Origin: an uncultured bacterium
GTDB taxonomy: Bacteria > B130-G9
DNA: 64,000 nucleotides
Direction of reading: 5' to 3'
Assembly: GCA_965372715.1 (NCBI GenBank)
Contig: CBDVDH010000014.1
Coordinates: 4,298-68,297 of the forward strand
The notes under the pieces are model-generated. The model saw only the letters and a list, made by a program, of their open reading frames with translations. It had not been told where the DNA came from and ran no database searches. Both the position numbers and the translations under genes were made by a program. Position 1 is the first letter of the stretch; each line of letters begins with the position of its first letter. Below, one piece after another: positions 1 to 64,000 of the stretch.

Positions 1-2615
1 ATTGGAATGTCGTCGAGGCGACGATCGTTGACGGCGGCCACAACGACAGTGTCGTCAGGTTTGCCGGGACCGAGGATAAGACGTGTGAGCTTCGTGGTTT
101 CAAGATCACTCATGGTCGTGCGAGCTGGGGTGGCGGAATATGTGGGGGACCTGGTTTGTATGAGGCTCACGCGAGGGCGGTAATATCAAGCTGCATCATC
201 CGCAGCAACAGGGGATTCGAAGGTGGCGGGGTGGCTTTCTGTGACGGCGTAATCTCCAATTGCGAGGTTGCAGACAACACACCGGGAATCCCCAACTGGA
301 CGGGAGGCGGCTTATTTGGATGCAATGGAGAGATCACCGGATGCACCATCCGGGGCCACTCGTCTTATGGAGGCGCGGGACTCAGCATGTGCAATGCAAG
401 AATCTCCCATTGTGTCATTACCGGCAACTCTTCTGGTTTCGGCGCTGGCCTGGTCGGTGGTGGCGATTGGGCCGCCAAAGAACTTTTTGATTGCCTTATC
501 GCCGGCAATGATGGCCAGGGTGTGCGGTATTACAACGGTCCGATCACTAACTGCACGATCGTCGGCAACACCGGGGCCGGCCTGAGTTTGTGCCGTGGCA
601 CGATAAGCAATTGCGTTGTCTGGGATTGTACCCCCCCTGTGTTATGGTCCTCGACACCGTCCTATTCCTGCATACAGCTTTGGTCGGAAGGTGGCCAGGC
701 GAACATCGACGACGATCCGGTGTTCGTCGCGGGTCCCTTTGGAGAATACTACCTCGACCCTGATAGTCCCTGTATTGATGCAGGCAGCATGCCGGCAGAA
801 GAGGCAGGGCTTTCTGACCGCACGACACAGGCCGATGGCACGCCTGACACAGGCGTCGTTGACATGGGCTTTCATTATCCTGCGTTGGAGGCGCAGGTCG
901 AGGTCAGCTGTTCGCTCAACGCAGACGAGTTTGCGTCGGGCGATTTGATGCGGGGCTTCATGAGCGTTGAGAACCGAGGCGTGGATGTCATGGTGGACAT
1001 CTTCGCGGTAATCACAATGCAGGACGGCTCCATGATCTCGCTGACCGAGAATGGCTTCGCTGTCGGCATCTTGCCCTGGCTGTCGGACTTAACGCTGTCC
1101 TCTGGCTTCGTAGTGGAACCGGTGAAGATCTTCGAGCTGATCATTCCACCTGATGCTGCTGGCGGCCATTACACCTATCTCACGGCCGTCTCACGGCCCG
1201 ACATGGGCTCTTTGGGCATCCTGTCCGCGGACGAGTGCCCATTCCAGGTCACTGCCCCGGTGCTCTTCGACTACTACGTCAATGCGGAGCTGGGTGACGA
1301 CAGCAACGATGGCTCCGAAGACTCCCCTTGGAAGACGATCACACACGCGCTGGATTCGGTCGAAGGCTCGGAGGCGCATCCGATCACGATCCACGTTGCG
1401 GCCGGCACCTATGCAGCGAGCACCAACGGCGAGACGTTCCCGCTCAACTTGAAGAGCTGGGTCTCGCTCTCCGGGGAAGACCCAGAGACGACGGTGTTGG
1501 ATGTTGAGCAAGGCTTAAGAAGCGCAATCGACTGCCGCCATGTGGAGTCGGTGATGATTGAGGGATTTACCGTGACGGGTGCGCGCCCTTTCCAGCTCGG
1601 GGAGAGGAGCACGATCCACTGCTTCGAGACTAGCTCGGTGGTCATCCAGAACAACGTAATCGTCGATAATTCTGCCTATGAGGGCGGTGGGATATTCTTT
1701 CTCGATTCATCCGGTGCCGTTCGAAATAACACAATAAGTGCCAACAACGCATTCGAGGGCGGCGCGCTAGCCTGCTATAATAGCTCTCTCACCATCGAGG
1801 GTAATCTAATGCTTCAGAATGTGGCGGGCGCTGGCGGCGGAACACACATGTATCTCAGCAGCGCAAGCATTCGAAGTAACATCATTGTCGATAATTGGGC
1901 GATACGCGGCGGCGGGATAGAATGCTCTAATAGCTCGGGTAACATCGCAGATAACATGATCGTCGAGAACAGAGCCAGTCAGTGTGGCGGCGCAATATAT
2001 TCTTGGTATGCTTCGCCTACGATCTCGAACAACATGATCTCAGCCAACTCGACCGGCGGTTACGGCGGCGGGATAGACTGTCGCTACGGTTCGCCCAACA
2101 TCTTAAACAACACCATCACTGACAACGAGGCCGATAGCGACGGCGGTGCGGTATTCTGCAGGGAGAGTTCCCCGAATATCTCAAACAACACGATCACCGG
2201 CAACAAGGCCGGCTGGGGCGGCGGGATATCCTGCCATTACGAGGGCTCGCCGACGATCTCAAACAACACGATAGCCGACAACCAAGCGGAGTCGGAAGGC
2301 GGTGGGGTATTCAACTGGACTGGCTCCCCCAGTATCTTTGACTGCATCATCTGGGGCAACGGAGACGATCTCTTCAATTGCTCGGCAACCTATTCCTGCA
2401 TCGAAGACGGCGACCCGGGCGCGGGCAACATCCACAAGAACCCGATGTTTGTCGAAGGCCCGCTTGGCGATCACTACCTCGACCCGGACAGCCCGTGTAT
2501 AGACGCCGGCAGCATGTCGGCGGAGGAGGCGGGCCTGTCCGACCGAACGAGCCGAACCGATGGAGTGACCGACACCGGCACCGTGGATATGGGCTATCAC
2601 TACCCGTTGCCGTGA
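1..2615 (+). CDS. Secreted/surface right-handed parallel beta-helix repeat protein. It is 5'-truncated at the window edge, since the reading frame is open back to position 3. It has two beta-helix modules separated by a roughly 115-aa non-helix domain.
   Basis: Open frame continues upstream of the listed Met at 156. There are many ~22-25 aa repeats with GGGI/GGA cores and N-x-I/V-x-x-N rungs (NNTITDNEADSDGGAVFC...). The junction motif DPDSPCIDAGSM..EEAGLSDRT..DG.TDTG.VDMG[FY]HYP occurs twice (nt ~718-890 and ~2455-2613). Confidence 0.8.
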   Translation, partial: WNVVEATIVDGGHNDSVVRFAGTEDKTCELRGFKITHGRASWGGGICGGPGLYEAHARAVISSCIIRSNRGFEGGGVAFCDGVISNCEVADNTPGIPNWTGGGLFGCNGEITGCTIRGHSSYGGAGLSMCNARISHCVITGNSSGFGAGLVGGGDWAAKELFDCLIAGNDGQGVRYYNGPITNCTIVGNTGAGLSLCRGTISNCVVWDCTPPVLWSSTPSYSCIQLWSEGGQANIDDDPVFVAGPFGEYYLDPDSPCIDAGSMPAEEAGLSDRTTQADGTPDTGVVDMGFHYPALEAQVEVSCSLNADEFASGDLMRGFMSVENRGVDVMVDIFAVITMQDGSMISLTENGFAVGILPWLSDLTLSSGFVVEPVKIFELIIPPDAAGGHYTYLTAVSRPDMGSLGILSADECPFQVTAPVLFDYYVNAELGDDSNDGSEDSPWKTITHALDSVEGSEAHPITIHVAAGTYAASTNGETFPLNLKSWVSLSGEDPETTVLDVEQGLRSAIDCRHVESVMIEGFTVTGARPFQLGERSTIHCFETSSVVIQNNVIVDNSAYEGGGIFFLDSSGAVRNNTISANNAFEGGALACYNSSLTIEGNLMLQNVAGAGGGTHMYLSSASIRSNIIVDNWAIRGGGIECSNSSGNIADNMIVENRASQCGGAIYSWYASPTISNNMISANSTGGYGGGIDCRYGSPNILNNTITDNEADSDGGAVFCRESSPNISNNTITGNKAGWGGGISCHYEGSPTISNNTIADNQAESEGGGVFNWTGSPSIFDCIIWGNGDDLFNCSATYSCIEDGDPGAGNIHKNPMFVEGPLGDHYLDPDSPCIDAGSMSAEEAGLSDRTSRTDGVTDTGTVDMGYHYPLP

Positions 2616-2882
2616 GCTGGCTCTTCTAGCGCATCGAGCGCCTCGCGGATGTCGGGCCTGTTCGGGTTGAGGCGGGCGGCCTCGGTCAGGTGGCGCCTCG
2701 CCTGTTCAATCTCGCCCGACGCCGCCTCGAGCCGGCTGTCGCAACCGATGTGAGGCGCGCCATGAACGAATCGCTCGTCTGGATGGGATAGACAAGCCGT
2801 ATCAGAAGAGCGGCGAAAACGAAGGTTACGAATAATGCCCTGGTCCTGACTGTCGCCTTCATGGCCCTTCCAGGGAAATTCA

Positions 2883-2990
2883 TGTAGGGGCGGTGTCTCA
2901 GACCCGCCCGCCTACACGAATCCCTGCGGATACGAGGCATCTTATGCGACCATCAATTCGAAAGGGCGGGTCTGAGACACCGCCCCTACA
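2883..2990. repeat. Perfect 27-bp inverted repeat pair, tgtaggggcggtgtctcagacccgccc at 2883-2909 and gggcgggtctgagacaccgcccctaca at 2964-2990, separated by 54 bp. It is REP/MITE-like.
   Basis: The two arms are exact reverse complements read directly from the sequence. Each arm is itself an imperfect palindrome of the GTAGGGCGG..CCGCCC family found elsewhere in the window. Confidence 0.85.
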
Positions 2991-3047
2991 CAACCGCAAC
3001 GACTTATGACCCAGCCTCTTCTAGCCTGCCATCGCCCAAGCCGCTGG

Positions 3048-4226
3048 TCAGTTGGAGGTGCGTGGCTCGGCGTAGATGGATTGATGGACGTAGAACGTGG
3101 GCTGCGCGAGGTCTTCAGGCTCCAGCGATCTCATGCCGGCGGCGAGGCGCTCGTATAACCTAACCATGCTGTATGAGTGCTCTATCTCCTCCACGATGGG
3201 GAACGTCTCGATGTTGTAGCGGTCCGCGAATCCCGTCTCGTCGAAGTAAAGCGCCACGGCCTTGAGCGATTTGCTCTTGGTACCCACAGCCGCTACGATC
3301 GTCGTGCCGTGAATCAAATCCTCCCGGTTCTCGCGGTCAGAGAGAAGAATCAGGTCGATGCGCGGGACACGCTCCGCAAGTTCCAGAGCCTCGTCCAGGC
3401 CCATCTGAGCGAGCACGATGACGACGTTTGCGATGGTTGCGTGCGACGCCATAACCTGGCCAAGGGCGTCGGCCGGCTCCTCGAGCTCGATTGTCTGGTT
3501 CCCCTCGTCGTCCCTCGTCCAGTCAACGATGAGCTGCTCGTCGTCCCTGGAGATGACCCCAGCAACAAAGACAGTAGCCTGGGTCGTCCCCCTCAGCATG
3601 AAGGTGTCGAAGACGGGCTCTCGCGTCTCAACGTCAAGCACGTTGGCGCAGAGGAACGGGAACCGAGCCTTCCTTTCGAGCGCCATCAGATGGTCAAGCC
3701 CGAACGTGAAGTCTTTGAGGCCCAAACCGAGCGCATCGTAGGCCATCATGTTGAGCGCGGCTACTATGAACCACGACTTGAGCCTCTCACGCTCGCAGTT
3801 GCCGTTGAAGAGGTTGCCAGCGTCCAGAAGCAGGGCGTCGTCCCGGTTGGTCACGCAGTGCAGAATGAAAGTCCGGCGCCGCTCGAAGCCCCCGAGCTGA
3901 GGGTCCGAGCAGCTGGAGCGCCTCATCGTCCCATACGTGTTGCCTGTAACAAAAGCTACGACGCTAGGCGTCGCCTGGACCTCGAAAGCAACCTTGACGC
4001 TGACGGGTTCGTCCTGGGCGAGACAGGTGGAGGCTGCAAAACACGAGAGAATCACGGACAGAAGGACGGCTGTAAGGGTGAGGCGTGGAGGTTGGGCGAT
4101 GATTCGCCGTGCGTGTGTAGGGGCGGCGCTTGCCCCGCCCTTTATGGGTTCGGTGACATCAGAGAAGGGTGCAGCAAGCAGCACCCCTACGGGGCCATGC
4201 GTGCGGTGAGGTCTTCCCACGATCAT
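3048..4226 (-). CDS. Secreted metallophosphoesterase / 5'-nucleotidase-N-terminal-like protein. The N-terminal boundary is uncertain.
   Basis: There is a hydrophobic signal-like segment LTLTAVLLSVILSCFAASTCLA. It is paralogous to the N-terminal half of the 5957..8374 product (VAFVTGNTYGTM vs IAIVYTGETHAMIEP, shared D/H-rich phosphatase-like blocks). It ends 4 nt into the carbamoyltransferase gene. Confidence 0.5.
   Translation of the reverse strand: MIVGRPHRTHGPVGVLLAAPFSDVTEPIKGGASAAPTHARRIIAQPPRLTLTAVLLSVILSCFAASTCLAQDEPVSVKVAFEVQATPSVVAFVTGNTYGTMRRSSCSDPQLGGFERRRTFILHCVTNRDDALLLDAGNLFNGNCERERLKSWFIVAALNMMAYDALGLGLKDFTFGLDHLMALERKARFPFLCANVLDVETREPVFDTFMLRGTTQATVFVAGVISRDDEQLIVDWTRDDEGNQTIELEEPADALGQVMASHATIANVVIVLAQMGLDEALELAERVPRIDLILLSDRENREDLIHGTTIVAAVGTKSKSLKAVALYFDETGFADRYNIETFPIVEEIEHSYSMVRLYERLAAGMRSLEPEDLAQPTFYVHQSIYAEPRTSN
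4116..4145. repeat. REP-like GC-rich palindrome tgtaggggcggcgcttgccccgccc.
   Basis: Member of the GTAGGGGCGG-n-CCCCGCCC family; the same unit occurs at 8571-8600 and inverted at 42744-42773. Confidence 0.7.
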
Positions 4227-5941
4227 CCTCGGCCTTCGGTCTTGCTCAGCAGAAAATCGCCGATGATGAGGTCATCGATGCCGGTCGTGTAGAAGCACCG
4301 CAGCGCGTCCCTTGGCGTGCACACAATCGGCTCTCCTTCTATGCTGAACGACGTGTTTAGGACGACGGGCACGCCGGTCAGCTTCTCGAATTCGGCGATC
4401 AGATTGTAATAGAGCGGGTCCCTGTCGTTCTCAACGCTGTGAACGCGGCCCATGCCGTCAACGTGAGTAACCGACGGGATAACGTCCCGTTTCTCGGGCA
4501 CCACCTTATAGGCGAGCAGCATGAACGGCGAGGGGTATGAGAAATCGAAATACTCGGACACCTTCTCCGCGAGAATCGACAGCCCAAACGGCCTAAACGA
4601 CTTGCGGCGCTTGACAAGCTCGTTCACGACGTCTTTCATCTTGGGGTCGCGTGGGTCTGCCAAGATGCTCCGCTTGCCGAGTGCGTGGGGGCCAAACTCC
4701 ATCCTGCCCTGAAACCACCCGACGATGCGCCCTTGGGACACCAGCCTCGCGGCCTCAGCGGAGGGGTCCTTGACCTCCCGATACGGGACCTTCGAGAGCT
4801 TCAGGAACGCCTCGATCTCGTCGTGGCTGTATTCGGGGCCCCAGAAGGCGTGGTCCATCACGAAGTCGCGCTTGTTGCCCAGAAGACCGTTGTGGATGTA
4901 GAACGCCGCTCCAACCGCCGCCCCCGCGTCGTTGGCCGCCGGCTGGATGAACGTCTCCTCAAACCCGGTCTGCTTCAAGAGCATCCCGTTGGCGACGGAG
5001 TTAAGCGCTACGCCGCCGTTGAGGCAGATGTTCCTGCTGCCTGTTACCTTGTGCAGATAGTTGGCCATGTGAATCATGGCGTCCTCGAGCCGGCGCTGAC
5101 CCCCCCGGGCGACCTCCGCGTGGCGGTCGGTTACCTCTTGGCCCGGCTTTCTGTCGGCGCCAAATGTCAGGAGAAACTTGTCGGAGTAGTAAGGAATCTC
5201 GCCATACTGATAATTGAAGAACGACATGTCCATCTCAAATTCGCCGTCGGGGGGCGGCAGCCTTATCACGCGCTTGAACTCGTTGTAGTACTTGTCGGTC
5301 TTCCCATACGACGACAGGCCCATCACCTCGTGTTCGTCGGAGTTGCGGTTGAACCCGAGGAACATCGTCAGCGTGGCGTAGAACGCACCCAGCGAGAACG
5401 GAAAGTATATCTCCTTGAACTTGCTGATCTTGTTCCCGCGACCAGATGCAAGCAGCGTCGTCGTCCACTCGCCGATGCCATCTGCACTCAGTATCGCCGC
5501 CTCATCGAAGGGCGAAATCGTGAAACAGCTGTATGCGTGGGCGATGTGGTGCTCGACGAACTGGAACTTGAACCGCGCTTGCTGGGGCTCGTAGCCCGGC
5601 AGCTTCTTGAGATAGGACTTCGCGACCATCATCGACGGTATGCGGCTGGAGCACTCCGCCCGACCACGAAAGAAAGCGAGAGTCCTGGGGAAATGCCTCG
5701 CCAGGTGGAATATCTTGCGGTGTATATTCAGCCAGGGATTGACGCAGAAGCCGACCCAGGCCACGTCGTTGATCGAGGCGCCGATCTCGTTGAGGCAGTA
5801 GCTGATTGCGCCGTACGGAAAGCCGCCATCGCGCTTCTTGCGTGTGAATCGTTCTTCCTCCGCCGCCGCCATGAGCTTGCCATCGACGAGCACACAGGCC
5901 GCAGAATCGTGCTGGAACGCAGTAATCCCGAGTATGATCAT
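4223..5941 (-). CDS. Carbamoyltransferase of the NodU/CmcH family.
   Basis: The N-terminus MIILGITAFQHDSAACVLVDGKL..AAEEERFTRKK matches the Kae1/YgjD-like carbamoyltransferase N-domain. The length of 572 aa is typical and the GGVALNSVANG block is present. Confidence 0.85.
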   Translation of the reverse strand: MIILGITAFQHDSAACVLVDGKLMAAAEEERFTRKKRDGGFPYGAISYCLNEIGASINDVAWVGFCVNPWLNIHRKIFHLARHFPRTLAFFRGRAECSSRIPSMMVAKSYLKKLPGYEPQQARFKFQFVEHHIAHAYSCFTISPFDEAAILSADGIGEWTTTLLASGRGNKISKFKEIYFPFSLGAFYATLTMFLGFNRNSDEHEVMGLSSYGKTDKYYNEFKRVIRLPPPDGEFEMDMSFFNYQYGEIPYYSDKFLLTFGADRKPGQEVTDRHAEVARGGQRRLEDAMIHMANYLHKVTGSRNICLNGGVALNSVANGMLLKQTGFEETFIQPAANDAGAAVGAAFYIHNGLLGNKRDFVMDHAFWGPEYSHDEIEAFLKLSKVPYREVKDPSAEAARLVSQGRIVGWFQGRMEFGPHALGKRSILADPRDPKMKDVVNELVKRRKSFRPFGLSILAEKVSEYFDFSYPSPFMLLAYKVVPEKRDVIPSVTHVDGMGRVHSVENDRDPLYYNLIAEFEKLTGVPVVLNTSFSIEGEPIVCTPRDALRCFYTTGIDDLIIGDFLLSKTEGRG

Positions 5942-5956
5942 TGTGTAATTGTATCC

Positions 5957-8374
5957 TTACTTGCCGCGCTTGCCCAGCTTATCAAGTATATCACCCAACG
6001 TCTTGTTGCTCGCAATGGAAACCAGCTCGCGGTTGTCTATCAGGAGCAAGATCGCCCCTCCTATCCCAAGCTCCTCGCAGAGCTTAGCGTCCGACATCAG
6101 CTTCGATTGCACCGTCTCGGAAGTGGATAGCTGCTTTATCTTTGTTGGCTCAAAGCCCGCCTCCTCAATCGGCTCTTCCCAGTAGGAATTGTCAGGCTTC
6201 TTACCGCGAATCAAAATGTATTTGTCGAACTTGGGCCCGTCCTGCATTAGCATTGCGACTTGCCGCTGCGCCTCCTGAAGCTCCGAAAGCCCCGTCGCAG
6301 CTAGAAGCTCGCCCTTATCGTCCCGGTAGAGTATATGATGCACCTCAAAAGCATAGGAAAGCTTGCCCTCGTCGCGCTGCTTGATCATCTCGCCCAATCC
6401 CTCAAGGCCGGCCTTCGTGGTCGCAGAGAAAAACACGTCAACCTTGCCTCGTATCACGGGCCGAGAAGCCACGATCGTCGCGCCCGACAGCTCGGGCCGG
6501 AACACGAGTCTGTCCTTAACTTTCTTGAAGGCCGACTTCAGGCGCACGAAATTGCGAGCTCTTTTGGCCTCCGTCCCGAATATATATCCCGGCAAGTGCT
6601 CGATCTCGTAAGTCTCAAGCAGCCGCTTGCCCTCCTCGGTTGACGCCTCAACCTTCTCGACCTCAAGGCCGGGCATCATGACCTTGGTCGAGTTGATTAT
6701 TTTGTCCTCGTTAGTGGCGACGGAGTTCTCGTCGTAAACCACCCAAACGGGAACCTTGACCGCCTCGTCATAGACGCACTTGGCGTCCTTCGTGCCAGGA
6801 TTCACGCACCGCGCTATCATGCCTTCTTTCTGCGGGCAGTCGTAATCGTGCAGGCATTTCGGAAGGTCCTTGCAGATCGGTATCTGCTCTGCTCGCGGCC
6901 CCAAGACCGTGCAGATGCCTCGCAAGAGCAGCGTCCTGTCGAGGCGCTCGTTGAACCGGCGATTGTTGATGTATAGCGTGGGCGATGCGTTCACCCTGAG
7001 CCTGGCGACCCTCGCGGCCATGCTCTTCAGCTCGCGCGCAGGATAGCTGCTGTTCAGGCAAGCCGAAAGGGACTCCGTATCGATGCCGACGCTCGAGGCG
7101 CACTCCTCCCAGCTGGTCCCCGCGACCGACGAATCTCGGCACGCCACGTAAGACAGAAACTTATCCTGCTGCGTCCTGAGAATGCAGACGCGCCGCACGT
7201 CCTCCTCGACCTCGTCCTCGCCGTAAAGCGAGTCAAGCTCGCCGTCGTCGTTGAACCGCACGATGTAATAGAGGTGAGGATCGATCGTGTCGCCGAGCGC
7301 TTTCTTGAGCTCAAATAGCGTCCGAAACGCGGGTTTGGAGTGCGGGCAGAGGCTCATCATGTATAAGTCGAGCCGCACGGTTGGCGTGATGGCCCCGCCG
7401 TCCCTGAGCTTTGTGAACTCGGTCACGAGCGCTGCCACATCAGCAGCGTCTGGGACCTCGGCGCCAAGCGGAATCTCCTCGATTGTGATGCGCTCGGTGG
7501 CATCCTCAACTGCGGGCTTAATCCTCGCCAAAAGCAAGTTCTGGCCCTGATAGTCGAAGTTGACAAGATGAGTTTGTCCGACATCGAAAGAGCGCTTCGT
7601 TGAGGTCCGCCGGCCTGAGTTGAAGACCACATCGATTCCGGGGACTTCCTTTGCGAGCTTCTCCGATTCCTCTTCGCCCAGGTGCGAGAGAAGAACCACG
7701 AAATCAACTTTGTCCTTCTGCTCCCTCAATAGCTTTGCGACGGACTTCTGTGGATCGAGCACAGAAAGGCCCTCGAAGTGCTCCCAGTAGTCGCCCAGCG
7801 CGACCTCGGGGGTGCAGACGCCCGTGATCAGCACAGATTGCGTGCCGACTTTCTTTGCGATGTATGGCGAAACGAACGGCTTGCCCGCCTCGGTCTGAAC
7901 GTTGCAGGACACGAAGACGAGGTCGAGCTCCTTCTCTGCCCACTTGATGGCGCCCTGGCCGAAAGCGAACTCGTCATCGCCGAGGCAGACAGCGTCGCAT
8001 TTCATCTGAGCCATCGCCTTCAGCGCGACGAACGTTCGCTGCTTGTCAAGCTCGTCCCCCTGCGTGTATTCATCGTAAATGCCCTTTGCGAAGCAACCGC
8101 CGCCGTCCAGAACAAGCAGATTGCTAAACTCCTCGCGCAGAGCCCTGATCTGATGCGCACGACGCGCGACACCACCCAGCGGCTCGACAGGGCAGTTGCA
8201 GGGCTCGATCATCGCATGCGTCTCACCGGTATAGACAATCGCTATCTCCGTGGACACAGTTGAGGCACTGGCCTGTTGCTCCTGCGCCTGAACAGTCCCC
8301 AGGAAAGAGACGTGGCCTAGGATGAGTGCCAAAGCGATGATCAATAAACGCCGCCAATACATAGGTTTCCTCAA
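5957..8374 (-). CDS. Secreted multidomain protein with an N-terminal metallophosphoesterase/5'-nucleotidase-like domain fused to DsbA/thioredoxin-like modules.
   Basis: Signal peptide MRKPMYWRRLLIIALALILG. The block IAIVYTGETHAMIEPCNCP...LLSHLG is phosphoesterase-like. LYMMSLCPHS and the C-terminal GAILLLIDNRELVSIASNKTLGDILDKL resemble DsbA-type thiol oxidoreductase domains. Confidence 0.55.
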   Translation of the reverse strand: MRKPMYWRRLLIIALALILGHVSFLGTVQAQEQQASASTVSTEIAIVYTGETHAMIEPCNCPVEPLGGVARRAHQIRALREEFSNLLVLDGGGCFAKGIYDEYTQGDELDKQRTFVALKAMAQMKCDAVCLGDDEFAFGQGAIKWAEKELDLVFVSCNVQTEAGKPFVSPYIAKKVGTQSVLITGVCTPEVALGDYWEHFEGLSVLDPQKSVAKLLREQKDKVDFVVLLSHLGEEESEKLAKEVPGIDVVFNSGRRTSTKRSFDVGQTHLVNFDYQGQNLLLARIKPAVEDATERITIEEIPLGAEVPDAADVAALVTEFTKLRDGGAITPTVRLDLYMMSLCPHSKPAFRTLFELKKALGDTIDPHLYYIVRFNDDGELDSLYGEDEVEEDVRRVCILRTQQDKFLSYVACRDSSVAGTSWEECASSVGIDTESLSACLNSSYPARELKSMAARVARLRVNASPTLYINNRRFNERLDRTLLLRGICTVLGPRAEQIPICKDLPKCLHDYDCPQKEGMIARCVNPGTKDAKCVYDEAVKVPVWVVYDENSVATNEDKIINSTKVMMPGLEVEKVEASTEEGKRLLETYEIEHLPGYIFGTEAKRARNFVRLKSAFKKVKDRLVFRPELSGATIVASRPVIRGKVDVFFSATTKAGLEGLGEMIKQRDEGKLSYAFEVHHILYRDDKGELLAATGLSELQEAQRQVAMLMQDGPKFDKYILIRGKKPDNSYWEEPIEEAGFEPTKIKQLSTSETVQSKLMSDAKLCEELGIGGAILLLIDNRELVSIASNKTLGDILDKLGKRGK

Positions 8375-8570
8375 TAGATAATCTCCCGCTTCACGAAGCC
8401 GGCTCGCGACCGCCTGGCATCAGTTTTCAACGCCGCAATGGTGAGGCAATATAGGCAATACCAGCGCTTGCTGTCAACCTTGCCGGACGAGGAGCTTTCG
8501 CAGTCGCTGTGCTCCGGATTCTTACCCGGGCGGGGCTTAAGAGGCTGGGACATAATTCGGTATTGGCGTC

Positions 8571-8600
8571 GTAGGGGCGGTGCTTGCCCCGCCCTAAAGG
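8571..8600. repeat. REP-like palindrome gtaggggcggtgcttgccccgccc.
   Basis: Same unit as 4116-4145 and the reverse complement of 42744-42773. Confidence 0.7.
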
Positions 8601-8673
8601 CAGACGGGTGCAGTTCGCCGCGCGGCGAACACCCCTACAGGACCATTCGCCCTGCCGTGGCCAGCAGGTAGGC

Positions 8674-9456
8674 TTACGCTCTCTTCGTGCCGCAGAGAAC
8701 CATCCGAAAGCTATCTGAATCGAGCGGCTTGCCGGTAGAGTTGTCGGCGAAAGCCGAGGTAACGTCAAGCCCGAAACGAACAAGGATGCCGCTCATTTCA
8801 TCGCGAGTGTACAGCCGCACCCAACCGTGCGAACGATGGAACCGCCGCTCCTTCCAGCGAAAGGACCAGACCTTTGTGGTCAAGCGAGATTCACGCCGGT
8901 CATAGCGGAAACGATAGACTGCGGCGGCGCCGGTGTCGAGCTGAAACTTCGTGCAAGGACACTTCTTGATCGCCCATCCCGCGTTTATGACGCCAATCAC
9001 GAACTTGCCGTCGTGGGCTAGCACTCTGGCCAGCTCCGCCAGCATACGTTCATTAGCCGCGTCCGTCTCTTGATAGCCGATACCACCCTCCGCCATAGCT
9101 ATCACGCACTCAAAACTCTCGTCAACAAAAGGCAAGGCAGCCACATCCGCCGTCAGGAAATCGGTCTTGACGTCCCAGGACTCCGCCTGCCTCTTTGCGA
9201 GGCGCGGCAGAATGCGCGAAACATCGACACCCGCAACAAGAAAGCCTTCTTTGGACAACAGCAGGGCATGGCGGCCAAAGCCGCACCCAGCGTCCAGCAG
9301 CCGTCTTCCGTGTCCCGGCCCAAGGACATCAACTAAGAAATCAACTTCGCGTCTGGTTATCTTGGGCTTGGCCCACGGGGCGTAAACGACCCCTTCGCCT
9401 AGCCTGTCCAGCTCCTTCTTCCACCAGCCGGGTTCAATTCCCTTTGGTAAGCCCAT
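8674..9456 (-). CDS. Class I SAM-dependent methyltransferase.
   Basis: Motif I LLDAGCGFGRHALLLSKEGFLVAGVDVS, followed by acidic motif II and a GVIN motif. Confidence 0.75.
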   Translation of the reverse strand: MGLPKGIEPGWWKKELDRLGEGVVYAPWAKPKITRREVDFLVDVLGPGHGRRLLDAGCGFGRHALLLSKEGFLVAGVDVSRILPRLAKRQAESWDVKTDFLTADVAALPFVDESFECVIAMAEGGIGYQETDAANERMLAELARVLAHDGKFVIGVINAGWAIKKCPCTKFQLDTGAAAVYRFRYDRRESRLTTKVWSFRWKERRFHRSHGWVRLYTRDEMSGILVRFGLDVTSAFADNSTGKPLDSDSFRMVLCGTKRA

Positions 9457-9507
9457 TTCAGAGTAACGTAACCGAGGCTTCTCGACCTGAGTTCACGTGT
9501 CCGGGTT

Positions 9508-10104
9508 CTATTGCGATTCTGATGCGGTATAGTCCGCGTCATATTGGGCGATGCGCTCTTTGAGAGCCATGAAGATGATATGGTTGAGCATCGCGTGGAT
9601 GTCCTCAATCTGTTGCATGTGGTCGCTCGGGACGAGGACGTGCACTTCGGCAACCTCCTTCGCCTCGCCGCCGTTCCTGCCCGAAAAGAGGATAGATGTT
9701 GCGCCTGCCTCGTTCGCCGTTTTGAACGCGTTGATCACGTTTGGCGACATCCCGGAAAAGCTGAGGCCCAGGGCCACGTCGCCCTGCTGGACAAAGTTCT
9801 TGAGCTGCTCGCCGAACGTGTTCTTGTAGTCGGTGTCGTTGGCCCAGGCCGTGATTAGCGGCGCGTTGTCGGATAGGCACAGCGCCTTGAACCGACGCTT
9901 GTTGGGCGCCACCGTGCCTTTCGCCGCATCGCACGCGATATGTGATGCAGTGGCCGCGCTTCCACCATTACCGAAAACGAAGAGGCACTTGTTGTTCTTG
10001 TATGCCTCGAAGATTATGTCGAGGACCTCCTGGATCTTCACGACGGGTATGTTGCTTATCGTCTCCTTTATCTGCTCCAGGTAGGCGTTAATGAAATCAA
10101 GCAT
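9508..10104 (-). CDS. gmhA: SIS-domain phosphoheptose isomerase (D-sedoheptulose-7-phosphate isomerase).
   Basis: FVFGNGGSAATASHIACD and the rest of the protein are GmhA/DiaA-like; the 198 aa length fits. Confidence 0.8.
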   Translation of the reverse strand: MLDFINAYLEQIKETISNIPVVKIQEVLDIIFEAYKNNKCLFVFGNGGSAATASHIACDAAKGTVAPNKRRFKALCLSDNAPLITAWANDTDYKNTFGEQLKNFVQQGDVALGLSFSGMSPNVINAFKTANEAGATSILFSGRNGGEAKEVAEVHVLVPSDHMQQIEDIHAMLNHIIFMALKERIAQYDADYTASESQ

Positions 10105-10126
10105 GGCAATCTCCCGTTTCTTACCA

Positions 10127-11668
10127 TTATCCGTAACTGTGTAGGCCGCTCAGTATGTAATTGACGCCTATGAACGTGAATAATACCGCAATGAACCCAA
10201 CAATTGAAACAGCCACGAGTGTCGCGCGGTGCTTCTTTGCCGGAAGGCAAAGCCTCAAGTGCAAGAATATGCCATAGATGAGCCAAGTGATGAGGCTCCA
10301 GCTCTCCTTGGGGTCCCAGCCCCAGTATCTTCCCCAAGCCTTGTCAGCCCATATAGCGCCCGTGATTATGCCCAGGCCAAGCAGGAAGAACCCGAGCCGC
10401 ACGAGCGTGAGATTCGCCTCGTAGAGCCTGGAACGGAGCTCCGACCGCCGATCTTCCGGGAGAACCAAAAACGCGATGCAGACGCCAAGTGCAAGATACA
10501 AGACGCCATAACTGAGCGCCGCCGCGCCCACGTGATACGTCATCCAATCGCTCTTGAGGACCGGCGGCAGCTGCGAGACCGTCTCGGACAGCGGAGATAG
10601 AAAGGTCGCGGCCAGTCCGACGCCGCACAGCGTGCCGCCAATAAAGCCGAAGGTCGGCTCCTTGAAGCGGACCTTCAGGACAAGAGCCGTGATTGCCGCC
10701 ACCGCCATCATCACCAGTATGTACTCATACGTATTGCTCGCCATCGCCTTATTCGCGATGGTCCCTCTTAATGCAAGGGCAAGGACGTGAAATGCCGCGA
10801 CCGGATACAGCGCTGCGCTCGCTGCACGCACCATTTTGGCGCCGCTCGTGACGTAGCCAAATGAGTGGATGAGCGCAATTGCCAGATACATGACAGCAAG
10901 CAGCCAGAACGGGCCGACTCGGTTGTAGTGGAACTCGAGCACGAGGCGCCATCGCGGTGGAAAGAGACCTTCATCGGTTGAGGATACAATAGCGGCCAGC
11001 CGCGACGCGGCTTCATTGTATTGCCCTACGTCCAGCGTCTCAAGGGAGCTTGTCAGCGTCTGGTAGGCATCGCGCGCGCCGTCGATCTTAAGCGACGCCT
11101 CGGCGCCCAGCGCTATCCAACCCTGGGGGCCGCCTCGCGGAAAGAGCCTCAGCTCGCTGGCCAGCGCGCGGAACTGCATCAGCCTCTTCTGGAGCATTCG
11201 CCAGGCCCTTGACTTCTTCAGGTTGGTGGAAGCGCCCATCGCAGAACCAGCACGAGCATGGAGCCTCTCCCGCAGCTGCATAGGCGAGATGTGCGTCGCC
11301 CTGACGGCTCCCTCGGCGCCAAAGAGCTCGGCAGCGATGGTTGGCTCAATCTTAACTATGGGGTTGTCGGACCACCTGTCGGGGCAAAGCGCCCAGCTCA
11401 ACACGACGAGCGTGGGCTTAAGTCCTGCGTAAGTGCGCTCGCCGAAAATGTCAGACAGCCGTTCGCGGGCAAACGAATCGAGGGGCTTGAGCCTGCCCCC
11501 ATTCTGAACCGCCAGCTTACCAAGTATCTCCGTCGATGCGCGAACGTCGCGGTCGAAACGCTCAAGCGTAGCCTCCGCCTCGCCGCTCGAAGCAAACCTG
11601 GCCCAAAATAGCGCGATTATCAGCCCCAGGAGCCCTACTATCCACACCCAACAAATGCGTCTGCTCAT
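10127..11668 (-). CDS. ccsA: Cytochrome c-type biogenesis protein CcsA/ResC (system II), long form with an N-terminal extension.
   Basis: The C-terminal WWD-type motif WGRYWGWDPKESWSL is present, the protein is polytopic, and there is a 4-nt overlap (ATGA) with the upstream resB. Confidence 0.85.
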   Translation of the reverse strand: MSRRICWVWIVGLLGLIIALFWARFASSGEAEATLERFDRDVRASTEILGKLAVQNGGRLKPLDSFARERLSDIFGERTYAGLKPTLVVLSWALCPDRWSDNPIVKIEPTIAAELFGAEGAVRATHISPMQLRERLHARAGSAMGASTNLKKSRAWRMLQKRLMQFRALASELRLFPRGGPQGWIALGAEASLKIDGARDAYQTLTSSLETLDVGQYNEAASRLAAIVSSTDEGLFPPRWRLVLEFHYNRVGPFWLLAVMYLAIALIHSFGYVTSGAKMVRAASAALYPVAAFHVLALALRGTIANKAMASNTYEYILVMMAVAAITALVLKVRFKEPTFGFIGGTLCGVGLAATFLSPLSETVSQLPPVLKSDWMTYHVGAAALSYGVLYLALGVCIAFLVLPEDRRSELRSRLYEANLTLVRLGFFLLGLGIITGAIWADKAWGRYWGWDPKESWSLITWLIYGIFLHLRLCLPAKKHRATLVAVSIVGFIAVLFTFIGVNYILSGLHSYG

Positions 11669-13407
11669 GATGCCTCAATCGTTCGTTTTCGGTTAGAGCG
11701 GAAATGAAGCAACATTCCAGCAACGAGGCAGATTGAGCCGATATAAAACGCCGGGGTCCCGGGGTCGCGGCTCACGCCTAGTATCGACACCATCGCGCCG
11801 TCCTCCGCTTCATCGTAAGCGGATTGGTACAATTTGTGGCCGCCATAGTCGAGCGGGTTGTTTGGGCTGATCGTACAGGTGAAGGCCTCGCCGCCACGTT
11901 CCGTCACGACGACGGTGCTGATGTAGGCGGAGGGCATCATGCTGCCCGGATACGTGCGCGCCTCAAACTTCTCCAGAAACACCTCGAATCCGAGCGGCAC
12001 TCTAGGCCTTCTGAGGTCTAGCGTTAGCCTGCCCTCCGGCGTGGGCAGGATGACCGCCTCACCCAGCGGAACCCATTCCCGGTGCAGGGCTTTGCCCGAC
12101 GCATCTCGGACGCTCACCCGAACACACTCGGTTGTGGTCTCTCCCGACGCTGCGCCCTCGATGACCTCGTATCTTCTCGAGGCGCTGCCCCAGAAGTTCT
12201 CGACGGTTACGTGCACGCCGTCCGTGCCAGGGACCAGAAACGTGTCGCCGACCCCGGCCCTGGCCACGAGTTCGGCGCCTCTTACGAATGCAAAGGGCTG
12301 GCCGGGCCCGGCGAGGACAACGATCCTGCCTTTGTCTCGCGAAAGCTCCCCAGCATCAACGGCCTCAATCAGGTATTCAATCGACACGCCGGGCGGCAGG
12401 GACGGCGCGTGAAACCCGCGCGACTTCCCAAACAGCCACATCGTGCTCGTCTGGTTACCGAATTGCAGCTCGACCTGTATCGCGGGGTTGTTCGGCCTGC
12501 TAGACCGAGAACTCACCTGCATATCTTGGTCCATCACGAAGTCGGGCACGTATTTCAGTATCTTGAGGTGGCCTTTTCGGCCGGCGAAACTATGCGCGAG
12601 CCCCACTTTGGCTTCATCGGGCTTGAGGCTGATGGTTTGCCTGCCCAACTTGGTTGTGATCACGAGCTGTTCCTTTGGCGGCCTCAGTAACTTGACGGCG
12701 GACGTCGCGGCAGATTCGGTCAGCTCGGACAGGAATCCTGAATACTCGTCCCCATCCGCCGCGAAGATGAACTCGAAGTCAACAGCCCCGACGCCGCCCC
12801 GCGACTCGTCGGGAATGTTGGCGAACAGCTTGATGTCGCCACTCGCGTCCTTGTTGAAGACCGAGAGCGCAATCGCCGGCTCGCTGAATCCTTCGTCAAG
12901 CGGCAGAATTCTCGGCAGGACCTCCTGCGGGTCGGGCACGTATCTTTCGGCTAGGACCGCGATTCGTCCGCCGGCGAGGCCGATCTGCCCGGTGAGATCG
13001 GACCGCTTAGATTCGCTGGTTACGAGGCCACTTATAGAAACTGAACGGCTGTCAGAGCCAAGAGTTGCCGTGAGGAAAAGCTCTTCGAGTTCAAACGAAT
13101 CGCTTGAGCGCCCCTCCCGAAAAGTGAGCGTCCCTCTTACCGCCAGGCCCCAGGTGAGGAACCCGCCCGCGATAATAATGAGCACGCCGAGGTGGATCAG
13201 GAGAAGCCCAAACCGCCCGGCGCGGGGACGCCTGCGAACGACCTGGGCCACAAGCGCGGCCGCAAGGACTGCGAAAATGCCTGCGAACCACGCCCTCCCA
13301 TAGACAAGCGCCATTGCCCGCTCATAAGGCAGGAAAGTTGCGGCGTAAATGACAACCACAATGATGATGCAGAGGAGAATAACACCCAGCCAGGCGCCGG
13401 TTCTCAT
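11665..13407 (-). CDS. ccsB: Cytochrome c biogenesis protein ResB/Ccs1 (system II).
   Basis: N-terminal TM helices, a large soluble domain and a C-terminal TM segment; located immediately upstream of and overlapping ccsA. Confidence 0.8.
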   Translation of the reverse strand: MRTGAWLGVILLCIIIVVVIYAATFLPYERAMALVYGRAWFAGIFAVLAAALVAQVVRRRPRAGRFGLLLIHLGVLIIIAGGFLTWGLAVRGTLTFREGRSSDSFELEELFLTATLGSDSRSVSISGLVTSESKRSDLTGQIGLAGGRIAVLAERYVPDPQEVLPRILPLDEGFSEPAIALSVFNKDASGDIKLFANIPDESRGGVGAVDFEFIFAADGDEYSGFLSELTESAATSAVKLLRPPKEQLVITTKLGRQTISLKPDEAKVGLAHSFAGRKGHLKILKYVPDFVMDQDMQVSSRSSRPNNPAIQVELQFGNQTSTMWLFGKSRGFHAPSLPPGVSIEYLIEAVDAGELSRDKGRIVVLAGPGQPFAFVRGAELVARAGVGDTFLVPGTDGVHVTVENFWGSASRRYEVIEGAASGETTTECVRVSVRDASGKALHREWVPLGEAVILPTPEGRLTLDLRRPRVPLGFEVFLEKFEARTYPGSMMPSAYISTVVVTERGGEAFTCTISPNNPLDYGGHKLYQSAYDEAEDGAMVSILGVSRDPGTPAFYIGSICLVAGMLLHFRSNRKRTIEAS

Positions 13408-13500
13408 ATCTCGAGTATTCCAGCGATCAGGCAGGCACGGCGACCTGGCGTTACGCTATGAAGCAATCCTTGTATAGGCTGGCTAAAGAGGCAAAAGGGA

Positions 13501-14574
13501 CTATTCCTGCACAAGCTCCCAGACAGAGTTCATCAGCATCCGACCGGGCTGGATACCGCCAAAGAACAAGGCGCGATTCGCGGTCGAATCCCAGGTCGCG
13601 GCGGCGTCCGCGAGCTGAAGCGTAACTGGCAGTTTCGTCTTAATCCGCGACCAAGTATATGTCTCAAGGTCTAGAGCCTGCACATCAGAGATCTGTTTGT
13701 CTGCCATTGTCAAGCCGCCGAAGACGATCATCCGGTGCTTCGTGGGGTCGTAAACGGAGCAATGTGCGAATCGCACTTCGACCTCGATGCCCTTGACTTC
13801 GATTTTCTTCCAATCGAACTTTGCGAGGTCGAGCGCCCAAACATCATTGAAGAGCACCTCCTTGCCAGTCTTATCCATCCCAATGCCGCCGAAAACGACG
13901 AGTGAGTGCGTCTTGGGATCATAGATTTGCGTATGCTGGTTTCGCGGGAACGGCCCCTCACCCTTGGTCTCCAGCTTCTTCCACTTAAAGTCCTTCAGAG
14001 AGAGAGCATACGCATTGCCGTAATAAACGGTTCTGTACCGCGTGTTGTCAGGGTTCACCCACGCCGAGCCGCCCATGAAGACCATCGAATCAGCCTTGGG
14101 ATCGTAGATGGGCGTCGAGCTAGCCATCTCCTTGAGCGCGTCTCCGGCCGGCGCTACCTCGCTCCATTTGTTCTCTGCAAAGCTATACGAGCTGGTCTCG
14201 ATCTCCCCTGATATCTTGTACGCCATCACGACCAGTCGGTCCCGCTTCTTGTCGTAGATGCCGACCGCCGCGACAATCTTCTTCAAATCGCCATTTGCCG
14301 GCTTTATCTTCGACCACTCTTTGGTCTTGAGGTCGAGCGACCACAGATCTCCTGGGCAGTTAAACGTCTCGAGCCTGCCCGCGCAAATAATCATCTGGTT
14401 CTTCCGAAAGAACGCCGCGGACGCGACGCGCGGCTCGGGACCTACATTCTTAGTTGTCATCTCCGAGAATCTCGCGAGCTGAGCGTCTTTCTTCCCGGCC
14501 CACGCGAAGGAAAGACCCACGACAAGACACAAAACAACGAGCAAAGCCACCTTGCGCTTCAAGGACATAATCAC
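13501..14574 (-). CDS. Secreted Kelch-type beta-propeller repeat protein.
   Basis: Signal peptide MIMSLKRKVALLVVLCLVVGLSFAWA. There are repeated blades with (V/M)VFGG...W motifs (LVVFGGIG, MIVFGGL, MVFMGG). Confidence 0.6.
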   Translation of the reverse strand: MIMSLKRKVALLVVLCLVVGLSFAWAGKKDAQLARFSEMTTKNVGPEPRVASAAFFRKNQMIICAGRLETFNCPGDLWSLDLKTKEWSKIKPANGDLKKIVAAVGIYDKKRDRLVVMAYKISGEIETSSYSFAENKWSEVAPAGDALKEMASSTPIYDPKADSMVFMGGSAWVNPDNTRYRTVYYGNAYALSLKDFKWKKLETKGEGPFPRNQHTQIYDPKTHSLVVFGGIGMDKTGKEVLFNDVWALDLAKFDWKKIEVKGIEVEVRFAHCSVYDPTKHRMIVFGGLTMADKQISDVQALDLETYTWSRIKTKLPVTLQLADAAATWDSTANRALFFGGIQPGRMLMNSVWELVQE

Positions 14575-14798
14575 ACCTCCTGAGTAAACGTTCTCAGCTA
14601 CTAATACACCTATTAGAATCTAGACCCGCCCATTATGAAAGGCCACATTGTGCGTGTCAAGGTCTGCCGCGCTAATAGCTGCACCTTGCGACAGGAGGTC
14701 GCGGCACAAGCGGAACTGCTGCGCGCGGGCCGCTCGCTCCAGTTGACAAGGCAACGCTGGTCGCCTAACTTGAGTCTCCGACTTAAGAGGGCAACTTA

Positions 14799-16370
14799 AT
14801 GCGATGGGAGTCGTTTCAGAGCGACATTATGAGAACCTTTGTCTTCAGCATCAGAAGCTTGAAAGCTGGCCGACCGGTCCTCTGGCTCCTGCCGGCCTTT
14901 GCCCTCTCGCATCTTGCGGCGTATCTGTTGGGAATCGGCTTCTGTCGCGAGCCCGTCTGGGGGGCGGTGCAGCTGGTCAGTCCTGAACTTCTGAGACATA
15001 ACCTGGCGGAGAGCCTCTTCTATTTACACAGCCAGCCACCTCTATTCAACCTGTTCTTGGGGATAGTTCTCAAGCTCGCCTCTAGGCACTCCAGATTGAT
15101 CTTTTACGCCATTTATCTAGTCTGCGGCCTGTCACTCTACTGCTCTCTCTTCCTGCTTCAGGTGAGACTGGGTGTAAAAAGGTGGCTCGCCTTTGCACTA
15201 GCCACATGGTTCATAATGAGCCCCACGTTTATCTGGCATCAGCACGACGTGAGCTATCCGATAGTATTGGCAACCGTTCTTCTGGTTTCTGCTCTCTTGT
15301 TGCATCAGTACTTGGTGAGGCATGGTCGCGCGGTCGCCTTCTGCTTTTTCTTCTGTCTCTTTCTTCTAGCAGGCATTCGATCACTCTATCATTTGTCGTA
15401 TTTCGTTCTGGTAGTTATAGCACTGCTTGCGCCACGTTGGCCCAACCGGAAGAGAATAGTGCTGGCGGCCCTCGTGCCGTTCCTCTTGATCCTGTCGATT
15501 TACGTCAAGAATTTCGTCCTATTTGGCAAGTTCACGGCGAGCTCCCTGCTGGGGATGAACGTCTCTGTCGTGGCGACCGGCAGTGTCACAACAGAAGAGC
15601 GTCAACGATTGGTGCGCGAGGGGAAATTGTCCGAGTTGTCATTGATTGCGCGATTCTCAGATCTGGAGAGGTATCCTAAGAGATTTCAAGAGCTGAAAGG
15701 GTACGAGGGTATCCCTGTTCTGACGCAGGCCAGAAAGCCGAGCGGTGCTCTCAATCTTAATCATCTGGCCTACATCGCGGTTTCAGACCAATACCTAAGA
15801 GATTCTCTTTACATAGTGAAGAATCGCCCTAAGGCCTATGTCAAAGGCCTGATAAAGTCCTGGATGCTCTACCTCTTTCCGGGTAGAATCATGATGCCGC
15901 CTCCCTCTTTCTCAGAATATGACAAGGCCCGTCTCTATTCTAATGTTTTTCAGTCATTTTTCTTCTGCAAGATACCCTACGAGTTCTCCCAGACAGGCCT
16001 TCGCCCCTTCACCTTTATCCCCTCCTACCGGTTTCATCTCTTCTTGTTTTTGGGGCTACCGCTCCTGTTCATATACGGACTGACACTGTCTCTGAGAAAG
16101 CGTTCCGTAGCAAAAGACCGCGACCCAGCGATACTGGACCGCAGTCAGAGAATCGTCGTCGCTTACTTGTGCTTGACCATAGCCTACGTAGCAATCGTGG
16201 GGAACGCACTTGAGACAGGCGAGAACATGCGCTTTAGATTCCAGACGGATCCGTTCTACGTGGTGTTGCTGGGCCTCTTCATACAGTTCTTTCTGATACC
16301 TCGTCTGGCCAGGGCACTGAATAGAATACGTCGGTCTGATGCCGCCCGAAGGCCCGAACAACTGCAATGA
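14799..16370 (+). CDS. Polytopic integral membrane protein, possibly a GT-C-fold glycosyltransferase. The start may be the internal Met at 14829.
   Basis: At least ten hydrophobic helices with loop regions rich in R/K. The function is not recognisable from the sequence. Confidence 0.45.
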   Translation: MRWESFQSDIMRTFVFSIRSLKAGRPVLWLLPAFALSHLAAYLLGIGFCREPVWGAVQLVSPELLRHNLAESLFYLHSQPPLFNLFLGIVLKLASRHSRLIFYAIYLVCGLSLYCSLFLLQVRLGVKRWLAFALATWFIMSPTFIWHQHDVSYPIVLATVLLVSALLLHQYLVRHGRAVAFCFFFCLFLLAGIRSLYHLSYFVLVVIALLAPRWPNRKRIVLAALVPFLLILSIYVKNFVLFGKFTASSLLGMNVSVVATGSVTTEERQRLVREGKLSELSLIARFSDLERYPKRFQELKGYEGIPVLTQARKPSGALNLNHLAYIAVSDQYLRDSLYIVKNRPKAYVKGLIKSWMLYLFPGRIMMPPPSFSEYDKARLYSNVFQSFFFCKIPYEFSQTGLRPFTFIPSYRFHLFLFLGLPLLFIYGLTLSLRKRSVAKDRDPAILDRSQRIVVAYLCLTIAYVAIVGNALETGENMRFRFQTDPFYVVLLGLFIQFFLIPRLARALNRIRRSDAARRPEQLQ

Positions 16371-16750
16371 TGCTCTAGCGGCTCCGTGAGCCGCGCCTAC
16401 TCAGTCTCCTTCACCTTCTCCGCTTCGGCCCTTTCAAGCCCGGCACGGAACCGCTCGCTCTGGCCCCTGCTGATTAGCGCCATTGCTAGGGCCTGAAATA
16501 TAGGTCGACGGGCCATTATGCCCTAAATCGGGTCTTCACGCACCACAACCGGACCAAATCGACCATAACCGCCGCAACCGCTCCTCGAAAAACACTCTCT
16601 TGCCTACCCGATCACCAAAAACCTCAGGAATCTCACCACTTAAACCGCTTTCGACCCCACTTCAACCATCAATCTGATTACTCGGGAGCTATGTTCTCCC
16701 TTTCTCGAATCGTATGCAGCCGATCCGAGCTTCGGTACCCGTGCTCTTAT

Positions 16751-16925
16751 GATAGGCTCCTGTATACACGTGTTATGCTCTTCAAGAGAGCACGGGCAAG
16801 GAGAAATCGGCACTAGATGGGACAGTTGGGGAATTGGGTGTAACCCGCAGATGATCAGTCGATCCCCAACACACAAACGGTAGAGGGGCGCCTAAACGGC
16901 TGCTGGATATTGGTTGGGGGGCGGC
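16751..16925. repeat. Left copy of an approximately 170-bp direct repeat (about 80% identical to 20506-20675) bounding the low-GC islet.
   Basis: Shared core aggagaaatcggcactaRatggGRcagttgKggaattgggtgtaacccgcagatgatcagYcg..ccYcaacacacaaacgg, plus similar 40 bp upstream (tgtatRcac..ttatgc). Confidence 0.75.
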
Positions 16926-17097
16926 TCTTGTGGCGCCGTGAGAGCTTCCCCGCTTCGTCGGGATGCCCAGCTCAATTGCCGCAAACGTCCGGCAGGTACT
17001 ATGCGGTGGACTCTAGTTGCATTCATGAAATGGCCACTGTAGGGCTTAATGGGGAAGTTCTTCTTTCAAAGAGATTCTCTGAGCAATGAACGGATAA

Positions 17098-17712
17098 TTG
17101 CTCCGTATTGAGAGGTTGAACAAGACTTTCGACAGCGTGAAGGCCCTGTCCGGCTTTCTATGCTCGGTAGGAGAGGGCGAGATCATATTCAACGGCCAGA
17201 AGACCAATGGCGCAAGTCCGGCGAAAAACGTCGCTCGCGGCGTCACGTTCGCGCCTCAAGGCAATCGCGTCTTCGACGAATTGACTGTGATGGAGAAACT
17301 CGAGATCGGCGGCTTTCAACTCCCGTCCAAGGAGCTAAAGGGCCGTATCGGGCAGGTGCTTGAGATGTTTCCTGCCCTGAAAGAGCGAACACGGCGAGAG
17401 GCGGGGAGGCTGAGCGGCGGCGAGCAGCAGATGCTGGCTCTGGCACGGGCATTGGTTCCGAAGCCGAAACTGCTTATGCTCGACGAGCCGTCTCTCGGCT
17501 TGGCTCCGAATCTTCTGGACGATGTGTTCGAGACGATAGGCCAAATCAACCGTGAAACAGGCGTGGCCGTTCTTATTGTAGAGCAGAAGGTGCGTGAGAT
17601 TCTGAAGGTCTGCCAGCGCGTCTATTCGCTCAAGCTCGGTAAAGTCTCTTTCTCTGGCCCGCCGGATGAGCTGCAACAGGATAAGGAGACTCTTAAGCGG
17701 CTGTTTCTATAG
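17098..17712 (+). pseudogene. LivF-like branched-chain amino acid ABC transporter ATP-binding protein with an in-frame loss of the Walker A region and a disrupted start.
   Basis: Signature LSGGEQQMLALARAL, Walker B LLMLDEPSLGLAP and the H-loop are present. The sequence jumps from SVGEGEI directly to IFNGQKT, so the GxxGxGKT P-loop (about 28 aa) is missing. The upstream ATG runs into TAA after 3 codons. No permease or partner genes are nearby. Confidence 0.6.
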
Positions 17713-17730
17713 GCCTTCGGACGGCAGCTA

Positions 17731-18009
17731 ATGGAGGTCGCCCAACTCATGCCGAATCAGCAGTGGAGGCACGCTCGGGCGACCAATCCTGTTGAATCGC
17801 CCTTCGCGGGCGTTCGGTTGCGAACTGACGCGGCGACACGCTTCAAGAAGGTCGAGAATTCGACCGCTGTCTTATGGAAGATGTTGATGATAGTCGAGAG
17901 GAGCTTCAAAGGCGTGAAGGCCCCAGAACTTATGAAACGGGCCTCTGAAGGGGTAATCTATCTCGACGGGAGAGAAAAAGAGCCTGACAAAGAGGAACTA
18001 GCTGCCTAA
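17731..18009 (+). pseudogene. C-terminal fragment of an IS256/Mutator-family transposase.
   Basis: TNPVESPFAGVRLRTDAATRFKKVENSTAVLWKMLMIVERSF matches the conserved C-terminal TN.IESlN..iRrRTrvv.rFpnee.alrL block of this family; only about 90 aa remain. Confidence 0.5.
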
Positions 18010-18124
18010 CTTGAATTTACACACTTATTGAAGGGACCTCTGATAACGATTTAGTTAAGCTAACGTTTCAAATAACCGGCGGTAACAGAACGTAGTGGAA
18101 TTGCCGTCCATGTTGATTTGATGG

Positions 18125-19360
18125 TTAGGTATTGGTTTCGTCAAACTTCTTGATTATTTCACGCGCTGTTTTTCCAACATCTATTGACCAAAAAGATCCT
18201 GAGCCACCAGATAGCTTTGTAGAAACATCTACCGTCTCATCAAACTGCGCAAATGGTTCCACAACTTCAATACAGGCCGGTGTCCCGTGTGACTCTAACG
18301 CTCTCAAACACATTGCTACGACATATTTCGCAGACCCGCCTTTTCTTTCAAAAGCTTTTGCATATCTGGGTAATGATAAGGTCTTGATCAGAATTGTTTC
18401 AATTTCTGTTCGTTCATGTGAAGAAATAGACCTTACTATATAAGCCTTAAATAGGTCATCTAAATATTCCGACCTCCTACCCGTGTTAGTCAGAGCCTTA
18501 ATCAATGATTGAAACGACACATCTTGATTACGCTGCCCTAATTCTTCTATTGCTAATTTTGCAATCTTATCACTCGGGTCATTCAGCATGTTTATTGTTA
18601 TTTCGGTGGCTTCCGCTGTTTCGTAAAACAGGAGGCCTTTAAGGGCTTGATATCTAACATTTCCGACCAAGTCATTTGAGGCGATTACAAGGGAATTAAG
18701 CAACCTTGTGTCATTAGGAGAATCTTTGGAAAATTCAGATAGGCCCCATGTTGCTATCTCTCTAATTAGATCGTCTTCTTCTACAATTGCCATTGATATC
18801 AATTCAGATAGGATTACTGTGTAACGAGCATGAATCAGAGCAAATAATGAAATAGCTCGGACAGCCTGATTTTTAGAGTAAATCGCTCCAAGAAGCTTTT
18901 GAAGAGTTGTTTTCGGAATAACATTGTTTTCAATATAATCGTAGATTGGCAACAGTATCTCAATCAAATCATAATGTACTATTTGGTTGCCATTCACTAC
19001 ATCGTCGCCAAATGGAATATACTGGTCTTCTCCTGCAAGATCTACCCATGCTGCGTCGCTTGAGGGAAGGCTTTTCAAAAGTTCAATTGATGCTGATACA
19101 ATTGCATCGCTTTTATCGGTGATAAACTCCAATGAGATAGGGACCGCCATAGCCAGATTTTTAGACTCCTGTATCGCGGATATACGCACCGACTCATCAT
19201 TGCTCAGAAGTCGGTCGCGTTTCTTCTTGTTCCGTACCCATCCAAAGTCCCCTTCGCCGGTACCAGTTATGTATTGTGGAATTTCATGTGAAACTGCATC
19301 TGGCAGAACACGCCTTAATATATTCTGCAGGCCACTATCATACTCAGCATCTGATTCCAT
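18125..19360 (-). CDS. HEAT-like (PBS-lyase type) alpha-helical repeat protein.
   Basis: Recurrent D-x-s-x-VR-x-x-A-x-x-x-L units (NDESVRISAIQESKNL, NQAVRAISLFALIHA, DDLIREIATWGLSEF, NDLVGNVRYQALKGLLFY, NDPSDKIAKLAIEELGQ). The 5' end overlaps the TIR gene by 46 nt. GC is low, about 40%. Confidence 0.65.
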   Translation of the reverse strand: MESDAEYDSGLQNILRRVLPDAVSHEIPQYITGTGEGDFGWVRNKKKRDRLLSNDESVRISAIQESKNLAMAVPISLEFITDKSDAIVSASIELLKSLPSSDAAWVDLAGEDQYIPFGDDVVNGNQIVHYDLIEILLPIYDYIENNVIPKTTLQKLLGAIYSKNQAVRAISLFALIHARYTVILSELISMAIVEEDDLIREIATWGLSEFSKDSPNDTRLLNSLVIASNDLVGNVRYQALKGLLFYETAEATEITINMLNDPSDKIAKLAIEELGQRNQDVSFQSLIKALTNTGRRSEYLDDLFKAYIVRSISSHERTEIETILIKTLSLPRYAKAFERKGGSAKYVVAMCLRALESHGTPACIEVVEPFAQFDETVDVSTKLSGGSGSFWSIDVGKTAREIIKKFDETNT

Positions 19361-19692
19361 ACGTAGCCAATAGGTATCCTGTAAAAAAGCGGTACGCGAC
19401 AGTCTTGTGCAATTATTGGCAGGACTTTGATATCTCTGGCTTTAAGCTGCTGATTCATCGCTAACTCAAGCTCCTTCTGAACCCAAGATGATTCAACAGA
19501 GGCAGGAGTTAAGACAGCAATGAGATAATGCATTTCCTCGATTGCTAATGCAATTCTCTTTAAAAGGGAGTCGCCAACCAAGAGTTCGGCTTCATCAAGC
19601 CAAACACGAACCCCACGGACAACTAGATCTCGTGCCAGTTTTCGTGCGAAAGGCTTATCTAAAGAAGTGTGGCTGATAAAGACGGACGACAT
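19315..19692 (-). CDS. Stand-alone TIR-domain protein.
   Basis: N-terminal FISHTSLDKPFARKLARDL..GVRVWLDE (betaA-alphaA of TIR). The SSWVQKELELA block carries the conserved Glu that is catalytic in TIR NADases. The protein is 125 aa and its 3' end overlaps the HEAT-repeat gene. Confidence 0.75.
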   Translation of the reverse strand: MSSVFISHTSLDKPFARKLARDLVVRGVRVWLDEAELLVGDSLLKRIALAIEEMHYLIAVLTPASVESSWVQKELELAMNQQLKARDIKVLPIIAQDCRVPLFYRIPIGYVWNQMLSMIVACRIY

Positions 19693-20006
19693 ACATTCCC
19701 CAATAACTCTACAGTTTTATCTGTGATCATTTCATACCTAAAATAATTAGATGGGCCCGCATAAGATGCAGGCTTCTTCGTTTCTGCCCCCATAAGACGC
19801 CTTTGGATATCCTGCCAATGCCGCGATAAGCCTTGCTGTTTGAGAGATTTGTTGTTTGTCCTTCCATTTAGCTCGGTGGTTTATGCGGGTCAGCATAAGA
19901 ACATCCTTCTCATAGTCCGTCGAGCTTACCCCAAAAGGTGTGGAAATTAGGTTAGGCGGTGTTTACCTTGGTTGGGAAGTAAACAACCTAACATGAAAGA
20001 AAGGAG

Positions 20007-20357
20007 AACACCGCCATGAGCAAGAAGAGCACAGTCTGTGATTGGAAGTCAAGCCCGTGTCGGGAAGGCCTTGAGGCGTGGATTCGGGGGCGGATTCAAA
20101 GGTGCTTTCAGGACGTGTTGGAAGAGGACGTGAAGGAGTTTTTGGGTAGGACGAAACACGAGCGGTGAGAGCATATCGACAGCGCTGTTTGAAGTCGCAA
20201 CCGGTATGGTAAGCCTCGGAATGTAACGTTGAGTTGCGGGACGATAACGGTTCGACATCCAGTAGTGGCTGACCTTTAGCAGGATTCCGAGAGTCTGCTT
20301 CTGCCGTTCTTTGAGCATCGAGCAAAGGAAGGGAGTGAACTAGGGAAAACACGCCAT
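20007..20357 (+). pseudogene. N-terminal fragment of an IS256-family transposase, frameshifted.
   Basis: MSKKSTVCDW..LEAWIRGRIQRCFQDVLEEDVKEFLGRTKHER stops, then continues in another frame as GYGKPRNVTLSCGTITVRHP..LLPFFEHRAKEGSEL. These match the hallmark EFLG..YER and NGY..R.l.T..G.i.l.vPR blocks of IS256 transposases. Confidence 0.6.
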
Positions 20358-20505
20358 CACACCTGACAACGATCACGACGTCGTTCGACTCGGTAGACCA
20401 TTGTGTTACGGCTTGGGTGTTGCCTGACTTCGCCACTCTTCGCTTCCGCCATGATCGCGCAAGAATAGGAGGATGGGAACGTCAGCCTGATGGTCTTTTT
20501 CGGTG

Positions 20506-20675
20506 TGGATATTTGTATGCACTTATTATGCAGTTCACACAATCACGGAACAGGAGAAATCGGCACTAAATGGGGCAGTTGTGGAATTGGGTGTAACCCG
20601 CAGATGATCAGCCGTTCCTCAACACACAAACGGCGGAAAGGCGGCTGTGGGGCTCCTAAATAGTGGTCGGGGCGG
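20506..20675. repeat. Right copy of the approximately 170-bp direct repeat. It abuts and overlaps by about 13 nt the 3' end of tRNA-Pro.
   Basis: See 16751-16925. Both copies end in a tggtYgggg-gcgg stretch, which in this copy is the 3' terminus of tRNA-Pro. Confidence 0.75.
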
Positions 20676-20739
20676 GCGGATTTGAACCGCCGACCCCCGG
20701 TTCCCAAAACCGGTGCGCTACCGGGCTGCGCTACGCCCC
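20663..20739 (-). tRNA. tRNA-Pro (anticodon TGG).
   Basis: Reverse complement reads CGGGGCG-TA-GCGC-AGCCCGGTA-GCGC-A-CCGGT-TTTGGGA-ACCGG-GGGTC-GGCGG-TTCAAAT-CCGCC-CGCCCCG-A-CCA. The cloverleaf folds with 7/4/5/5-bp stems, U8, G37, TTCAAAT T-loop and an encoded CCA. Confidence 0.9.
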
Positions 20740-20779
20740 GGAAAGAGTGGATGAAGCCTGCCAGGTCAAGCGACCTGTG

Positions 20780-21685
20780 TCAGAAGGTGTAGGCCAGAGA
20801 AAACACGACGCCGGTCAGCTTGTCGTCGAAGACCGGGGCCTTCTTTGCCTTCTCCTCATCTGCCTTCGACCTCTGCAACCACCAGCCGACCTTGAACTCG
20901 AGCGGCGCCTCTTTGCAGACATAGGCCAGGCCTAGCTCGGTCTTGAAGCTCTTGAGCCTTCCAGAAAAGCAGAATGAGTCTTCGTTATCCTCAACGCCCG
21001 GGGTCTCATAGCGAAATCGCCAGTCGCTGGCATATTTGATGTTCATGTTAGGTAACATCATGCCAGTGGCCCACGCGTAGAACCCGGAGTACGATGGTGA
21101 CTCCAAGGCAAGGCCATACAGGAACCCGTGCATGCGGTTCCTTTCTTCGTGCCTCATATCGTATTCGTGAACTCCCACCGGGACGTCGAAGCCTCCGTCG
21201 TATTCTGTCCAAACCCCCTGGCCGCGCCGTTCGAAATTGTAATACTTCTGCCACTTGTAGCCAAAAAGCAGAGAGGCGTATCTAAAGTAGGGAGTCAGTC
21301 GCAAAACGATTTCAATATCCTCTCGTTTGACCTCAATTGTCCCGTTTTCGTCGGTCTCGTACCAGCCTTCATACCTGCTGTTTCTTAGGTGATAGTCGCC
21401 ATCGAACTTGCCGACTAAGTATTGGGCGCCAATGCCGATGTGGTCCTTTGCGAACGAGACCTCCATAAACGGGCCGAAGGGGCCAACTTGGGAGCTCATG
21501 TCGTATTCGCCTGTGATGTTCTTGTGCCACACCTCGCTGTTCTCGAAGTCCCAATGGCCATAAAAGCCCTTTAGCCCTACCTTGAACTTTATGGCTTTTT
21601 CGGCCTCTTCTTCTTCAGCCAGTGCAACGGCTGTGAACAGGGCGGTAATCAACAACAGAACAATCACGATCGAAATGCGCTTCAT
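20780..21685 (-). CDS. Outer-membrane beta-barrel (porin-like) protein.
   Basis: Signal peptide [23 protein letters not shown]. There are alternating aromatic/hydrophilic strands rich in Y/W/G and a C-terminal ...SLAYTF ending in Phe. Confidence 0.6.
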
Positions 21686-22425
21686 GCCTCTCTCCTCTCA
21701 AAAAATGCGATTAGGGGTCTTTACAATTGTGCGTCAAGATACTGGTCGGCATTGATCGAGTCAAGAGTTTTGAGGAGGAGTTTCGGCTCGCCGTCCGTCG
21801 AGTCTGCGATAAGGCGGAAACGGGAGAAAAGGAAAAGTAGACTTCGCCATAGTAGCCGTGGCTACGTCGGCTGAAAAGGTCTCGTGCGGCAATCGCACCG
21901 AGCGAGGGGCTCAGACGTGGGAGCTTCTGGCCAGCTCGGCGGCCACTTGCACACAAAGGGGACATTCCTTCTGCGAACTCATCGCCTTCGCCGCCCGCCT
22001 CCCTTCTCAACATGCACGCTGAACACATACGAGGCTGGAGCATGGAGTCAATGCAATTGTTGCCGACTGCTCAATCGCGCTGAAACGTGATGAGAAAACG
22101 CCAGGGCAGTCGTCCACCATCCGGAATCGCACCCCTTCACTCGGCGCACTTGACTTTGAGCTGCCGCAATTGCATTCTGTTTGACCGATTGATAGATTCG
22201 TTCTGGCCGGTGCGTGGCCGATTTCAGGGCTCTGAGATGTATCTTTACATTGCTGGGATTGCTGTTGGGCTTGTAGGTCTGTTTTGGGGCTTTTACGCTT
22301 GTCAGGTCAAGGCTTTTCCGACCAACGTTGTGGGCGGAGTCGTGTCAATTGGCTGCCTTTTGCTGACAATTGTGAGCGTAGTGCTGCTTTGCGTGCCGGG
22401 CTTTTTTGATTAGGAGACAGGTTGT

Positions 22426-23253
22426 ATGGCTAGATGCGTTATCTGCGAACAGCGAAAGGGCAAGAGGCATTGCGCTCTCAAGAGCGCAATGGTCTGCTCA
22501 CAGTGCTGCGGGTTGGTGCAAACTGAGGGCAACTGCCCGGGCGATTGCCCGTTCCTTCTGGAAAGCAAGAACTTTGCGTCCGAGAAGCAGGACGAGAGGG
22601 AGAATCAGCTCGGCGAGCGGTTCAAGCGTGATTTCGACGCCGAGAATGAGGAGGTCATGCAGACCTTCAACGCTGTCGCCACGCCATTGAATGACTTGTT
22701 CGTCGCAGCTGCGGAGGAGGACGAATATCTCGTGGACAAGGACCTGGTCGAGGCGCTGGATGACTTGATAAAGAACACGAAGGAGGGCGTTGGCCAGGTT
22801 GTTAGTCCTGAGGATGTGAAGCTTAACCGAGCGGGCAGTCTCGTGCCGCAGATGAAGGAGGCGCTTGAATCGTTCGATGCTGAGCCGCCGGTGGCAGACT
22901 ACTTGATTGTGCCGTGCCTGGAGATACTCAGGGGCCTTGTATCGCTATCAACGAAGGAGGAAGAGCCAAAAGCGTACGTTGACCAGCTGCTCAAGCAGAA
23001 GGAGGAAGAAGGGGCCGAGGAGGAAGAAGCGGTTGCGCCGGCCGGTGAGCCAGTCTTGGTTGACATAGACGCAGCCCAGGCCGAATTGCACCTAGAGGGT
23101 CCGGAGGCGCCCGAGCAACCCTCGGTTGCGGACCTGTTTGAGGAGGCGCCGGAGACGCCCACCACAGCTGACCTGTTTGAGGAGGCGCCGGAGATGCCCA
23201 CCGCAGCTGACCTGCTTGAGGAGGCGCCGGACGAATCAGACGAGAAGGAATAG
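22426..23253 (+). CDS. Acidic hypothetical protein with an N-terminal Cys-rich (zinc-ribbon-like) segment and C-terminal 13-aa tandem repeats.
   Basis: N-terminal CVICEQRKGKRHCALKSAMVCSQCCGLVQTEGNCPGDCPF; the C-terminus has ADLFEEAPE[TM]PT[TA] x2.6. The antisense ORF 22899..23384 is Ser/Ala-rich low complexity and was rejected. Confidence 0.5.
   Translation: MARCVICEQRKGKRHCALKSAMVCSQCCGLVQTEGNCPGDCPFLLESKNFASEKQDERENQLGERFKRDFDAENEEVMQTFNAVATPLNDLFVAAAEEDEYLVDKDLVEALDDLIKNTKEGVGQVVSPEDVKLNRAGSLVPQMKEALESFDAEPPVADYLIVPCLEILRGLVSLSTKEEEPKAYVDQLLKQKEEEGAEEEEAVAPAGEPVLVDIDAAQAELHLEGPEAPEQPSVADLFEEAPETPTTADLFEEAPEMPTAADLLEEAPDESDEKE
23121..23230. repeat. 39-bp in-frame tandem repeat (about 2.7 copies) encoding ADLFEEAPETPTT.
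   Basis: gcggacctgtttgaggaggcgccggagacgcccaccaca / gctgacctgtttgaggaggcgccggagatgcccaccgca / gctgacctgcttgaggaggcgccggac. Confidence 0.8.
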
Positions 23254-23365
23254 TGCATGCAACGTTTAGTATGTTGGGCGGCCATTCGCCGAACGTCGCG
23301 AGTTCCGAAAGAACGGCGATGAGCACCACAGAATAAACCATTCTTAAGGATCAAGAGGTAGGACG

Positions 23366-24370
23366 ATGTCTTTGAGAGTAGCAATTAACGGTTTCGGACG
23401 GATTGGCAGGCTTTACTTCCGGGCGGCCTATAAGAGCCCCGAGCTGGAGTTTGTGCAGATCAACGATCTAACAGATTCGAAGACGCTCGCCCATCTTCTG
23501 AAGTGGGATTCGGCTCACGGCCCATTCCCGGGCGATGTCTCCTATGGCAAGGATTCGATCATGATCGGGAATAGGATGATCAAGGTCTCGGCCGAGCGGG
23601 ACCCGGCCAATTTGCCGTGGGCCGAGGAGAGAATCGATATCGTCGTTGAATCGACTGGCATCTTCAGAGACAGGGCGGGAGCGACCAAGCACCTGAACGC
23701 AGGTGCTAAGAAGGTCATCATCAGCGCGCCGGCCAAGGAGCCTGACGTTACGATCGTCATGGGCGTGAACCACAAGGATTACGACCCACAGCGGCACAAC
23801 ATAATCTCCTGCGCCTCGTGCACGACCAACTGCCTGGCGCCCATCGCTAAGGTACTGCTTCGAACTTACGGGATCGAATACGGTTACATGACGACCATCC
23901 ACTCGTACACAAACGACCAGCGGACGCTCGATTTTCCGCACTCCGACTTGAGGCGAGCAAGGACAGCGGCTGTCTCGATGATCCCTACGACGACTGGCGC
24001 CGCGAAGGCCACGGCGCTCGTTATACCGGAGCTTCAAGGCAAGATGGACGGTATGTCGATTCGTGTGCCAACGCCGAACGTGTCGCTCGTAGATTTCGCG
24101 TGCGTAGTCGAGCAGAAGACGAACAAGGATGACGTCAACAAGGCTCTCGAAAACGCGGCCGAGAACGAACTGAAGGGCATACTGGACGTCTGCGACCAGC
24201 CCTTGGTCTCTATTGACTTCAACGGCAACCCATTCTCCTCGATCGTCGACGCGCTAAGCACTGCCGTCGTTAAGGGCAAGCTCGTCAACGTCATAGCGTG
24301 GTATGACAACGAATGGGGCTACTCCAACCGCCTGGTCGATATGACCAAGCTGGCGGGTGAGGCGCTGTGA
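23366..24370 (+). CDS. gap: Glyceraldehyde-3-phosphate dehydrogenase, type I.
   Basis: N-terminal MSLRVAINGFGRIGR (Rossmann); the catalytic ASCTTNCLAP and the WYDNEWGYS C-terminus are present. Confidence 0.95.
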   Translation: MSLRVAINGFGRIGRLYFRAAYKSPELEFVQINDLTDSKTLAHLLKWDSAHGPFPGDVSYGKDSIMIGNRMIKVSAERDPANLPWAEERIDIVVESTGIFRDRAGATKHLNAGAKKVIISAPAKEPDVTIVMGVNHKDYDPQRHNIISCASCTTNCLAPIAKVLLRTYGIEYGYMTTIHSYTNDQRTLDFPHSDLRRARTAAVSMIPTTTGAAKATALVIPELQGKMDGMSIRVPTPNVSLVDFACVVEQKTNKDDVNKALENAAENELKGILDVCDQPLVSIDFNGNPFSSIVDALSTAVVKGKLVNVIAWYDNEWGYSNRLVDMTKLAGEAL

Positions 24371-25574
24371 GATGATCGCGGGGCTGGGCAAAAAAACCGT
24401 CTCCGATGTTGAGATTTCCGGGAAGAAGGTCTTTCTGCGGGTCGATTTCAACGTGCCGATTGACTCGGACGGCAATATCCTAGACGACACGCGCATCATC
24501 GCTCATCTTGAGACCATCAATTACATCCTCTCAGAAAGGTGTGCGAAGCTGGTCGTAGCCTCGCACTTCGGAAGGCCCAAGGGCAAGGTCGTCCCGTCGA
24601 TGAGCCTCGCACCAGTCGCCAAGCGGCTCAATGAGCTCCTCAACGGAAAGGTGAAGTTCGTCAATGACTGCGTCGGCCCGGACGTCGATAGCGCAATTGC
24701 CCAGCTCAAGAAGGACGAGCTATTACTGCTTGAGAACACGAGGTTTAAGCCCGGAGAGACGGAAAACGATCCCGAACTCGCCAAGCAGCTCGCGATGCTC
24801 TGCGACGTTTATATTGACGATGCTTTCTCCGCGGCCCATCGCGCACACGCATCCGTGGCCGAAATCGCCAAGTATGTGCCGACCGCCGCGCAGGGCTTCT
24901 TGATGGAGAAGGAGATATTCAACCTCGGCAAACTTATCGAGGCGCCTCAGCAGCCGTTCGTCCTCGTATTGGGCGGCGCAAAGGTCAAGGAGAAGATTGG
25001 CCTGATCAAAAACCTCGTCGGCAAGGTTGACTCGATGCTGATCGGCGGCGGTATGTGTTTCACGGCCCTCAAGGCAAAGGGCCTGCCGATCGGCGACTCC
25101 CTGCTCGACGAGAAGAATCTCGAGAGCATAGCTAAGGTGCTTGATGAGGCAGAGTCAATGGGAACCACCATTCTCCTTCCGGTTGATGTGGTCGTGGCAA
25201 GGGAGATCACGGATGACGCCGAAACAACCATAGTCCCAGTGGATAAGATTCCGGATGGCCAGATGGGACTTGACATCGGGCCGGAAACCACCAAACTCTT
25301 CGCCTCCGCGATTGAGAATGCCGGGACAGTCTTTTGGAACGGCCCGATGGGGGTCTTTGAGAAACCCGCGTTTGCAGGTGGCACCATGGGAATCGCCCGC
25401 GCTGTCGCGGCGGTCAGCGCGACAACCGCCATAGGCGGCGGCGAGACGGTGGCGGCGGTGAAGATGGCGGGCGTTGCGGACTCCATTACTCATGTTTCGA
25501 CTGGGGGAGGCGCCTCGCTTGAGTTCCTTGCTGGCAAGACGCTCCCAGGCATCGCAGCGCTAGACGACTTGTAG
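24357..25574 (+). CDS. pgk: Phosphoglycerate kinase. The start is probably the Met at 24369.
   Basis: KKVFLRVDFNVP, GRPKG and the C-terminal GGGASLEFLAGKTLPG hallmarks. Confidence 0.95.
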   Translation: MRRCEMIAGLGKKTVSDVEISGKKVFLRVDFNVPIDSDGNILDDTRIIAHLETINYILSERCAKLVVASHFGRPKGKVVPSMSLAPVAKRLNELLNGKVKFVNDCVGPDVDSAIAQLKKDELLLLENTRFKPGETENDPELAKQLAMLCDVYIDDAFSAAHRAHASVAEIAKYVPTAAQGFLMEKEIFNLGKLIEAPQQPFVLVLGGAKVKEKIGLIKNLVGKVDSMLIGGGMCFTALKAKGLPIGDSLLDEKNLESIAKVLDEAESMGTTILLPVDVVVAREITDDAETTIVPVDKIPDGQMGLDIGPETTKLFASAIENAGTVFWNGPMGVFEKPAFAGGTMGIARAVAAVSATTAIGGGETVAAVKMAGVADSITHVSTGGGASLEFLAGKTLPGIAALDDL

Positions 25575-25586
25575 GGATTTACGAAG

Positions 25587-26363
25587 ATGACGAAAAACAG
25601 AAGGCCGCTCATAGCCGGCAACTGGAAGATGCACAAGACGATCATGGAATCGCTCGAGCTAGTGGGCGGGATCGTCAAGAAACTGGCTGAGTTGGGCGTG
25701 GCCGACGTTGATGTTCTGGTTTGCCCACCGTTCACGGCTCTCGAAAGCGTGTCAAACCGCCTTTCCCAGACGTGTGTCGCTCTGGGCGGCCAGAACTGCG
25801 CCCTTCTGAGGGAAGGCGCGCGCACGGGTGAGGTCTCGCCACTGATGCTGCTCGACGTTGGCTGCGAGTTCGTCATACTCGGACACTCAGAGCGACGGGC
25901 GCATTTCCACGAGACTGACGAGGTTGTCAACGGCAAGGTCAAGCTCGCGCTCGAGTGCGGTCTTCTCCCGATCGTCTGCGTCGGCGAGACGCTTGACGAG
26001 CAGGAACAAGGCAAGACACTCGAAGTGCTTAGGACGCAGGTTCAGGGGTGCCTGCGCGGGCTTTCGGCCGAGCAGATGGCCAAGCTTACGTTAGCGTACG
26101 AGCCGGTCTGGGCAATTGGCACAGGGCGCACCGCGACTCCTGAAACCGCCCAAGAGGCTCATCGGTTTATAAGAGGGCTGCTTGCCTCGCTCGCCAACGA
26201 CGAGGTGGCGGACGTGGTGCGGATACTGTATGGTGGCAGCGTCAAGCCGGAGAATGCGGCCGCTCTGCTGGCTCAGCCCGACCTAGATGGGGCGTTGGTC
26301 GGCGGCGCGAGCCTCAAGGCAGATGCTTTTTGTGATATTATCATCAGGGCGAGAAAGGTATAG
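25587..26363 (+). CDS. tpiA: Triosephosphate isomerase.
   Basis: PLIAGNWKMH, ILGHSERR, AYEPVWAIGTG and GGSV motifs. Confidence 0.95.
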   Translation: MTKNRRPLIAGNWKMHKTIMESLELVGGIVKKLAELGVADVDVLVCPPFTALESVSNRLSQTCVALGGQNCALLREGARTGEVSPLMLLDVGCEFVILGHSERRAHFHETDEVVNGKVKLALECGLLPIVCVGETLDEQEQGKTLEVLRTQVQGCLRGLSAEQMAKLTLAYEPVWAIGTGRTATPETAQEAHRFIRGLLASLANDEVADVVRILYGGSVKPENAAALLAQPDLDGALVGGASLKADAFCDIIIRARKV

Positions 26364-26366
26364 ACA

Positions 26367-26756
26367 ATGTTGGCAGTGCTCGTTGTTATCCATGTTTTCC
26401 TGTGTATCGCCCTTGTGGCTATCATCCTGTTTCAGGGCGGGAAGGGCGCCGATCTGGCGAGCGTTTTTGGCGGGGGCACTTCCGGGACAGCATTCGGCGT
26501 AACGGGCGCCGCGCCATTCATCGCCAAGGCGACCACGAGTGTTGCCGTCGGGTTCCTGGTGATGTGTGTCATTCTCTCGTATTTCTACACCCCGAGCGGC
26601 TCGGGTTCGGTGATACAGAAGCAAAGCGCAGCTCAAGAGAGCTCGCAGACGGCGCCGAGCTCTCCGGAAGAGGAACCAGCCGCGGCAGCTTCGGTCGGCA
26701 CCGTCGGGACCGGCGCAACTGTGGGGCAAGGCGAGGACTCTCCAGCAACGCCGTAG
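26367..26756 (+). CDS. secG: Preprotein translocase subunit SecG, with an Ala/Ser/Pro-rich C-terminal tail.
   Basis: Two TM helices with the FQGGKGADLASVFGGGTSGTAFG loop typical of SecG. Synteny gap-pgk-tpiA-secG-tRNA-Leu is conserved in many bacteria. Confidence 0.8.
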   Translation: MLAVLVVIHVFLCIALVAIILFQGGKGADLASVFGGGTSGTAFGVTGAAPFIAKATTSVAVGFLVMCVILSYFYTPSGSGSVIQKQSAAQESSQTAPSSPEEEPAAAASVGTVGTGATVGQGEDSPATP

Positions 26757-26763
26757 CTACCAT

Positions 26764-26868
26764 GTAGGGCGGGCTTTCTAGCCTGCCGGTGTAGGGCGGG
26801 CTTTCTAGCCTGCCGGTGTAGGGCGGGCTTTCTAGCCTGCCGGTGTAGGGCGGGCTTTCTAGCCTGCC
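26764..26868. repeat. Tandem array of about 3.9 copies of the 27-bp unit gtagggcgggctttctagcctgccggt. It belongs to the same REP-like family and starts 8 nt after the secG stop.
   Basis: Direct head-to-tail copies are visible in the sequence, with no intervening spacers. Confidence 0.9.
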
Positions 26869-27010
26869 AAACGTGAATCGCCTCGGGGATTTGAGGAGCG
26901 CGCACAGCGATCGGTAGCTGGATTAGTCTCCGCCCGTTGGAAAACCGGAGGCGCCGGGCACCGAGGTTAGACAGACCGGCGGCTTGAGCTGCCGCAAAGA
27001 ACTTATCAAT

Positions 27011-27095
27011 GCCGAGATGGTGGAACTTGGTAGACACGCTGTCTTGAGGGGGCAGTGGGCGAGAGCCTGTGGGGGTTCGAGTCCCCCTCTCGGCA
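27011..27095 (+). tRNA. tRNA-Leu (anticodon GAG), class II with a long variable arm. CCA is not encoded.
   Basis: GCCGAGA-TG-GTG-GAACTTGGTA-GAC-ACG-CTGTC-TTGAGGG-GGCAG-long variable arm-GGGGG-TTCGAGT-CCCCC-TCTCGGC-A. All stems pair, with one G-U wobble. Confidence 0.9.
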
Positions 27096-27128
27096 TTACC
27101 CCCTCCTATCCCGGCAATTGCGCCGCAA

Positions 27129-27818
27129 CTACGAAATCCTGCACACACAACCGCAGGACCGCCCAGCGCCGGCGCCCGTCACCGCCCAGGCCAAGTTCCG
27201 CGAGCAAAAGAGGCTATGGGAGCGGAGGCTCTCCGCCCGTTGTTGTCGTGGGCACCCGTGCGTGTATTCCTTCGTGACCGTGCTCCAGTTTGAGTCATAT
27301 TCTTGAATGACGTCATCGCCGTCGTAAAAGAACTTACGCGTGCCGGATGAATCCGTCAAGCTGAGGCGCTTGCTGTCGGGGCCGTAGGTCATTGACTGGA
27401 TTGAGGCCATCCCCTCGGTGACGGATGTCAGCCTATCAAATGCGTCATACGCATAGCTGCGTGTTACGCCGCCCGTCGTCTTGCCAGCTATGTTTCCATT
27501 GTCATCGTGCGTGTAGCTGGTGCCGATGGTGCCTTCGGTCGATTGCGTCAGCCCATCTGCGGCGTTGTAGATATAGGACACGGTGGCGTCAGAGCTGCGC
27601 GTCCAGAGCGTCCTGTTGCCGTTATCGTCATACGTGAACGTGTCGGTATTGCCGGCGGGATACTCGACCTCGGTCAGCTGCCCCTCTGCGTCGTAGGTGT
27701 ATTCCGTCTCGCCGACGTTGAACTCGTCCTTCTCGGTGACCTGCCCGCAGGCGTCGAACGTGTATTCGATGCTCGACACCGTCGTCCCGTCGGACTTCAG
27801 GTTGTCAATCGCCCACAT
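27129..27818 (-). pseudogene. Truncated orphan Rhs/YD-repeat fragment (YD repeats only), ending abruptly next to tRNA-Leu.
   Basis: YD-repeat units (YTYDAEGQLTEV, YTYDDNGNRT, YAYDAFDRLTSV, FFYDGDDVIQEY) run up to KEYTHG and then diverge into non-homologous sequence. Nt 27297-27440 is about 93% identical to 29283-29426. Confidence 0.7.
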
Positions 27819-27824
27819 ACGGCA

Positions 27825-28127
27825 CTATTCCTGACGCATGGCACGTCGCACCTTGACCCACATAACCAGTATATGGCCGAATACAACGAGCATTACGACT
27901 ATCGCAAATATATGCCAACCTCGATGGCCTTCTCTAGACGAGACGAGCACACCCGACCATCCTAATGTCGCTGAAACAATCGCCAGATACCATGCCCACT
28001 TGCGTTTGGGCCCTGAGAAGAAGCGTATTCGCTCCCTTAGGTCCATGCGAACGGTTGTAGCAATGAGAAATATCACGGTGGCGCAGCCCACAATGTCCAA
28101 TAAAATACTAGCCCAGAAACTCAGCAT
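27825..28127 (-). CDS. Small integral membrane protein; candidate immunity protein for the 28265..29773 toxin tip.
   Basis: Three predicted TM helices (LLDIVGCATVIFLIATTV, WYLAIVSATLGWSGVLV, IFAIVVMLVVFGHILVMWV). It lies immediately downstream of an Rhs C-terminal cassette on the same strand. Confidence 0.4.
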   Translation of the reverse strand: MLSFWASILLDIVGCATVIFLIATTVRMDLRERIRFFSGPKRKWAWYLAIVSATLGWSGVLVSSREGHRGWHIFAIVVMLVVFGHILVMWVKVRRAMRQE

Positions 28128-28264
28128 TGCTCAAATCCTCCCGACTGCCGATGCAGCTGACAAATCAAATCCTTCCCTAACCGTGGGCCATGCAGAGGGG
28201 ACGCCAACGATTGCCCCTCTCTGCATTGCCGCGGCGGATTCCTCTATTCCCTCAAATGTGACCC

Positions 28265-29773
28265 CTAGAGCAGCACGGGCCCCACAGATCTGTGCTGCCC
28301 AAATGGTTCCGCGAGCCCGCCAAAGTCCTTACTTCCTTGCTTGGGATGGCCTGACCAATCCTCAATACAGCTGCCCGTACTGGAACCGCTGGGGTCTGTC
28401 AACCCGGCAGGTCGGCCACCGGTGACGAGACGGCCGCCCGCTTCAAGTCCTATGTTGTCGACCTCTCGCTGTAAGCCAGCCATATCTGCTTCCAAACCTG
28501 CCATCACACCGCTAAGCGCATCCCCGAACACGTCGCCCTGGAACTGGAACGCCGTACCATACATCATCTCCCCTAACAATCCGGGAGGCATTGACATACC
28601 GCCGGCTGCTTTTATTCCACATAGGCCCGCACCGATGCCGCAAGCGCCTGCTCCGATCAAAAGCAAAGATCCTCCACTCCCCATAATCGCCAGACAGCCG
28701 CCGATACCGACCAAGCAACTGCCAGTGACGCCCCACTTATTGATCGGCTTGGAAGAACGTATGGTAATGGATATTCTGAATCCAGTGCAATACCATATCC
28801 ACACGAAAGGGAAGTAACCGCAAATGGTCCCTATATCGCCTGCATCGGCTTGAACTGAGTGACTCGCCATCCCCATCGCATCCGTGTAGTTTGCGGGAGA
28901 GTTGCCACAGTAGGCATAGAGGCTTTGGAGTGAGAAGATGGGGTCGCGGCTGAAGAAGCGGCCGAGGGATTGATTGTAGTAGCGGGCGCGGTAGAAGTAG
29001 TTGCCCATCGCGCCGTCATAGACGCGGCCGGTGAAGCGGTACATGCAGTCCACCTGCCCGGAGTGATAGGTCGTGGTGGGTTCGCCGAAGGCGTCGTAGC
29101 TGTAGGTTGTTTTGAGGGTTTCGTTCTCGTCGAGGATGTCGATTATGGAGCCCAGGCGATCTTTCATGAGGTAGTAGGTGTCGCCGGCCTGCTTCGCTGT
29201 CTTGTCCGTCATCGAGAGGGGTTCGTCTATCCAGGGGCCGTGCGTGTATTCCTTCCTAACGGTTGACCAGTTGCTGTCGTATTCTTGAATGACGTCATCG
29301 CCGTCGTAAAAGAACTTACGCGTGCCGGATGAATCCGTCAAGCTGAGGCGCTTGCTGTCGGGGCCGTAGGTCATCGACTGGATTGAGCTCATTCCCTCGG
29401 TGACGGATGTCAGCCGATCAAACGCGTCGAACGCATAGCTGCGAGTCACGCCGCCAGTCGTCTTCCCCGTCATGTTTCCGTTGTTATCGTGAGTGTAGCT
29501 GGTCCCGACAGTGCCCTCGGTCGATTGCGTAAGCTGATCGGCGGCGTTGTAGATGTAGGACACGGTAGCGTCCGAGCTGCGTGCCCACTCCGTTCTGTTG
29601 CCGTTATCGTCGAACGTGAACGTGTCCGTGTTGCCCGCCGGATACGAGACCTCGGTCAGCGGATACATACTTAGGGAGCGAAGGAGGCCACGACCGTTCC
29701 GTTGAACTTCTTGATGACGATCATGTCTGCTTTCTTGTCCCAATAGACTAGCTGCTCTCCGTCCAGATCCCAA
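28265..29773 (-). CDS. Orphan Rhs/YD-repeat C-terminal cassette with a glycine-zipper membrane-active-like tip. The N-terminal boundary is uncertain.
   Basis: YD repeats, then the Rhs core-end motif YDAFGEPTTTYHSGQVDCMYRFTGRVYDGAMGNYFYRARYYNQSLGRFFSRDPI. The variable tip contains GSCLVGIGGCLAIMGSGGSLLLIGAGACGIGAGLCGIKAAGG (GxxxG zipper) and a conserved tail MPPGLLGEMM...DWSGHP. Confidence 0.75.
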   Translation of the reverse strand: MGSGRRAASLLGQESRHDRHQEVQRNGRGLLRSLSMYPLTEVSYPAGNTDTFTFDDNGNRTEWARSSDATVSYIYNAADQLTQSTEGTVGTSYTHDNNGNMTGKTTGGVTRSYAFDAFDRLTSVTEGMSSIQSMTYGPDSKRLSLTDSSGTRKFFYDGDDVIQEYDSNWSTVRKEYTHGPWIDEPLSMTDKTAKQAGDTYYLMKDRLGSIIDILDENETLKTTYSYDAFGEPTTTYHSGQVDCMYRFTGRVYDGAMGNYFYRARYYNQSLGRFFSRDPIFSLQSLYAYCGNSPANYTDAMGMASHSVQADAGDIGTICGYFPFVWIWYCTGFRISITIRSSKPINKWGVTGSCLVGIGGCLAIMGSGGSLLLIGAGACGIGAGLCGIKAAGGMSMPPGLLGEMMYGTAFQFQGDVFGDALSGVMAGLEADMAGLQREVDNIGLEAGGRLVTGGRPAGLTDPSGSSTGSCIEDWSGHPKQGSKDFGGLAEPFGQHRSVGPVLL

Positions 29774-30996
29774 TCAAAAGGCGTGTAGCCTCGGGCGTCT
29801 TTGGGGAAATCGAGGATCATGACTGGCTCGGGCAAGGTCAGTCTCGAGAGTAGCGTCCCTTCAAGATCATAGACAGCATAGCCAGATATGGCCAATGCGT
29901 CCTCCTCCCACTCACCCTTCAGTAGCCCGAATCTTTTGTTGTCACGGGAACACCGGATTCTTAAGGCGTGCACCTCCTTCAGCACCAGTTTTTTGTGTCC
30001 GGTACCTGTTTCGAGGCGCCAGAGAGTGCAGGACCGACTTGACAGGTGTGCGCCTTCCCGCGCAACGTAGAACATGAACCTCAGGTCGGGCGTAACTCCC
30101 GAAAGACCACGCGTACCTGCAACCAGAGTCTTGCCGGCCTGGACGAAGTCCGCGGTAGCTTCAGGACCTAAGGGATTGCCTCGCACGACGCCCACAATTG
30201 GCTCGGCGTCCGGCGGCAAAACGCAGCTGTCAACCGATACTGTATCCTCTGGCAACGGAATAAGCTTTTCGAGCGAGCCATCTTCCAGAGAGTATATCGC
30301 CACGTTGATACGACTATTCGATACCTTGTCAGGGGGCGCGGAGTGAACGCGCTCGAACTGGCCAGCGCCAGGCCTCTTCGCCAGAGATCCGGGAATGTGT
30401 TTTCCTTGGATGATGACCGGAAGTACTCCTGGAGACACGCCAACCTTGTAAACACAAATCCCGACATCCTCGGTTCTGCAAAGCAAAGTATCCAACAACG
30501 CGTTCTCGCTATCCAAGCAATAGATACACGGAAGGATGGAACCACCGACATCCTCCCCCCGCAGGAGCCGCTCGCACTCGTCACCGCGAACCCCATTCAG
30601 AAGAAAAAAGCGTGGGAAACCCGCATTGGAGAAGAACGGGAAGCACGGCATCCGGCCCGACCCAGCGATTTCTTGAAACCTGTGCACCGCTACGTCTGGT
30701 CCCGACCAAAAACAGAGCTGACCAAGCTCAATGGGATGCGCGGTGTCCCCATTAACCACGATGGTCCGGGTCCTCTTGAGATACGCAACGGAAGAACTTT
30801 CAGCAACAAAGGCGAGGTCTCGAACTCCTTGGCACCGTTTCTCTTCAGCGCCGATTCTGCCTGATCCACCGAGATGGCAACCTGATATCAGAAGGGCGCA
30901 GACCACCAGAAGGGCTATGACCGGCAATCTAGGTTTGTGTCTTCCTCGGAAGACCCTGGTCCATGATCGATCTCTCTGCATACTGTTGTCTCCCAA
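29671..30996 (-). CDS. Lipoprotein of unknown function; candidate immunity or accessory protein of the upstream Rhs cassette.
   Basis: Lipobox-like LLVVCALLISGC after a basic N-terminus; there are no recognisable catalytic motifs. The annotated 5' end overlaps the start region of the 28265..29773 ORF, so one of the two starts is likely internal. Confidence 0.4.
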   Translation of the reverse strand: MGDNSMQRDRSWTRVFRGRHKPRLPVIALLVVCALLISGCHLGGSGRIGAEEKRCQGVRDLAFVAESSSVAYLKRTRTIVVNGDTAHPIELGQLCFWSGPDVAVHRFQEIAGSGRMPCFPFFSNAGFPRFFLLNGVRGDECERLLRGEDVGGSILPCIYCLDSENALLDTLLCRTEDVGICVYKVGVSPGVLPVIIQGKHIPGSLAKRPGAGQFERVHSAPPDKVSNSRINVAIYSLEDGSLEKLIPLPEDTVSVDSCVLPPDAEPIVGVVRGNPLGPEATADFVQAGKTLVAGTRGLSGVTPDLRFMFYVAREGAHLSSRSCTLWRLETGTGHKKLVLKEVHALRIRCSRDNKRFGLLKGEWEEDALAISGYAVYDLEGTLLSRLTLPEPVMILDFPKDARGYTPFDWDLDGEQLVYWDKKADMIVIKKFNGTVVASFAP

Positions 30997-31115
30997 TATT
31001 AAAAGTTTGACGCCTTCATTCCTGGTTCCCGCATGAGACCCGGCGCAAGGCCGGCAGTTTGGGTCAGCGACTCAGCATTAGGGGCATCAAATTCAATGCA
31101 ACACTCGTGATCCTG

Positions 31116-32732
31116 CTACAGTATCAGGGGGCCTTCTGGGTCAGAAGCAATCGGAGGTGGTTCGACTAGCTTTCGCTTGCCACCCCCCTGATCGGGATGA
31201 CCACTCCAGTCGTTGATGCGGCTGCATCCAGTGCGATCCCCCAAGCCAGGGTCAGTGAATCCCGGACGCTCACCGCCTGTAAGGAGCCGGGTGTTGTCGA
31301 TCTCTCGCTGCAGAAATCGCATTTGTGCCTCAATTCCTGCCATCAGGCCGCGAAACACATCCTGGCCCGGGTTGCTCTGGCCCCCTTGGAGCATCTGGCC
31401 TATCATCATCTCCCCTATCAACCCAGGAGGCATTCCCATTCCATTGCACAAGCCTTCCCCGATAGCCACGCCAATGGTGAAGGCACCTGCCGCAGCCTTA
31501 TGTGGCTTCTTCTTGATTATGCCTGTTGCGAGGTCGGATGCCCCTTTCGCGGCGCCCCGGCCCTTAGCCCAGCCATATGCCTTTCGCCAACCCCACTCGA
31601 TCGCATCTGCAACGGGATGTTTCGGGCCTGAGCAGGGAAGAATTATCCACCACCACCAAGGGCCTGGCACCGCGACTGGGATGCCACCGTCAATGTCTCC
31701 GCCTTGGCTTGACAAGTTCAGATCATTGGAGCCGATTGAGCTGCCGGCGAGCATGCCAAATGGGTCGGTGAAGTTTTGGGGGGAGTTGTTGCAGTAGGCG
31801 TAGAGGGAGGAGAGGGACATGATGGGGTCGCGGGAGAAGAAGCGCCCGAGGGATTGGTTGTAGTAGCGGGCGCGGTAGAAGTAGGCGCCCATCGCTCCGT
31901 CATAGACACGGCCAGTGAAGCGATACATGCAGTCCACCTGCCCTGAGTGATACGTCGCGGTTGGCTCGCCGAACGCGTCGTAGCTGTAAGTGGTTTTGAG
32001 GGTCTCGTTCTCGTCCAAGATATCTATTATCGAGCCGAGGCGGTCCTTCATCAGGTAGTAGGTGTCGTCCGCCTGCTTCGCCGTCTTGTCAGTCATTGAG
32101 AGAGGCTCGTCAACCCAGGGCCCGTGCGTGTATTCTTTTCTAACGGTTGACCAGTTGGAGTCATATTCCTGAATCACATCGTTTCCGTCATAGAAGAACT
32201 TACGCGTGCCGGACGAGTCTGTCAAGCTGAGGCGCTTGCTGTCAGGGCCGTAGGTCATCGACTGGAGCGTCGTTTGCCCCTGGACGACGGAGCTCATCCG
32301 GTCGAATGGGTCGTAGTTGAACGTCTTGGTGACGCCGCCGGTCGTCTCACCGGTGAGGTTCCCGTTGTTGTCGTGGGAGTAACTCGTGCCGATTGTGCCC
32401 TCGGTCGATTGTGTCAGCTGGTCGGCGGAGTTGTAGATGTAGGACACGGTGGCGTTCGAGCTGCGTGCCCACTCCGTCCTGTTGCCGTTGTTGTCATACG
32501 TGAACGTGTCGGTATTCCCCGCTGGATAGGAGACTTCGGTCAGCTGCCCCTCGGCGTCGTAGCTGTATTCCGTCTCGCCAACGTTGTACTCGTCCTTCTC
32601 GGTGACCTGCCCGCAGGCGTCGAACGTGTATTCGATGCTCGACACAGTCGTCCCGTCCGACTTCAGGTTGTCAATCGCCCACATCCGGCCTCTCCTCAGC
32701 AAGGGCGAGTGTGTCTCCAATGACTCGGCCAA
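31116..32732 (-). CDS. Orphan Rhs/YD-repeat C-terminal cassette with a Trp-rich/glycine-rich tip that differs from 28265..29773.
   Basis: It starts in YD repeats (MWAIDNLKSDGTTVSSIEYTFDACGQ...), has the core-end motif ...YFYRARYYNQSLGRFFSRDPI, then PGPWWWWIILPC...GAFTIGVAIGEGLCNGMG and the shared MPPGLIGEMM...DWSGHP tail. Confidence 0.75.
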   Translation of the reverse strand: MAESLETHSPLLRRGRMWAIDNLKSDGTTVSSIEYTFDACGQVTEKDEYNVGETEYSYDAEGQLTEVSYPAGNTDTFTYDNNGNRTEWARSSNATVSYIYNSADQLTQSTEGTIGTSYSHDNNGNLTGETTGGVTKTFNYDPFDRMSSVVQGQTTLQSMTYGPDSKRLSLTDSSGTRKFFYDGNDVIQEYDSNWSTVRKEYTHGPWVDEPLSMTDKTAKQADDTYYLMKDRLGSIIDILDENETLKTTYSYDAFGEPTATYHSGQVDCMYRFTGRVYDGAMGAYFYRARYYNQSLGRFFSRDPIMSLSSLYAYCNNSPQNFTDPFGMLAGSSIGSNDLNLSSQGGDIDGGIPVAVPGPWWWWIILPCSGPKHPVADAIEWGWRKAYGWAKGRGAAKGASDLATGIIKKKPHKAAAGAFTIGVAIGEGLCNGMGMPPGLIGEMMIGQMLQGGQSNPGQDVFRGLMAGIEAQMRFLQREIDNTRLLTGGERPGFTDPGLGDRTGCSRINDWSGHPDQGGGKRKLVEPPPIASDPEGPLIL

Positions 32733-32768
32733 ACCGATGCCATTCAGGAACTATCGCGCGCAACCCAA

Positions 32769-33065
32769 TCACTGGTTCTCTTCTTGAGATTCGTGTTTCT
32801 TGATTTCTTCGTTGTATTGACACAGCAGCAATCTCAGCATCATCAAATACAAGACTGGGAAACCGATTACACCCACTGCGACCACCACATACACGGCCAG
32901 ACCGAAGTCTCTCGGATGACCGCGGCTCATCATACTCACTAGAACCATAACTCCCAGCCCAAACACTATAGTAGCAATAACACTGGATGAAAATGCCGCG
33001 ACTGAGCCCACGGACCGTTGTACCCACGCCCGGGGGTTTCTAAATGGATTGATGAAGATTTTCAT
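32769..33065 (-). CDS. Small membrane protein; candidate immunity protein.
   Basis: Two or three TM helices (VAAFSSSVIATIVFGLGVMVLVSMM, LAVYVVVAVGVIGFPVLYLMML). It lies between two Rhs cassettes on the same strand. Confidence 0.4.
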   Translation of the reverse strand: MKIFINPFRNPRAWVQRSVGSVAAFSSSVIATIVFGLGVMVLVSMMSRGHPRDFGLAVYVVVAVGVIGFPVLYLMMLRLLLCQYNEEIKKHESQEENQ

Positions 33066-33128
33066 GCGCTCATTTCCTTGTAAGTCATGAATGTGATTCC
33101 CCGACGCGTCACCTGTTGTGTCATTCTG

Positions 33129-34175
33129 TTATGGCCATCTGGGGTTATGGGGATCGAATTCGGAGCCCTTGGGATCACCTTCGCCTGCATGATCTTCCTC
33201 ACCGCCAATAGGATTGTCCATAATGAGGACGGCAACACCAACCCCGGCGATGGCAATGCCGCCTGTCGTACTAATTCCCAAGATACCAGCCACGAAACCA
33301 GCTACGGTCAAGGCCGCCCCAAGAACACTCCAGGAGCTGGTTTCCTCTTCCGCCTCCTCTTCCTTCACCCATACCGTCTCCCCATCATCCGCTACGTATT
33401 TCTCGGCACCATCCTCGTCCTTCTCGCCGGTGCTTGTATAGGTTTTGCCATTGATCACTATCTTATCGCCTTTCTTCGAGCACGGCAGTCCCGTCATCCT
33501 GCGATGCCAAATTAGGCCAAACCCCATTTCGCTGGGGACGAACTCATCTCCGCCGATAGAGAGCCCTAACATCCCGAACGGGTCCTTGAAGTTCGTGGGG
33601 CTGTTGTTGCAGTAGGCATAGAGGGATTGGAGTGAGAAGATGGGATCGCGGGAGAAGAAGCGGCCGAGCGATTGGTTGTCGTAGCGGGCTCGGTAGAAGT
33701 AGGCGCCCATTGCGCCGTCATAGACGCGGCCGGTGAAGCGATACATGCAATCGACCTGGCCGCTGTGGTGGGTTGCGGTTGGCTCGCCGAACGCGTCGTA
33801 GCTATATGTTGTCTTGAGCGTCTCGTTCTCGTCGAGGATGTTGATTATGGAGCCGAGGCGATCTTTCATTAGGTAGTAGGTGTCGCCGGCCTCTCTTGCA
33901 GTCTTGTCGGTCATGGAGAGTGGCTCATCGATCCAGGGCCCGTGCGTGTATTCTTTGGTCACGGTGCTCCAGTTTGAGTCATATTCCTGAATCACGTCGT
34001 TTCCATCGTAGAAGAACTTGCGCGTGCCGGACGCGTCTGTCAAGCTGAGGCGCTTGCTGTCGGGGCCGTAGGTCATTGATTGGAGCGTCGATTGGCCCTG
34101 GACGACGGAGGTCATCCGGTTGAACGCGTCGTAGTTGAACGTCTTGGTTACGCCGCCGGTCGTCTGGGTTGTCAT
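33129..34175 (-). CDS. Orphan Rhs/YD-repeat C-terminal cassette with an acidic and glycine-zipper tip.
   Basis: Core-end motif ...YFYRARYDNQSLGRFFSRDPI, followed by the unique tip ...EEEAEEETSSWSVLGAALTVAGFVAGILGISTTGGIAIAGVGVAVLIMDNPIGGEEDHAGEGD. Confidence 0.75.
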   Translation of the reverse strand: MTTQTTGGVTKTFNYDAFNRMTSVVQGQSTLQSMTYGPDSKRLSLTDASGTRKFFYDGNDVIQEYDSNWSTVTKEYTHGPWIDEPLSMTDKTAREAGDTYYLMKDRLGSIINILDENETLKTTYSYDAFGEPTATHHSGQVDCMYRFTGRVYDGAMGAYFYRARYDNQSLGRFFSRDPIFSLQSLYAYCNNSPTNFKDPFGMLGLSIGGDEFVPSEMGFGLIWHRRMTGLPCSKKGDKIVINGKTYTSTGEKDEDGAEKYVADDGETVWVKEEEAEEETSSWSVLGAALTVAGFVAGILGISTTGGIAIAGVGVAVLIMDNPIGGEEDHAGEGDPKGSEFDPHNPRWP

Positions 34176-34277
34176 GTTGCCGTCCCTAGCCTGACGCGAA
34201 CCGGGAAATGAGATTTTTGCAGCGTATGGCTGCCTCCGCTTGATGGAGCCGTCCGAATGCGCGTAAACGACGGGCGC

Positions 34278-35537
34278 CTATTTGCCCGCCGTCGGTGGCG
34301 ATGGCTTCTTTGCGTCCTTGAGTATCTTCCCGACACCGTATGTCGCCTTCTTCAAGACCTTAGCCTTATTGGTCTTGAAGTCATACCTGATTATCCTCCA
34401 TGGTCTTGGTGGCGGGATGTGATAGATCAGGCAATCCTCATGATCGAAGTAATGCCAACAGTCAAGTGTTGTACACGGCGAAAGATCGCCGCTGGTAACG
34501 ACGGCCCTTCGTGCTACAACGTTCAGGGTCCGATCGGTTGTGGTAAGGTGCAGTGTCTCTCCGTTGCAGCTGGCGAAAACGAGGCGATCGCCGGGAACGG
34601 ACCAACCCATACGGGTCTGGTTCGATTTGCCTGGCATATCAGGTACGGCGGTCGGCCCAGCAATTTGGGCTATTCGGCCGCTCGAAAGAGCCCAAATCGA
34701 GACGAGGGACCGCTTGGCTCCCGGGGCCTTGTGAAACGCCGAGAAATAATTGCGGTCGCAGGAAAAAGCAAGAGTGTCGGCATCCAATGGGTCTTCGTCC
34801 GTTAGGTAATGACTGGCGGCTCCCTTTGAAAGGTCTGACAGGTTGAAGGTAACAGCATAGATGCGTGGCCCACCCTTGGGCTCGCTCCTGAACTCTCTCA
34901 TCAGAAGGCCAATGTGGCTATCGGAAGTGTCCAGCAATGTACCCACCAAGCTCGAGCCCCTGGGGACGGAATAAGGCGCCTCGGCTAAGATCCTCCCGTC
35001 CGGACGTGCAATCCTGAATAGCCAACGCTCAAAAGGGCCATCCTCCTCGGCAGAGCGCTCCTCTGCTTTGAATACGAACGCCCATCCCTCGAGAGAAGCA
35101 AGATAAGAGGAGACACACGCAGGAAAAGGCACGCTCGGGAGCTCTATTCTATACTTCGACACGGCCTCCCTTTTTCCTGTTTGCAGAACCTCAAACCAGA
35201 AGCGCGGTATGCGCTCCACTCGATAAATCATAACACCCAAGTCTCTCGGTGAAGCCTCCTCAATTATGGCCAGAAGGCTGTACTCGGGGACGATCTGCTC
35301 ATTTTCCCGGTCGAGCAAAACCACCCACTCATCGCATCCAACCAAATAGAGCTTCGCTTGAAATTCTACCTTCGCCTCCTCGGGATACTGTGATGGAGCA
35401 GGCCATTTCGTTTCCCAAATCACTAGATTGCCCGACTCTGTCGGGCTTGAGAAGATGAAAGACCCGGAATACTTCCGCTCCGCCGCCAAAACCTGGGGTA
35501 GAAGCAGCAACAGAATGAGTAAGCTACGACCAATCAT
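34278..35537 (-). CDS. Secreted protein of unknown function; candidate immunity or accessory protein.
   Basis: Signal peptide MIGRSLLILLLLLPQVLAAE; no recognisable catalytic motifs. It lies downstream of the 35600..36463 cassette. Confidence 0.4.
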   Translation of the reverse strand: MIGRSLLILLLLLPQVLAAERKYSGSFIFSSPTESGNLVIWETKWPAPSQYPEEAKVEFQAKLYLVGCDEWVVLLDRENEQIVPEYSLLAIIEEASPRDLGVMIYRVERIPRFWFEVLQTGKREAVSKYRIELPSVPFPACVSSYLASLEGWAFVFKAEERSAEEDGPFERWLFRIARPDGRILAEAPYSVPRGSSLVGTLLDTSDSHIGLLMREFRSEPKGGPRIYAVTFNLSDLSKGAASHYLTDEDPLDADTLAFSCDRNYFSAFHKAPGAKRSLVSIWALSSGRIAQIAGPTAVPDMPGKSNQTRMGWSVPGDRLVFASCNGETLHLTTTDRTLNVVARRAVVTSGDLSPCTTLDCWHYFDHEDCLIYHIPPPRPWRIIRYDFKTNKAKVLKKATYGVGKILKDAKKPSPPTAGK

Positions 35538-35599
35538 GTCTCTATATGCTCCTTTGCTGCAAAAGCGTGTTGTTCCACCAACAATCGGGAATTCTATCT

Positions 35600-36463
35600 T
35601 CAGCCCTCCGGAAATTCAAGATCGGGACGTCGAAAGGCTATCGCTGGGTCTGGCGGCGGCGGGAGGTCCCCATTGAGGGCCCAAAGCATGCAAGCCCCTG
35701 GACACCACAACCGCACTGCCCACCCGTAGTCCTCCGGGCTCAGATTGTCCCACGCGCAACTGGTGCAGCACCTCAGACAACAGGACAGCTTTTTCCCAAA
35801 ATCGGTGTGCTGCGCACATTTCTCGGCGAGGCATTTGATAACCCAAACATAGAACTTGCCCCAATCTGAGACCTTGCCAACAACTGCACGCATACGTTCG
35901 ACCTCAATGGGGCCGAAGAAGGCCTCGATTGGGTCCACCAAAGGCTCGTACTCGGGGCGGCCCGTCAGCGATTCGTCTGACAGCCCCGTCGGGTCGGTGA
36001 AGTTTGCCGGCGAGTTGTTGCAGTATGCGTAGAGGGATTGCAGCGAGAAGATGGGATCGCGGCAGAAGAAGCGGCCCAATGATTGGTTGTAATACCTCGC
36101 CCGATAGAAGTAGTTGCCCATCGCGCCATCATAGACGCGGCCTGTGAAGCGGTACATGCAATCAACTTGGCCGCTGTGGTGGGTGATTGTGGGGTCGCCG
36201 AAGGCGTCGTAGCTGTAGGTTGTTTTGAGGGTTTCGTTCTCGTCGAGGATGTCGATTATCGAGCCGAGGCGATCTTTCATTAGGTAGTAGGTGTCGCCGG
36301 CCTCCCTTGCAGTCTTGTCCGTCATCGGCGGAGAGCCTCCGCTCCCGAGACATGGGCCGAGGCGCCGCGTTCGCGTCGCTTCGGCTGTGGAGGCGAGCTC
36401 GGAACGTGCGAGCCGTCCGGTTTCATACGCAGGTAGAGAAAGGTATCCGAGTGCCGTGGGCAC
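35600..36463 (-). CDS. Orphan Rhs C-terminal cassette with a Cys-rich tip. It is degraded at the 5' end, where frame changes join it to fragment 36322..36594.
   Basis: ...MTDKTAREAGDTYYLMKDRLGS...YFYRARYYNQSLGRFFCRDPI, then the tip ...CLAEKCAQHTDFGKKLSCCLRCCTSCAWDN...LWCPGACMLW. Confidence 0.65.
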   Translation of the reverse strand: MPTALGYLSLPAYETGRLARSELASTAEATRTRRLGPCLGSGGSPPMTDKTAREAGDTYYLMKDRLGSIIDILDENETLKTTYSYDAFGDPTITHHSGQVDCMYRFTGRVYDGAMGNYFYRARYYNQSLGRFFCRDPIFSLQSLYAYCNNSPANFTDPTGLSDESLTGRPEYEPLVDPIEAFFGPIEVERMRAVVGKVSDWGKFYVWVIKCLAEKCAQHTDFGKKLSCCLRCCTSCAWDNLSPEDYGWAVRLWCPGACMLWALNGDLPPPPDPAIAFRRPDLEFPEG

Positions 36464-36594
36464 CTGTCGGGAACGTAGGTCATGGATTGGAGCGTCGATT
36501 GGCCCTGGACGACGGAGGTCATCCGGTCAAAGCAGTCGTAAGCGTAGCTGCGCATCGTCACGGCCTCCCTAAGGCTTGACGAGGGCCCATACAC
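36322..36594 (-). pseudogene. Short Rhs/YD fragment (SYAYDCFDRMTSVVQGQSTLQSMTY) in a different frame from the following cassette.
   Basis: Matches the YD-repeat region of the other cassettes, then runs out of frame. Confidence 0.5.
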
Positions 36595-36826
36595 AAAAAC
36601 AAAAAACCAGTATAATCTTATCGCGCTCGAGAAGGGATGTCAAATGTTTTTTGCACGCTTTTTTTGACGATTTCGCGGACACTGCTTTTTCTCGGGACAT
36701 TCAAGATTCGGATATGAATACGTTTCTGTGCAGCGGAACTGCGCCTGAATAGGATAAGGCCGCGCGTCAAGTCGCCTCGCGAGGAGGGGAGCCGCGCCCT
36801 GGATGGGACACGGCCCCGGAGTATCT

Positions 36827-38623
36827 TCAGCCCAGGTCGCGCATGTATTCGTGATAGAGCTTCGCGTATTCGCCGCCCAGGGCAAGGAGTTCTTTGTGCG
36901 TGCCTCTTTCCTTTATTAGGCCATCGCCGATTACGAGGACGAGGTCCGCGTGGCGAACCGTCGAGAGGCGGTGCGCGACGACGAACGACGTACGGCCCCG
37001 CATCAGTCGGCCCATCGCCTCCTGCAACGTCTGTTCGATTATCGTATCGACTGAGGAGGTGGCCTCGTCCAGGATGAGTATCCTGGGGTCCGCGATGAAC
37101 GCCCGCGTGAAGCATATCAGCTGCCGCTCGCCCTGCGAAAGCCCCGCGCCTCGTTCGTGGACTTCCGTCTGATAGCCGTCCGAGAGCTTCATTATCGACT
37201 CGTGGGCGCCGAGTGCCTTCGCCGCCTGAACGACCTGCTCCTCCGAGACGTCGGGATTCGCGAACCTCAAGTTCTCCATGACAGTCCCAGTGAATAGGAA
37301 GCTCTCCTGAAGCACGATTCCCATCTGTTCGTGCAGCGAATTGAGTGTAACGTCCTTTACGTCAAAACCGTCAATCGACACTCGGCCCTTCTGCGCTTCA
37401 TAAAACCTCGGTATGAGAGCGACAGTGGAGCTCTTGCCGCCGCCAGTAGGGCCTACGAGCGCGATCGTCTGGCCGGCCTCGGCCCTGAATGAGATGTCCT
37501 TCAGAATCCACTCCCGCTTGCCATCGACGTCATAGGTGAAATAGACATCCTTGAACTCGACCTTGCCCTTGATTTTGGGGATCGGTCTGGCGTTGTCGCG
37601 GTCCTTGACCTCCGGCTCAGTGTCGAGCAGCTGGAATATCCGCTCTGCCGCGGCCGTGGCCGACAGCGCGCTGTTGTATAGCCAAGTCAGTCCTTCAAGC
37701 GGCCAGAAGAATAGGCCCAAAAGGAGCATGAACTCCGGAAGCACACCTATCGTGAGCTCGCCTTGAACGATTAAGCTTGCCCCATAGAGCAGAATGATGC
37801 CCGTGGCTGTGGCGAACATCATGTCGATGAAGGGGAAGTACGAGTTCCACACTCTCGAGGCGCCCATCATGTTGCGAATGTATTGGTCATTTAGCTTACG
37901 GAAAGTCATCGCGTTTCTGGCCTCCCGCACGAATGCCTGGACGACTCGCACGCCGTTGATATTCTCGGCGAGGTTCGCTGTGATGCGCGAGATGCTCTCC
38001 CTCGTTCTTCGGTACGCAATCAGGCCGTATTTGTGGAACAAGATGCTCGCAACCACGAGAGGAGGCATAGTCACAACAATCGCAAGGAACAGCTTCGCGC
38101 TGCTAAGGCACATAAAAATCGTAACCCCTACGAGGCTCAGGATGCAGCTCGTGAATTCAAGCAGCCCCCACGTGACGATCTCGTCGAGTGATTCGATGTC
38201 CCTGTCGGCTCTTGCGATGATCCTTCCCGCCTTGGTCTTGTCGAAGTATTTCATCGACAGTTCTTGGACGTGTGTGAACACCGCATTCCTCATGTCGTTA
38301 AGCGCCCTCTGTCCCCTCGATGAGGCGAGCTTTATCTGGTAGAGCGCGTTCAGCCATCTGAAGAGCGAGGTCAGGGCGTACAGCCCCGCGATTAGCGCGA
38401 GGCCAGCGACGTCTCCTTTGACGATGTGGTCGTCTATACCTATCCTAACGAGTTTCGGGCCGACGAGCCCGCACGATACCCACAACACTTCCATCACCAG
38501 AACGGCGATAATTGCACGTTTATATGGCGCGAGGAATCCGAGCATACGTCTGAGCACCTTCTTCGAGAACGGCGCGCGCGCCAGCTCTTCCTGGAGTGCT
38601 ACGTCATCTATTGCCGTCGTCAT
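36827..38623 (-). CDS. ABC transporter permease/ATP-binding protein (type I exporter, MsbA-like), second half of a heterodimer.
   Basis: Six-TM N-domain, then Walker A GPTGGGKSS, signature LSQGERQ, Walker B ILILDEATSSVD and the H-loop. There is a 4-nt overlap with the upstream paralog. Confidence 0.85.
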   Translation of the reverse strand: MTTAIDDVALQEELARAPFSKKVLRRMLGFLAPYKRAIIAVLVMEVLWVSCGLVGPKLVRIGIDDHIVKGDVAGLALIAGLYALTSLFRWLNALYQIKLASSRGQRALNDMRNAVFTHVQELSMKYFDKTKAGRIIARADRDIESLDEIVTWGLLEFTSCILSLVGVTIFMCLSSAKLFLAIVVTMPPLVVASILFHKYGLIAYRRTRESISRITANLAENINGVRVVQAFVREARNAMTFRKLNDQYIRNMMGASRVWNSYFPFIDMMFATATGIILLYGASLIVQGELTIGVLPEFMLLLGLFFWPLEGLTWLYNSALSATAAAERIFQLLDTEPEVKDRDNARPIPKIKGKVEFKDVYFTYDVDGKREWILKDISFRAEAGQTIALVGPTGGGKSSTVALIPRFYEAQKGRVSIDGFDVKDVTLNSLHEQMGIVLQESFLFTGTVMENLRFANPDVSEEQVVQAAKALGAHESIMKLSDGYQTEVHERGAGLSQGERQLICFTRAFIADPRILILDEATSSVDTIIEQTLQEAMGRLMRGRTSFVVAHRLSTVRHADLVLVIGDGLIKERGTHKELLALGGEYAKLYHEYMRDLG

Positions 38624-40413
38624 GCGATCACATCCTCCGCGACCTGGTTATTCAGGCTCTGCCCGTCGTAAATCGTTCGGTAAATGCCTTCAGTTTGTAA
38701 TAGACCCTCATGCGTCCCGGTTTGCACGATCTTGCCTTCGTCCAGGACGATTATCTTGTCAGCGTGCTGAACCGTCGAGATGCGCTGCGAGATGATGAAG
38801 GTCGTCTTCTGTTTCGAAAGCTCCCGAAGCGCCTCGTGTATGCCGCGTTCGGTATAGGAGTCGACGCTTGCGGTGGCGTCATCAAGCACCAACAGCCGCG
38901 GGTCAGAGACGATGGCCCTGGCTATCGATACGCGTTGCTTCTGGCCGCCGCTGAGCGTAACGCCGCGCTCCCCGATTATCGTGTCGTAGCCGTTCTCAAG
39001 GTCCTCAACGAACGCGTGCGCGCCCGCGGCCTTCGCATACCTCATTATGTCTTCGCTGGACGCCTCAGGACTTCCGTAGCGAATGTTATCGGCCACCGAC
39101 GCGGAGAAGAGGAATGTATCCTGAAACACGACTCCAACCTCGCCCCTCAGCGACTTGAGCGTGACGCTGGTTATGTCTTGACCATCGATCAGGACGCGGC
39201 CCTCGCCCGGATCATGGAAACGCCCAAGAAGCGAGATCAGCGAGCTCTTACCGCACCCTGTTCTGCCAACAATCGCGACTGTCTGACCCGCACTAACAGA
39301 GAAGCTTATATCATTGAGCACTCTCTGTTCCCCAAGCGTGAGCGAGACGTTCTCGAAGGTTACCTGCCCCGGGCCATCGGGGAGAGGTTCGGCGTCTTCC
39401 GCGTCCATTATCCCTTCCTTCTCGTCCAGCAACTTGAATATCTTCTCGGCGCTCGCTGACGCCTGCTGCGTGAAATCGACCATTCGCCCGACCGCCCTCA
39501 TCCTGTCGGCGATGCTCCGGAGGTAGAGCAAACACGCCGCAATCGCGCCCAAGGACACCGCGCCTCTCATGACAAGCACGCCGCCGAAGAAAAGCGTCAG
39601 GGGGATGCTGAGTCTGAAAATGAACATCGCGAACGGGACACTCTCCGCCCAAACCGCGATCGCCTTGATCATCTGCCGCGTGAAGACCTGGGCGCGGCCG
39701 CCGAACTTCTCAATCTCTCGCCCTTCCTGCCCAAATGCACGGACGACCCTCGCGCCTGCAATGTTCTCTTGAAGGACGGTCGTAACGTCGTCATACTTGT
39801 CGCTGGCGTCCATGAACATCGGGCGGATTCTTCGCGCGAACTTGATCATCAGATACGCAGTCGGAATAATCATCGAAAGCGCCGCGGCGCCGAGCCTATA
39901 GTCCCAGATGAGAATGATCACTGAGGCGCCGATGACGTACGACAGGATCTCAGGTCCCATGAAGACGGCGGTCGCAAGGAACATCCTGATCTTGTCAACG
40001 TCTCTCGTCGATCGCGCGATCAGCTCGCCGGACGACGCATTGCCATGAAACTCCAGCGACAGCCGCTGCACCTTCTCGTACTCCCTGCACCTCAAATCCG
40101 AGATAACGCCGTGAACGATCGCGGTCTGCGTGAGGCCTCGACGGAAACGAAACAGGTCCCGCAGTAATGAGGCGCCGACGTACAGCAGGACGTAGGACAG
40201 CACAAGCGGTATGATCTGCGCCTCATCCGCCCCCGCCCTAACCATCCGCGTAACGTGGTTGATCGCCCAGGCAACAACGACCGGTCGCAATAGATCAAAC
40301 CCCAGACCGGTATAGAGTAGGACGTAGAGCTGCACCGCTTTGCCCTTATAGGGCTTGACATACTTCAGAAGCCGCCAGATGACCTTTAGTGACGGCTTTG
40401 CTTGCTCAACCAA
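38620..40413 (-). CDS. ABC transporter permease/ATP-binding protein (type I exporter), first half of a heterodimer.
   Basis: TM domain plus Walker A GRTGCGKSS, signature LSGGQKQR and Walker B LLVLDDATASVD. Confidence 0.85.
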   Translation of the reverse strand: MVEQAKPSLKVIWRLLKYVKPYKGKAVQLYVLLYTGLGFDLLRPVVVAWAINHVTRMVRAGADEAQIIPLVLSYVLLYVGASLLRDLFRFRRGLTQTAIVHGVISDLRCREYEKVQRLSLEFHGNASSGELIARSTRDVDKIRMFLATAVFMGPEILSYVIGASVIILIWDYRLGAAALSMIIPTAYLMIKFARRIRPMFMDASDKYDDVTTVLQENIAGARVVRAFGQEGREIEKFGGRAQVFTRQMIKAIAVWAESVPFAMFIFRLSIPLTLFFGGVLVMRGAVSLGAIAACLLYLRSIADRMRAVGRMVDFTQQASASAEKIFKLLDEKEGIMDAEDAEPLPDGPGQVTFENVSLTLGEQRVLNDISFSVSAGQTVAIVGRTGCGKSSLISLLGRFHDPGEGRVLIDGQDITSVTLKSLRGEVGVVFQDTFLFSASVADNIRYGSPEASSEDIMRYAKAAGAHAFVEDLENGYDTIIGERGVTLSGGQKQRVSIARAIVSDPRLLVLDDATASVDSYTERGIHEALRELSKQKTTFIISQRISTVQHADKIIVLDEGKIVQTGTHEGLLQTEGIYRTIYDGQSLNNQVAEDVIA

Positions 40414-40936
40414 CTGGACATCACCTCCGTTCGGGAGTTTCGGGAGTATGGATAAAACATAAAAGCCCTGAACTCACTGGGAGTCCAGGGCTTCAGAGAA
40501 GAGAAATTGTGTTCTCTAACTATCAATGAAATCCCTGGGTCCTCCCCGGCACGACACGTCGCCTGTGGGCAGCGCGAGCGGTCGATTCTGCGCATACCAC
40601 TCCCCGGCACAGACGCCCGCGGAGAATGTCACGATGTGCTTAACCATCCGAATCAGCCCTCCAGACAACCAATAAATGTATGAGACTCCAGTCCATCAAC
40701 CGATATTAAACTAATAGTTTATCAAAGTGATGAGGGGTTTGTCAAGCATTCTTTCGTGGGTAGTCTGCGCTCATCCTTCGTCGAACCTGCGATGGGACGA
40801 AAGCGACCCATTGGCAAGCAGTCAGAGCGACCTAATTAAGGTCTGTTCTTCTGAAGATGGCACTGGTGAACCGGTAGACACGCGATGAGGAGTCAGGCAA
40901 GAAATGCGCGGCGTGGATAATGAACATGCCGCGCAT

Positions 40937-41875
40937 CTAGGCGGCTTCCTCCCGTTTGGCTTCGGGCTTTGAGCAGAGCTCAAGGACAGCGAACTCCGGG
41001 GCGCATCTGAACCTGAACGGCGCGTATCGGACGATGCCGAGGCCTCTTGTGACAAAAACGAACATATCCCCCACCCTAAACAGCCCTGAGGCGAGGCCCC
41101 TGAAGACCCTTGACCGCGAGACGAATGAGCCGACGGCGGGCAGGCGCATCTGGCCGCCGTGGGTGTGGCCCGCCAGGACGAGATCGACCTTTCTTTTGAG
41201 TAGATACGAAACCACATCCGGCGAGTGGGTCAGGAAAAGAACCGTGTCGGTCGGTCGGACTTCCTCAAAACAGAACTGGATGCAGTGGCGTCCGCAGATG
41301 AAATCGTCGATGCCAATGACGACGAGCCGTTTGCCTTCACGTTCAATGATGCGACTCTGATTGCGCAAGACTCTCACATTCGCTTGCTCGAGAGTTGAAA
41401 CCAGGCCAGCCGTGTCGTTCTTTTGTTCCACAATGTATCTCTCGAGGAAGAGGTTGCTGAAAGGATAGTGGTTGTAGTCGTGGTTGCCGAGTACGGCGAC
41501 CGTTCCGTTTCTCGCGCCGACGCGATCCAGAGCTTCCATGAGGTTGCTGAGAAGCGGCAGGCCCGTGTCAGCCTCAATGAGATCGCCGGTCATACATATC
41601 AGGTCGATTTGGTCGTGGTTGAGTTGCTCGGCCAGAGAAGTAATCCCCTCGATCATCCTGGGCTTCGTCTCCCTTCGCAAGTGGAAATCCGATAGATGAA
41701 GAACCTTGAAGCCCTCAAATGGCGAGTTTGGCTCTAAGACCTCAACCCGAGTCCTCGAAATTGCGGGGGAGAACGGCTCCACCCAATACGCGTAGGCCAC
41801 GACAACGGCACTGACGGCAACCACCACAACCGCGAGAATCGTAAGAGCAATCATATCCAAGCCTCCAAGCCGCAA
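40937..41875 (-). CDS. Membrane-anchored calcineurin-like metallophosphoesterase.
   Basis: N-terminal TM helix; metal-binding motifs HLSDFH, GDLIEAD, GNHDYN and GHTHGGQ. Confidence 0.75.
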   Translation of the reverse strand: MRLGGLDMIALTILAVVVVAVSAVVVAYAYWVEPFSPAISRTRVEVLEPNSPFEGFKVLHLSDFHLRRETKPRMIEGITSLAEQLNHDQIDLICMTGDLIEADTGLPLLSNLMEALDRVGARNGTVAVLGNHDYNHYPFSNLFLERYIVEQKNDTAGLVSTLEQANVRVLRNQSRIIEREGKRLVVIGIDDFICGRHCIQFCFEEVRPTDTVLFLTHSPDVVSYLLKRKVDLVLAGHTHGGQMRLPAVGSFVSRSRVFRGLASGLFRVGDMFVFVTRGLGIVRYAPFRFRCAPEFAVLELCSKPEAKREEAA

Positions 41876-42140
41876 ATGTTAAGGGTTCCAAGTTCGGACT
41901 TCAAGGCCGAGGAGTGAGGAGTTTCCGTGAGAGAGGCTGTCCCGGTCACGGGGCCTTCTCTGAGACGCATATATCGCGCTTCGTGATCGCTGTAAGTATG
42001 GCTGCGCAACGAGTTGCTGGACGATCTAAGTCGCGATTCTACGGCGCTCCTGATCTTTGTGACAAGCCCGCTGTGACTCAAGGCTCGGAAGCCATCACAG
42101 CGTCGCCCGAAAACACTCTCAGGATCAATCGCAGGTCCCG

Positions 42141-42608
42141 TCACCCACCAAGCGCCGTCTCCTTGCCCGTAAGGCCATCCAGCACCGTTGTGGCCTTGCC
42201 TTCCCCTTCAGAAGGCCGAATATAGAAGACCTTATGCACAAACCGGCCCGGCGAAAGCTCGATCCGCGTCGGCGAGAAGCCGCGATACCTCGCCAGGGCG
42301 TAGGTTCGGAGCCTCTTCTCGGCAGACGCCGCCGCAAAAGCCTCATCTACATCCGCCGGAACAACCCTCGCCTCATCGATTTCTCTCGGATGCGGCCGCG
42401 GAACATCGCGATACAGCCGGGCCACGCCGTCAACGGCGTCCACAAGCACAACGAACTGCTTCTCCTTCTCGGCTCCCACGAGGGGCTTCACGAACAGCCT
42501 CGCAGCAAACAGCCAAGTGGGGTAATAGATGACCTCGCCCTCAGGGTCTGAAATCCCGATTGGTCCACTCAATTGAACCGGTGGAATGACCTCGATCGTC
42601 TTCATCAT
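42141..42608 (-). CDS. Hypothetical protein.
   Basis: Only codon usage and ORF length support it; no motifs were recognised. Confidence 0.35.
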   Translation of the reverse strand: MMKTIEVIPPVQLSGPIGISDPEGEVIYYPTWLFAARLFVKPLVGAEKEKQFVVLVDAVDGVARLYRDVPRPHPREIDEARVVPADVDEAFAAASAEKRLRTYALARYRGFSPTRIELSPGRFVHKVFYIRPSEGEGKATTVLDGLTGKETALGG

Positions 42609-42743
42609 GGTTCGACTCGCACAATAGTGATACGGGAGATCTGGCTGATTCTCAAGACCAATGAAGAGGCTCTTGATTATAGCATGATTGTCGGAATCGC
42701 CTGTAGGGGTGCTGCTTGCTGCACCCTTGATTACGTTCAGCCA

Positions 42744-42773
42744 GAGAAGGGCGGGGCAAGCACCGCCCCTACG
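42744..42773. repeat. REP-like palindrome (reverse orientation of the 8571-8600 unit).
   Basis: agaagggcggggcaagcaccgcccctacg is the reverse complement of cgtaggggcggtgcttgccccgccc. Confidence 0.7.
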
Positions 42774-42791
42774 ATGCCCGACACCGAATCA

Positions 42792-44471
42792 TTACCCAGC
42801 CGACTCAAGCCCAGGGATTTTGACGCCTTTCTCCTTCGCGGTGTCGATCGCAGCCTGGTAGCCCGCGTCCGCGTGGCGAGCTATGCCGCTGCCCGGGTCA
42901 CAGGTCAGTACCCGCTCGAGGCGCCTCGCCGCCTCGTCGGTTCCATCGGCCACTATGACCATGCCGGCATGGATTGAGAGGCCAATCCCGACGCCGCCGC
43001 CATGGTGGACGGATACCCAGCTCGCGCCTGAAACGGCGTTAAGCAACGCGTTGAGGATAGGCCAATCAGCGATAGCGTCGCTTTTGTCCTTCATGCCCTC
43101 CGTCTCGCGGTAAGGCGAGGCGACCGAGCCGCTGTCGAGGTGGTCCCTGCCGATCACAATCGGCGCCTTGACCCTCCCCTGTCGAACGAGGTCGTTGATC
43201 GCCAGGCCGAACTTCGCCCGCTCGCCGTAGCCAAGCCAGCAGATGCGACTTGGGTAGCCCTGGAACTTCACCCTCTCGCGAGCCGCCTTGATCCATCGGC
43301 ACAGAGGCTCGTCGTTCGGAAAGAGACTCAGCACGAGCTCATCCGTTTCATAGATGTCCTGCGGATCGCCCGACAGCGCGACCCAGCGGAAGGGCCCCTT
43401 TCCTACGCAGAACAGCGGCCTGATATAGGCCGGAACAAACCCCGGGAAGTCAAACGCGTTCTCCACGCCGGCCAACTTCGCCTGGCCACGGATGTTATTT
43501 CCGTAGTCGAAGACGACGGAGCCGTTTCTCTTCATGTCGAGCATCGCCTGAACGTGCTTTGCCACGGACTCGAACGCCAGCTTCTGGTATTTGTCGGGGT
43601 CGGCTTTCCTCAAGGCAAGCGCGTCCTTGTATGCTATCCCCGCCGGGACGTAGCCGTTTAGCATGTCGTGGGCGCTCGTCTGGTCGGTAACAAGCTCGAA
43701 GAAAATGCCCCGGCGAACGAGCTCAGGATACACATCCGCGGCGTTGGCGACCAGCCCCACTGACCTCGCGACTCTCTCCTTTCTCGCATCATCGATGGTC
43801 CTTAGCGCCGCATCCAATTCATTGGTTATCACGTCAACATAACCGGTTTTCAGGCGCCGATCCGCACGCATCACATCGACCTCAACGCCCAGAAACGAGG
43901 CGCCGTTGAGAGTCGCCGCGAGAGGCTGCGCGCCCCCCATGCCTCCGAGCCCTGCTGAGAGGATGGTCTTGCCCGACATGTCGCCGCCAAAATGTTTCTG
44001 AATCGCCGCGGCAAATGTCTCGTAGGTGCCCTGGAGTATCCCCTGCGTGCCGATGTATATCCAGCTCCCGGCGGTCATCTGACCGTACATCGTCAGGCCG
44101 AGGCGCTCCAGCTCGCGGAACTTCTCCCAGGTCGCCCACTGCGGCACTAGAAGCGAATTGGCAATGAGCACCCTGGGCGCGTCCGGCGTCGTCTTGAACA
44201 CGCCGACCGGCTTGCCGGACTGCACCAGCAGCGTCTCGTCGTTCTCGAGTTCCTTCAGCGCGGCCACGATATTGTGGAAAGCCTCCCAATTGCGTGCGGC
44301 CTTCCCCGTCCCGCCATAGACGATTAGCTCCTGCGGTTTTTCGGCGACGTCCTCGCTGACGTTGTGCATCAGCATCCGCATCGCCGCCTCCTGTAGCCAA
44401 CCCTTGCACGAGATCTCAGCGCCCAATGGCCGCTCAATCGGCTTGTATGCCGCCATATCCTTATCCTCCAC
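42792..44471 (-). CDS. hutU: Urocanate hydratase (urocanase).
   Basis: Full-length match by eye to the HutU family (N-terminal [28 protein letters not shown], the NAD-binding GGMGGAQP and internal blocks); length 559 aa. Confidence 0.9.
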
Positions 44472-44534
44472 ACTCAGGTTCCGCGTGTCATCTCAATGGA
44501 TTCACTCTGCCACGACGGCCTCAATGCGCCAAGC
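44281..44534. repeat. Copy 1 of a 254-bp direct duplication covering hutU codons 1-64 plus 63 nt upstream. It is about 97% identical to 47489-47742.
   Basis: Direct nucleotide comparison; the boundaries are sharp. Confidence 0.85.
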
Positions 44535-44706
44535 GGAGAAGACGGCCCAAATAGTCAGATTGAGCCGGCGAATGTTGCGGCGGCCTCGCCAAAGGGCCGA
44601 GCGTTTGATTTGGAGTGCGGCGGCTTGACGCCGCTTTCACACGCCGTAGCCTGATGCGGCGCTGTTTCTGCCGGTCAATCAATCCGCGGGGATAATAAAC
44701 GCATAG

Positions 44707-47010
44707 TCAATAAGCGATCGAAAACGGGAACGAGCTTGGCTGGCCGATGACCTCGAATCGGATCGGCTTGGACAGGGCGCTGGCGAAGAGGTAGTTGCCC
44801 ACGGGAAGCCCGCCCGGAACTAGTGTGCTTAGAAGAGTGGTTGGGTCCATACAATAGCCTCGCGGCAGAAGCAGACCCCTCATATAAGGGAATATCCCGA
44901 ACGCAATCCTATCCGGAGAGATACACAAAATGGCTCCGTCGGGGAAGACGAAGGCGAAATAGACATCCACAAAAACGTCCGAGCCCATGTTCTCAATCTC
45001 ATACGCGGCAACGAGCGTGTCGCCGAGCGCAAACTCTGTGTTGTTGAGCGAGCAGTCGATCGTTGGTTTCTCGGCAGCAGGTATGAGGACGCTGACGCCG
45101 CCGTGAGGCGTCCCGAACCACTTGCTCCCGTCGGGAGCTATGGCGATGGCCCAGACATTGTCGTAGCCCAAACCGCTGTTGCCGGTATTGTAAGTCGTCC
45201 AGCTGCCGTCGCCGTGCAGGACGCTCACGCCGCCCAAACGCGTCCCGAACCACTTGCTCCCGTCAGAATCTATGGCGATGGCATAGACCCAATCGTCGGC
45301 CAAACCGCTGTTGCCCGTGTTATAAGTCGTCCAGCTGCCGCCTGCGTGCAGGACGCTGACCCCGCCGCTCCGCGCCGTCCCGAACCACTTGCTCCCGTCG
45401 GGAGCTATGGCGATGGCATTGACATAGTCGTCGGCCAAACCGCTGTTGTCCGTTCTGTAAGTAGTCCAGCTGCCGTCGCCGTGCAGGACGCTGACCCCGT
45501 ATGACGTCCCGAACCACTTGTTCCCATCAGAATCTACGGCGATGGCATCGACCCAGTTCGAAGCCAAACCGCTGTTGCTCGTATTGTAACTCGTCCAGCT
45601 GCCGTCGGCGTGCAGAACGCTGCCTCCGCCGCCCCGCGTTACAAACCATTTGCTCCCTTCAGAAGCTATGGCGATGGCCCAGACCGAATCGTGGGCCAAA
45701 CCGCTGTTAGCTGCATTGTAGGTTGTCCAGCTGCCGGCTGGGTGCAGGACGCTGACGCCGCCCGACGTCCCGAACCACTTGCTCCCATCGGGAGCTATGG
45801 CGAGGGCATGGACATAGTTGTCGGCCAAACCGCTGTTGGCCGTATTGTAAGTCGTCCAGCTGGCGTCGGGGTTCAGCACGCTAACGCCGCCCCCCGTTAC
45901 AAACCACTTGCTCGCGTCGGAATCTATGGCGATGCCATGGACAATGTCGCTGGCTAAACCGCTGTTGCTCGTATCAGGAGTAGTCCAGCCGCCGTCGGGT
46001 TGCAGGACATTGACGCCGCCGCAATCCGTCCCGAACCACTTGCTCCCGTCGGGACCTATGGCGATGGCCTGAACATAGTTGTCGGCCAAACCGCTGTTGG
46101 CTGTATTGTAAGTCGTCCAGCTGCCGTCTGGGTGCAGGACGCTGACCCCACCGGGGTAGAATCTAGCGTCTCCGTACACGTAATGCGTGCACGTCCCGAA
46201 CCACTTGCTCCCGTCGGGACCTATGCCGATGGCCCGGACATAGTCGCTGGCCAAACCGCTGTTGGACATATTGTAAGTAGTCCAGCTGCCGTCTGGGTGC
46301 AGGACGTTGACCCCACCGGGGTATATTCCGCCAATAGAGCCTGCCCCGAACCACTTGCTCCCATCGGGAGCTATGGCGATAACATTGATCGGTAAGACCG
46401 CCAAACCGCTGTTGAACATACTGTAAGTAGTCCAACTGCCGTCGGTGTGCAGCACGCTGACGCCGCCCGACGTCCCGAACCACTTGCTCCCGTCAGAATC
46501 GATGGCGATGGCGCTAACCCTATCGCTGGCCAAACCGCTGTTGCCCATATTGTAAGTAGTCCAGCCGCCGTCGGCGTGCAGGACGCTGACGCCGCCTCCC
46601 CACGTCCCGAACCACATGCTCCCGTCAGAAGCTATGGCGACGGCCTGGACATAGTCGCTGGCCAAACCGCTGTTGGCTGTACTGTAGGTAGTCCAGCTAC
46701 CGTCAGCATGCAGGACGCTGACGCCGCCTCCCCAAGTCCCAAACCACTTGGTCCCGTCAGAAGCTATGGCGACGGCAAAAACGCGATTTGCGGCCAGGCC
46801 ATCGGCGCGGGTGTAAACCGTCTTATCGCCGGTTCGCAAATCGAATCGCACAACGCCCCCCGACCCTCCGCACCACACGTATTCGTCGCCCTCAAAAGCG
46901 ATGGCGCGAACCTCCGTACCGGCGGTGTAGTTGAGCCATGTGTCCCCGGCAAACGTCGTTGCCGCAATGAACACAAAAACCAGCGTGGTCACAGTCAGTC
47001 CCAAACGCAT
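44707..47010 (-). CDS. Secreted beta-propeller protein with about 15 two-component-regulator-propeller (Reg_prop, Y_Y_Y-type) repeats and a C-terminal roughly 115-aa domain shared with the first ORF of the window.
   Basis: Signal peptide. Iterated 45-aa units ...GSWTTYNT.NSGLA.DYV.AIAID.DGSKWFGT.GGVSVLH. The C-terminal IDCSLNNTEFALGDTLVAAYEIENMGSDVFVDVYFAFVFPDG resembles VSCSLNADEFASGDLMRGFMSVENRGVDVMVDIFAVITMQDG of ORF 1..2615. Confidence 0.75.
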   Translation of the reverse strand: MRLGLTVTTLVFVFIAATTFAGDTWLNYTAGTEVRAIAFEGDEYVWCGGSGGVVRFDLRTGDKTVYTRADGLAANRVFAVAIASDGTKWFGTWGGGVSVLHADGSWTTYSTANSGLASDYVQAVAIASDGSMWFGTWGGGVSVLHADGGWTTYNMGNSGLASDRVSAIAIDSDGSKWFGTSGGVSVLHTDGSWTTYSMFNSGLAVLPINVIAIAPDGSKWFGAGSIGGIYPGGVNVLHPDGSWTTYNMSNSGLASDYVRAIGIGPDGSKWFGTCTHYVYGDARFYPGGVSVLHPDGSWTTYNTANSGLADNYVQAIAIGPDGSKWFGTDCGGVNVLQPDGGWTTPDTSNSGLASDIVHGIAIDSDASKWFVTGGGVSVLNPDASWTTYNTANSGLADNYVHALAIAPDGSKWFGTSGGVSVLHPAGSWTTYNAANSGLAHDSVWAIAIASEGSKWFVTRGGGGSVLHADGSWTSYNTSNSGLASNWVDAIAVDSDGNKWFGTSYGVSVLHGDGSWTTYRTDNSGLADDYVNAIAIAPDGSKWFGTARSGGVSVLHAGGSWTTYNTGNSGLADDWVYAIAIDSDGSKWFGTRLGGVSVLHGDGSWTTYNTGNSGLGYDNVWAIAIAPDGSKWFGTPHGGVSVLIPAAEKPTIDCSLNNTEFALGDTLVAAYEIENMGSDVFVDVYFAFVFPDGAILCISPDRIAFGIFPYMRGLLLPRGYCMDPTTLLSTLVPGGLPVGNYLFASALSKPIRFEVIGQPSSFPFSIAY

Positions 47011-47445
47011 ATCGTGCCTCCTTTACTCTTGCTAGCATGGGGTGTCTGCAAAATGAATCAGAAATCATGTTAAAGAACCATAACACAAATAGCGAGGCGT
47101 TCAACACTTTCGGCGAATCGTTTGGAGTGCGGCGAGCTGTCTCCCGCACAATCAAATCGAGCTGGGGCATGTTGCGGCAGCTTCCGGAAGGGGCGCGCGA
47201 GCTTGTGCCCGAAAGGGCAGACCATGGGCAGCCGTTCGGCGCGCGGCGAAACGGTGCAATTGGTGGCACAATCCTGCCGTTTTGACCTCCCCGTTGCCTT
47301 TTGTGTACGGCTGCCCGTTGACCGTCAATCTGACTATCGAGGATCGCGCCGTTGAGAAGGGACCGCGTAAGGGCTGATTACAGACCGATATTTCACAATT
47401 TAACCCGAAGAGCAAAGCTGGCGGTCGTGACTGCTGAAGAGATCA

Positions 47446-47679
47446 TCAACAACCTAACGGAGCTCGAGAGCCCGTAAGGCTGTGGATGGCCTCCCAACTT
47501 CGGGCGGCCTTCCCCGTCCCGCCATAGACGATTAGCTCCTGCGGTTTTTCGGCGACGTCCTCGCTGACGTTGTGCATCAGCATCCGCATCGCCGCCTCCT
47601 CTAGCCAACCCTTGCACGAGATCTCACTGCCCAATGGCCGCTCAATCGGCTTGTATCCCGCCATATCCTTATCCTCCAC
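47446..47679 (-). pseudogene. Duplicated 5' fragment of hutU (first 64 codons), then out-of-frame read-through.
   Basis: [60 protein letters not shown] is nearly identical to the HutU N-terminus, and homology stops at the duplication boundary. Confidence 0.75.
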
Positions 47680-47742
47680 ACTCAGGTTCCGCGTGTCATC
47701 CCAATGGATTCACTCTGCCACGATGGCCTCAATGCGCCAAGC
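47489..47742. repeat. Copy 2 of the 254-bp hutU-5' duplication.
   Basis: See 44281-44534. Confidence 0.85.
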
Positions 47743-47896
47743 TCTCGACGCCGGAACCTGTTCAATCCATAAAGCGGGCGGGTCAAAGACCGCGCCCCTA
47801 CATCTCCAGAATCTGAATTACTGGAAAGCCTCCCACTCCGGTTGACAATCTGCTCGGTTTATATTACCCCACGACAAAGGGACATCAGAGGAAAAG

Positions 47897-48970
47897 ATGG
47901 ATAAGACGGCGAGGCTCCTGAAGATGCTAGTCGAGGCGGAGGGCATCTCCGGCTTTGAGCATGACGTCAGAAGCATTGTTCAGGACGAGCTAAGAGGTGT
48001 CGGGACGCTTCGGACCGACCGACTCGGCAGCGTCATCTGCGAGCATAAGGGCGCCTCGTTAACGCCCAGGATAATGATCGCAGGCCACATGGATGAGATA
48101 GGTCTTATCGTCCAGCAGGTCACCGACGAGGGCCTCGTCAAGTTCCTCCCGGTCGGGGGCTGGCAGACCCGAAACATGACTGCCCAGAAGGTCTCCATAA
48201 GAACCCGGAAGGGACCAGTCGTCGGCGTGGTCGGCTTCACCGATCCGTGGGACGCCGACAAGAAGAAGTGGGATAAGGTCCTCGAGATGAAGGAGCTCTT
48301 CATCGACGTGGGCGCCTCAGTTGGCTTCGACGTAAAGGAAGAGCTCGACATTCGCCCCGGCGACCCGATTACGCCGGTCTCCAAGTTTGAGATCATGAGC
48401 AACACAAAGATGTATATGGCGAAGGCTTGGGACGACAGGATCGGCGTTGCGGTGGGGATCGAGGCGATGAAGCGCCTCGCCAAGAGAAAGCATCCGAATA
48501 CGGTCTGCGGCGTCGGGACAGCTCAGGAGGAAGTGGGCTTACGAGGCGCGAAGACGAGCGGCGCGGAGGTGAGGCCGGACGTTGCCTTTGCCGTCGATGT
48601 CTGCGGCTCATTCGACACCCCCGGCCACGACAAGGGTCGCGCCGACAGGGTCGGCAATGGGGTAGGAATCATGGTCCACGGCGGCGCTGTCTTCCCCAAC
48701 CCGAAGCTGCGCGATTTTATGATAGACCTTGCCGAAACAAAGAGAATCAAGCACTTCCTCGGGAGCATCCCCAGGGGCGGGACCGATGCGGGTCGCATCC
48801 AGATCGGCGGCACAGGCGTCCTGGCAATGTACATTGGCATACCGACGCGATACGGCCACTCTCACAACAGCATCGTCCACCGGGGCGATTTCGATGCGGC
48901 CGTGAGGCTCATGGTCGAGGCGTGCATGGCCCTCGATAAGGAAACTGTGGAGCGGCTGAGGACGTTTTAA
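47897..48970 (+). CDS. M42-family glutamyl aminopeptidase / FrvX-like peptidase.
   Basis: N-terminal LLKMLVEAEGISGFE and IMIAGHMDEIGLIV..., plus the GVGTAQEEVGLRGA block typical of M42/CelM peptidases. Confidence 0.8.
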   Translation: MDKTARLLKMLVEAEGISGFEHDVRSIVQDELRGVGTLRTDRLGSVICEHKGASLTPRIMIAGHMDEIGLIVQQVTDEGLVKFLPVGGWQTRNMTAQKVSIRTRKGPVVGVVGFTDPWDADKKKWDKVLEMKELFIDVGASVGFDVKEELDIRPGDPITPVSKFEIMSNTKMYMAKAWDDRIGVAVGIEAMKRLAKRKHPNTVCGVGTAQEEVGLRGAKTSGAEVRPDVAFAVDVCGSFDTPGHDKGRADRVGNGVGIMVHGGAVFPNPKLRDFMIDLAETKRIKHFLGSIPRGGTDAGRIQIGGTGVLAMYIGIPTRYGHSHNSIVHRGDFDAAVRLMVEACMALDKETVERLRTF

Positions 48971-49407
48971 GCCAGCTTGTTCGGCATTGAGTCCTGTCCT
49001 GCCTGGGAATGATTCCCGCCGATGAAAACCGCGCGGCCAACGTTTCGCCCCGGTTTTCCTCCACGACGGGTGTGACTCTAGATTCTAGGTAGATGATTTG
49101 CTGTCATCTCGACCGCGTTTCAACGCGGTCATATAGATGGCTCTCATTATATTAGCACCCGACTTCGAGTCGGGTGAGTTGAGGACGTGAGGCACAGCCT
49201 CCTCCCTCCCCAGAATCCTCATCTGATGAGAACGTAAGGGAGCGTTTTCGGCTCTCCAGACCCCACAGCTGAAGCAGTGGGTTAATACATGATAGCCTTG
49301 TGCATCGCCTCGGCTGAAGCCGGGCGATGAGGGAACTAGCGCATGATGCGCCTCGGCCCCCTAACCCGCGAGCCAGCACCATTTATAGGGGGACAAAAGC
49401 CAAGACT

Positions 49408-49491
49408 CGACGTTACCTACAATCCAGGGTCAAACCCGGCACGACCTGTGCCTTGCTGCCTTTCTCGCTTTCTTCCTTACATAATCAGCAG
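49408..49491 (-). pseudogene. Possible decayed remnant of the conserved small Cys-peptide gene family, downstream of beta-helix gene 49492..51123.
   Basis: Minus-strand frame reads KEESEKGSKAQVVPGLTLDCR-stop, weakly resembling KKEGHGYEPPRVLTLDNE of the intact peptides. There is no start codon. Confidence 0.25.
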
Positions 49492-51123
49492 CTAACGGAG
49501 CCGCATCGCCGCACGGCCGAGAGGCAGTTCGATCAACTTGAAGCTTATTGGAAGCCTCGCCGAAACCGGCCCGTGGGCCGTCCACTTGCCGCTGGTCTCG
49601 ATGTCAACCAGCCAGTAGTTGTAGGTGACGCCCGGCGCAGCGTCCATATCCACGAAAATGTACGAGGCGCCGTAGGCTGGGCTGCCTTCCGCTCCGATCA
49701 GGTTGCTTATCCGGAGGTAGTCGCTCGTGTCTGCAACATTCCTGAAGAGCATGAAGCCGGCGTTTCTGATCTCGGTCCCCGTTTCCCAGGCCAGAATGAT
49801 AGAGCCGTCGTGGGGCTTGGCCTCGAACGACACCAGCTCGATATATGTGCAGCCCCATCTCTTGTAATGATAGCCCATATCGACCCTGTTGATGTCGATC
49901 AGCGGGTTTGAGTTGTTCCGGTGATCGGTCGAATACTCAGTGTTCGTCGTGGGGTCATTGAATGGGTTTTCAGCAGGGCCGCCCTCGCCCGTGTCGATGC
50001 ACGGGCTGGGTCCCGTATGGCTCGTGTGATACAGGAAATAGCCGTCATACGGCATGTTCTCGAGCCCTATCTGGTGAAACTGAGGAGGCGAACTGATGTT
50101 GCCCTCGCCGTCCCAGTCACCCTGGATACAAGAGTAAGTGATGACGATTGAGTTGCTCGACTCCCCGTCTCCACCTATCTCGTCCGGGGAATCGCCCCAG
50201 AAGATAGAGTTCACCACTGTTGGCTCGCACTCGGAGTTCATGAAAAGTGCCCCACCGAGACCGGTTGCAGTGTTCCCCGAAAACGTGCAGTTCGTGATGA
50301 CAGGCGAGGCGTTGTCGCAGTATATGCCCCCTCCATTGCCGTCACATAAGTTGTCGATGATCAAGCAGTTGGTGAGCCCTACCGACGTAGAGGCGTTGTC
50401 GCAGTAGATGCCCCCACCGTCATCACCATCACCATCACCAGTGGCCGAGTTCCCTGCGATCACGCAATCCGTGAAACTCGGCGAGGAAGCGGAGTTGGAA
50501 TAGACGCCGCCACCGCCATCACCAATATCACCACCAGTGGCCGAGTTCTCTGCGATCACGCAGTTTGAGACGTCTGGCGAGGCAGAATCGTCGCAGTAAA
50601 TGCCGCCGCCACGGTCTGCAGAGTTACCGGTAATGCGGCAGTTCGAAATGGTCGGGGAGGCGTCGTTGCAGTAGATACCGCCACCAGCGTAACCGGCCCA
50701 GTTTGAGACCCAGTGACCGCTCCCATTCGTGATCGTGAAGCCATCGATGGTCACGTCGGTGATGCCATTGCAACTGATCACCCCGTCCGTCTGATTCGCG
50801 TCAATGGTTGTGTCAGGATGGCCCGATCCGAGTAAGGAGACACCGTCCCTCATTACCAGGGGGAACTCTTCGCCGTTATTGTCAAAGTCGTAAAGGCCAG
50901 GGGCCACATGAATCGCATCACCGGCCGTAAGGTCAGTATCTGCTAAAGCATCGGTTATCCGTTTGTACGGGGCCCCAGCCGTGCCATCATACGATGGCCC
51001 GGTTGCATCGTCATCAACATAAATATCGTCTCCAAAGGCGCCGGCTACCATGATCGCGAACATCATGACCATGGTGGCGAGCGTCAATCTAATCTCTCGT
51101 CGTGAATACATCTCTCTCCTCAT
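49492..51123 (-). CDS. Surface/secreted right-handed parallel beta-helix protein with a conserved C-terminal roughly 115-aa domain; array member 1.
   Basis: N-terminal signal-anchor. Pectate-lyase-like cap YVDDDATGPSYDGTAGAPYKRITDAL. GGGIYC rungs are repeated about 8 times. DMGYHY junction, then the C-terminal AWETGTEIRNAGFMLFRN...YNYWLVDIETSGKWTAHGP. Confidence 0.8.
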   Translation of the reverse strand: MRREMYSRREIRLTLATMVMMFAIMVAGAFGDDIYVDDDATGPSYDGTAGAPYKRITDALADTDLTAGDAIHVAPGLYDFDNNGEEFPLVMRDGVSLLGSGHPDTTIDANQTDGVISCNGITDVTIDGFTITNGSGHWVSNWAGYAGGGIYCNDASPTISNCRITGNSADRGGGIYCDDSASPDVSNCVIAENSATGGDIGDGGGGVYSNSASSPSFTDCVIAGNSATGDGDGDDGGGIYCDNASTSVGLTNCLIIDNLCDGNGGGIYCDNASPVITNCTFSGNTATGLGGALFMNSECEPTVVNSIFWGDSPDEIGGDGESSNSIVITYSCIQGDWDGEGNISSPPQFHQIGLENMPYDGYFLYHTSHTGPSPCIDTGEGGPAENPFNDPTTNTEYSTDHRNNSNPLIDINRVDMGYHYKRWGCTYIELVSFEAKPHDGSIILAWETGTEIRNAGFMLFRNVADTSDYLRISNLIGAEGSPAYGASYIFVDMDAAPGVTYNYWLVDIETSGKWTAHGPVSARLPISFKLIELPLGRAAMRLR

Positions 51124-51284
51124 TCACGCTAAGCGTTCTGTTTCAGTTTCGCAGTCTGCTATCTATAAGCGCACTCTCCTATGCGCCTCCTTCCGTCTTT
51201 ACGCTTGAGTCAACCTCAATCCTTCATCCAACCATTGCAGCTTCGGCCGGCTGGAAGTTCGCCCGCGCGAATCTCCGAGAGCAG

Positions 51285-51381
51285 CCCTACACTGGCAGGC
51301 TAGAAAGCCTACCCTACGCTGACAGGCTAGAAAGCCCGCCCTACACGTTCACGGCCTGGGGCGGGGCGAAAGCCCCGCCCT
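51285..51381. repeat. Two reverse-orientation copies of the 27-bp unit (ggcaggctagaaagccYRccctac) followed by the hairpin ggggcggggcGAAAgccccgccc.
   Basis: Reverse complement of the 26764-26868 tandem unit; a perfect 10-bp stem hairpin at 51359-51381. Confidence 0.8.
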
Positions 51382-51440
51382 CAGCCGCATAGTTCATCTG
51401 CTCGCTGCCGAGCCAGCGATTTCAGTTGAACATTCTACCG

Positions 51441-51632
51441 TTAGCAATAACTAGTTACTGAGCCGCCGAAGCCCGTGCACGAAAGGCTAGGCGCAAGTGC
51501 CGCGAGCAAAGTCTCGTTGTCTAACGTCTGAACCTTCGGCGGTTCATAGACGCATCTATCGTTCATGCAATTACCTCCATGGCCTAACGAGTTTCCGCTC
51601 TCCAGCATCCCTTTACTATTCATCGCGCTCAT
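51441..51632 (-). CDS. Conserved 63-aa Cys-containing small protein, translationally coupled (ATGA overlap) to the upstream beta-helix gene.
   Basis: MSAMNSKGMLESGNSLGHGGNCMNDRCVYEPPKVQTLDNETLLAALAPSLSCTGFGGSVTSYC. The C-terminal 35 aa are conserved with the 53689..53880 paralog. The SLSCTGFGGS stretch differs at 4 synonymous and 0 nonsynonymous sites between the copies. Confidence 0.55.
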   Translation of the reverse strand: MSAMNSKGMLESGNSLGHGGNCMNDRCVYEPPKVQTLDNETLLAALAPSLSCTGFGGSVTSYC

Positions 51633-53353
51633 CGTACTAAGGCCTCCAACTTTGGGAGCCTTAAGATGGGCTCAACGATGTTCGGGATTCTGGCGAACGC
51701 CGGGCCGTGGGCCGTCCACTCACCACTGGTGTCAATGTCAACCAGATAGTAGTAGTAGCCCGCGCCCGCCGCCACGTTAGCGTCGGTGAACGAGTAGGTA
51801 GCGCCTCCGACCGCATCGCCATCCGCGGCAATGAAGTTGCTGACTTTGTGGCAGTCACTGGCCTCATTGTCGCACCGATACACTAAGAAGCCGGCGTTAT
51901 CGATCTCGGTCGCCGTCTCCCATTTCACAACCACCTTCCCGGCATGAACCTCCGCACACAGCGAATCGAGCTCGATGTAGGTGTTGCCAAGGCACCGATA
52001 GTGGTAACCCATATCGATCACGTCGCCACTAGTGGAGCCATCTATGACAGCTGCAACATCAGTCGAGAACTGGTTGGGGGTCTTGAGCTCGCTGTAGCGA
52101 TTCGTTGCGACCTCGTTCCCGCCATCAATCACTGTGCTCGGACCCGGCGAATCCCGGTCAAGAAAGTACCCGTTGCAGTACGGATCTACATCACCGCCAA
52201 TGGACTCGAAGTATGGGTCAACTTTGATGTTGTTGGCACCGCCCGGATAGACGCCACCTGCCGTACCGTCGATGTCCGAGTAGTCGATGGTGAGGGAACC
52301 AACGTTGACGTAAACATCCCAGGTCGTCGCCTCGGCGTCGTTGTCCCAGATGATGTTGTTCTCACCCGTCGTACAACATGTGTCCCCGGCAAACAGACCA
52401 TAGCCCGTGTTATCGGCAATGGTATTGCTGTATAACCTGAGATTGGCACATCTCCCAATATCCACAGCTACATGGACACCTCCGCCATCAGACCTAATTG
52501 CGGTGTTTTTGACAATCAGATTGTTGAACAGCTCTGTCCCGTCTCCGTCCTGCTTCTTTTCTTCCTCGCCGGTAGCTGTTCCGTTGTTGCCAATCAGATA
52601 GATGCCGCCACCGTGCGCAGTCGCATAACCACCAAAGAAGTTGCTGGTTATGCAGCAGTGCTCTATAATCAGAGCGTTGGGCGTCTTCTCATCATCGTCG
52701 AAGGCGTCGGCCTCACGGACATAGATGCCAGCACCGCTTCCATACATGCTCTTGTTCCCGTCGATGATGCACTCACAGATGGTGCCGCCGCACCGCTCGA
52801 GGTAGATGCCTCCGCCACCGGCACCGCTAGTGGTATTTGCCACGTTGTTCTTGATGGTGCACCATTCGATCGTCAGGTCCTCGCACCACTTCGCGTAGAT
52901 GCCTCCTCCGTCACCGGACGCCGTACCATCCTGGATGCACAGATTCTTCATCGTGAAGCCGATCACAGGAGTACTGTCATTGTCGCCAATGATCGAGAAG
53001 ACGCCACCGGTGCCGCTTGGCTTGACTATTTTCTGCAAGACGTTTGCACCCACGCCCTGAAGCGTCACGCCGTTATGTGTAGGCGTGATCAAGATCGGGT
53101 ACTGGCCACCGCTGAACGAGGTCTCATCATTGTAGATCCCGTGCTTGACGTTTATCACGTCACCCGAGGTGTGCGCAACCGACAGGGCCTTGGTTATGTG
53201 CTTAAAGGCCTTGGCCCAATCCGAGCCGTCCTCGTTGTCGTCACCGTCGGTCTTCACGTAGTACTCGGTTGCTGCGAAGGCGCCTACGACCATGACCGCG
53301 AACATCACGAGCACGGTCGCAATTGTTAAACGTAATTGTCGGCTAAGATACAT
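51629..53353 (-). CDS. Surface/secreted right-handed parallel beta-helix protein with a conserved C-terminal domain; array member 2.
   Basis: Signal-anchor MYLSRQLRLTIATVLVMFAVMVVGAFA; GGGIY rungs; DMGYHYRCLGNTYIEL..KWETATEIDNAGFLVYR..YYYYLVDIDTSGEWTAHGP. Confidence 0.8.
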   Translation of the reverse strand: MYLSRQLRLTIATVLVMFAVMVVGAFAATEYYVKTDGDDNEDGSDWAKAFKHITKALSVAHTSGDVINVKHGIYNDETSFSGGQYPILITPTHNGVTLQGVGANVLQKIVKPSGTGGVFSIIGDNDSTPVIGFTMKNLCIQDGTASGDGGGIYAKWCEDLTIEWCTIKNNVANTTSGAGGGGIYLERCGGTICECIIDGNKSMYGSGAGIYVREADAFDDDEKTPNALIIEHCCITSNFFGGYATAHGGGIYLIGNNGTATGEEEKKQDGDGTELFNNLIVKNTAIRSDGGGVHVAVDIGRCANLRLYSNTIADNTGYGLFAGDTCCTTGENNIIWDNDAEATTWDVYVNVGSLTIDYSDIDGTAGGVYPGGANNIKVDPYFESIGGDVDPYCNGYFLDRDSPGPSTVIDGGNEVATNRYSELKTPNQFSTDVAAVIDGSTSGDVIDMGYHYRCLGNTYIELDSLCAEVHAGKVVVKWETATEIDNAGFLVYRCDNEASDCHKVSNFIAADGDAVGGATYSFTDANVAAGAGYYYYLVDIDTSGEWTAHGPAFARIPNIVEPILRLPKLEALVR

Positions 53354-53688
53354 CTCTTTTTTTCCTCCTATTTTTCTCTCAGCCTACTAAAGTTAGTGTC
53401 CTTCTCACTCCTGCGGCGAGGCTTCCTCGCGCCAGGCATGCTCTGGGCGATGAACCGCCGCAGAGAGGACACGATTGTGAATTTCACTCCCTATGCTTCC
53501 TCCTTTCTTCGTTTTCTCGGCCATTTTGATGCAAGCAGAACACGTGCGGCGTTTTCAGCGCTTGCGTTCCTGAAAGCGCCAGGTTTTGAGTTTGCCCGTC
53601 TCATCGCCTCCCTAATCTCTAAGAACTTGCGTTAAGATGTTCTCAATGTCCCTAATAAGCCTAATAGAGAGTTCTCTGCGCTCAGCAG

Positions 53689-53880
53689 TTAGCACTTAAC
53701 AGAGCCGCCAAAACCCGTGCAGGACAAGCTGGGCCCAAGCACGGTTGTCAGCATCTCGTTATCCAGCGTCAGAACCCTGGGCGGCTCGTAGCCGTGCCCT
53801 TCTTTCTTCATAGAAGCGCCTCCTAAATGAAATGAATCCGTATTATTCAGACCTTGGTTGTCGGGTAGAATCATTCTCAT
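53689..53880 (-). CDS. Conserved 63-aa Cys-containing small protein (start at the Met giving an ATGA overlap with the upstream beta-helix gene). The longer ORF to 53895 is an alternative.
   Basis: MRMILPDNQGLNNTDSFHLGGASMKKEGHGYEPPRVLTLDNEMLTTVLGPSLSCTGFGGSVKC. It has the same length and the same coupling geometry as 51441..51632. Confidence 0.55.
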   Translation of the reverse strand: MRMILPDNQGLNNTDSFHLGGASMKKEGHGYEPPRVLTLDNEMLTTVLGPSLSCTGFGGSVKC

Positions 53881-55829
53881 CTGACCGCCCTCCAATGGAC
53901 GAGCTCGCGCTCAATCCTGATAGGCTCAACGAGAACCGGGACCCTCGCAAAGGCCGGCCCGTGCGCCGTCCACTTGCCGCTTGTGTCAATGTCAACCAAC
54001 CAATACTCGTAATGAGCTCCCTGCCCGACATCCTCATCGACGAAGCTGTAGGAGGCGCCGGACGCGGCCGTTCCTTCGGCGCCGATCAGGCCGCTTATGC
54101 AGCAATAGTCCTGAAGACCAGCGTCAGAGCGGTAGATCACGAACCCAGCGTTGTCTATCTCGGTCCCTGTCTCCCAGCTCAAGACAACGTCGCCTCTTGA
54201 GGCGCGAGCCGTGAACGACGCCAGCTGCACGTAGCTTGCCCCAAACGTGCGATAGTGGTAGCCCATGTCCATCTCATCACCACCGCAGGGATATTCGACG
54301 GAGGGCTTGTTAGACCCATCATAATAGCCTCGAACGTCGGTCGTGAAGGGATTCGTGTCCATGATCTCCGCTGGGTGATAGGTCTTCGCGCTGTCAGAAG
54401 TGCCAGAATCTATGGGGCTCACAGCTGCTGGGGGTCGCTCAAGGAAATAGCGCTGGCATATCACCTCATAGTCGCCGTAGTGCTCAAACAGAGGGTCTTC
54501 GCAGATGTTGTGGCTTTTCCCATCAGTGTCGTCCTGGCCCGGATAGGCACTCCCCTCATAGCAGATGTCGGAGTACATGACGTCGGCCTCACCCTCGTAG
54601 CCATCATCTCGGAAGGCCTCGCAGTCGTCCTCCACATCACCGTCTGGCCAGAAAATGTTATTTCTGCCTTTGAAGGTGATGTTCTTACAGTTCTGACTCA
54701 TATAGACTTCGTAGCCGGCGTTGTCCGTGACTGTCACGTTGTAGAAACTGAAAAGCGGGTAGCCCCAGCTGCACATATAGGCGCCGCCGCCCTCGTAGCC
54801 TTCGCCCCTCTCACGGTAGTAATTGCCGTCGTGGTCGTCGACTCCGCCAATGCTGTTCTCAACGATGAGATCGTTGAACACGATGTGTTCGATCTGGCCG
54901 CTAAGAGTATAGTCAAACATGTACAGCCCCGCGCCTCTACTGGCCGTGTTGGTGTGGATGCACGTGTGCTTAATCAGCGCCGGCGCGTAGTTTGAGCATA
55001 TTCCGCCGCCTCCCATGCCAGTTACGTTGTCGTGGATGAGGCAGTTGTCGATTGTAGTGATCGGCTCGATGCCGGTGTAACAATCACGAAGATAGATGCC
55101 GCCGCCCCCGGCCAAGCCAGGTGGATCCTGAGTGCCCCAGTCACACCAGGTTGGCGTATCTCCGTCCCGGGACGCATAGCTACCTTTGGCATCATTTCCG
55201 GTGATCTCGCAGTCCTTGATGAGCAGGTTGGTCGCTAGGTAACAGTAGATGCCGCCGCCATTTGCTTCCGCATAATCGCTGTCATCTGAGCCGGTGACAT
55301 AGCCGCCGGTGATCGTGAAGCCCTCAAGAACGAAGTCATCAAGAGTGCAGTCATCCTTAATGCCCGCAAGCGTGAGAACTCGCCTCTTGTTGCTGTCGCT
55401 GCCCTCTGCGTCGAGAATCGTCATACCCATTCCCGCTCCTAGCAGTTTAATCCCGTCGTGGGAGCAACCTATCGAGATCGGGAATGTCTCGTTTGTCGCG
55501 GTTGGGCTGTAGATCCCAGCCTTAATGTGGATAACATCTCCTGACGTGGCCTTGCCCAGAGCGTATTCGATCGTTCTCCAGGCTTTAGGCCAGCTCAGGC
55601 CGTCGAAGCTCACAAGGTCCTGGCCGTCCGTCTTGACGTGATAATCCTCCGCATAGGCGCCGACCACAGCTACGAGCAACATGGTCAATACCGTCGCGCC
55701 GGTTATCACTATCTCCATACGAATTCGCATACATCTCCTCCATTCGTATTGTTGCACAGCGCGGCTTAAAACAAGGTATCTTTCAGACATGATCTTTATT
55801 GTTAACCCACGACATCGCAAATCCCTCAT
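53877..55829 (-). CDS. Surface/secreted right-handed parallel beta-helix protein with a conserved C-terminal domain; array member 3.
   Basis: Signal-anchor; cap YHVKTDGQDLVSFDGLSWPKAWRTIEYAL; GGGIY/GGGIC rungs; DMGYHYRTFGASYVQL..SWETGTEIDNAGFVIYR..YEYWLVDIDTSGKWTAHGP. Confidence 0.8.
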   Translation of the reverse strand: MRDLRCRGLTIKIMSERYLVLSRAVQQYEWRRCMRIRMEIVITGATVLTMLLVAVVGAYAEDYHVKTDGQDLVSFDGLSWPKAWRTIEYALGKATSGDVIHIKAGIYSPTATNETFPISIGCSHDGIKLLGAGMGMTILDAEGSDSNKRRVLTLAGIKDDCTLDDFVLEGFTITGGYVTGSDDSDYAEANGGGIYCYLATNLLIKDCEITGNDAKGSYASRDGDTPTWCDWGTQDPPGLAGGGGIYLRDCYTGIEPITTIDNCLIHDNVTGMGGGGICSNYAPALIKHTCIHTNTASRGAGLYMFDYTLSGQIEHIVFNDLIVENSIGGVDDHDGNYYRERGEGYEGGGAYMCSWGYPLFSFYNVTVTDNAGYEVYMSQNCKNITFKGRNNIFWPDGDVEDDCEAFRDDGYEGEADVMYSDICYEGSAYPGQDDTDGKSHNICEDPLFEHYGDYEVICQRYFLERPPAAVSPIDSGTSDSAKTYHPAEIMDTNPFTTDVRGYYDGSNKPSVEYPCGGDEMDMGYHYRTFGASYVQLASFTARASRGDVVLSWETGTEIDNAGFVIYRSDAGLQDYCCISGLIGAEGTAASGASYSFVDEDVGQGAHYEYWLVDIDTSGKWTAHGPAFARVPVLVEPIRIERELVHWRAVR

Positions 55830-56655
55830 CCGTCATGGCGTTGAGACCTGCCACGCGTGCTCTGCGTTCAGTTATTATGTGAGAGCAAACTGGATGGTTT
55901 TCTCGATATCGCCTCCTTTCTCTTCAAAGATTCTTGCTATCAATACGAGGAGGCGCGTTTAGCCCGGCCACAGCGGCGCAGACCGTATCGAAATGACCTA
56001 ATCCGATGCAGTTGCCCTCGCCTCGAGTGGTGTGGACCTTCTGCCAGTCTCGCAGCATACGAAATCTTTGCTCCGCTAACATCCGGGAGACTCTTGCGGA
56101 GAGAATGGGGAATGACCGGTTGGCCAAACTGGAAAGGAGGTAGGAAACAACTAAATCAGTGAGTTCCTACTACCTTTCTAACCGCTTCTCCGCTTCTCCC
56201 AAGTTAAAGGGAAACTCTTTTAATATACTCTTACAAAGCAACCATAGTGCCTCGGGATCCATTTGTCAAGTGTTTTTTTCAAATTGTATCAAGAGACGCT
56301 CTACGAGTGAATCTGAATCGGCCGGAATCCGCCTTCCAGTAAGCACTTCGGAGCGAAAGTAAATCCTCAAAAAAAGATTCAATAATAGACCCATTGTTGA
56401 CAAATCGGACTGATCTGCTCGCCTAACAATTACACGCATTTTTCAAGTTGACCCGGTTTGCTTATCGGATTTCGTGTTGAATTGGCTGAAGGGGAATAAC
56501 AACAGTAGCCGTAGGCCCGGGCAAGAGGCCAAGCCTACGGATTAGCTGTTTCCGCAATGGGGAAACTCCTCCTTGCCGATCTTGACTAGGCCTTTGCCAA
56601 TCGCTACTGTAACCAATCTAATTCGACGCCGCAGACGGCGCCAATCTAGGAGGGT

Positions 56656-57291
56656 TTGCTTGTGATTGCAGTGCTGGGTAATGAATCTAATAGGTTGAGC
56701 GGCATCCGCTCCTTCATTTCGATTGAGATACCTCAACCGATCAGAGAGCAGATGGTGCTTGCGCCTGAGCCGCTCAAAAGCGTTAGAGGCAAGTTCAGCT
56801 GGTCGAGCACCAACAACCTACACATTACTCTCAAGTTCCTGGGCGACTGCACCAGAGGACGGCTCGAGGCGATCTCCAAAAAACTTGCCGAAATCGCGGC
56901 CAGCCACGCGCCGTTCGATTTGAGCTTCGACGGCGTCGGCGTGTTCCCCGGGCACTCCGCTCCGAGAATCGTGTGGCTTGGCGTGAAGGACGGCTGCGAA
57001 CGACTTGTCAAGCTTGCCAGAGATGTGGCTGACTCAATGGAACAGATCGGTTTCAAGAAAGAGTCGCGACCCTTCAGACCCCACATCACGCTCGCCAGAG
57101 TCAAATACCTAAGCTCAAGGGATCAACTCAGGACCGCTATCGAGAGAATGCCAAAGGTCCATATCGACCCGATGAGGGCGAGGCACATATTCTTGATGCG
57201 CAGCCAGCTCAACCCGAAGGGCGCCATCTACACAGTCATCGAACGGCTCTGTTTCTCTGGTCAGGACGCTTCAGAGGAGGCCGGGCCATAG
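56656..57291 (+). CDS. thpR: RNA 2',3'-cyclic phosphodiesterase (2H family, LigT/ThpR). The true start is probably internal, around 56700.
   Basis: Two H-x-T-x motifs, HITLKFLGD and HITLARV, at the expected spacing. Confidence 0.75.
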   Translation: MLVIAVLGNESNRLSGIRSFISIEIPQPIREQMVLAPEPLKSVRGKFSWSSTNNLHITLKFLGDCTRGRLEAISKKLAEIAASHAPFDLSFDGVGVFPGHSAPRIVWLGVKDGCERLVKLARDVADSMEQIGFKKESRPFRPHITLARVKYLSSRDQLRTAIERMPKVHIDPMRARHIFLMRSQLNPKGAIYTVIERLCFSGQDASEEAGP

Positions 57292-57456
57292 TGACGTGGT
57301 CTCAGAGCCGCCCTTTCTAAGGGAAGAGCCCGTCTTGAAAGCCACAAACTGTGCCTAGGACACCCAACACGCTCAGGCCCGTTCGGGCGCCTCGTGAGGC
57401 AGCCCGTGCCGCAAGACTATCATCAACCTGATGCCGGACCTCGGATGACGCTACGG

Positions 57457-58755
57457 CTATATGCCGAGCACCTTCCGATAGCCAAAGATGTCCAGGAAGC
57501 CATGTCCCGACATGTTGAAGGCGATGACCTTCGCCTCGCCTGTTTCACGGCACTTGATTGCCTGATCGATCGCATAAGCCAAGCCGTAGGCGGATTCTGG
57601 CGCGGGTATGAAGCCCTCGCAGGTCGTAAATAGCCTGGCTCGCTCGAAGACGTATTTCTCGTCCTGCGGATACGCGATCGTGTCGATATAGCCCTTGTGC
57701 CTCAGCAGGCTCAAGATTGGCGCGGCGCCGTGATAGCGCAGCCCGTCGGCGTATATCGGCAGCATATCGATCTTATGGCCGAGGGTGCACATCTTCAGAA
57801 GAGGCGTTATCTCAGCGTAGTCAGCGTGGTCATAGCGATACTCTCCCGTCAGGTTCGGTGAAACCTCGGTCTGGACTCCAACGAACTTGGTCTTTTTACC
57901 CTCTATGATAGCGTCGCGCAAGAAGGGTATCGCAAAGCCGCCGAAGTTGCTGCCGCCGCCCAGGCAGGAGATCACCATATCCGGATAGTCGCCAGCCATC
58001 TCAAACTGCTTCTTGGCCTCAAGGCCGATGATCGTCTGATGCAGGAGGACGTGGTTGAGAACCGAGCCGAGGCAATAGACCGCCTTGTCGTCCCGCTGCG
58101 AATCCTCGAGGCCCTCTGAGATGGCGATGCCCAGGGAACCCGGATGCTTGTTATTCTGCTCGTAGAGCTTTCTGCCGAATTCCGTCATAGGACTGGGTGA
58201 GGCGTGGACCTCGGCGCCGTACATCTTCATAAGGGCCAGACGGTCAACCTTCCAGTCGTGAACCGCCCGAACCCAGAAGACGGTGCATTTGAGTCCCGCA
58301 AGCGCCGCGGCATACGAGAGCGCGGTCCCCCACTGGCCGGCGCCTGTTTCAGTAGTTACACGTTCAAAGCCTTCCTTCTTGGCATAATACACCTGAGGCA
58401 ATGCTGTGTTGACTTTGTGGCTGCCTGTGGGACTGTAGAACTCGGCCTTATAGTAGATTCTGGCTGGTGTATTGAGGTGCTTTTCTAGATTGACGGCCCT
58501 GAAAAGCTGCCGAGGCCTGCCCGCCTTCCAGTAAAGCTCGAGCACCTCCGGTGGGATATCTATCCAGCGCTCCTGCGACATCTCCTGCTTGAGGCATTCG
58601 TTGACCAGGAGCTTCGGCAGCTGCTCAAGCCGCGATGGGCCCTCGTCAGGGTCCTTCGGCGGTGGCATCTGCTCCGGAAGGTCGGGGATGATGTTATACC
58701 ATCTCGTCGGCATGTCCTCTGGTCTAAGCGAAAACTGAACTTTGCACTGCGTCAT
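57457..58755 (-). CDS. trpB: TrpB2-type tryptophan synthase beta-like PLP enzyme (start at the Met preceded by GGAGG).
   Basis: N-terminal RPEDMPTRWYNIIPDLPEQMPPPKDP is characteristic of the TrpB2 subfamily. PLP-fold blocks GSHKVNTAL and GGGSNFGG are present. The ORF track start at 58803 lacks an RBS; the Met at 58755 has GGAGGAAGAG upstream. Confidence 0.8.
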   Translation of the reverse strand: MTQCKVQFSLRPEDMPTRWYNIIPDLPEQMPPPKDPDEGPSRLEQLPKLLVNECLKQEMSQERWIDIPPEVLELYWKAGRPRQLFRAVNLEKHLNTPARIYYKAEFYSPTGSHKVNTALPQVYYAKKEGFERVTTETGAGQWGTALSYAAALAGLKCTVFWVRAVHDWKVDRLALMKMYGAEVHASPSPMTEFGRKLYEQNNKHPGSLGIAISEGLEDSQRDDKAVYCLGSVLNHVLLHQTIIGLEAKKQFEMAGDYPDMVISCLGGGSNFGGFAIPFLRDAIIEGKKTKFVGVQTEVSPNLTGEYRYDHADYAEITPLLKMCTLGHKIDMLPIYADGLRYHGAAPILSLLRHKGYIDTIAYPQDEKYVFERARLFTTCEGFIPAPESAYGLAYAIDQAIKCRETGEAKVIAFNMSGHGFLDIFGYRKVLGI

Positions 58756-59202
58756 CTCTTCCTCCAATTGGATTGTTGTATTGGGAACAAGGAGCCTACA
58801 CAAGGTTCACGGTGCGCTATATCAATAATGCCTCAGACTGTCAACATGATTGGCTGAGCCCGAAAAATCAGATTGGGCCTAGCAAAGAGAGCCTTATGGA
58901 GTGCGGCGGCCTGACGCCGCTTTTCTTGGCGGTGACCCGGCGCCGCCTTCTCAAGACTGCGCTTGAGCTGGGCTCGCCGCGGCGCCTCAACTTGCCACCC
59001 CGCTAGGCGCAAAGAAGCCGCACTGGCGGCCCGCGAAAAGGATGAGTTCCGCTATGTGGGCCGACCGAAGGCCCGCCATTCTGCGTCCCATAGATACGTT
59101 CGAGAAAGCAGAAGAGACCTTCAAAGAGGCTCGGCTCTCCCAGTCAGCGGAGCTCGCTCGCGGTCTGCAAGAGGTGTTCGGGTGGTTAGGTACATCGCCC
59201 TG

Positions 59203-60048
59203 TTAAGCAGTGTAATCCTTTCGGTACGCGTAAATCAGAATATCTTGAATTCGTTGACGTTCAAGAGGTCGCTTCAGACGACTTTCGGTTTGATATCCAA
59301 ATCCCGCATCCTCCAATATCCGCAGAATCCGCGAAAACACATCAGCGTCTTTTGCAATGTGGTGGTGATATTCAATCACCATTTGCTTTATGTAACGCAA
59401 TTTTAATTTATTGCTAAGCTCTTCCACGATATTTAATTCGGCGCCCTCGACATCCATCTTAACGAAATCAACTTCTCTATCTATGTACTTCGACAAACAT
59501 CTGGCTTCAACCACCTGTCTTTGCTTTGGCATTCTCTCCCGTATGGTGCTCATCTTAAGTGAGCCTGGATTATCTTGGTCGAACCACAAGTCTATTTCTC
59601 CTTCTTTGTTTGAAATGGCCTTGTTGACTATCTCAACGGACTTAAGCCCATTTAGTCTTACGTTGGTTTCCAAACAAGAATATGCTTCTCTATCCGGCTC
59701 AAAAGCTAAGATTTCTGAATCTGGATATATCATCTTGAAGTAGAGAACCGACATCCCTATGTTGCTTCCACAATCAATGATGAATGGGTCCGTTTTGTCA
59801 GTAATGAAGTGATATGCTTGGCCAAGAAAAATCGCCGTGAAAAGGCGTGAAAAAGTCCGGTAGCTACAGAATTTCACTTTGTATCCTACGACGTTTACCA
59901 TTCTGTTCTGCGAATCGTATCTTTTTAGAAAGATCGCCATCAAATAGGATATGCGGATCTTGCGCTTCAGGTCCTTTGGCAGATCCAAAATGCCGAATTG
60001 CCTTAATGTGCTACACGAACGGCACATATTCTCGATTAACCGTTTCAT
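59203..60048 (-). CDS. FkbM-family SAM-dependent methyltransferase.
   Basis: FIIDCGSNIGMSVLYF...AFEPDREAYSCLETNV is the FkbM methyltransferase domain signature. GC is low (about 40%) relative to the flanks. Confidence 0.75.
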   Translation of the reverse strand: MKRLIENMCRSCSTLRQFGILDLPKDLKRKIRISYLMAIFLKRYDSQNRMVNVVGYKVKFCSYRTFSRLFTAIFLGQAYHFITDKTDPFIIDCGSNIGMSVLYFKMIYPDSEILAFEPDREAYSCLETNVRLNGLKSVEIVNKAISNKEGEIDLWFDQDNPGSLKMSTIRERMPKQRQVVEARCLSKYIDREVDFVKMDVEGAELNIVEELSNKLKLRYIKQMVIEYHHHIAKDADVFSRILRILEDAGFGYQTESRLKRPLERQRIQDILIYAYRKDYTA

Positions 60049-60266
60049 TCAAAGCCCTCTTGATAATGCACGACTGCCTACCAAGAATTGTACAGACAGC
60101 ATGAATCTGTAAAGACAGACTGTCGCCTTCTCTGTGAGACCTGCCCAGCGATTAGGTCGGTGGGCTGAAAGACAAGATGGAAAAAGGCGCTTTTGGTCAA
60201 GTGATAGCGCCGCTCCGAACGGAAACCCGGCAAGTAACGCCCGGACTACGACCGCAGAACCCGGCG

Positions 60267-60863
60267 CTAGGCCTGCCCGGCGCTTTGGCCCAGTTTGCGG
60301 CCCTCGTCGAAGGCCTTCAGATTCAGCTCGATGTGCTTCTTGGGTACACGGCTCTTGATCGCCTCTTTCCAGGTTTCCTCTGTGAAGTCCAGCTTAGAGG
60401 ACATTGCACCCAGCAGGACTACGTTCATGGCCCGGATGTTGCCCAGCCTCTCGGCTACCGATGCGGCGTCAATCGCCAGGACCCTCAGATTCTGCGCCCG
60501 CATCTTGTCGAGCACGTCGTGCGGGTATTGCTTGCCCATGACGTGAATGATCGGGGGAACTATCTCGGTCGTGGCGGTGACGATCTCACCGTCGGGCGAG
60601 AGGTATTCTGTCCACCTGCCGGCTTCGGCCTTCTCAAACGAAAGGATGATATCGGCTGAACCTTTCGATATGAGGGGCGAATAGACGCGCTCGGCGTATC
60701 GGACGTGGCTGGAGACGATGCCGCCTCTTTGGGCCATCCCGTGAACCTCGCTTTTCTTGACGTCAAAGCCCTGCATCATCGCCGCTTGGGAGATCACTTC
60801 CGAGGCGAGCAGTATCCCCTGGCCGCCTACGCCTACGAGTAACAGATTCTTGCCTTCGCTCAT
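60267..60863 (-). CDS. iorB: Indolepyruvate:ferredoxin oxidoreductase beta subunit.
   Basis: LLVGVGGQGILLASEVISQAAM; it overlaps the upstream iorA by 4 nt. Confidence 0.85.
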   Translation of the reverse strand: MSEGKNLLLVGVGGQGILLASEVISQAAMMQGFDVKKSEVHGMAQRGGIVSSHVRYAERVYSPLISKGSADIILSFEKAEAGRWTEYLSPDGEIVTATTEIVPPIIHVMGKQYPHDVLDKMRAQNLRVLAIDAASVAERLGNIRAMNVVLLGAMSSKLDFTEETWKEAIKSRVPKKHIELNLKAFDEGRKLGQSAGQA

Positions 60864-62710
60864 TTATCCTCTTCCTTTATGTGGATTGCGTCCACCGGAC
60901 AGACCTGGGCACAGACCGAGCATCCCGTGCAAAAGAACGCCTCAATTCGGGCCTTACTCTTGGTCTTGCCGTCAACCTCTTCCTGCATGGCGACTATCGC
61001 GGGGCAGCCAAGTTCCAGGCACTTGCGACAACCGATGCAGGCCTCCTCATCGACGCAATAGGGGATCACCTTCGGCCCAAAGCGGAGTCTGTCAAGGACG
61101 CACTCACGCCTCGTGATTATCACGGAGGGCTCGTTGGCAGCTATCTCCTCCGACATTACGCTTTCCAGTTCCGATAGGTCGTAGGGGTCAACTACGCGCA
61201 CCCGCCGCACACCGACGGCCCTGCATAAATCCTCTAAAATAAGCTTGGTGGTTGGCTCATCGCGAATGGTCCTGCCCATGGCCGGATTCTGCTGGCCGCC
61301 GGTCATCGCCGTCGTGCCGTTGTCCATGATAATCACCGTAACGCTGCCCTTATTATAGACGACGTCCACAAGCCCGGTAATCCCCGAATGCACGAACGTC
61401 GAATCGCCTATGATCGCCACCACCGGCTCGGCGTTGTCCGTTAAACCAAGCGCCTTGCTGACCCCCATCGCGTTGGTGATGCTCGCGCCCATGCAAATGC
61501 ACGAGTCCATCATCGAAAGCGGCGGCAGGACCCCGAGCGTGTAGCAGCCGATGTCTCCGAGTGCTATAGGCTTGAATTTCTTGAGGACGTAGAAGGGTCC
61601 TCTGTGCGGACATCCTGCGCAAAGCGTCGGCGGTCTGGGCAGGTCCTGGCCAGCATCCGTGGCTTGGGTCCGCTCGGAGACTCCCGAAGCCACGATCGGA
61701 TGATCGGCCGAGATGGCCACCAGCCCCTTCTTGACTCCCGTTTTGAGGCCCTCGCGCACCAGATCAGGCGAGAGCTCGCCCTCCCGCGGGAAGAGCTCCT
61801 TGCCCAGCACCTTGTGGCCAGCCGCCTGAAGCTGCTCCTCTAGAAACGGCTCAAGCTCCTCGACGACGATCAGCTGATCGACCGACTCGGCGAACTCTGC
61901 GATGCGCGTCAGCGGAAGTGGATACGTTAGGCCAAGCTTGAGATAGGAGGCGCTCGGGAATACCTCTCTTGCGTGTTCATAAGCGACCCCGGAGCTGATG
62001 ATTCCGATCCTGGCATCATCCCCCGACCCGCGCTCAACGTAGTTCAACGTGCATTCGTTACTGTATTCCTGGAGCTGCTCAAGCCTCTTGAGAACTGCCG
62101 ACCGCCTCTTCCTGGCGTTAGCGGGGACCATCACCCACTTGCCGGGGCTGCGCTCGAAGCCCTTGACCTCGTGCTCGACCCGCTCAGAGACCTCAACAAT
62201 ACCCTTAGAGTGGTTCACCCTGGTCGTCGTCCGAAGCATGACTGGCGTGTTGAAACGTTCGCTTAGCTCCAAGCCCACAGCGACCATCTCCTTCGCCTCA
62301 GCCGAATCGGACGGCTCCAACAGCGGGATAAGCATGAACTTCGCCAGGTAGCGGTTATCTTGCTCGTTCTGAGAACTGTGCATTGCTGGATCGTCCGCCG
62401 AGATAAACACGAAGCCGCCATTGACTCCTGCGCACGAGAAGGTTGACAACGGGTCCATCGCCACGTTCACACCTACGTGCTTCATAGCGGCTAAGGACCT
62501 TGCACCGGCCATCGAGGCGCCCTGAGCGACCTCTACCGCGACCTTCTCGTTCACCGACCATTCGCAATATATCTCCTTGTAATGCTTTACCGCCTCGAGT
62601 ATCTCAGTGCTCGGGGTGCCCGGATATGCCGTCGCAACGTGTACACCCGCCTCCCATGCGCCTCGCGCGATGGCCTCGTTTCCAGAAAGGAATAGTTTGT
62701 TCATTTGCAC
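60860..62710 (-). CDS. iorA: Indolepyruvate:ferredoxin oxidoreductase alpha subunit (TPP and 2x[4Fe-4S]).
   Basis: N-terminal MNKLFLSGNEAIARGAWEAGV, TPP block GDIGCY and C-terminal ferredoxin motifs CIGCRKC...CTGCSVCAQVCP; length 616 aa. Confidence 0.9.
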   Translation of the reverse strand: MQMNKLFLSGNEAIARGAWEAGVHVATAYPGTPSTEILEAVKHYKEIYCEWSVNEKVAVEVAQGASMAGARSLAAMKHVGVNVAMDPLSTFSCAGVNGGFVFISADDPAMHSSQNEQDNRYLAKFMLIPLLEPSDSAEAKEMVAVGLELSERFNTPVMLRTTTRVNHSKGIVEVSERVEHEVKGFERSPGKWVMVPANARKRRSAVLKRLEQLQEYSNECTLNYVERGSGDDARIGIISSGVAYEHAREVFPSASYLKLGLTYPLPLTRIAEFAESVDQLIVVEELEPFLEEQLQAAGHKVLGKELFPREGELSPDLVREGLKTGVKKGLVAISADHPIVASGVSERTQATDAGQDLPRPPTLCAGCPHRGPFYVLKKFKPIALGDIGCYTLGVLPPLSMMDSCICMGASITNAMGVSKALGLTDNAEPVVAIIGDSTFVHSGITGLVDVVYNKGSVTVIIMDNGTTAMTGGQQNPAMGRTIRDEPTTKLILEDLCRAVGVRRVRVVDPYDLSELESVMSEEIAANEPSVIITRRECVLDRLRFGPKVIPYCVDEEACIGCRKCLELGCPAIVAMQEEVDGKTKSKARIEAFFCTGCSVCAQVCPVDAIHIKEEDK

Positions 62711-62721
62711 CTCTATAAAGA

Positions 62722-63705
62722 TTATGAGTCGAACTTGATCTCTGACGTCAGAATACGCTCCAGCGCTGGCGGTGAAAGGGCAACCTTCTTGAGATGTTCG
62801 GAAAGTAAAACGCCCAACACTATCGAGTCGAGCTTGCTCTTCCGCGAGTCCGCCCTAGATACGATTAGGACCGGGCTGCTTGCCCCGACGATCAGACCCG
62901 CGAATCCCGCGTGTGCAAACATCGACAACGACTTGCTCAGCAGATTGCCCTCCTCGATGGAGTTGACGATGAGAACGTCGGCGTCCCCGGCAACGTCGCT
63001 TCTTGAGCCAAGCATGTCGCCGGCTTCGTGCGTTACGGCGGCGTCAAGCGTGAGCGGGCCATCCACGATACAGCCGCGTATCTGGCCCCGCTGCGACATC
63101 TTCGACAGAACCGCCGCCTCGACGGCCCTTGGCATCGCTGGATTGACCGTGTCCGCCGCGGAGAGGATCGCCACCTTGGGGTTCTTGATGCCCAAAGCGT
63201 TTGCCACGACGACCGCGTTGTCAATGATCTGTATCTTGTCCTCGAGCGTCGGAGCGATGTTCATCCCCGGGTCAGACATGATCAAGAGCTTTGGGTGCGT
63301 CGGAACCTCGTAAACTCCTACGTGGCTCAATATCCTCCTGGTCCGCAGGCCAATTGCTTTGTCGAGCACAGCGCGCAGCACTGTCGAGGTCTGCGCCTTG
63401 CCCTTCAGGACCATGTCCGCCTCACCAGATGAAACTAGGCGAACCGCCTCGCGCGCCGCCTGAGCAGCGTCGGGTGTATCGACGATGCGATAGTCCTTTT
63501 CACGCATCCCCAGCGCTTCCATCAACGGCAGTATCTTGGCCTTCTCGCCGGTCAGTATCCCGCGAACAAGTCCCTCCTCAAAAGCGTCGTGAACCGCCTG
63601 CAATACATGCTCGTCGGCTGCTTCCGCTACCGTGAGCCGTTTGGGGCCGGCCTTCGTCGCGAGCTCCCTCGCCCGCTGATACATCACCTCAAAATTGGGG
63701 ATCAC
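62722..63705 (-). CDS. ptb: Phosphate butyryl/acetyl-transferase (Pta/Ptb family).
   Basis: The 327 aa protein matches the Ptb family throughout (by eye), e.g. blocks ...LVSSGEADMVLKG... and the C-terminal AGDADVLIVNSIEEGN. Confidence 0.75.
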   Translation of the reverse strand: MIPNFEVMYQRARELATKAGPKRLTVAEAADEHVLQAVHDAFEEGLVRGILTGEKAKILPLMEALGMREKDYRIVDTPDAAQAAREAVRLVSSGEADMVLKGKAQTSTVLRAVLDKAIGLRTRRILSHVGVYEVPTHPKLLIMSDPGMNIAPTLEDKIQIIDNAVVVANALGIKNPKVAILSAADTVNPAMPRAVEAAVLSKMSQRGQIRGCIVDGPLTLDAAVTHEAGDMLGSRSDVAGDADVLIVNSIEEGNLLSKSLSMFAHAGFAGLIVGASSPVLIVSRADSRKSKLDSIVLGVLLSEHLKKVALSPPALERILTSEIKFDS

Positions 63706-64000
63706 AATAGTCGCTAACCTCGCTATCCAAGCGAATTGACAGGATCATCCCGTCTGCAAATACAACTCAGAACCTGCGGTCCTACGCGAGTTTGTTAAAA
63801 CTATCGCAAACCCACCGGCGGTTCAAGGTCAATATCCAGAGAAGCTTCCGAAAAACGGAAACCGGAGAAACTCCGCCCGACGTGTTGAAGTTGTGTGGCG
63901 CATCTTGTAGATTCTCTTGTCTTGATTGAGGGCCTCTGTGGGTTTGCATTACTAGCTCGAAAGCAATGAGTTCGACCAAAACGACAACGGGGACTAATTT

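Follow-up and report, generated by a model that had tools for sequence, protein, structure and literature searches.

A TIR–HEAT fusion gene of an uncultivated bacterium, interrupted by a single-nucleotide frameshift and located downstream of tRNA-Pro

RESULTS

Positions 18125 to 19692 on the minus strand of the window (the whole 64,000-nt stretch of DNA analyzed here) almost certainly hold one gene, encoding a single-chain TIR–HEAT protein and split by a 1-nt frameshift, rather than two genes. The host has not been cultivated; among named bacteria, Candidatus Coatesbacteria are its nearest relatives. The earlier note on this DNA had described a candidate two-gene module with overlapping genes, made of a stand-alone 125-aa TIR protein with a conserved Glu and a separate 411-aa HEAT-repeat protein. 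Our analysis recovered both domains and the 46-nt overlap between the two open reading frames (ORFs). The two genes themselves were not upheld, because it is the frameshift that breaks one gene into an apparent 125-aa "TIR gene" and an overlapping 411-aa "HEAT gene." The gene and its parts are as follows.

18125-19692, minus strand: TIR–HEAT fusion gene, frameshifted; the low-GC cargo; 522 aa once one T is added
19315-19692, minus strand: 5' ORF as encoded, 125 aa; residues 1-103 of the TIR followed by 22 out-of-frame aa, without helix αE
18125-19360, minus strand: 3' ORF as encoded, 411 aa; end of the TIR (αE), linker, and a HEAT/ARM α-solenoid of ~400 aa, capped by a small β-hairpin/helix
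19383-19388, minus strand: T6 homopolymer, the frameshift site, located by repair, translation and alignment of homologues

The two frames meet at CCGC-TTTTTT-ACAG, where a run of seven T's has lost one and now counts six. Repair of T6 to T7 followed by translation yielded a single 522-aa ORF, equal in length to the homologue P0002, and its reading across the junction (...CRVPLF-LQDTYWLRMESD...) fits the family junction P-x-F-L-Q-D. Alignment of the repaired ORF with P0002 and with a second homologue, P0003, revealed 49% identity that was colinear across the junction and covered both ends. Coverage of the TIR_2 profile rose from positions 1-98 of 122 as encoded to 1-121 of 122 after repair. 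The break falls at about residue 103, inside the TIR domain, with the last β-strand upstream and the last helix (αE) downstream. In the AF2 model of P0002 (pLDDT 80.9, pTM 0.81), αE spans residues 115-129, downstream of the break, and the TIR domain of the polypeptide as encoded is incomplete without it. From its N terminus, the intact protein comprises a TIR domain of the NADase type (~130 aa), a linker, and an α-solenoid (~400 aa) that forms the C-terminal part.

With the HEAT ORF as the query, HMMER was run exhaustively against 1.84 billion representatives and returned only six proteins with full-length homology; each complete protein among these six bears an N-terminal TIR. A profile search added P0126 and P0127, both fused. 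The earlier note had suggested a survey of other genomes for adjacent TIR and HEAT gene pairs; none were found, and no split-domain architecture occurs among the complete relatives found in ~1.8 billion representative proteins, all of which are single fused ORFs of 520 to 563 aa. The note had also considered that the HEAT ORF might be a fragment of a larger, unrelated gene. A fragment it is, but the larger gene includes the TIR. The family is uncharacterized and very rare (~ten protein clusters, all but one metagenomic), and no conserved partner gene was detected across the homologue loci examined. A PADLOC scan, which the note had also proposed, returned matches to the TIR domain or to generic HEAT repeats, with no model spanning the full length.

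The 125-aa ORF matches Pfam TIR_2 (E 1.2e-24) and has the flavodoxin-like α/β fold of TIR domains. Among solved structures, it is closest to the AbTIR-type TIRs 7uxr, 7uwg, and 8g83 (E 6e-14 to 2e-12). Residue E74 (WVQKELE) is predicted to be the catalytic WxxxE Glu on the basis of sequence alignment to WTEYELN and WTNYELD of the solved structures 7uxr and 7uwg, rather than superposition of its own model, in agreement with the catalytic Glu of the earlier note. This Glu is conserved in 9 of the 9 TIR-bearing rows of the family alignment. Among PADLOC models, the TIR of the window matches PDC-S66 (2.2e-19) and ThsB (7e-12), and the bSEFIR model matches the homologues (up to 4e-15). The closest TIR-only relatives are ~291-aa proteins with ~50% identity within the TIR domain. 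The 411-aa ORF matches HEAT_2 (E 2.8e-12), and the solenoid matched generic ARM/HEAT structures only.

Could the two ORFs nevertheless be a genuine split module, in which a truncated TIR effector acts with a separately translated HEAT regulator? Both ORFs are present with their overlap, and the sequence is well kept apart from the shift. However, complete homologues are fused in every case, the cut falls before αE and leaves the 22-aa out-of-frame tail, and the overlap is mere out-of-frame read-through. By inspection, the ATG of the HEAT ORF is not preceded by a recognizable Shine-Dalgarno sequence, and the public annotation (P0001, 341 aa) begins this ORF 70 codons further downstream. We consider a split module extremely improbable. 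Programmed recoding or phase variation, whether by -1 ribosomal frameshifting, transcriptional slippage, or reversible replication slippage, would instead have a slippery T run tune the amount of a toxic full-length enzyme. Homopolymer switches are known from other defense genes, and a -1 shift at the T run would give the family-like junction PLF-LQD exactly. The T run is not conserved, however (0 of 4 homologous loci have one at this place), and six T's are short for efficient slippage. The heptamer is also out of X XXY YYZ phase, the upstream frame being CUU UUU UAC, and no stable or stimulatory RNA structure lies downstream of the run (z -0.76). We consider programmed recoding or phase variation at this site highly improbable.

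Once repaired, the frame contains no further stops or shifts, and the window copy retains 83 of the 91 family-invariant residues. The 8 losses are mostly conservative, 5 of them being L→I, V→A, or L→V. Since the catalytic Glu and these 83 residues have been kept, the locus is either a young pseudogene or a gene with a homopolymer sequencing error. Had the T been lost only in sequencing or assembly, the organism would have an intact gene for a functional 522-aa TIR–HEAT protein. The position of the lesion, a single base within a T run, the otherwise well-preserved frame, and the metagenomic origin of the contig are consistent with such an error, but we find it unlikely. A Logan assembly contains an identical 411-aa ORF, which could not be called with T7; this argues against an assembler artifact, although the two assemblies may share the same reads. 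Systematic Illumina errors would be expected in runs longer than 6 to 7 T's, and the islet is rich in decayed genes (an ABC ATPase that is truncated, and two IS256 remnants containing stops). The gene as encoded is probably a pseudogene of recent origin.

The frameshifted gene lies in an interval with the following features.

20664-20740, minus strand: tRNA-Pro(tgg), the hotspot anchor
16761-16924, unstranded: direct repeat, left copy; at its end, a duplicate of the tRNA-Pro 3' end, now decayed
20514-20679, unstranded: direct repeat, right copy; native tRNA-Pro downstream sequence and the final 16 nt of the tRNA; synteny with relatives begins exactly at this copy
17098-17712, plus strand: UrtE/LivF-like ABC ATPase remnant without the Walker A region (NCBIfam UrtE, 8.2e-46)
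17731-18009, plus strand: IS256 transposase C-terminal remnant (A) (NCBIfam NF033543, E 1.6e-4, positions 289-335 of 338)
18004-18030, unstranded: candidate right terminal inverted repeat (IRR) of remnant A; pairs with 19932-19957
19932-19957, unstranded: candidate left terminal inverted repeat (IRL) of remnant B; pairs with 18004-18030
20016 to ~20360, plus strand: IS256 transposase N-terminal remnant (B) with in-frame stops (tblastn)

The site downstream of tRNA-Pro is a variable hotspot. The direct repeat measures 166 nt with 79% identity between its copies (E 1e-35), in line with the ~170 bp and ~80% reported in the earlier note. Synteny with three related loci (L053, L054, and L056) breaks at 20500-20516 and is kept only rightward in L053 and L056. 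To the left of the break, L053 carries a 248-aa Cys-rich ORF and L056 a type III methyltransferase. As in tRNA-targeted islands, the repeats include the tRNA 3' end, and the content varies between relatives. The earlier note had placed the whole interval in a low-GC islet. Low GC (0.375 to 0.46) was indeed observed, but it is restricted to ~18000-19900, that is, to the TIR–HEAT gene (0.415, versus 0.564 for the window); the remaining interval has a GC content of 0.53 to 0.58.

The ABC ATPase ORF matches its profiles from position 44 onward only, consistent with a missing Walker A and with the earlier description of a LivF-like ATPase lacking its P-loop; in L053, only the last 86 aa of this protein survive. 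The two IS256 transposase fragments of that description were likewise found again. Remnant A is common to L053 (81.5% identity), with which homology stops at 18034, and remnant B has 50% identity to an annotated IS256 transposase in NC_014213.1 (tblastn, E 2e-20). The candidate inverted repeats match at 22 of 26 positions, a score that was reached by 0 of 500 shuffles. As in an IS256 composite transposon, two copies in direct orientation flank the cargo with terminal inverted repeats; both copies are truncated, and their outer ends are deleted. With the TIR–HEAT gene enclosed by the inverted-repeat ends of these decayed IS256 copies, the layout is composite-transposon-like. The IS256 remnants, the low GC, and the variable cargo in relatives agree with the mobile, horizontally acquired setting proposed previously. 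Among the family-matched ORFs of at least 50 aa at 16925-20513 (the ABC remnant, the two IS256 remnants, and the TIR and HEAT ORFs), there is no integrase. The other ORFs in this interval lie on the opposite strand or in alternative frames of the family-matched genes, and a profile scan of the 157-aa ORF at 19963-20436 (minus strand) returned no match.

DISCUSSION

Which known systems does the intact protein resemble? In DSR2, an N-terminal NADase is joined to a HEAT-repeat domain that forms a phage-protein binding cavity, and this cavity binds a phage tail-tube activator or the inhibitor DSAD1 (PMC11263360). Like DSR2, the TIR–HEAT protein is one polypeptide with an N-terminal NAD+-cleaving domain (predicted here) and a C-terminal HEAT region, in what would likewise be a stand-alone abortive-infection design. 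DSR2 differs in its SIR2 catalytic domain and its length of ~1005 aa, whereas the TIR–HEAT protein has a TIR and, at 522 aa, is half that size. No Dsr2 model was matched by the window ORFs or by four homologues, so there is no detectable sequence homology to DSR2. The two would have only a design principle in common, an NADase with a HEAT sensor.

The parallel with SARM1, an ARM-gated TIR, is looser than that with DSR2. SARM1 consists of an N-terminal ARM region, tandem SAM domains, and a C-terminal TIR; the TIR–HEAT protein has the reverse order and no SAM domains. SARM1 was not among the PDB sequence matches at E ≤ 0.01, and the match to Caenorhabditis elegans TIR-1 was limited to the TIR and no better than the matches to other TIRs. 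The SARM1-like character suggested earlier therefore holds as a loose analogy but not as an architecture, and the TIR is nearer to the AbTIR type. The accompanying idea of a functional coupling between a solenoid and a TIR NADase still stands, although not as two separate genes.

In AbTIR/BtTIR-type proteins, the TIR follows a coiled-coil region, and these proteins are not known to contain a solenoid. In the TIR–HEAT protein, unlike in these NADases (PDB 7uwg, 7uxu, 8g83, and 7uxr), the TIR is N-terminal and precedes HEAT repeats of ~400 aa. Single-protein TIR systems, in which the TIR stands alone or is joined to TPR, TM, or AAA domains, protect Escherichia coli against phage; these include a TIR–TPR protein, and protection requires the TIR active site (PMC11350192). 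The TIR–HEAT gene shares with them the fusion of a TIR to a repeat or accessory domain in one gene. The accessory domains listed in that study (PMC11350192) do not include a HEAT solenoid, and the sequence relation to those systems is limited to the TIR. The likeness to Thoeris ThsB, PADLOC PDC-S66, and bSEFIR also covers the TIR only.

By analogy with these systems, we give about even weight to the proposal that the intact protein is a stand-alone abortive-infection enzyme, with NADase and α-solenoid sensor in a single chain. The HEAT solenoid would keep the TIR inactive and bind a phage protein; upon binding, TIR domains would self-associate and form a composite active site, in which the conserved Glu (E74) would cleave NAD+, leading to NAD+ depletion and/or cADPR-type products. 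A different role, which we consider unlikely, would be that of a ThsB-like sensor and signal generator whose cADPR-type messenger serves a separate effector, such as a ThsA-like SIR2. AbTIR-type enzymes, to which the closest solved relatives belong, produce cADPR isomers, and the TIR matches ThsB models. At the locus of P0002 (L004), the gene is directly followed by a SIR2 protein (ThsA/LmuA/Dsr-like, 1.9e-24) whose best PADLOC match is ThsA. However, the contig end truncates this SIR2 protein, and its scores as LmuA or Dsr are equally good. A Thoeris-type partner, whether SIR2 or SLOG, was not found in the islet or elsewhere in the window, nor at three other homologue loci (L001, L050, and L059), L004 being the only homologue locus with an adjacent SIR2. 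In the window, moreover, the IS-bounded cargo is a single gene.

The neighborhoods that are informative about a defense association of the TIR–HEAT family number only two, that of P0002 and that of P0003, where a Shedu SduA-like gene and an IS21 element are close by. At L050, the TIR–HEAT gene is located among ordinary chromosomal genes.

One gene interrupted by a single frameshift

Are the TIR and HEAT reading frames of the window two genes or one? The earlier note had interpreted them as a split, overlapping two-gene defence module. Its domain calls were correct, as both frames matched the expected profiles.

19315-19692, minus strand: TIR ORF, 125 aa (TIR_2 match, E 1.2e-24)
18125-19360, minus strand: HEAT ORF, 411 aa (HEAT_2 match, 2.8e-12)
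19383-19388, minus strand: frame-switch site, the T6 run in CCGC-TTTTTT-ACAG (reading of the DNA)

Used as a query, the HEAT ORF retrieved three proteins only: an identical public call and two single-chain proteins (522 and 526 aa) with both TIR and HEAT. Reading the DNA directly revealed that homology in the TIR frame stops at ...CRVPLF and that the HEAT frame, extended upstream of its ATG, reads FLQDTYWLRMESD; in the homologues, the family junction is ...C.IP.FLQDTFYI.MDTD. Insertion of one T into the T6 run produced a 522-aa ORF that is colinear with the fused homologues P0002 and P0003 from residue 1 to the C terminus (49% identity), and coverage of the TIR_2 profile increased from positions 1-98 of 122 as encoded to 1-121 of 122 after repair. 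In the AF2 model of P0002 (pLDDT 80.9, pTM 0.81), the last TIR helix comprises residues 115-129, and the break at about residue 103 precedes this helix. Profile coverage and helix position together indicate that the 125-aa ORF is a TIR domain without αE plus a 22-aa out-of-frame tail. Because the frameshift lies inside one gene, the 46-nt overlap between the ORFs is mere wrong-frame read-through. The apparent split module is therefore a frameshift artefact: the architecture of the homologues, which are fused, rules out two genes, and one T restores a single frame.

State of the window copy

How did the frame come to be broken? One possibility was programmed frameshifting. In the homologues, the T run is absent at the frameshift site; by inspection, the upstream frame at the run (CUU UUU UAC) is not in the canonical slippery phase; and the 91 nt downstream of the run are no more stably folded than shuffled sequence (z -0.76). 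With a site that is unconserved, out of phase and devoid of downstream structure, programmed recoding is unlikely, and we rejected it.

The interruption could instead be a sequencing error in the homopolymer. Beyond the single missing base, the window copy is free of stops and other shifts. It retains 83 of the 91 residues that are invariant in six other full-length members, and its eight losses are mostly conservative, five of them being L→I, V→A or L→V. The WxxxE glutamate, conserved throughout the family, is present as E74 and aligns with the matching Glu of solved AbTIR-type enzymes. An identical 411-aa ORF is contained in a Logan assembly, which argues against an assembler artefact, allowing that the underlying reads may be the same as those of the window. 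We conclude that the window copy is probably a young pseudogene, with sequencing error as the less likely explanation.

A rare family that is always fused

Scanned exhaustively with HMMER, 1.84 billion representatives yielded six full-length homologues of the HEAT ORF. The remaining 112 of the 118 matches listed were partial and of the generic HEAT-repeat kind, and this TIR was found in none of them. Searching with a family profile added P0126 (520 aa) and P0127 (540 aa). The TIR domain stands at the N-terminal start of every complete member, and the incomplete members are contig-edge truncations or mis-starts. A HEAT-only profile recovered a single JGI contig, already in the family set, and had no match in IMG/VR, PLSDB plasmids or INPHARED phages. 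A scan of genome contigs, for which the search patterns were TIR-only, returned 45 TIR-only relatives. These scans indicate that the TIR-HEAT family is very rare, metagenomic and always fused, with about ten clusters among 5.8 billion. TIR and HEAT as a conserved adjacent gene pair, the arrangement anticipated by the earlier note, was not found elsewhere, all complete members being single-chain. The window copy is thus a frameshifted member of a rare, uncharacterised fusion family whose design, "NADase plus repeat sensor", is a known one.

One JGI locus (3300069202; L050, 3253-5945) carries two TIR-HEAT genes in tandem. The first, P0012, is a short form of 363 aa that stops mid-solenoid; next comes a complete copy that starts with GTG. 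A second short form, P0128 (JGI 3300047160; 384 aa; 64% identity to P0012), breaks off at the same point and likewise has another ORF directly behind it. The likeness of the two suggests that a short-plus-long pair may be a conserved arrangement and not decay.

Defence links and possible function

PADLOC matches to TIR-HEAT were at the TIR level only (PDC-S66, ThsB and bSEFIR), together with a weak generic HEAT match; the proposed scan for defence systems thus recovered the TIR and nothing more specific, which rules out a known PADLOC system. Comparison of homologue neighbourhoods revealed no common partner gene. Directly 3' of P0002 lies a gene for a SIR2-domain protein (2281-3174 of its locus, L004; ThsA/LmuA/Dsr-like, E 1.9e-24), and P0003 adjoins IS21 genes, with a Shedu-like gene 3.4 kb away. 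The family is mobile and twice near defence genes. In L004, the SIR2-domain protein is cut off by the contig end, and an IS200-type Y1 transposase is located upstream.

The closest worked-out design is that of DSR2, which likewise has an N-terminal NADase with a HEAT-repeat region; in DSR2 this region forms the cavity in which the NADase's phage activator is bound (PMC11263360). Protection of E. coli has been shown for TIR systems that consist of one protein with accessory repeat domains (PMC11350192). By analogy, we infer that intact members may be single-chain TIR NADases that are gated by the solenoid and act in abortive infection. The main functional rival is a Thoeris-like signalling role for the intact proteins. 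The SARM1-like reading of the earlier note is at most a loose analogy: the domain order differs, SAM domains are absent, and neither structure nor sequence searches gave a specific match, so membership of SARM1 was rejected.

Taking the analogy with DSR2 further, we consider it possible, at somewhat below an even chance, that the family is an undescribed single-chain antiphage system, the TIR counterpart of DSR2, in which the α-solenoid of ~400 aa would autoinhibit the TIR and sense a phage protein. Control of a TIR NADase by a solenoid would then have arisen in bacteria independently of SARM1, and the short-plus-long sub-lineage (L050; P0128) may add a regulatory layer. If intact members prove to be antiphage NADases, they would carry the "NADase plus HEAT sensor" design of DSR2 over to TIR enzymes, and the family would offer a compact 520-aa model for solenoid gating of TIR assembly, which bears on how SARM1 is regulated.

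A decayed insertion in a tRNA-Pro hotspot

The mobile-element context proposed for the islet was confirmed, including the direct repeats at tRNA-Pro, both IS256 fragments and an ATPase without its P-loop.

16761-16924 and 20514-20679: direct repeat, 166 nt (79% identity, E 1e-35)
17098-17712: UrtE/LivF-like ABC ATPase ORF (profile match only from position 44)
17731-18009: IS256 C-terminal remnant (weak support, E 1.6e-4)
18004-18030 and 19932-19957: 26-nt inverted-repeat pair (score reached in 0 of 500 shuffles)
20016 to about 20360: IS256 N-terminal remnant with three in-frame stops (tblastn against an annotated IS256 transposase, 50% identity, 2e-20)
20664-20740, minus strand: tRNA-Pro(tgg)

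The start of the UrtE and LivF profile matches at position 44 is consistent with P-loop loss. The N-terminal IS256 remnant was identified by tblastn, not by NCBIfam or Pfam. The inverted repeats form the inner ends of the two remnants, and the 1.9-kb cargo between them is the TIR-HEAT gene alone. Low GC, attributed earlier to the islet as a whole, is restricted to about 18000-19900 (0.375-0.46), the remaining interval being at 0.53-0.58. ORF and family-profile scans of the islet found no integrase gene. The direct repeat has two copies only within the window, and the right copy includes the last 16 nt of tRNA-Pro. The islet is an insertion of composite-transposon-like layout, now decayed, in a tRNA-Pro hotspot.

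The window's PGK shares 69-72% identity with Candidatus Coatesbacteria MAG proteins and 89-92% with those of the relatives that supplied the syntenic loci L053, L054 and L056. Synteny with these loci begins at about 20500-20516 and extends rightwards in the order repeat, tRNA-Pro, 301-aa gene, gap-pgk-tpi-secG and tRNA-Leu; divergence from the window sets in precisely at the left boundary of the right repeat. Window 17447-18034 has a counterpart in L053 (81.5% identity) that covers the 3' part of the ABC gene and the C-terminal IS256 remnant, and the TIR-HEAT slot of L053 holds a 248-aa Cys-rich ORF (5409-6155; CxxC ... CPNCH). This ORF had no significant NCBIfam or PADLOC match (best NCBIfam E 0.49) and no precomputed Pfam match, and it could be a further cargo of the hotspot, perhaps a zinc-finger or HNH-like protein. 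The slot in L056 holds a type III methyltransferase. None of the relatives has an empty site for the islet, each carrying its own insertion. The locus thus presents, in a poorly known candidate phylum, a tRNA-Pro hotspot with defence-type cargo exchanged through IS256 elements.

Conservation among the relatives covers about 150 nt downstream of tRNA-Pro (also L053 6485-6648 and L056 4245-4420); in the central 85 nt, the window's two repeat copies are more similar to each other than to their orthologue in L053. The segment could be an att site or a small RNA, or reflect gene conversion; Rfam across the repeat region matched the tRNA only. An 80-nt match on the opposite strand (84% identity) between window 49564-49643 and L053 6213-6292, in that relative's hotspot, may be a small dispersed repeat. 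A short sequence 5' of the 301-aa gene (21836-21879) occurs twice in the L056 hotspot (2924-2966 and 3031-3072). The 301-aa ORF itself (20780-21685), beside tRNA-Pro and conserved in all relatives, and, on the left flank, a hydrophobic ORF of 523 aa (14799-16370) had no Pfam or NCBIfam match. Content also varies at tRNA-Leu(gag), the second such spot (window 27010-32732; L053 12659-21200): downstream of it, the window has RHS-repeat ORFs (28265-32732), and the close relative L053 has type I R-M (HsdR/S/M), DUF4411, an M78 peptidase and RhuM.

Follow-up and report, generated by a model that had tools for sequence, protein, structure and literature searches.

Layout of the array and its flanks

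The window, a 64-kb stretch of DNA from an uncultured Coatesbacteria-like bacterium, holds a minus-strand array of 5'-truncated rhs fragments at 27.1-36.6 kb, with open reading frames, all on the minus strand, for C1 (27129-27818), C2 (28265-29773), C3 (31116-32732), C4 (33129-34175) and C5 (35600-36463). C1-C4 give significant matches to RHS repeats (Pfam PF05593), and the NCBIfam model Rhs_assc_core (TIGR03696, cut-off 32.5 bits) matches C2-C5 with 60-67 bits. Each module retains the last 115-327 codons of the Rhs shell gene part, through the core end PxxxxDPxG[LM], and the cores are mosaic, with repeats of about 1 kb that are 66-96% identical pairwise; four families of direct repeats, with 3-5 copies each, show 68-90% identity to their reference copy. 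Just beyond the core end the identity between cassettes falls from 70-92% to 30-55%, bearing out the divergence described in a first-pass annotation, and the tips of C2-C5 are mutually unrelated overall, except that those of C2 and C3 form one tip family. The tip strings quoted in that annotation are present in the minus-strand frames, and a nearly identical stretch that it reported is real, with 27297-27440 matching 29279-29422 at 95.8%; the interval originally paired with it at 93%, 29283-29426, is 4 nt off and gives 30%.

The layout is compact and same-stranded, with intergenic gaps of 2-137 nt, and partner genes are interleaved with the cassettes, namely two predicted small membrane proteins (M100 and M98), a predicted lipoprotein (L441) and a predicted secreted protein (S419). 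This inventory, already proposed, was confirmed by hydropathy and lipobox, with transmembrane (TM) and signal-peptide predictions resting on simple hydropathy heuristics. C2, C3 and C4 are still open over about 1-1.6 kb, and the partner genes are intact in 4 of 4 cases. As previously noted, the 64-kb window contains no full-length rhs gene, and in the syntenic relatives, L005 and L014, none adjoins the array either; the classical arrangement, with orphans trailing a main gene, therefore does not appear here. Moreover, no secretion system was found within the 64-kb window.

On the plus strand, secG (26367-26756; Pfam SecG, E 5e-17) flanks the array and is followed by tRNA-Leu(GAG) (27010-27096; ARAGORN, Rfam tRNA 46.9 bits), which adjoins the truncated array end. 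The upstream neighbor, in agreement with the earlier description, is a pair of ABC half-transporters of 598 and 597 aa (36827-40413, minus strand; Pfam ABC_membrane and ABC_tran), with no peptidase domain and no curated NCBIfam cut-off reached. In L005 and L014, orthologues of the pair (84-87% identity) stand ahead of an array made up of other cassettes; the site that the array occupies after the ABC operon is conserved. Between the ABC operon and the array head lies a 230-nt gap that includes the best sigma-70-like promoter match, TTGACA-17-TAAGAT (36615-36643, minus strand), which agrees at 10/12 positions and is a consensus match only. Degradation affects each end of the array and is associated with a repeat element.

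Cassettes, tips and partner genes

At the array head, a short rhs fragment, C5up (36464-36555, minus strand, as are all cassettes and partner genes; MRSYAYD..QSMTYVPD, reference positions 503-531), is separated from C5 by a 137-nt repeat element (36327-36463). C5 itself encodes 241 aa from the native Met of MTDKTA (35600-36325; TIGR03696 66.6 bits), 10 nt past the GGAGG of the repeat element, and has a perfect PxxxxDPxGL boundary (SPANFTDPTGL) and a Cys-rich tip with 9 Cys in 126 aa. Its putative immunity partner, S419 (34278-35537), is predicted to be secreted, with a signal-like N-terminal segment and 7 Cys, and has only 2 homologues in 5.8 billion proteins.

C4, a cassette of 348 aa (33129-34175; TIGR03696 60 bits; equal to P0009), bears a tip (33129-33569) composed of an LPC motif, an KGDKIVINGKTYTSTGE module, an acidic linker and a 45-residue Gly/Ala-rich hydrophobic segment, with a hydropathy maximum of 2.10; the N-terminal module of this tip is also found in the tips of L005, L008 and P0014. 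The putative immunity partner, M98 (32769-33065; 98 aa, two hydrophobic segments by hydropathy), resembles a 120-aa open reading frame that follows a hydrophobic tip in L001 (39% identity across 46 aa).

C3, the longest cassette (31116-32732; 327 core residues from native GRMWAIDN; TIGR03696 65.6 bits), ends in a tip (31116-31751) with a W-rich segment, a degenerate Gly-rich segment broken by KKK and an MPPGL..DWSGHP tail, in which hydropathy detected no TM-like window. The gene downstream encodes L441 (29671-30996), a predicted lipoprotein with the lipobox ISGC and 13 Cys, which has only 4 homologues among 5.8 billion proteins, both source-named ones being from Candidatus Coatesbacteria MAGs; more distant relatives occur downstream of other cassettes in L001, L003, L005 and L022.

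The ATG of C2 (29668) is placed 2 nt past the L441 stop codon, and the cassette (28265-29668; 467 aa; TIGR03696 61 bits; equal to P0003) has DAMGM in place of DPxGL at its core boundary, a change that might impair self-cleavage. The C2 tip (28265-28867) consists of a W-rich segment, a 37-residue Gly-zipper hydrophobic segment and the MPPGL..DWSGHP tail, confirming that C2 and C3 have this tail in common. Also carried by P0015, P0121 and L024, the tail is conserved better than any other region of the family, with a zipper segment that is variable and in C3 degenerate; it returned no match to Pfam, PDB or any other family and displays no obvious catalytic motif. C2 and C3 share a tip family yet have unrelated partners, M100 vs L441, and only the C2 tip is TM-like. 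M100 (27825-28127), the putative C2 immunity partner of 100 aa with 2-3 hydrophobic segments by hydropathy, matches no Pfam, NCBIfam or PADLOC family.

C1 begins with an ATG 6 nt past the M100 stop and is a YD-repeat fragment truncated at both ends (27254-27818; 188 homologous codons, MWAIDN..KEYTHG; RHS_repeat E 6e-17), with 91% identity to C2 and 85% to C3. The homology ends at KEYTHG (about 27254), and the listed open reading frame continues to 27129 through unrelated sequence. As C1 fails to reach the core-end motif, with no TIGR03696 match and no tip, the orphan YD fragments with divergent tips stand as first described, yet the tipped cassettes number four, not five. In L024 the cassette corresponding to C1 (P0002) is whole and has both a tip and a CPBP-type partner, and the tRNA-side end of the array therefore looks like a deletion scar.

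A hairpin-ended repeat at the cassette junctions

The most unusual feature of the array system is a hairpin-ended junction repeat. Its full copy of 137 nt (36327-36463, minus strand; nhmmer E 1e-34 and alignments) has the ends 5' GTGCC-CAC-GGCAC ... GCGGAG-GCT-CTCCGC 3' and stands in place of about 47 cassette codons of C5. A partial copy lies where the C1 homology stops (27212-27258) and comprises an inverted end (GGGCGGAGAGCCTCCGCTCCC) plus GTGCCCAC; it includes an exact 20-21-mer inverted relative to 36326-36346 and an nhmmer partial match at 27212-27237, and the junction of KEYTHG with GTGCCCACG at this C1 end recurs in L010 at about 8650. The element matches no Rfam family, and its RNA folding z-score is -0.66. 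It marks many cassette junctions in relatives, where at 12 of the 17 element-rhs junctions a native Met stands 10-15 nt after GGAGG.

We take the element to be akin to miniature hairpin-ended repeats of the MITE, REP and IS200/IS605-derived PATE types, given its small size (106-173 nt across copies), conserved terminal hairpins, variable interior, many copies and, in some, inverted ends. It differs from these in that copies are concentrated in rhs arrays, always in the same orientation at the junctions in relatives, and are associated with local deletions, with no transposase or target-site duplication identified.

Relatives of the array and the predicted role of its modules

Related arrays occur in independent assemblies (L001, L002, L003, L005, L014 and L024). 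In L007, an Rhs open reading frame of at least 1285 aa, which carries DUF6531, RHS repeats and a YD-shell, holds cassette sequence internally, its residues 885-1199 matching C3 residues 15-329 at 79%, and thus the array pieces are true fragments. P0001 and P0006 likewise contain cassette sequence inside longer YD-repeat proteins, and the description of the cassettes as 5'-truncated orphans holds. A C2-type tip and an M100-type protein are found together in L024, tip then partner (61% and 61% identity), as are a C5-type cassette (59.9% over 227 aa, core and tip) and an S419-type protein (61%) in L001. In both pairs the two members have diverged to a like degree, and such recurrence at about 60% each supports toxin/immunity modules, congruent with the immunity-like role predicted for the partner genes from the outset. 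Between L005 and L007 the tips are 64% identical and the TPR partner 89%, and Rce1-like/CPBP membrane proteases, known immunity-type partners, follow cassettes in L010 and L024. No relatives of known function were detectable for the tips and partners, which, judged by their sequence matches, are restricted to this lineage.

The array is most probably an orphan-only set of rhs C-terminal toxin (rhs-CT) and immunity modules in a Coatesbacteria-like genome, a known kind of weapon store. Arrays of orphan rhs-CT/rhsI and cdiA-CT/cdiI modules in Enterobacteriaceae and Dickeya have been interpreted as a toxin/immunity reservoir (Poole et al. 2011, PMC3150448). The present array resembles these in the DPxGL boundary kept on 5'-truncated cores, in unrelated tips each followed by its own small open reading frame, and in homology to full-length genes in other strains. 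It differs, however, in lacking a full-length rhs directly upstream, as does the syntenic relative, in its uncultured candidate phylum host, in two large exported partners (419 and 441 aa) and in the repeat element at many junctions.

The hydrophobic Gly/Ala tips of C2 and C4, with TM-like segments of 37-45 residues, do stand beside membrane proteins as originally described, and it is therefore plausible, from sequence features, that they are membrane-active toxins. The compartments match, since hydrophobic C2 and C4 adjoin proteins with TM-like segments and Cys-rich C5 adjoins a protein with a signal-like N-terminus. Membrane-active tips had been considered uncommon among Rhs proteins, a view at odds with the Tse5 precedent (PMC9637101, PMC10684867, PMC12744356) and with TM-like tips in 10 of the 29 distinct tips of this Rhs clade. 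Tse5 (PA2684) of Pseudomonas aeruginosa is a pore-forming toxin inside an Rhs shell, with the membrane-bound immunity protein Tsi5 (PMC9637101, PMC10684867); a hydrophobic C-terminal domain behind the Rhs core end and a membrane partner fit the predicted logic of C2/M100 and C4/M98, whereas no PAAR or T6SS context is seen here and the C2/C4 activity is predicted only. When the C2 and C4 tips were compared by phmmer with every PDB chain sequence, a set presumed to include Tse5 (cryo-EM structure, PMC10684867), nothing was returned even at E up to 10. Glycine-zipper membrane-depolarising toxins are also represented by the T7SS toxins EsxX and TspA (PMC12744356) and the CDI ionophore toxins (PMC11630599), which are alike in repeated small-xxx-small motifs in long hydrophobic helices, polytopic membrane immunity proteins and high polymorphism, but rely on LXG or CdiA carriers rather than Rhs and show no detected homology.

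It is possible, and compatible with a weapon store, although we propose it only tentatively, that the truncated cassettes are translated in the cell as short core plug and tip proteins that serve as TA-like addiction or growth-control modules. Orphan Rhs toxins of Salmonella Typhimurium are expressed internally and act as type II TA modules (PMC7043789), and their translation from internal signals without the delivery part may parallel the start codons at the junctions, with the difference that the putative ribosome-binding site here derives from the repeat element, not the core. All 4 tipped cassettes are intact open reading frames that have a start codon at their 5' junction or close to it, the starts being located 6 and 2 nt past the preceding stops (C1 and C2), at native GRMWAIDN (C3) and at the MTDKTA Met (C5), and the Met spacing in relatives also favors this idea. 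The 5' boundaries, however, also match conserved YD-motif positions (YDxxGR[LM]), so repeat-microhomology recombination could explain the starts without start-codon selection, and for a hydrophobic pore-former synthesised in the cytoplasm the membrane partner would have to work from inside.

It is rather doubtful whether, in the C2/C3 family, the Gly-zipper is instead a membrane-translocation device and the MPPGL..LQREIDN..DWSGHP tail a cytoplasmic toxic domain. The conservation of the tail vs the zipper argues for such a division, as does the T6SS DNase Tde1, which needs a glycine zipper for translocation (PMC10240207), yet the tail is devoid of family matches and of an obvious catalytic motif, and C2 is paired with a small membrane protein, the usual kind of partner for channel-forming toxins (PMC12744356). 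That the array is a decaying pseudogene graveyard with no present function is unlikely. C1 has lost its core end, tip and partner, C5 is split by the repeat element, the C3 zipper is degenerate, C2 departs from DPxGL, and an adjacent full-length rhs is missing; nevertheless, C2, C3, C4 and the partner genes remain open, and tip/partner pairs are undisrupted in other assemblies at about 60% identity.

That the array arose in assembly from collapsed or chimeric repeats is very improbable: core repeats of this length could mislead a metagenome assembler and related arrays often stop at contig edges, but tip and partner sequence that is unique borders every junction, the C2-M100-C1 segment runs colinearly with the independent JGI contig L024 (82% over 1386 nt), and the same array is found in L005 and L014, which come from two metagenomes. 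Equally slight is the chance of a genomic island integrated at tRNA-Leu, as the insertion directly after this gene had implied. The array end is indeed only 33 nt from the tRNA 3' end (27129 vs 27096), but the interval from 27.1 to 36.8 kb contains neither an integrase nor any other mobility gene, the tRNA 3' end has no second copy elsewhere in the window, the GC content of 0.55-0.59 equals that of the flanks, the L005 and L014 arrays are anchored on the ABC pair with no tRNA on the far side, and the array stops on the tRNA side by truncation rather than at an att site. Finally, short Rhs-tip proteins as bacteriocin-like substrates of the ABC pair are hardly credible, for although the pair lies upstream on the same strand here and in L005 and L014, its proteins are half-transporters of a generic MsbA-like kind that lack a C39 peptidase domain and stay below curated cut-offs, no membrane-fusion protein is seen, the cassettes lack leader peptides, and the arrays of L010, L023 and L024 have different neighbors.

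According to the favored explanation, a store of orphan toxin/immunity modules, the modules would have accumulated via recombination in the repeated core, by C-terminal displacement or cassette exchange. The C2 and C4 tips would enter the target cytoplasmic membrane as a Gly/Ala-zipper helical hairpin and dissipate the membrane potential, an action that the membrane proteins M100 and M98 would block, while C3 would be a diverged C2 relative with a degenerate zipper, beside the lipoprotein L441. The Cys-rich C5 tip would act outside the cytoplasm and be neutralised by the exported S419. Expression of the partner genes would provide immunity against kin, and the toxin parts would form a reserve, deliverable only once recombined onto a full-length rhs elsewhere in the genome.

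Organization of the orphan Rhs array

Between the tRNA-Leu(GAG) gene (27010-27096, plus strand), which lies downstream of gap, pgk, tpiA and secG, and 36.6 kb, all substantial ORFs are encoded on the minus strand, and, essentially as proposed in the first-pass annotation, they form an array in which orphan Rhs C-terminal toxin cassettes are accompanied by partner genes. First in transcription order are two ABC half-transporters (40413-38620 and 38623-36827, minus strand), followed by a 230-nt gap in which the region's best promoter-like match is found (36643-36615, minus strand). The array itself, also on the minus strand, opens with the short rhs fragment C5up (36555-36464), separated by a 137-nt hairpin-ended repeat, the junction element (36463-36327), from cassette C5 (36325-35600). 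C5 is followed by the predicted secreted protein S419 (35537-34278), C4 (34175-33129) by the small membrane protein M98 (33065-32769), C3 (32732-31116) by the lipoprotein L441 (30996-29671), and C2 (29668-28265) by the small membrane protein M100 (28127-27825). At the far end are fragment C1 (27818 to about 27254) and, between C1 and tRNA-Leu, a junction-element remnant (27258-27212). Four families of direct repeats are present; each has 3-5 copies, which are 68-90% identical to the reference copy.

Membership of the Rhs family is well supported by profile searches. RHS/YD repeats (PF05593, TIGR01643) were recovered in C1 (E 6e-17), C2 (6e-14), C3 (2e-20) and C4 (1e-8), with a sub-threshold match in C5 (E 0.019), and the RHS repeat-associated core domain (TIGR03696, curated cut-off 32.5 bits) scored 61.0, 65.6, 60.1 and 66.6 bits for C2, C3, C4 and C5, respectively. 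C1 has no TIGR03696 match and its homology ends at KEYTHG; thus, of the five cassettes initially described as running through the core-end motif, only C2-C5 do so. The PxxxxDPxGL boundary between core and tip, the variable C-terminal part, reads SPANFTDPTGL in C5 and DPFGML in C3 and C4, with a deviating DAMGM in C2.

The cores are mosaic, with 66-96% identity among cassettes: one block pairs C1 with C2 and C3 with C4, while another brings C1 and C3 together at 96% identity. Immediately past the core end, inter-cassette identity drops to 30-55%. The tip strings quoted in the annotation are present, as is the tail common to C2 and C3 (MPPGL..DWSGHP), and the near-identical stretch it reported is real, spanning 27297-27440 and 29279-29422 (95.8% identity, offset 1982 nt), with the second copy originally placed 4 nt off. 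The finding is real, with three corrections: there are four tipped cassettes and not five, the ends of the array are degraded, and insertion at the tRNA is without evidence.

Origin of the cassettes and genomic setting

When the conserved core was used to scan genome and metagenome collections, 18 related loci were found, and those that carry names are Candidatus Coatesbacteria MAGs. One of these loci, L007, encodes an Rhs ORF of at least 1285 aa that combines DUF6531 and a YD-shell with twelve RHS-repeat stretches; residues 885-1199 of this ORF are 79% identical to residues 15-329 of C3. Similarly, the GRMWAIDN sequence at the start of C1 and C3 sits within continuous YD repeats of two related database proteins, P0001 (864 aa) and P0006 (692 aa). 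Because these longer proteins contain the cassette sequence internally, the window cassettes are seen to retain only the last 115-327 residues of the core, and none amounts to a complete shell of more than 1000 aa that includes an N-terminal plug or delivery region. Mapped on P0001, the 5' boundaries fall at 382 (C3), 383 (C1), 431 (C2), 490 (C4) and 580 (C5). Judged from these alignments, the cassettes, two of which correspond to database records (C2 to P0003, C4 to P0009), are fragments of a larger Rhs gene. Neither a full-length rhs nor a secretion system was found within the 64-kb window.

Across the related loci, the cassettes are cut off at their 5' ends at a small set of recurring Rhs core positions, namely reference residues of about 382, 404, 431, 490, 510, 526, 580 and 594; in the window these ends are at 32684 (C3), 27818 (C1), 29659 (C2), 34160 (C4) and 36325 (C5). 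The recurrent points match the YDxxGR[LM]-type motif of YD repeats and often native Met codons. Selection for Met at the 5' junctions is held here as a hypothesis only, because the junctions also match conserved YD-motif positions, which makes recombination at repeat microhomology an alternative explanation of the truncation points.

Two loci from two metagenomes, L005 and L014, shed light on the chromosomal anchoring. Both encode orthologues of the ABC pair (84-87% identity) followed by an array of different cassettes, again with no full-length rhs at the array, so that in all three cases the gene upstream of the array is an ABC half-transporter and not a full-length rhs. As the ABC pair is kept in L005 and L014, while their far flank, which lacks a tRNA, bears no relation to the window, the ABC side represents the conserved anchor. 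The proposed insertion of the array at tRNA-Leu was not borne out: no integrase-like ORF is found at the array, the tRNA-Leu 3' end has no repeat copy in the window, and the GC content of the array equals that of its flanks, leaving a tRNA-targeted genomic island unsupported. A link between the ABC exporter and the cassettes was likewise considered and rejected as unsupported.

The tRNA-side end can be compared with L024 (JGI 3300033141, positions 1-4955), which runs colinear with the window segment that starts in the C2 tail, crosses M100 and enters C1 (1386 nt at 82% identity). Its C1 counterpart (P0002, 438 aa) is intact, with core end and tip, and because of this the end of the window array next to the tRNA is read, from the alignment, as a probable deletion scar. 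Downstream of P0002, L024 encodes a 268-aa Rce1-like/CPBP membrane protein and then a further cassette, displaying what the window array lost at this end.

The array belongs to an already known kind, the orphan Rhs cassette arrays (PMC3150448). As in described orphan rhs-CT/immunity arrays, the 5'-truncated cores are colinear with the 3' core of full-length rhs; those arrays are however located directly 3' of a full-length rhs, whereas the window array is instead 3' of an ABC half-transporter.

Several further features of the window were recorded. GC content dips to 0.39-0.45 (versus about 0.57 elsewhere) at 18001-20000, which contains a 411-aa HEAT-repeat protein adjoining tRNA-Pro (20664-20740), and at 59001-60000, which contains an FkbM-type methyltransferase. 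Right-handed beta-helix/DUF1565 domains are found in four large proteins, one at 156-2615 (plus strand) and three clustered at 49492-51123, 51629-53353 and 53877-55829 (minus strand); one of the four also has Chlamydia PMP repeats, and all may be surface or secreted proteins. A 767-aa Reg_prop (two-component-regulator-propeller) protein is encoded at 44707-47010 (minus strand), and a 30% identical relative is present in L010 (3889-6108), directly 5' of a cassette ORF that it overlaps.

Toxin tips and candidate immunity partners

Pfam, NCBIfam, PADLOC and PDB were searched by profile and by sequence, with no meaningful match for any tip or partner. A profile of the C2, C3 and P0015 tips retrieved one real match among 1.84 billion representative proteins, a cassette of the same clade, and among 5.8 billion proteins S419 and L441 have two and four homologues, respectively, with the two source-named L441 homologues both from Coatesbacteria MAGs. 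The S419 and L441 families are unrelated to each other, as the hhalign probability is only 0.1. AlphaFold2 models were unusable for both, with a mean pLDDT of 32.5 for S419 (3-sequence alignment) and 31.6 for L441 (4-sequence alignment).

The comparative pattern nevertheless fits a role of the intervening genes as candidate immunity genes. The C2-type tip and an M100-type protein recur together in L024 (61% identity each), and ORF-level blastp of the flanking genes of L001 revealed a C5-type cassette (59.9% across 227 aa of core and tip combined) together with an S419-type protein (61%), giving tip/partner co-variation for two of the four pairs. Moreover, a tip common to L005 and L007 (64%) is followed in both by a TPR protein (89%), L441-like proteins (26-47% identity) come after cassettes in L001, L003, L005 and L022, with one L441 homologue in L021 lacking a cassette, and CPBP-type partners are found downstream of cassettes in L010 and L024. 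CPBP-type membrane proteases are classically tied to bacteriocin self-immunity. On the opposite strand of the S419 3' part is a 182-aa ORF (34257-34805, plus strand), whose counterpart antisense to the L001 homologue is 76% identical; the S419 proteins share 61% identity overall, so that the 3' third of the gene is conserved well above the gene average.

A hydropathy heuristic also suggests a compartment match within pairs. The C2 tip is hydrophobic at residues 51-87 and lies beside M100, with 2-3 hydrophobic segments; the C4 tip is hydrophobic at residues 79-123 and adjoins M98, with two such segments; and the Cys-rich C5 tip, which like that of C3 has no TM-like segment, adjoins S419 with its signal-like N-terminus. 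C3 is inconsistent with this scheme. Its tip belongs to the C2 tip family (47% identity to C2, 40% to the L024 tip) and lacks a TM-like segment because KKK interrupts the zipper, and the next gene encodes the lipoprotein L441, not a small membrane protein.

The best mechanistic reading of the C2 and C4 tips, based on their predicted hydrophobicity, is that they would act as membrane-inserting, depolarising toxins. Precedents are available: the pore-forming toxin Tse5 is enclosed by an Rhs shell and has a membrane-bound immunity protein, Tsi5 (PMC9637101, PMC10684867), the extracellular toxicity of the glycine-zipper toxin EsxX is blocked by polytopic membrane proteins (PMC12744356), and CDI ionophores are further membrane-depolarising toxins (PMC11630599). 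The Tse5-type combination of membrane-spanning hydrophobic helices in the tip and membrane-bound immunity is predicted for C2/M100 and C4/M98. The C2 and C4 tips matched none of the PDB chain sequences (phmmer, E up to 10), among which Tse5 is presumed to be present, as its structure is published (PMC10684867). Membrane-type tips are common in this Rhs clade, considering that a Gly/Ala-rich TM-like window was detected in 10 of 29 distinct complete tips. A rival reading, in which the zipper of C2 and C3 would merely translocate their conserved tail, finds a parallel in Tde1, where the glycine zipper serves translocation (PMC10240207).

Two further sequence traits of the tips were noted. A Pro-Cys dipeptide, mostly as G/N-L-P-C and typically about residue 28 after the DPxGL boundary, is present within the first 70 residues past DPxGL in 16 of 31 otherwise unrelated tips (2.2 expected by shuffling, maximum 8 in 2000 shuffles), these being C3 (window about 31635), C4 (about 33480) and 14 more in related loci and proteins. 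This segment may represent a shared pre-toxin linker with a conserved Cys. In addition, many tips terminate in DP..G plus an aromatic or hydrophobic residue.

The junction element and implications

The junction element is 106-173 nt long and GC-rich, with a variable interior and conserved terminal hairpins (GTGCC-CAC-GGCAC and GCGGAG-GCT-CTCCGC) that include one compensatory change. It occurs within C5, and a remnant marks the C1 breakpoint; these are the only two copies in the window (36327-36463 and 27212-27258), both in the array. Using nhmmer, 35 matches were detected in 210 kb (window plus loci), with copies also in L002, L003, L005, L006, L010, L011, L013, L014, L016, L017 and L019, inverted-end copies in L002 and L005, and all 14 full-length copies in cassette-sense orientation. 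A reading as structured RNA is unsupported, as no Rfam family matched and folding was no better than that of shuffled sequence (z-score -0.66).

The placement of the element is recurrent. Its 3' end abuts the Rhs core at few points, before MTYGPD, MTDKTA or (YL)MKDR, and KEYTHG often precedes its 5' side. Local deletions of 11-47 codons accompany the junctions, and the flanks are often ATGA, with no target-site duplication seen. In L010 (6161-6444, P0010) the reading frame of a source-annotated cassette ORF continues through the element, which forms an insertion of 87 residues. The many copies, the conserved terminal hairpins or inverted ends and the variable interior are shared with MITE/PATE-like repeats, and we read the element as such a repeat, one that causes damage and rearrangement in the arrays. 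In 12 of 17 rhs-cassette junctions, C5 included, the GGAGG of the element is followed after 10-15 nt by a native in-frame Met, hinting that the element may also donate translation signals; no conserved promoter motif was seen in it by eye. That it is a dedicated element colonising the rhs cassette arrays of this lineage, beyond incidental damage, we regard as improbable. If true, the element would make short toxins translatable from otherwise silent orphan cassettes, or would mediate the deletion and capture of cassettes, and would constitute a mobile 'start-signal donor' for polymorphic toxin reservoirs.

What stands out in this array is the host lineage, the lineage-restricted tip/partner families, the orphan-only layout kept at one chromosomal site and the junction repeat. 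While the general picture of polymorphic toxin systems is unchanged, orphan Rhs toxin/immunity arrays are extended to an uncultured, Coatesbacteria-like candidate phylum, in which roughly one in three tips of this Rhs clade is predicted to be membrane-active and the families of tips and partners, with the single real match among representative proteins, have essentially no relatives elsewhere. The junction repeat provides a testable idea on the expression or rearrangement of silent cassettes. Finally, with no full-length gene next to it the array still persists and turns over, and one may ask how orphan-only arrays are kept and used.

Follow-up and report, generated by a model that had tools for sequence, protein, structure and literature searches.

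Layout of the hutU locus and its repeat

The window, by which we mean the whole analysed stretch of 64,000 nucleotides from an uncultured bacterium (contig CBDVDH010000014.1), carries an intact urocanate hydratase gene, hutU, whose 5′ end recurs on the far side of a Reg_prop propeller gene. The features of the locus are as follows.

42792–44456, minus strand: hutU, intact urocanate hydratase gene, 554 aa from ATG (alternative GTG at 44471)
44273–44534, minus strand: repeat copy A, comprising a promoter-like region, 5′ UTR, ribosome-binding site (RBS) and the first ~61 hutU codons, continuous with the rest of hutU
44504–44532, minus strand: promoter-like motif of copy A, TTGGCG (44532–44527), a 17-nt spacer ending in TGG, and CAGAGT (44509–44504)
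44535–44706, minus strand: spacer s, 172 nt, from the propeller stop codon to the hutU promoter-like motif
44707–47010, minus strand: propeller gene P, 767 aa, with ~14 Reg_prop blades encoded by repeats of 129–135 nt
47011–47351, minus strand: non-coding stretch upstream of P, with promoter-like TTGAAC (47104–47099), 16 nt and TATGGT (47082–47077), and a strong RBS
47352–47477, plus strand: remnant of the HEPN-like gene X2, which lacks the first ~87 codons and retains the final 41 with the stop
47446–47679, minus strand: hutU pseudo-ORF in copy B, 77 codons, of which 64 are hutU codons from GTG and 13 are unrelated
47481–47486, no strand: TGTGGA microhomology, 6 bp, common to the X2 3′ flank and hutU codons 60–62
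47481–47742, minus strand: repeat copy B, with the hutU promoter-like region (motif at 47740–47735 and 47717–47712), RBS and ~61 codons
47743–47896, no strand: intergenic region I1, from copy B to the peptidase gene, 98.1% identical to positions 482–635 of the related contig L087
47897–48970, plus strand: M42-family aminopeptidase gene, divergent from hutU, the flank marker of the empty allele

The hutU product contains all three urocanase Pfam domains and matches the NCBIfam hutU equivalog TIGR01228 over its full length (916.5 bits; cutoff 375). It is 100% identical to a database protein (P0001), and its nearest named relative comes from a Candidatus Coatesbacteria MAG. Within the upstream region, the elements TTGGC and TGGCAnAnT are invariant in 8/8 aligned sequences (copies A and B of the window plus six relatives' contigs), which are otherwise unalignable upstream of hutU, and a separate alignment reveals the same TTGGCG/CAGAGT-type motif in contig L170, for seven relatives' contigs in total. 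This conservation marks TTGGCG-N17-CAGAGT as promoter-like and the putative promoter of hutU. For lack of a −12 GC element, a sigma-54 interpretation of the TGGCA motif was rejected; a sigma-70-type assignment, in which TG precedes the −10 element, fits better.

The propeller gene encodes a protein with a hydrophobic, signal-like N-terminal segment and a C-terminal domain of ~130 aa whose fold is unassigned. It scores 82 bits against Reg_prop (PF07494; cutoff 20.4) and 130 against the PorZ model, and since the latter lies below the cutoff of 260, P was not filed as PorZ. Orthologues of P occur in three contigs (L081, L168 and L169) only; no other close homologue exists among 5.8 billion proteins, the best other database matches being 40–51% identical. 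Its GC content of 0.60 and GC3 of 0.73 are typical of the window. As a test of foreignness, composition is uninformative for this gene, as its low tetranucleotide and codon correlations reflect the internal repeats. Upstream of P, the site at 47104–47077 looks promoter-like and would give the gene a promoter of its own. The same non-coding stretch contains degenerate REP-like motifs at 47121–47194, has no Pfam match and shows nothing unusual in RNA folding (z = −0.9); spacer s likewise contains a REP-like palindrome (44608–44637), and Rfam returned no match over 44200–48000.

The repeat itself is well defined. Pairwise comparison of 44281–44534 with 47489–47742 gives 245 matching bases out of 254 (96.5%), and a repeat search detects a single two-copy direct repeat that is slightly longer, 44273–44534 and 47481–47742 (262 nt, 251 of them matching, 96%, at a spacing of 3208). 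Its boundaries are sharp, given that the 60 nt beyond each end are only 55–56% identical, which is the level expected by chance. The upstream boundary falls just outside the conserved −35/−10-like motif, 2 nt upstream of it, and is the point where the propeller-type and peptidase-type contexts lose homology. Between copies A and B follow, in order, the 172-nt spacer, the 767-aa Reg_prop gene and 470 nt in which no credible intact gene is present. The initial annotation had described a duplication of 254 bp at ~97% identity with sharp ends, a truncated hutU pseudo-ORF in the second copy and a hutU promoter region kept in both, all of which we confirm: each copy holds the whole TTGGCG-N17-CAGAGT motif, the RBS and ~60 codons. 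Its description of the interval as holding only the propeller gene and its upstream region stands insofar as there is no other credible intact gene, but the distal 126 of the 470 nt are the X2 remnant. Searching the whole window revealed no further copy of P, of spacer s or of X2.

Copy A, continuous with the body of hutU, is the functional copy, whereas copy B is a dead fragment, a decaying pseudogene. Copy B carries the substitution Q22E, a residue seen in 0 of 117 aligned homologues, and of the seven coding differences that separate it from copy A, five are nonsynonymous; both observations show that it behaves as a pseudogene rather than as an assembly copy. The ratio dN/dS between A and B is ~0.7, compared with 0.04–0.07 for functional hutU. 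The promoter-like element in copy B is intact and may read through into the propeller gene; no terminator-like site was found between copy B and P. Expression of the insert from the hutU promoter is plausible.

The empty allele and the ancestral neighbourhood

The initial annotation had proposed comparing relatives for an uninterrupted hutU–intergenic–peptidase order, and this order is found in L087, a 2.7-kb metagenome contig (Ga0315545) and the one source of the empty site. At 96–98% identity to the window, L087 joins the M42 peptidase side straight to an intact hutU and contains exactly one copy of the repeat. The peptidase is 96% identical in amino acids and 96.8% in nucleotides and the hutU body 97.7% identical; divergence from L087 is similar on both sides of the structure. 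Given the single repeat copy and the matching flanks, the window and L087 alleles differ by one inter-repeat crossover. The geometry of a Campbell-type insertion was correctly recognized at the outset: the repeats bracket the insert and leave one truncated and one intact hutU. The propeller block is a real strain-level presence/absence variant.

Considering that the window lies on a 70-kb metagenome-assembled contig of an uncultured bacterium, that both arrangement types occur in nature, and that assemblies are known to acquire false duplications where haplotypes meet, one may ask whether coexisting peptidase–hutU and P–hutU haplotypes were simply joined in error. We regard this as quite improbable. 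The hutU′/X2 junction has an overlap of 6 bp, far under any assembler k-mer; copy B is not a functional, L087-like allele, as it differs from L087 at 15 of 262 positions (copy A at 7 of 262) and carries Q22E; and the similar divergence on either side of the structure again points away from a chimera.

What, then, is the inserted DNA? The P–spacer–hutU block is colinear at ~80% nucleotide identity in L081, L168 and L169, with spacer s itself colinear in L081 and L168. In L168 the order is X2–X1–P–spacer–hutU, colinear with window positions 47023–42782 at 80.5%. The hutU dS of this lineage is 0.65, as against 0.054 between copies A and B, so that the linkage of P and hutU is far older than the duplication. 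The far end of the insert belongs to the same neighbourhood: the X2 remnant is 88% identical in amino acids to residues 88–128 of protein P0363, its region is 92% identical in nucleotides to L170 positions 777–911, and P0363 is in turn 38% identical (E = 1e-18) to the X2 of L168, where X2 sits upstream of P. Neither X1 nor X2 has a firm family in Pfam, PADLOC, NCBIfam or PDB, and the sole family signal for the pair is a weak HEPN_IX match of the L168 X2 (E = 0.0017).

These findings bear directly on whether P arrived from outside, on a foreign circular replicon or element that had captured a hutU fragment. Such a recent horizontal acquisition would agree with the geometry and the empty site, and also with the scarcity of close P homologues outside the three orthologues, but it is very improbable. 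The block is colinear in a lineage at hutU dS 0.65, the far end of the insert is the native neighbour X2, the GC and GC3 of P are typical of the window, and neither the insert, P nor X2 matches plasmid, phage or viral collections (viral contigs included), nor does the insert contain a replication or mobilization gene. The initial annotation's view of P as recently acquired is thus not supported: the content is native, and no plasmid, phage or other carrier signature is seen. Taken together, the P–hutU colinearity, the X2 remnant and the missing carrier indicate that the recombined DNA came from the organism's own chromosome or one of the same species.

A site-specific element inserted into the 5′ end of hutU, be it an integrase island, a transposon or an IS, with the repeat as att site or target-site duplication, is less probable still and in our view hardly credible. 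Some known islands do insert at gene ends and duplicate a portion of their target. Against such an element, Pfam searches of all ORFs over 36.8–55.8 kb and of the ORFs in the non-coding stretch upstream of P revealed no integrase or transposase in the insert or within ~6–8 kb of it; the insert has no terminal inverted repeats and does not show the set of features (transposase, terminal inverted repeats, 2–14 bp target-site duplication) typical of a transposon or IS; no tRNA gene lies near the repeat, the nearest being at 20.7 and 27.0 kb. At 254–262 bp, the repeat far exceeds any att core or target-site duplication and is unlike the short att repeats of a genomic island or prophage, and the truncated copy leaves the gene unrestored.

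The remaining relatives contribute one further informative contig and a broad negative survey. In L170 (ERZ23498683 scaffold_179991), a fusion links hutU codon 13 to the 3′ end of gene W, which in L168 is found on the far side of X2; its terminal repeats (135 nt, 96% identical) lie 1258 nt apart. L170, where a hutU 5′ fragment lies beside X2–X1, shows that a join of this kind arose independently there, and its wrap-around contig of 1258 nt could represent either a circle or a tandem repeat in another lineage. A second hutU fragment was absent from all 88 other hutU loci examined. None of the 80 peptidase loci carries P, and none of the hutU loci the peptidase. No strain with an unduplicated X2–P–hutU arrangement at >95% identity was found, and the putative donor type is thus unobserved. 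L001, the best GTDB relative (hutU 84%), has no synteny with the window, and in L167 and the other relatives the upstream genes are unrelated. The Reg_prop gene adjoining hutU in L084 was rejected as an orthologue of P (24% identity). A composite query of the propeller N-terminus and the hutU′ ORF, covering copy-B-type junctions and N-terminal propeller fragments, returned short unrelated hutU fragments only, and searches for exact matches to the propeller, peptidase and hutU proteins of the window found no indexed contig.

Origin of the structure

We are fairly confident of the general frame, in which native chromosomal DNA underwent one illegitimate join and one homologous crossover. First, hutU in copy B joins the 3′ flank of X2 at TGTGGA, the native flank being read from L170, and from this junction we infer a microhomology-guided, head-to-tail joining of hutU codon ~61 to a point 3 nt past the X2 stop. 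The resulting unit of 3,208 bp would comprise the X2 remnant, a spacer, the propeller gene, a second spacer, and the hutU promoter and 5′ end. Such a join could be the leftover of a tandem duplication or, equally, of a circle excised from one. A novel head-to-tail junction with microhomology is one hallmark of tandem duplication; the other is absent, as upstream of copy B there are I1 and the peptidase gene, and no copy or remnant of the unit's unique part.

Second, one RecA-type crossover within the 254-bp hutU promoter/5′ segment would link this unit to a peptidase–hutU allele of the L087 type, a Campbell geometry achieved without an integrase. The two alleles are related by one crossover, and it is the direction of that crossover that we infer. 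Since integration and pop-out are mirror images that leave identical site patterns, a gain in the window and a loss in L087 both fit. Insertion of a same-species unit is slightly favoured over loss in L087, and the full reading, with the frame as above and insertion into a peptidase–hutU chromosome as its direction, seems to us nearly an even call.

The substitution pattern in the repeat, with position 1 at the promoter-side end of the 262-nt repeat, provides partial guidance. At positions 86 and 245 copy B retains the ancestral states, whereas copy A and L087 share derived ones, so copy B was not newly copied from A. Position 78 conflicts with both and therefore requires gene conversion or repeated mutation under any model. 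Position 19 alone fits a crossover between 19 and 42, and a mutation private to copy A fits equally well. Copy B has accumulated 6–7 private changes in 262 nt (~2.5%), compared with a neutral change of roughly 4–4.5% along each lineage from the window–L087 split. This shortfall mildly favours an event after the split, that is, insertion, although the 95% range for six private changes still covers the split time.

Alternatively, the history may have been purely local, involving no DNA transfer at all. The ancestor would have had the order peptidase…X2–(X1)–P–spacer–hutU; a tandem duplication, or a templated repair insertion, would have made the hutU′/X2 junction; a deletion would then have brought the peptidase intergenic region up against the upstream copy at its promoter edge; and L087 would be a later pop-out. 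In favour of such a course, both P–hutU and the X2 remnant belong natively to the clade, P comes out as ancestral and L087 as a loss by parsimony on the tree ((window, L087), L168), copy B is bounded by two novel junctions as a copied patch would be, and L170 shows that head-to-tail joins of this region occur. The ancestral states at 86 and 245 would likewise suit a duplication predating the split. Yet this course needs copy B to be older than the split, for which ~10–13 neutral changes would be expected in place of the 6–7 seen (P about 0.1); a deletion ending 2 nt from the −35 box would have to be a coincidence; and in no relative is X2 or P preceded by the peptidase gene. On balance we consider a purely local history possible but somewhat doubtful.

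A bolder idea, which we hold to be unlikely, is that the hutU promoter/5′ fragment serves as a portable homology arm for pop-in/pop-out cassettes that need no integrase. Head-to-tail X2–X1 units, with or without P, would excise as circles and re-enter any hutU chromosome through a RecA-type crossover. If true, expression of the cargo, or antisense transcription into X2, would start from the duplicated hutU promoter, and the independent presence of a truncated hutU start beyond X2 in both the window and L170 would be accounted for.

Significance and relation to known systems

The locus provides a natural example, in an uncultured lineage, of an accessory secreted-protein gene that is present or absent among ~97% identical strains. 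One microhomology join and one homologous crossover suffice for it, with no mobile-element machinery. A further lesson is that foreign DNA should not be deduced from a long flanking duplication alone, since the insert here is the gene's ancestral neighbourhood. In practice, short-read assemblies of this group will break or collapse at the 254-bp repeat. That a truncated hutU start recurs beside X2–X1 in a second lineage (L170) could merit a population-level look.

Our literature search found no directly comparable natural case; the structure as such is a known kind of event, and four known systems each share part of it. One parallel is Campbell single-crossover integration, as of suicide plasmids or in Hfr formation, where the homology segment likewise becomes a direct repeat, one target copy is truncated and the other intact, the empty allele has a single copy, and the process is reversible through recombination between the repeats. 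Unlike there, no vector or replicon is present, and the insert is hutU's own ancestral neighbourhood (X2 remnant and propeller gene). Tandem duplications share the microhomology junction, here hutU codon ~61 joined to the X2 3′ flank at 6 bp, with a second case in L170, but the unique part of the unit is present in one copy and the peptidase with its intergenic context takes the place of the upstream unit. Integrase islands at gene ends, whether at tRNA or tmRNA genes or of the 5′-end dusA type, similarly duplicate a fragment of the target end beyond the insert; here there is no integrase or short att core, the repeat is 254 bp at 96.5% identity, and the displaced copy is dead rather than a functional replacement. 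Finally, the homology-facilitated illegitimate recombination of natural transformation also combines one homologous anchor with one microhomology junction. It usually replaces or deletes recipient DNA, while the outcome here is a duplication, and its linear form, which predicts a copy B similar to L087, was rejected because the actual copy B is the most divergent from L087.

Layout of the repeat and the empty site

The window holds a two-copy direct repeat of 262 nt, at 44273-44534 and 47481-47742 (96% identity, spacing 3208 nt), whose boundaries are sharp, since the 60 nt beyond each end are just 55-56% identical. The initial annotation had described a sharp-edged duplication of the hutU 5′ end, and this is borne out: over 44281-44534 and 47489-47742, 245 of 254 positions agree (96.5%). 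We call the hutU-side copy A and the peptidase-side copy B.

42792-44456 (from the ATG), minus strand: intact hutU, 554 aa, starting in copy A, with three urocanase Pfam domains
172 nt between the copies: spacer between the propeller gene and hutU
44707-47010, minus strand: Reg_prop propeller gene, 767 aa
470 nt between the copies: DNA between the propeller gene and copy B
47446-47679, minus strand: truncated hutU pseudo-ORF in copy B, as first annotated; 77 codons long
154 nt beyond copy B: intergenic DNA
47897-48970, plus strand: M42 aminopeptidase gene, divergent, beyond the intergenic DNA

The copy-A hutU matches the NCBIfam hutU equivalog with 916 bits, and the propeller protein has a hydrophobic, signal-like N-terminus. 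A database entry on an NCBI/ENA contig of 70,385 bp agrees with the hutU protein at 100%. By hutU, the nearest named relative is a Candidatus Coatesbacteria MAG (87%). The gene upstream of hutU varies among relatives: L083 has an M20 peptidase gene in that place, L084 has a Reg_prop gene that is unrelated, and L085, L086 and L167 have others again; L082 begins too near hutU to bring the neighbour into view. A comparison with close relatives had been proposed, and an uninterrupted hutU-peptidase arrangement was indeed found in a strain 96-98% identical, represented by one short contig (L087, 2,684 nt) that a JGI metagenome scan with the peptidase protein recovered (peptidase 96% aa identity). 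In that strain hutU adjoins the intergenic DNA beside the peptidase gene, and the repeat occurs exactly once. L087 1-481 corresponds to window 44054-44534 (hutU body through copy A, 97.5%) and L087 220-1780 to window 47481-49043 (copy B, intergenic DNA and peptidase gene, 96%); the hutU body is 97.7% identical, the intergenic DNA 98.1% and the peptidase gene 96.8%, and the window carries 3,208 bp of extra DNA. The two alleles are related by one crossover within the repeat. The proposed insertion-duplication geometry, with repeats bracketing the block, one truncated and one intact hutU, and a single copy in L087, is what we observe.

A second strain-level indel lies 1 kb from the first: L087 lacks the beta-helix/DUF1565 gene at 49492-51123 (window 49043-51232 against L087 1780-2251) and has in its place about 470 nt, which in part match window 49112-49330 in inverted orientation.

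Provenance of the bracketed DNA

Three JGI contigs (L081, L168 and L169; hutU 92% aa) are colinear at about 80% nt identity with window 47023-42782, which comprises the propeller gene, the spacer and hutU. In L168, which has a complete propeller orthologue of 753 aa, homology to the window runs from 13 nt upstream of the propeller ATG to 10 nt past the hutU stop, and no second hutU 5′ copy is present in its 15-kb locus. Synonymous divergence of hutU is 0.65 between the window and L168, 0.08-0.09 between the window and L087, and 0.054 between copies A and B, so that the propeller-hutU linkage is about ten times older than the duplication. The proposed recent acquisition of the propeller gene finds no support here: it is no newcomer beside hutU. 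Its composition is typical of the window (GC 0.60, GC3 0.73).

Within the propeller gene, at least 12 repeat units of 129-135 nt (about 132 nt), with adjacent units up to 91% identical, suggest a recent expansion or homogenisation of the array. The L081 orthologue (L081:2-436) has a frameshift near its 3′ end and 71% protein identity to the window's propeller, against 92% for hutU. Copies of a REP-like palindrome, AAAGCGGCGTCAAGCCGCCGCACTCCAAA, lie on both sides of the gene, in the spacer downstream and in degenerate form upstream; its intergenic occurrences are window 44608-44637, 47121-47136 and 58895-58910, L081:459-474, and L085:11337-11352 and 11491-11506.

The distal 126 nt of the DNA upstream of the propeller gene (47352-47477, plus strand) consist of 41 codons plus a stop, 88% identical to the C-terminus of P0363, a 128-aa database protein and the sole match to this reading frame among 1.84 billion cluster representatives. 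P0363 has a homologue (38% identity, E = 1e-18) in X2 of L168, a small gene with a weak match to HEPN that lies there, with a second small gene, X1, divergently upstream of the propeller gene. This stretch is thus a decayed remnant of the propeller gene's native neighbour X2, whose first two thirds have been lost together with X1. The claim that only the propeller gene and its upstream region separate the copies therefore stands for the gene and fails for the distal part, which is X2 remnant. The content of the unit is native in origin.

L170, the ENA contig that carries P0363, matches window 47352-47486 at 92% and supplies the native sequence past the X2 stop, GGCTGTGGA, followed by unrelated bases. 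At the same point hutU reads TGTGGA (codons 60-62; coding strand TCCACA), and because this hexamer is common to hutU and the X2 3′ flank, the junction of copy B with the remnant is an illegitimate join at 6-bp microhomology.

The histories of X2 and X1 are discordant (window 47352-47477; L168:416-1104; L170:154-902): the window remnant is 92% nt identical to the L170 X2, the L168 X2 shares no more than 38% aa identity with the window/L170 type, and the X1 genes of L168 and L170 agree at 81% of nt, which suggests X2 allele replacement within the module.

Divergence of the copies and the promoter-side boundary

With repeat positions numbered over 262 nt from the promoter-side end, copies A and B differ at 11 positions, A and L087 at 7, and B and L087 at 15, each differing from the L168 lineage at 23-28. 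At positions 86 and 245 copy B retains the ancestral state and the derived one is common to copy A and L087, which means that copy B was not freshly copied from A. Private to copy B are 6-7 changes, including Q22E, a residue found in 0 of 117 aligned homologues, and of the 7 coding differences that separate A from B, 5 are nonsynonymous (dN/dS about 0.7, against 0.04-0.07 for functional hutU comparisons); copy B is thus a real, decaying pseudogene, which argues against a haplotype-merging artefact. An assembly artefact in general is improbable, as the 6-bp overlap at the copy B junction is also too short for an assembler join. A crossover near the promoter end is fitted by one site, position 19, and position 78 is at odds with positions 86 and 245 whichever model is taken. 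Private divergence of copy B, about 2.5%, lies below the neutral change of about 4-4.5% that each lineage has undergone since the window-L087 split, but its confidence range extends to that value.

An alignment of both copies with six relatives' contigs (L087, L168, L083-L086) leaves the hutU upstream regions unalignable except at TTGGC(G/A) and at (TG)GCAnAnT, 17 nt further downstream, two blocks which look like sigma-70-type -35 and -10 boxes with a TG upstream of the -10. From these aligned contigs, hutU seems to retain the same core promoter module whatever its neighbourhood. In the window the promoter-like motif, TTGGCG-N17-CAGAGT, lies at 44504-44532 (copy A) and 47712-47740 (copy B), and the repeat edge falls 2 nt upstream of the -35 box. 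The motif, RBS and about 61 codons are kept in both copies, in keeping with the early remark that each retains the hutU promoter region. Read-through from the putative copy-B promoter into the propeller gene is possible. No terminator-like site was found between copy B and that gene. The gene also has a promoter-like site of its own (47104-47077), as in L168.

A second hutU fragment occurs in L170 (L170:1-1393; ENA ERZ23498683 scaffold_179991). Here a truncated hutU start, with the same promoter-like motif and 13 hutU codons, runs into the final 27 codons of W through an imperfect microhomology, GGCGnGGC. W is the gene that in L168 flanks X2 on its far side; in L170 an intact X2-X1 stands next to the fusion. 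Its ends (1-135 and 1259-1393) are direct repeats, 96% identical, so that the unit of 1258 nt (W′-X2-X1-intergenic-promoter-hutU′) may be repeat-flanked, tandem or circular. The window and L170 events are independent, since their junctions differ; the other 88 hutU loci examined had no extra hutU fragment.

Routes to the arrangement and known systems

The window allele has two novel junctions, one between hutU codon ~61 and the X2 flank, the other between the peptidase intergenic DNA and the promoter edge. A head-to-tail join (a tandem duplication, or a circle from one) could have given rise to the unit, which a RecA-type crossover within the 254-bp segment would then have placed in a peptidase-hutU chromosome; we favour this course tentatively, at somewhat less than even confidence. 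Is the empty allele instead the younger one? Local duplication and deletion, with the same kind of crossover later removing the unit in L087, is a possible course that we consider less probable. Linear homology-facilitated illegitimate recombination is disfavoured, as copy B is not L087-like.

Arrival on a foreign replicon is very unlikely, given that the insert, the propeller gene and X2 have no match in plasmid, phage and viral collections. A site-specific mobile element is less credible still. No integrase or transposase was found at 36.8-55.8 kb or in ORFs inside the 470-nt region, no inverted repeats at the insert ends, and no nearby tRNA gene or Rfam match.

Elsewhere, a 26-nt unit, GTGTAGGGCGGGCTTTCTAGCCTGCC, occurs four times in tandem near tRNA-Leu (26765-26868) and again, inverted and 90% identical, 24 kb off at 51284-51346 between two beta-helix genes; a related palindrome lies in the peptidase-hutU intergenic region (~47775-47800). 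A low-GC segment at 16761-20740 (0.38-0.45, against ~0.57 elsewhere; tetranucleotide r = 0.12), with a HEAT-repeat gene at 18125-19360, is flanked by direct repeats of 159 nt (16761-16919 and 20514-20672, 79%), the second adjoining tRNA-Pro (20664-20740); no integrase was found, and it may be an old island. An array of RHS-repeat gene fragments at ~27100-36550, with common repeats of 77-300 nt (70-90% identity), resembles displaced ("orphan") Rhs toxin-tip arrays, likewise built by homologous recombination.

Among known systems, integrase islands and transposons differ from the window structure in every test applied. Microhomology-mediated tandem duplication shares its hallmark junction, whereas the expected second unit is missing here. 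Campbell-type insertion-duplication is matched in three defining features, namely the geometry, the pairing of a truncated with an intact gene copy, and the existence of an empty site. The structure adds a new example to a familiar class of structural variation.
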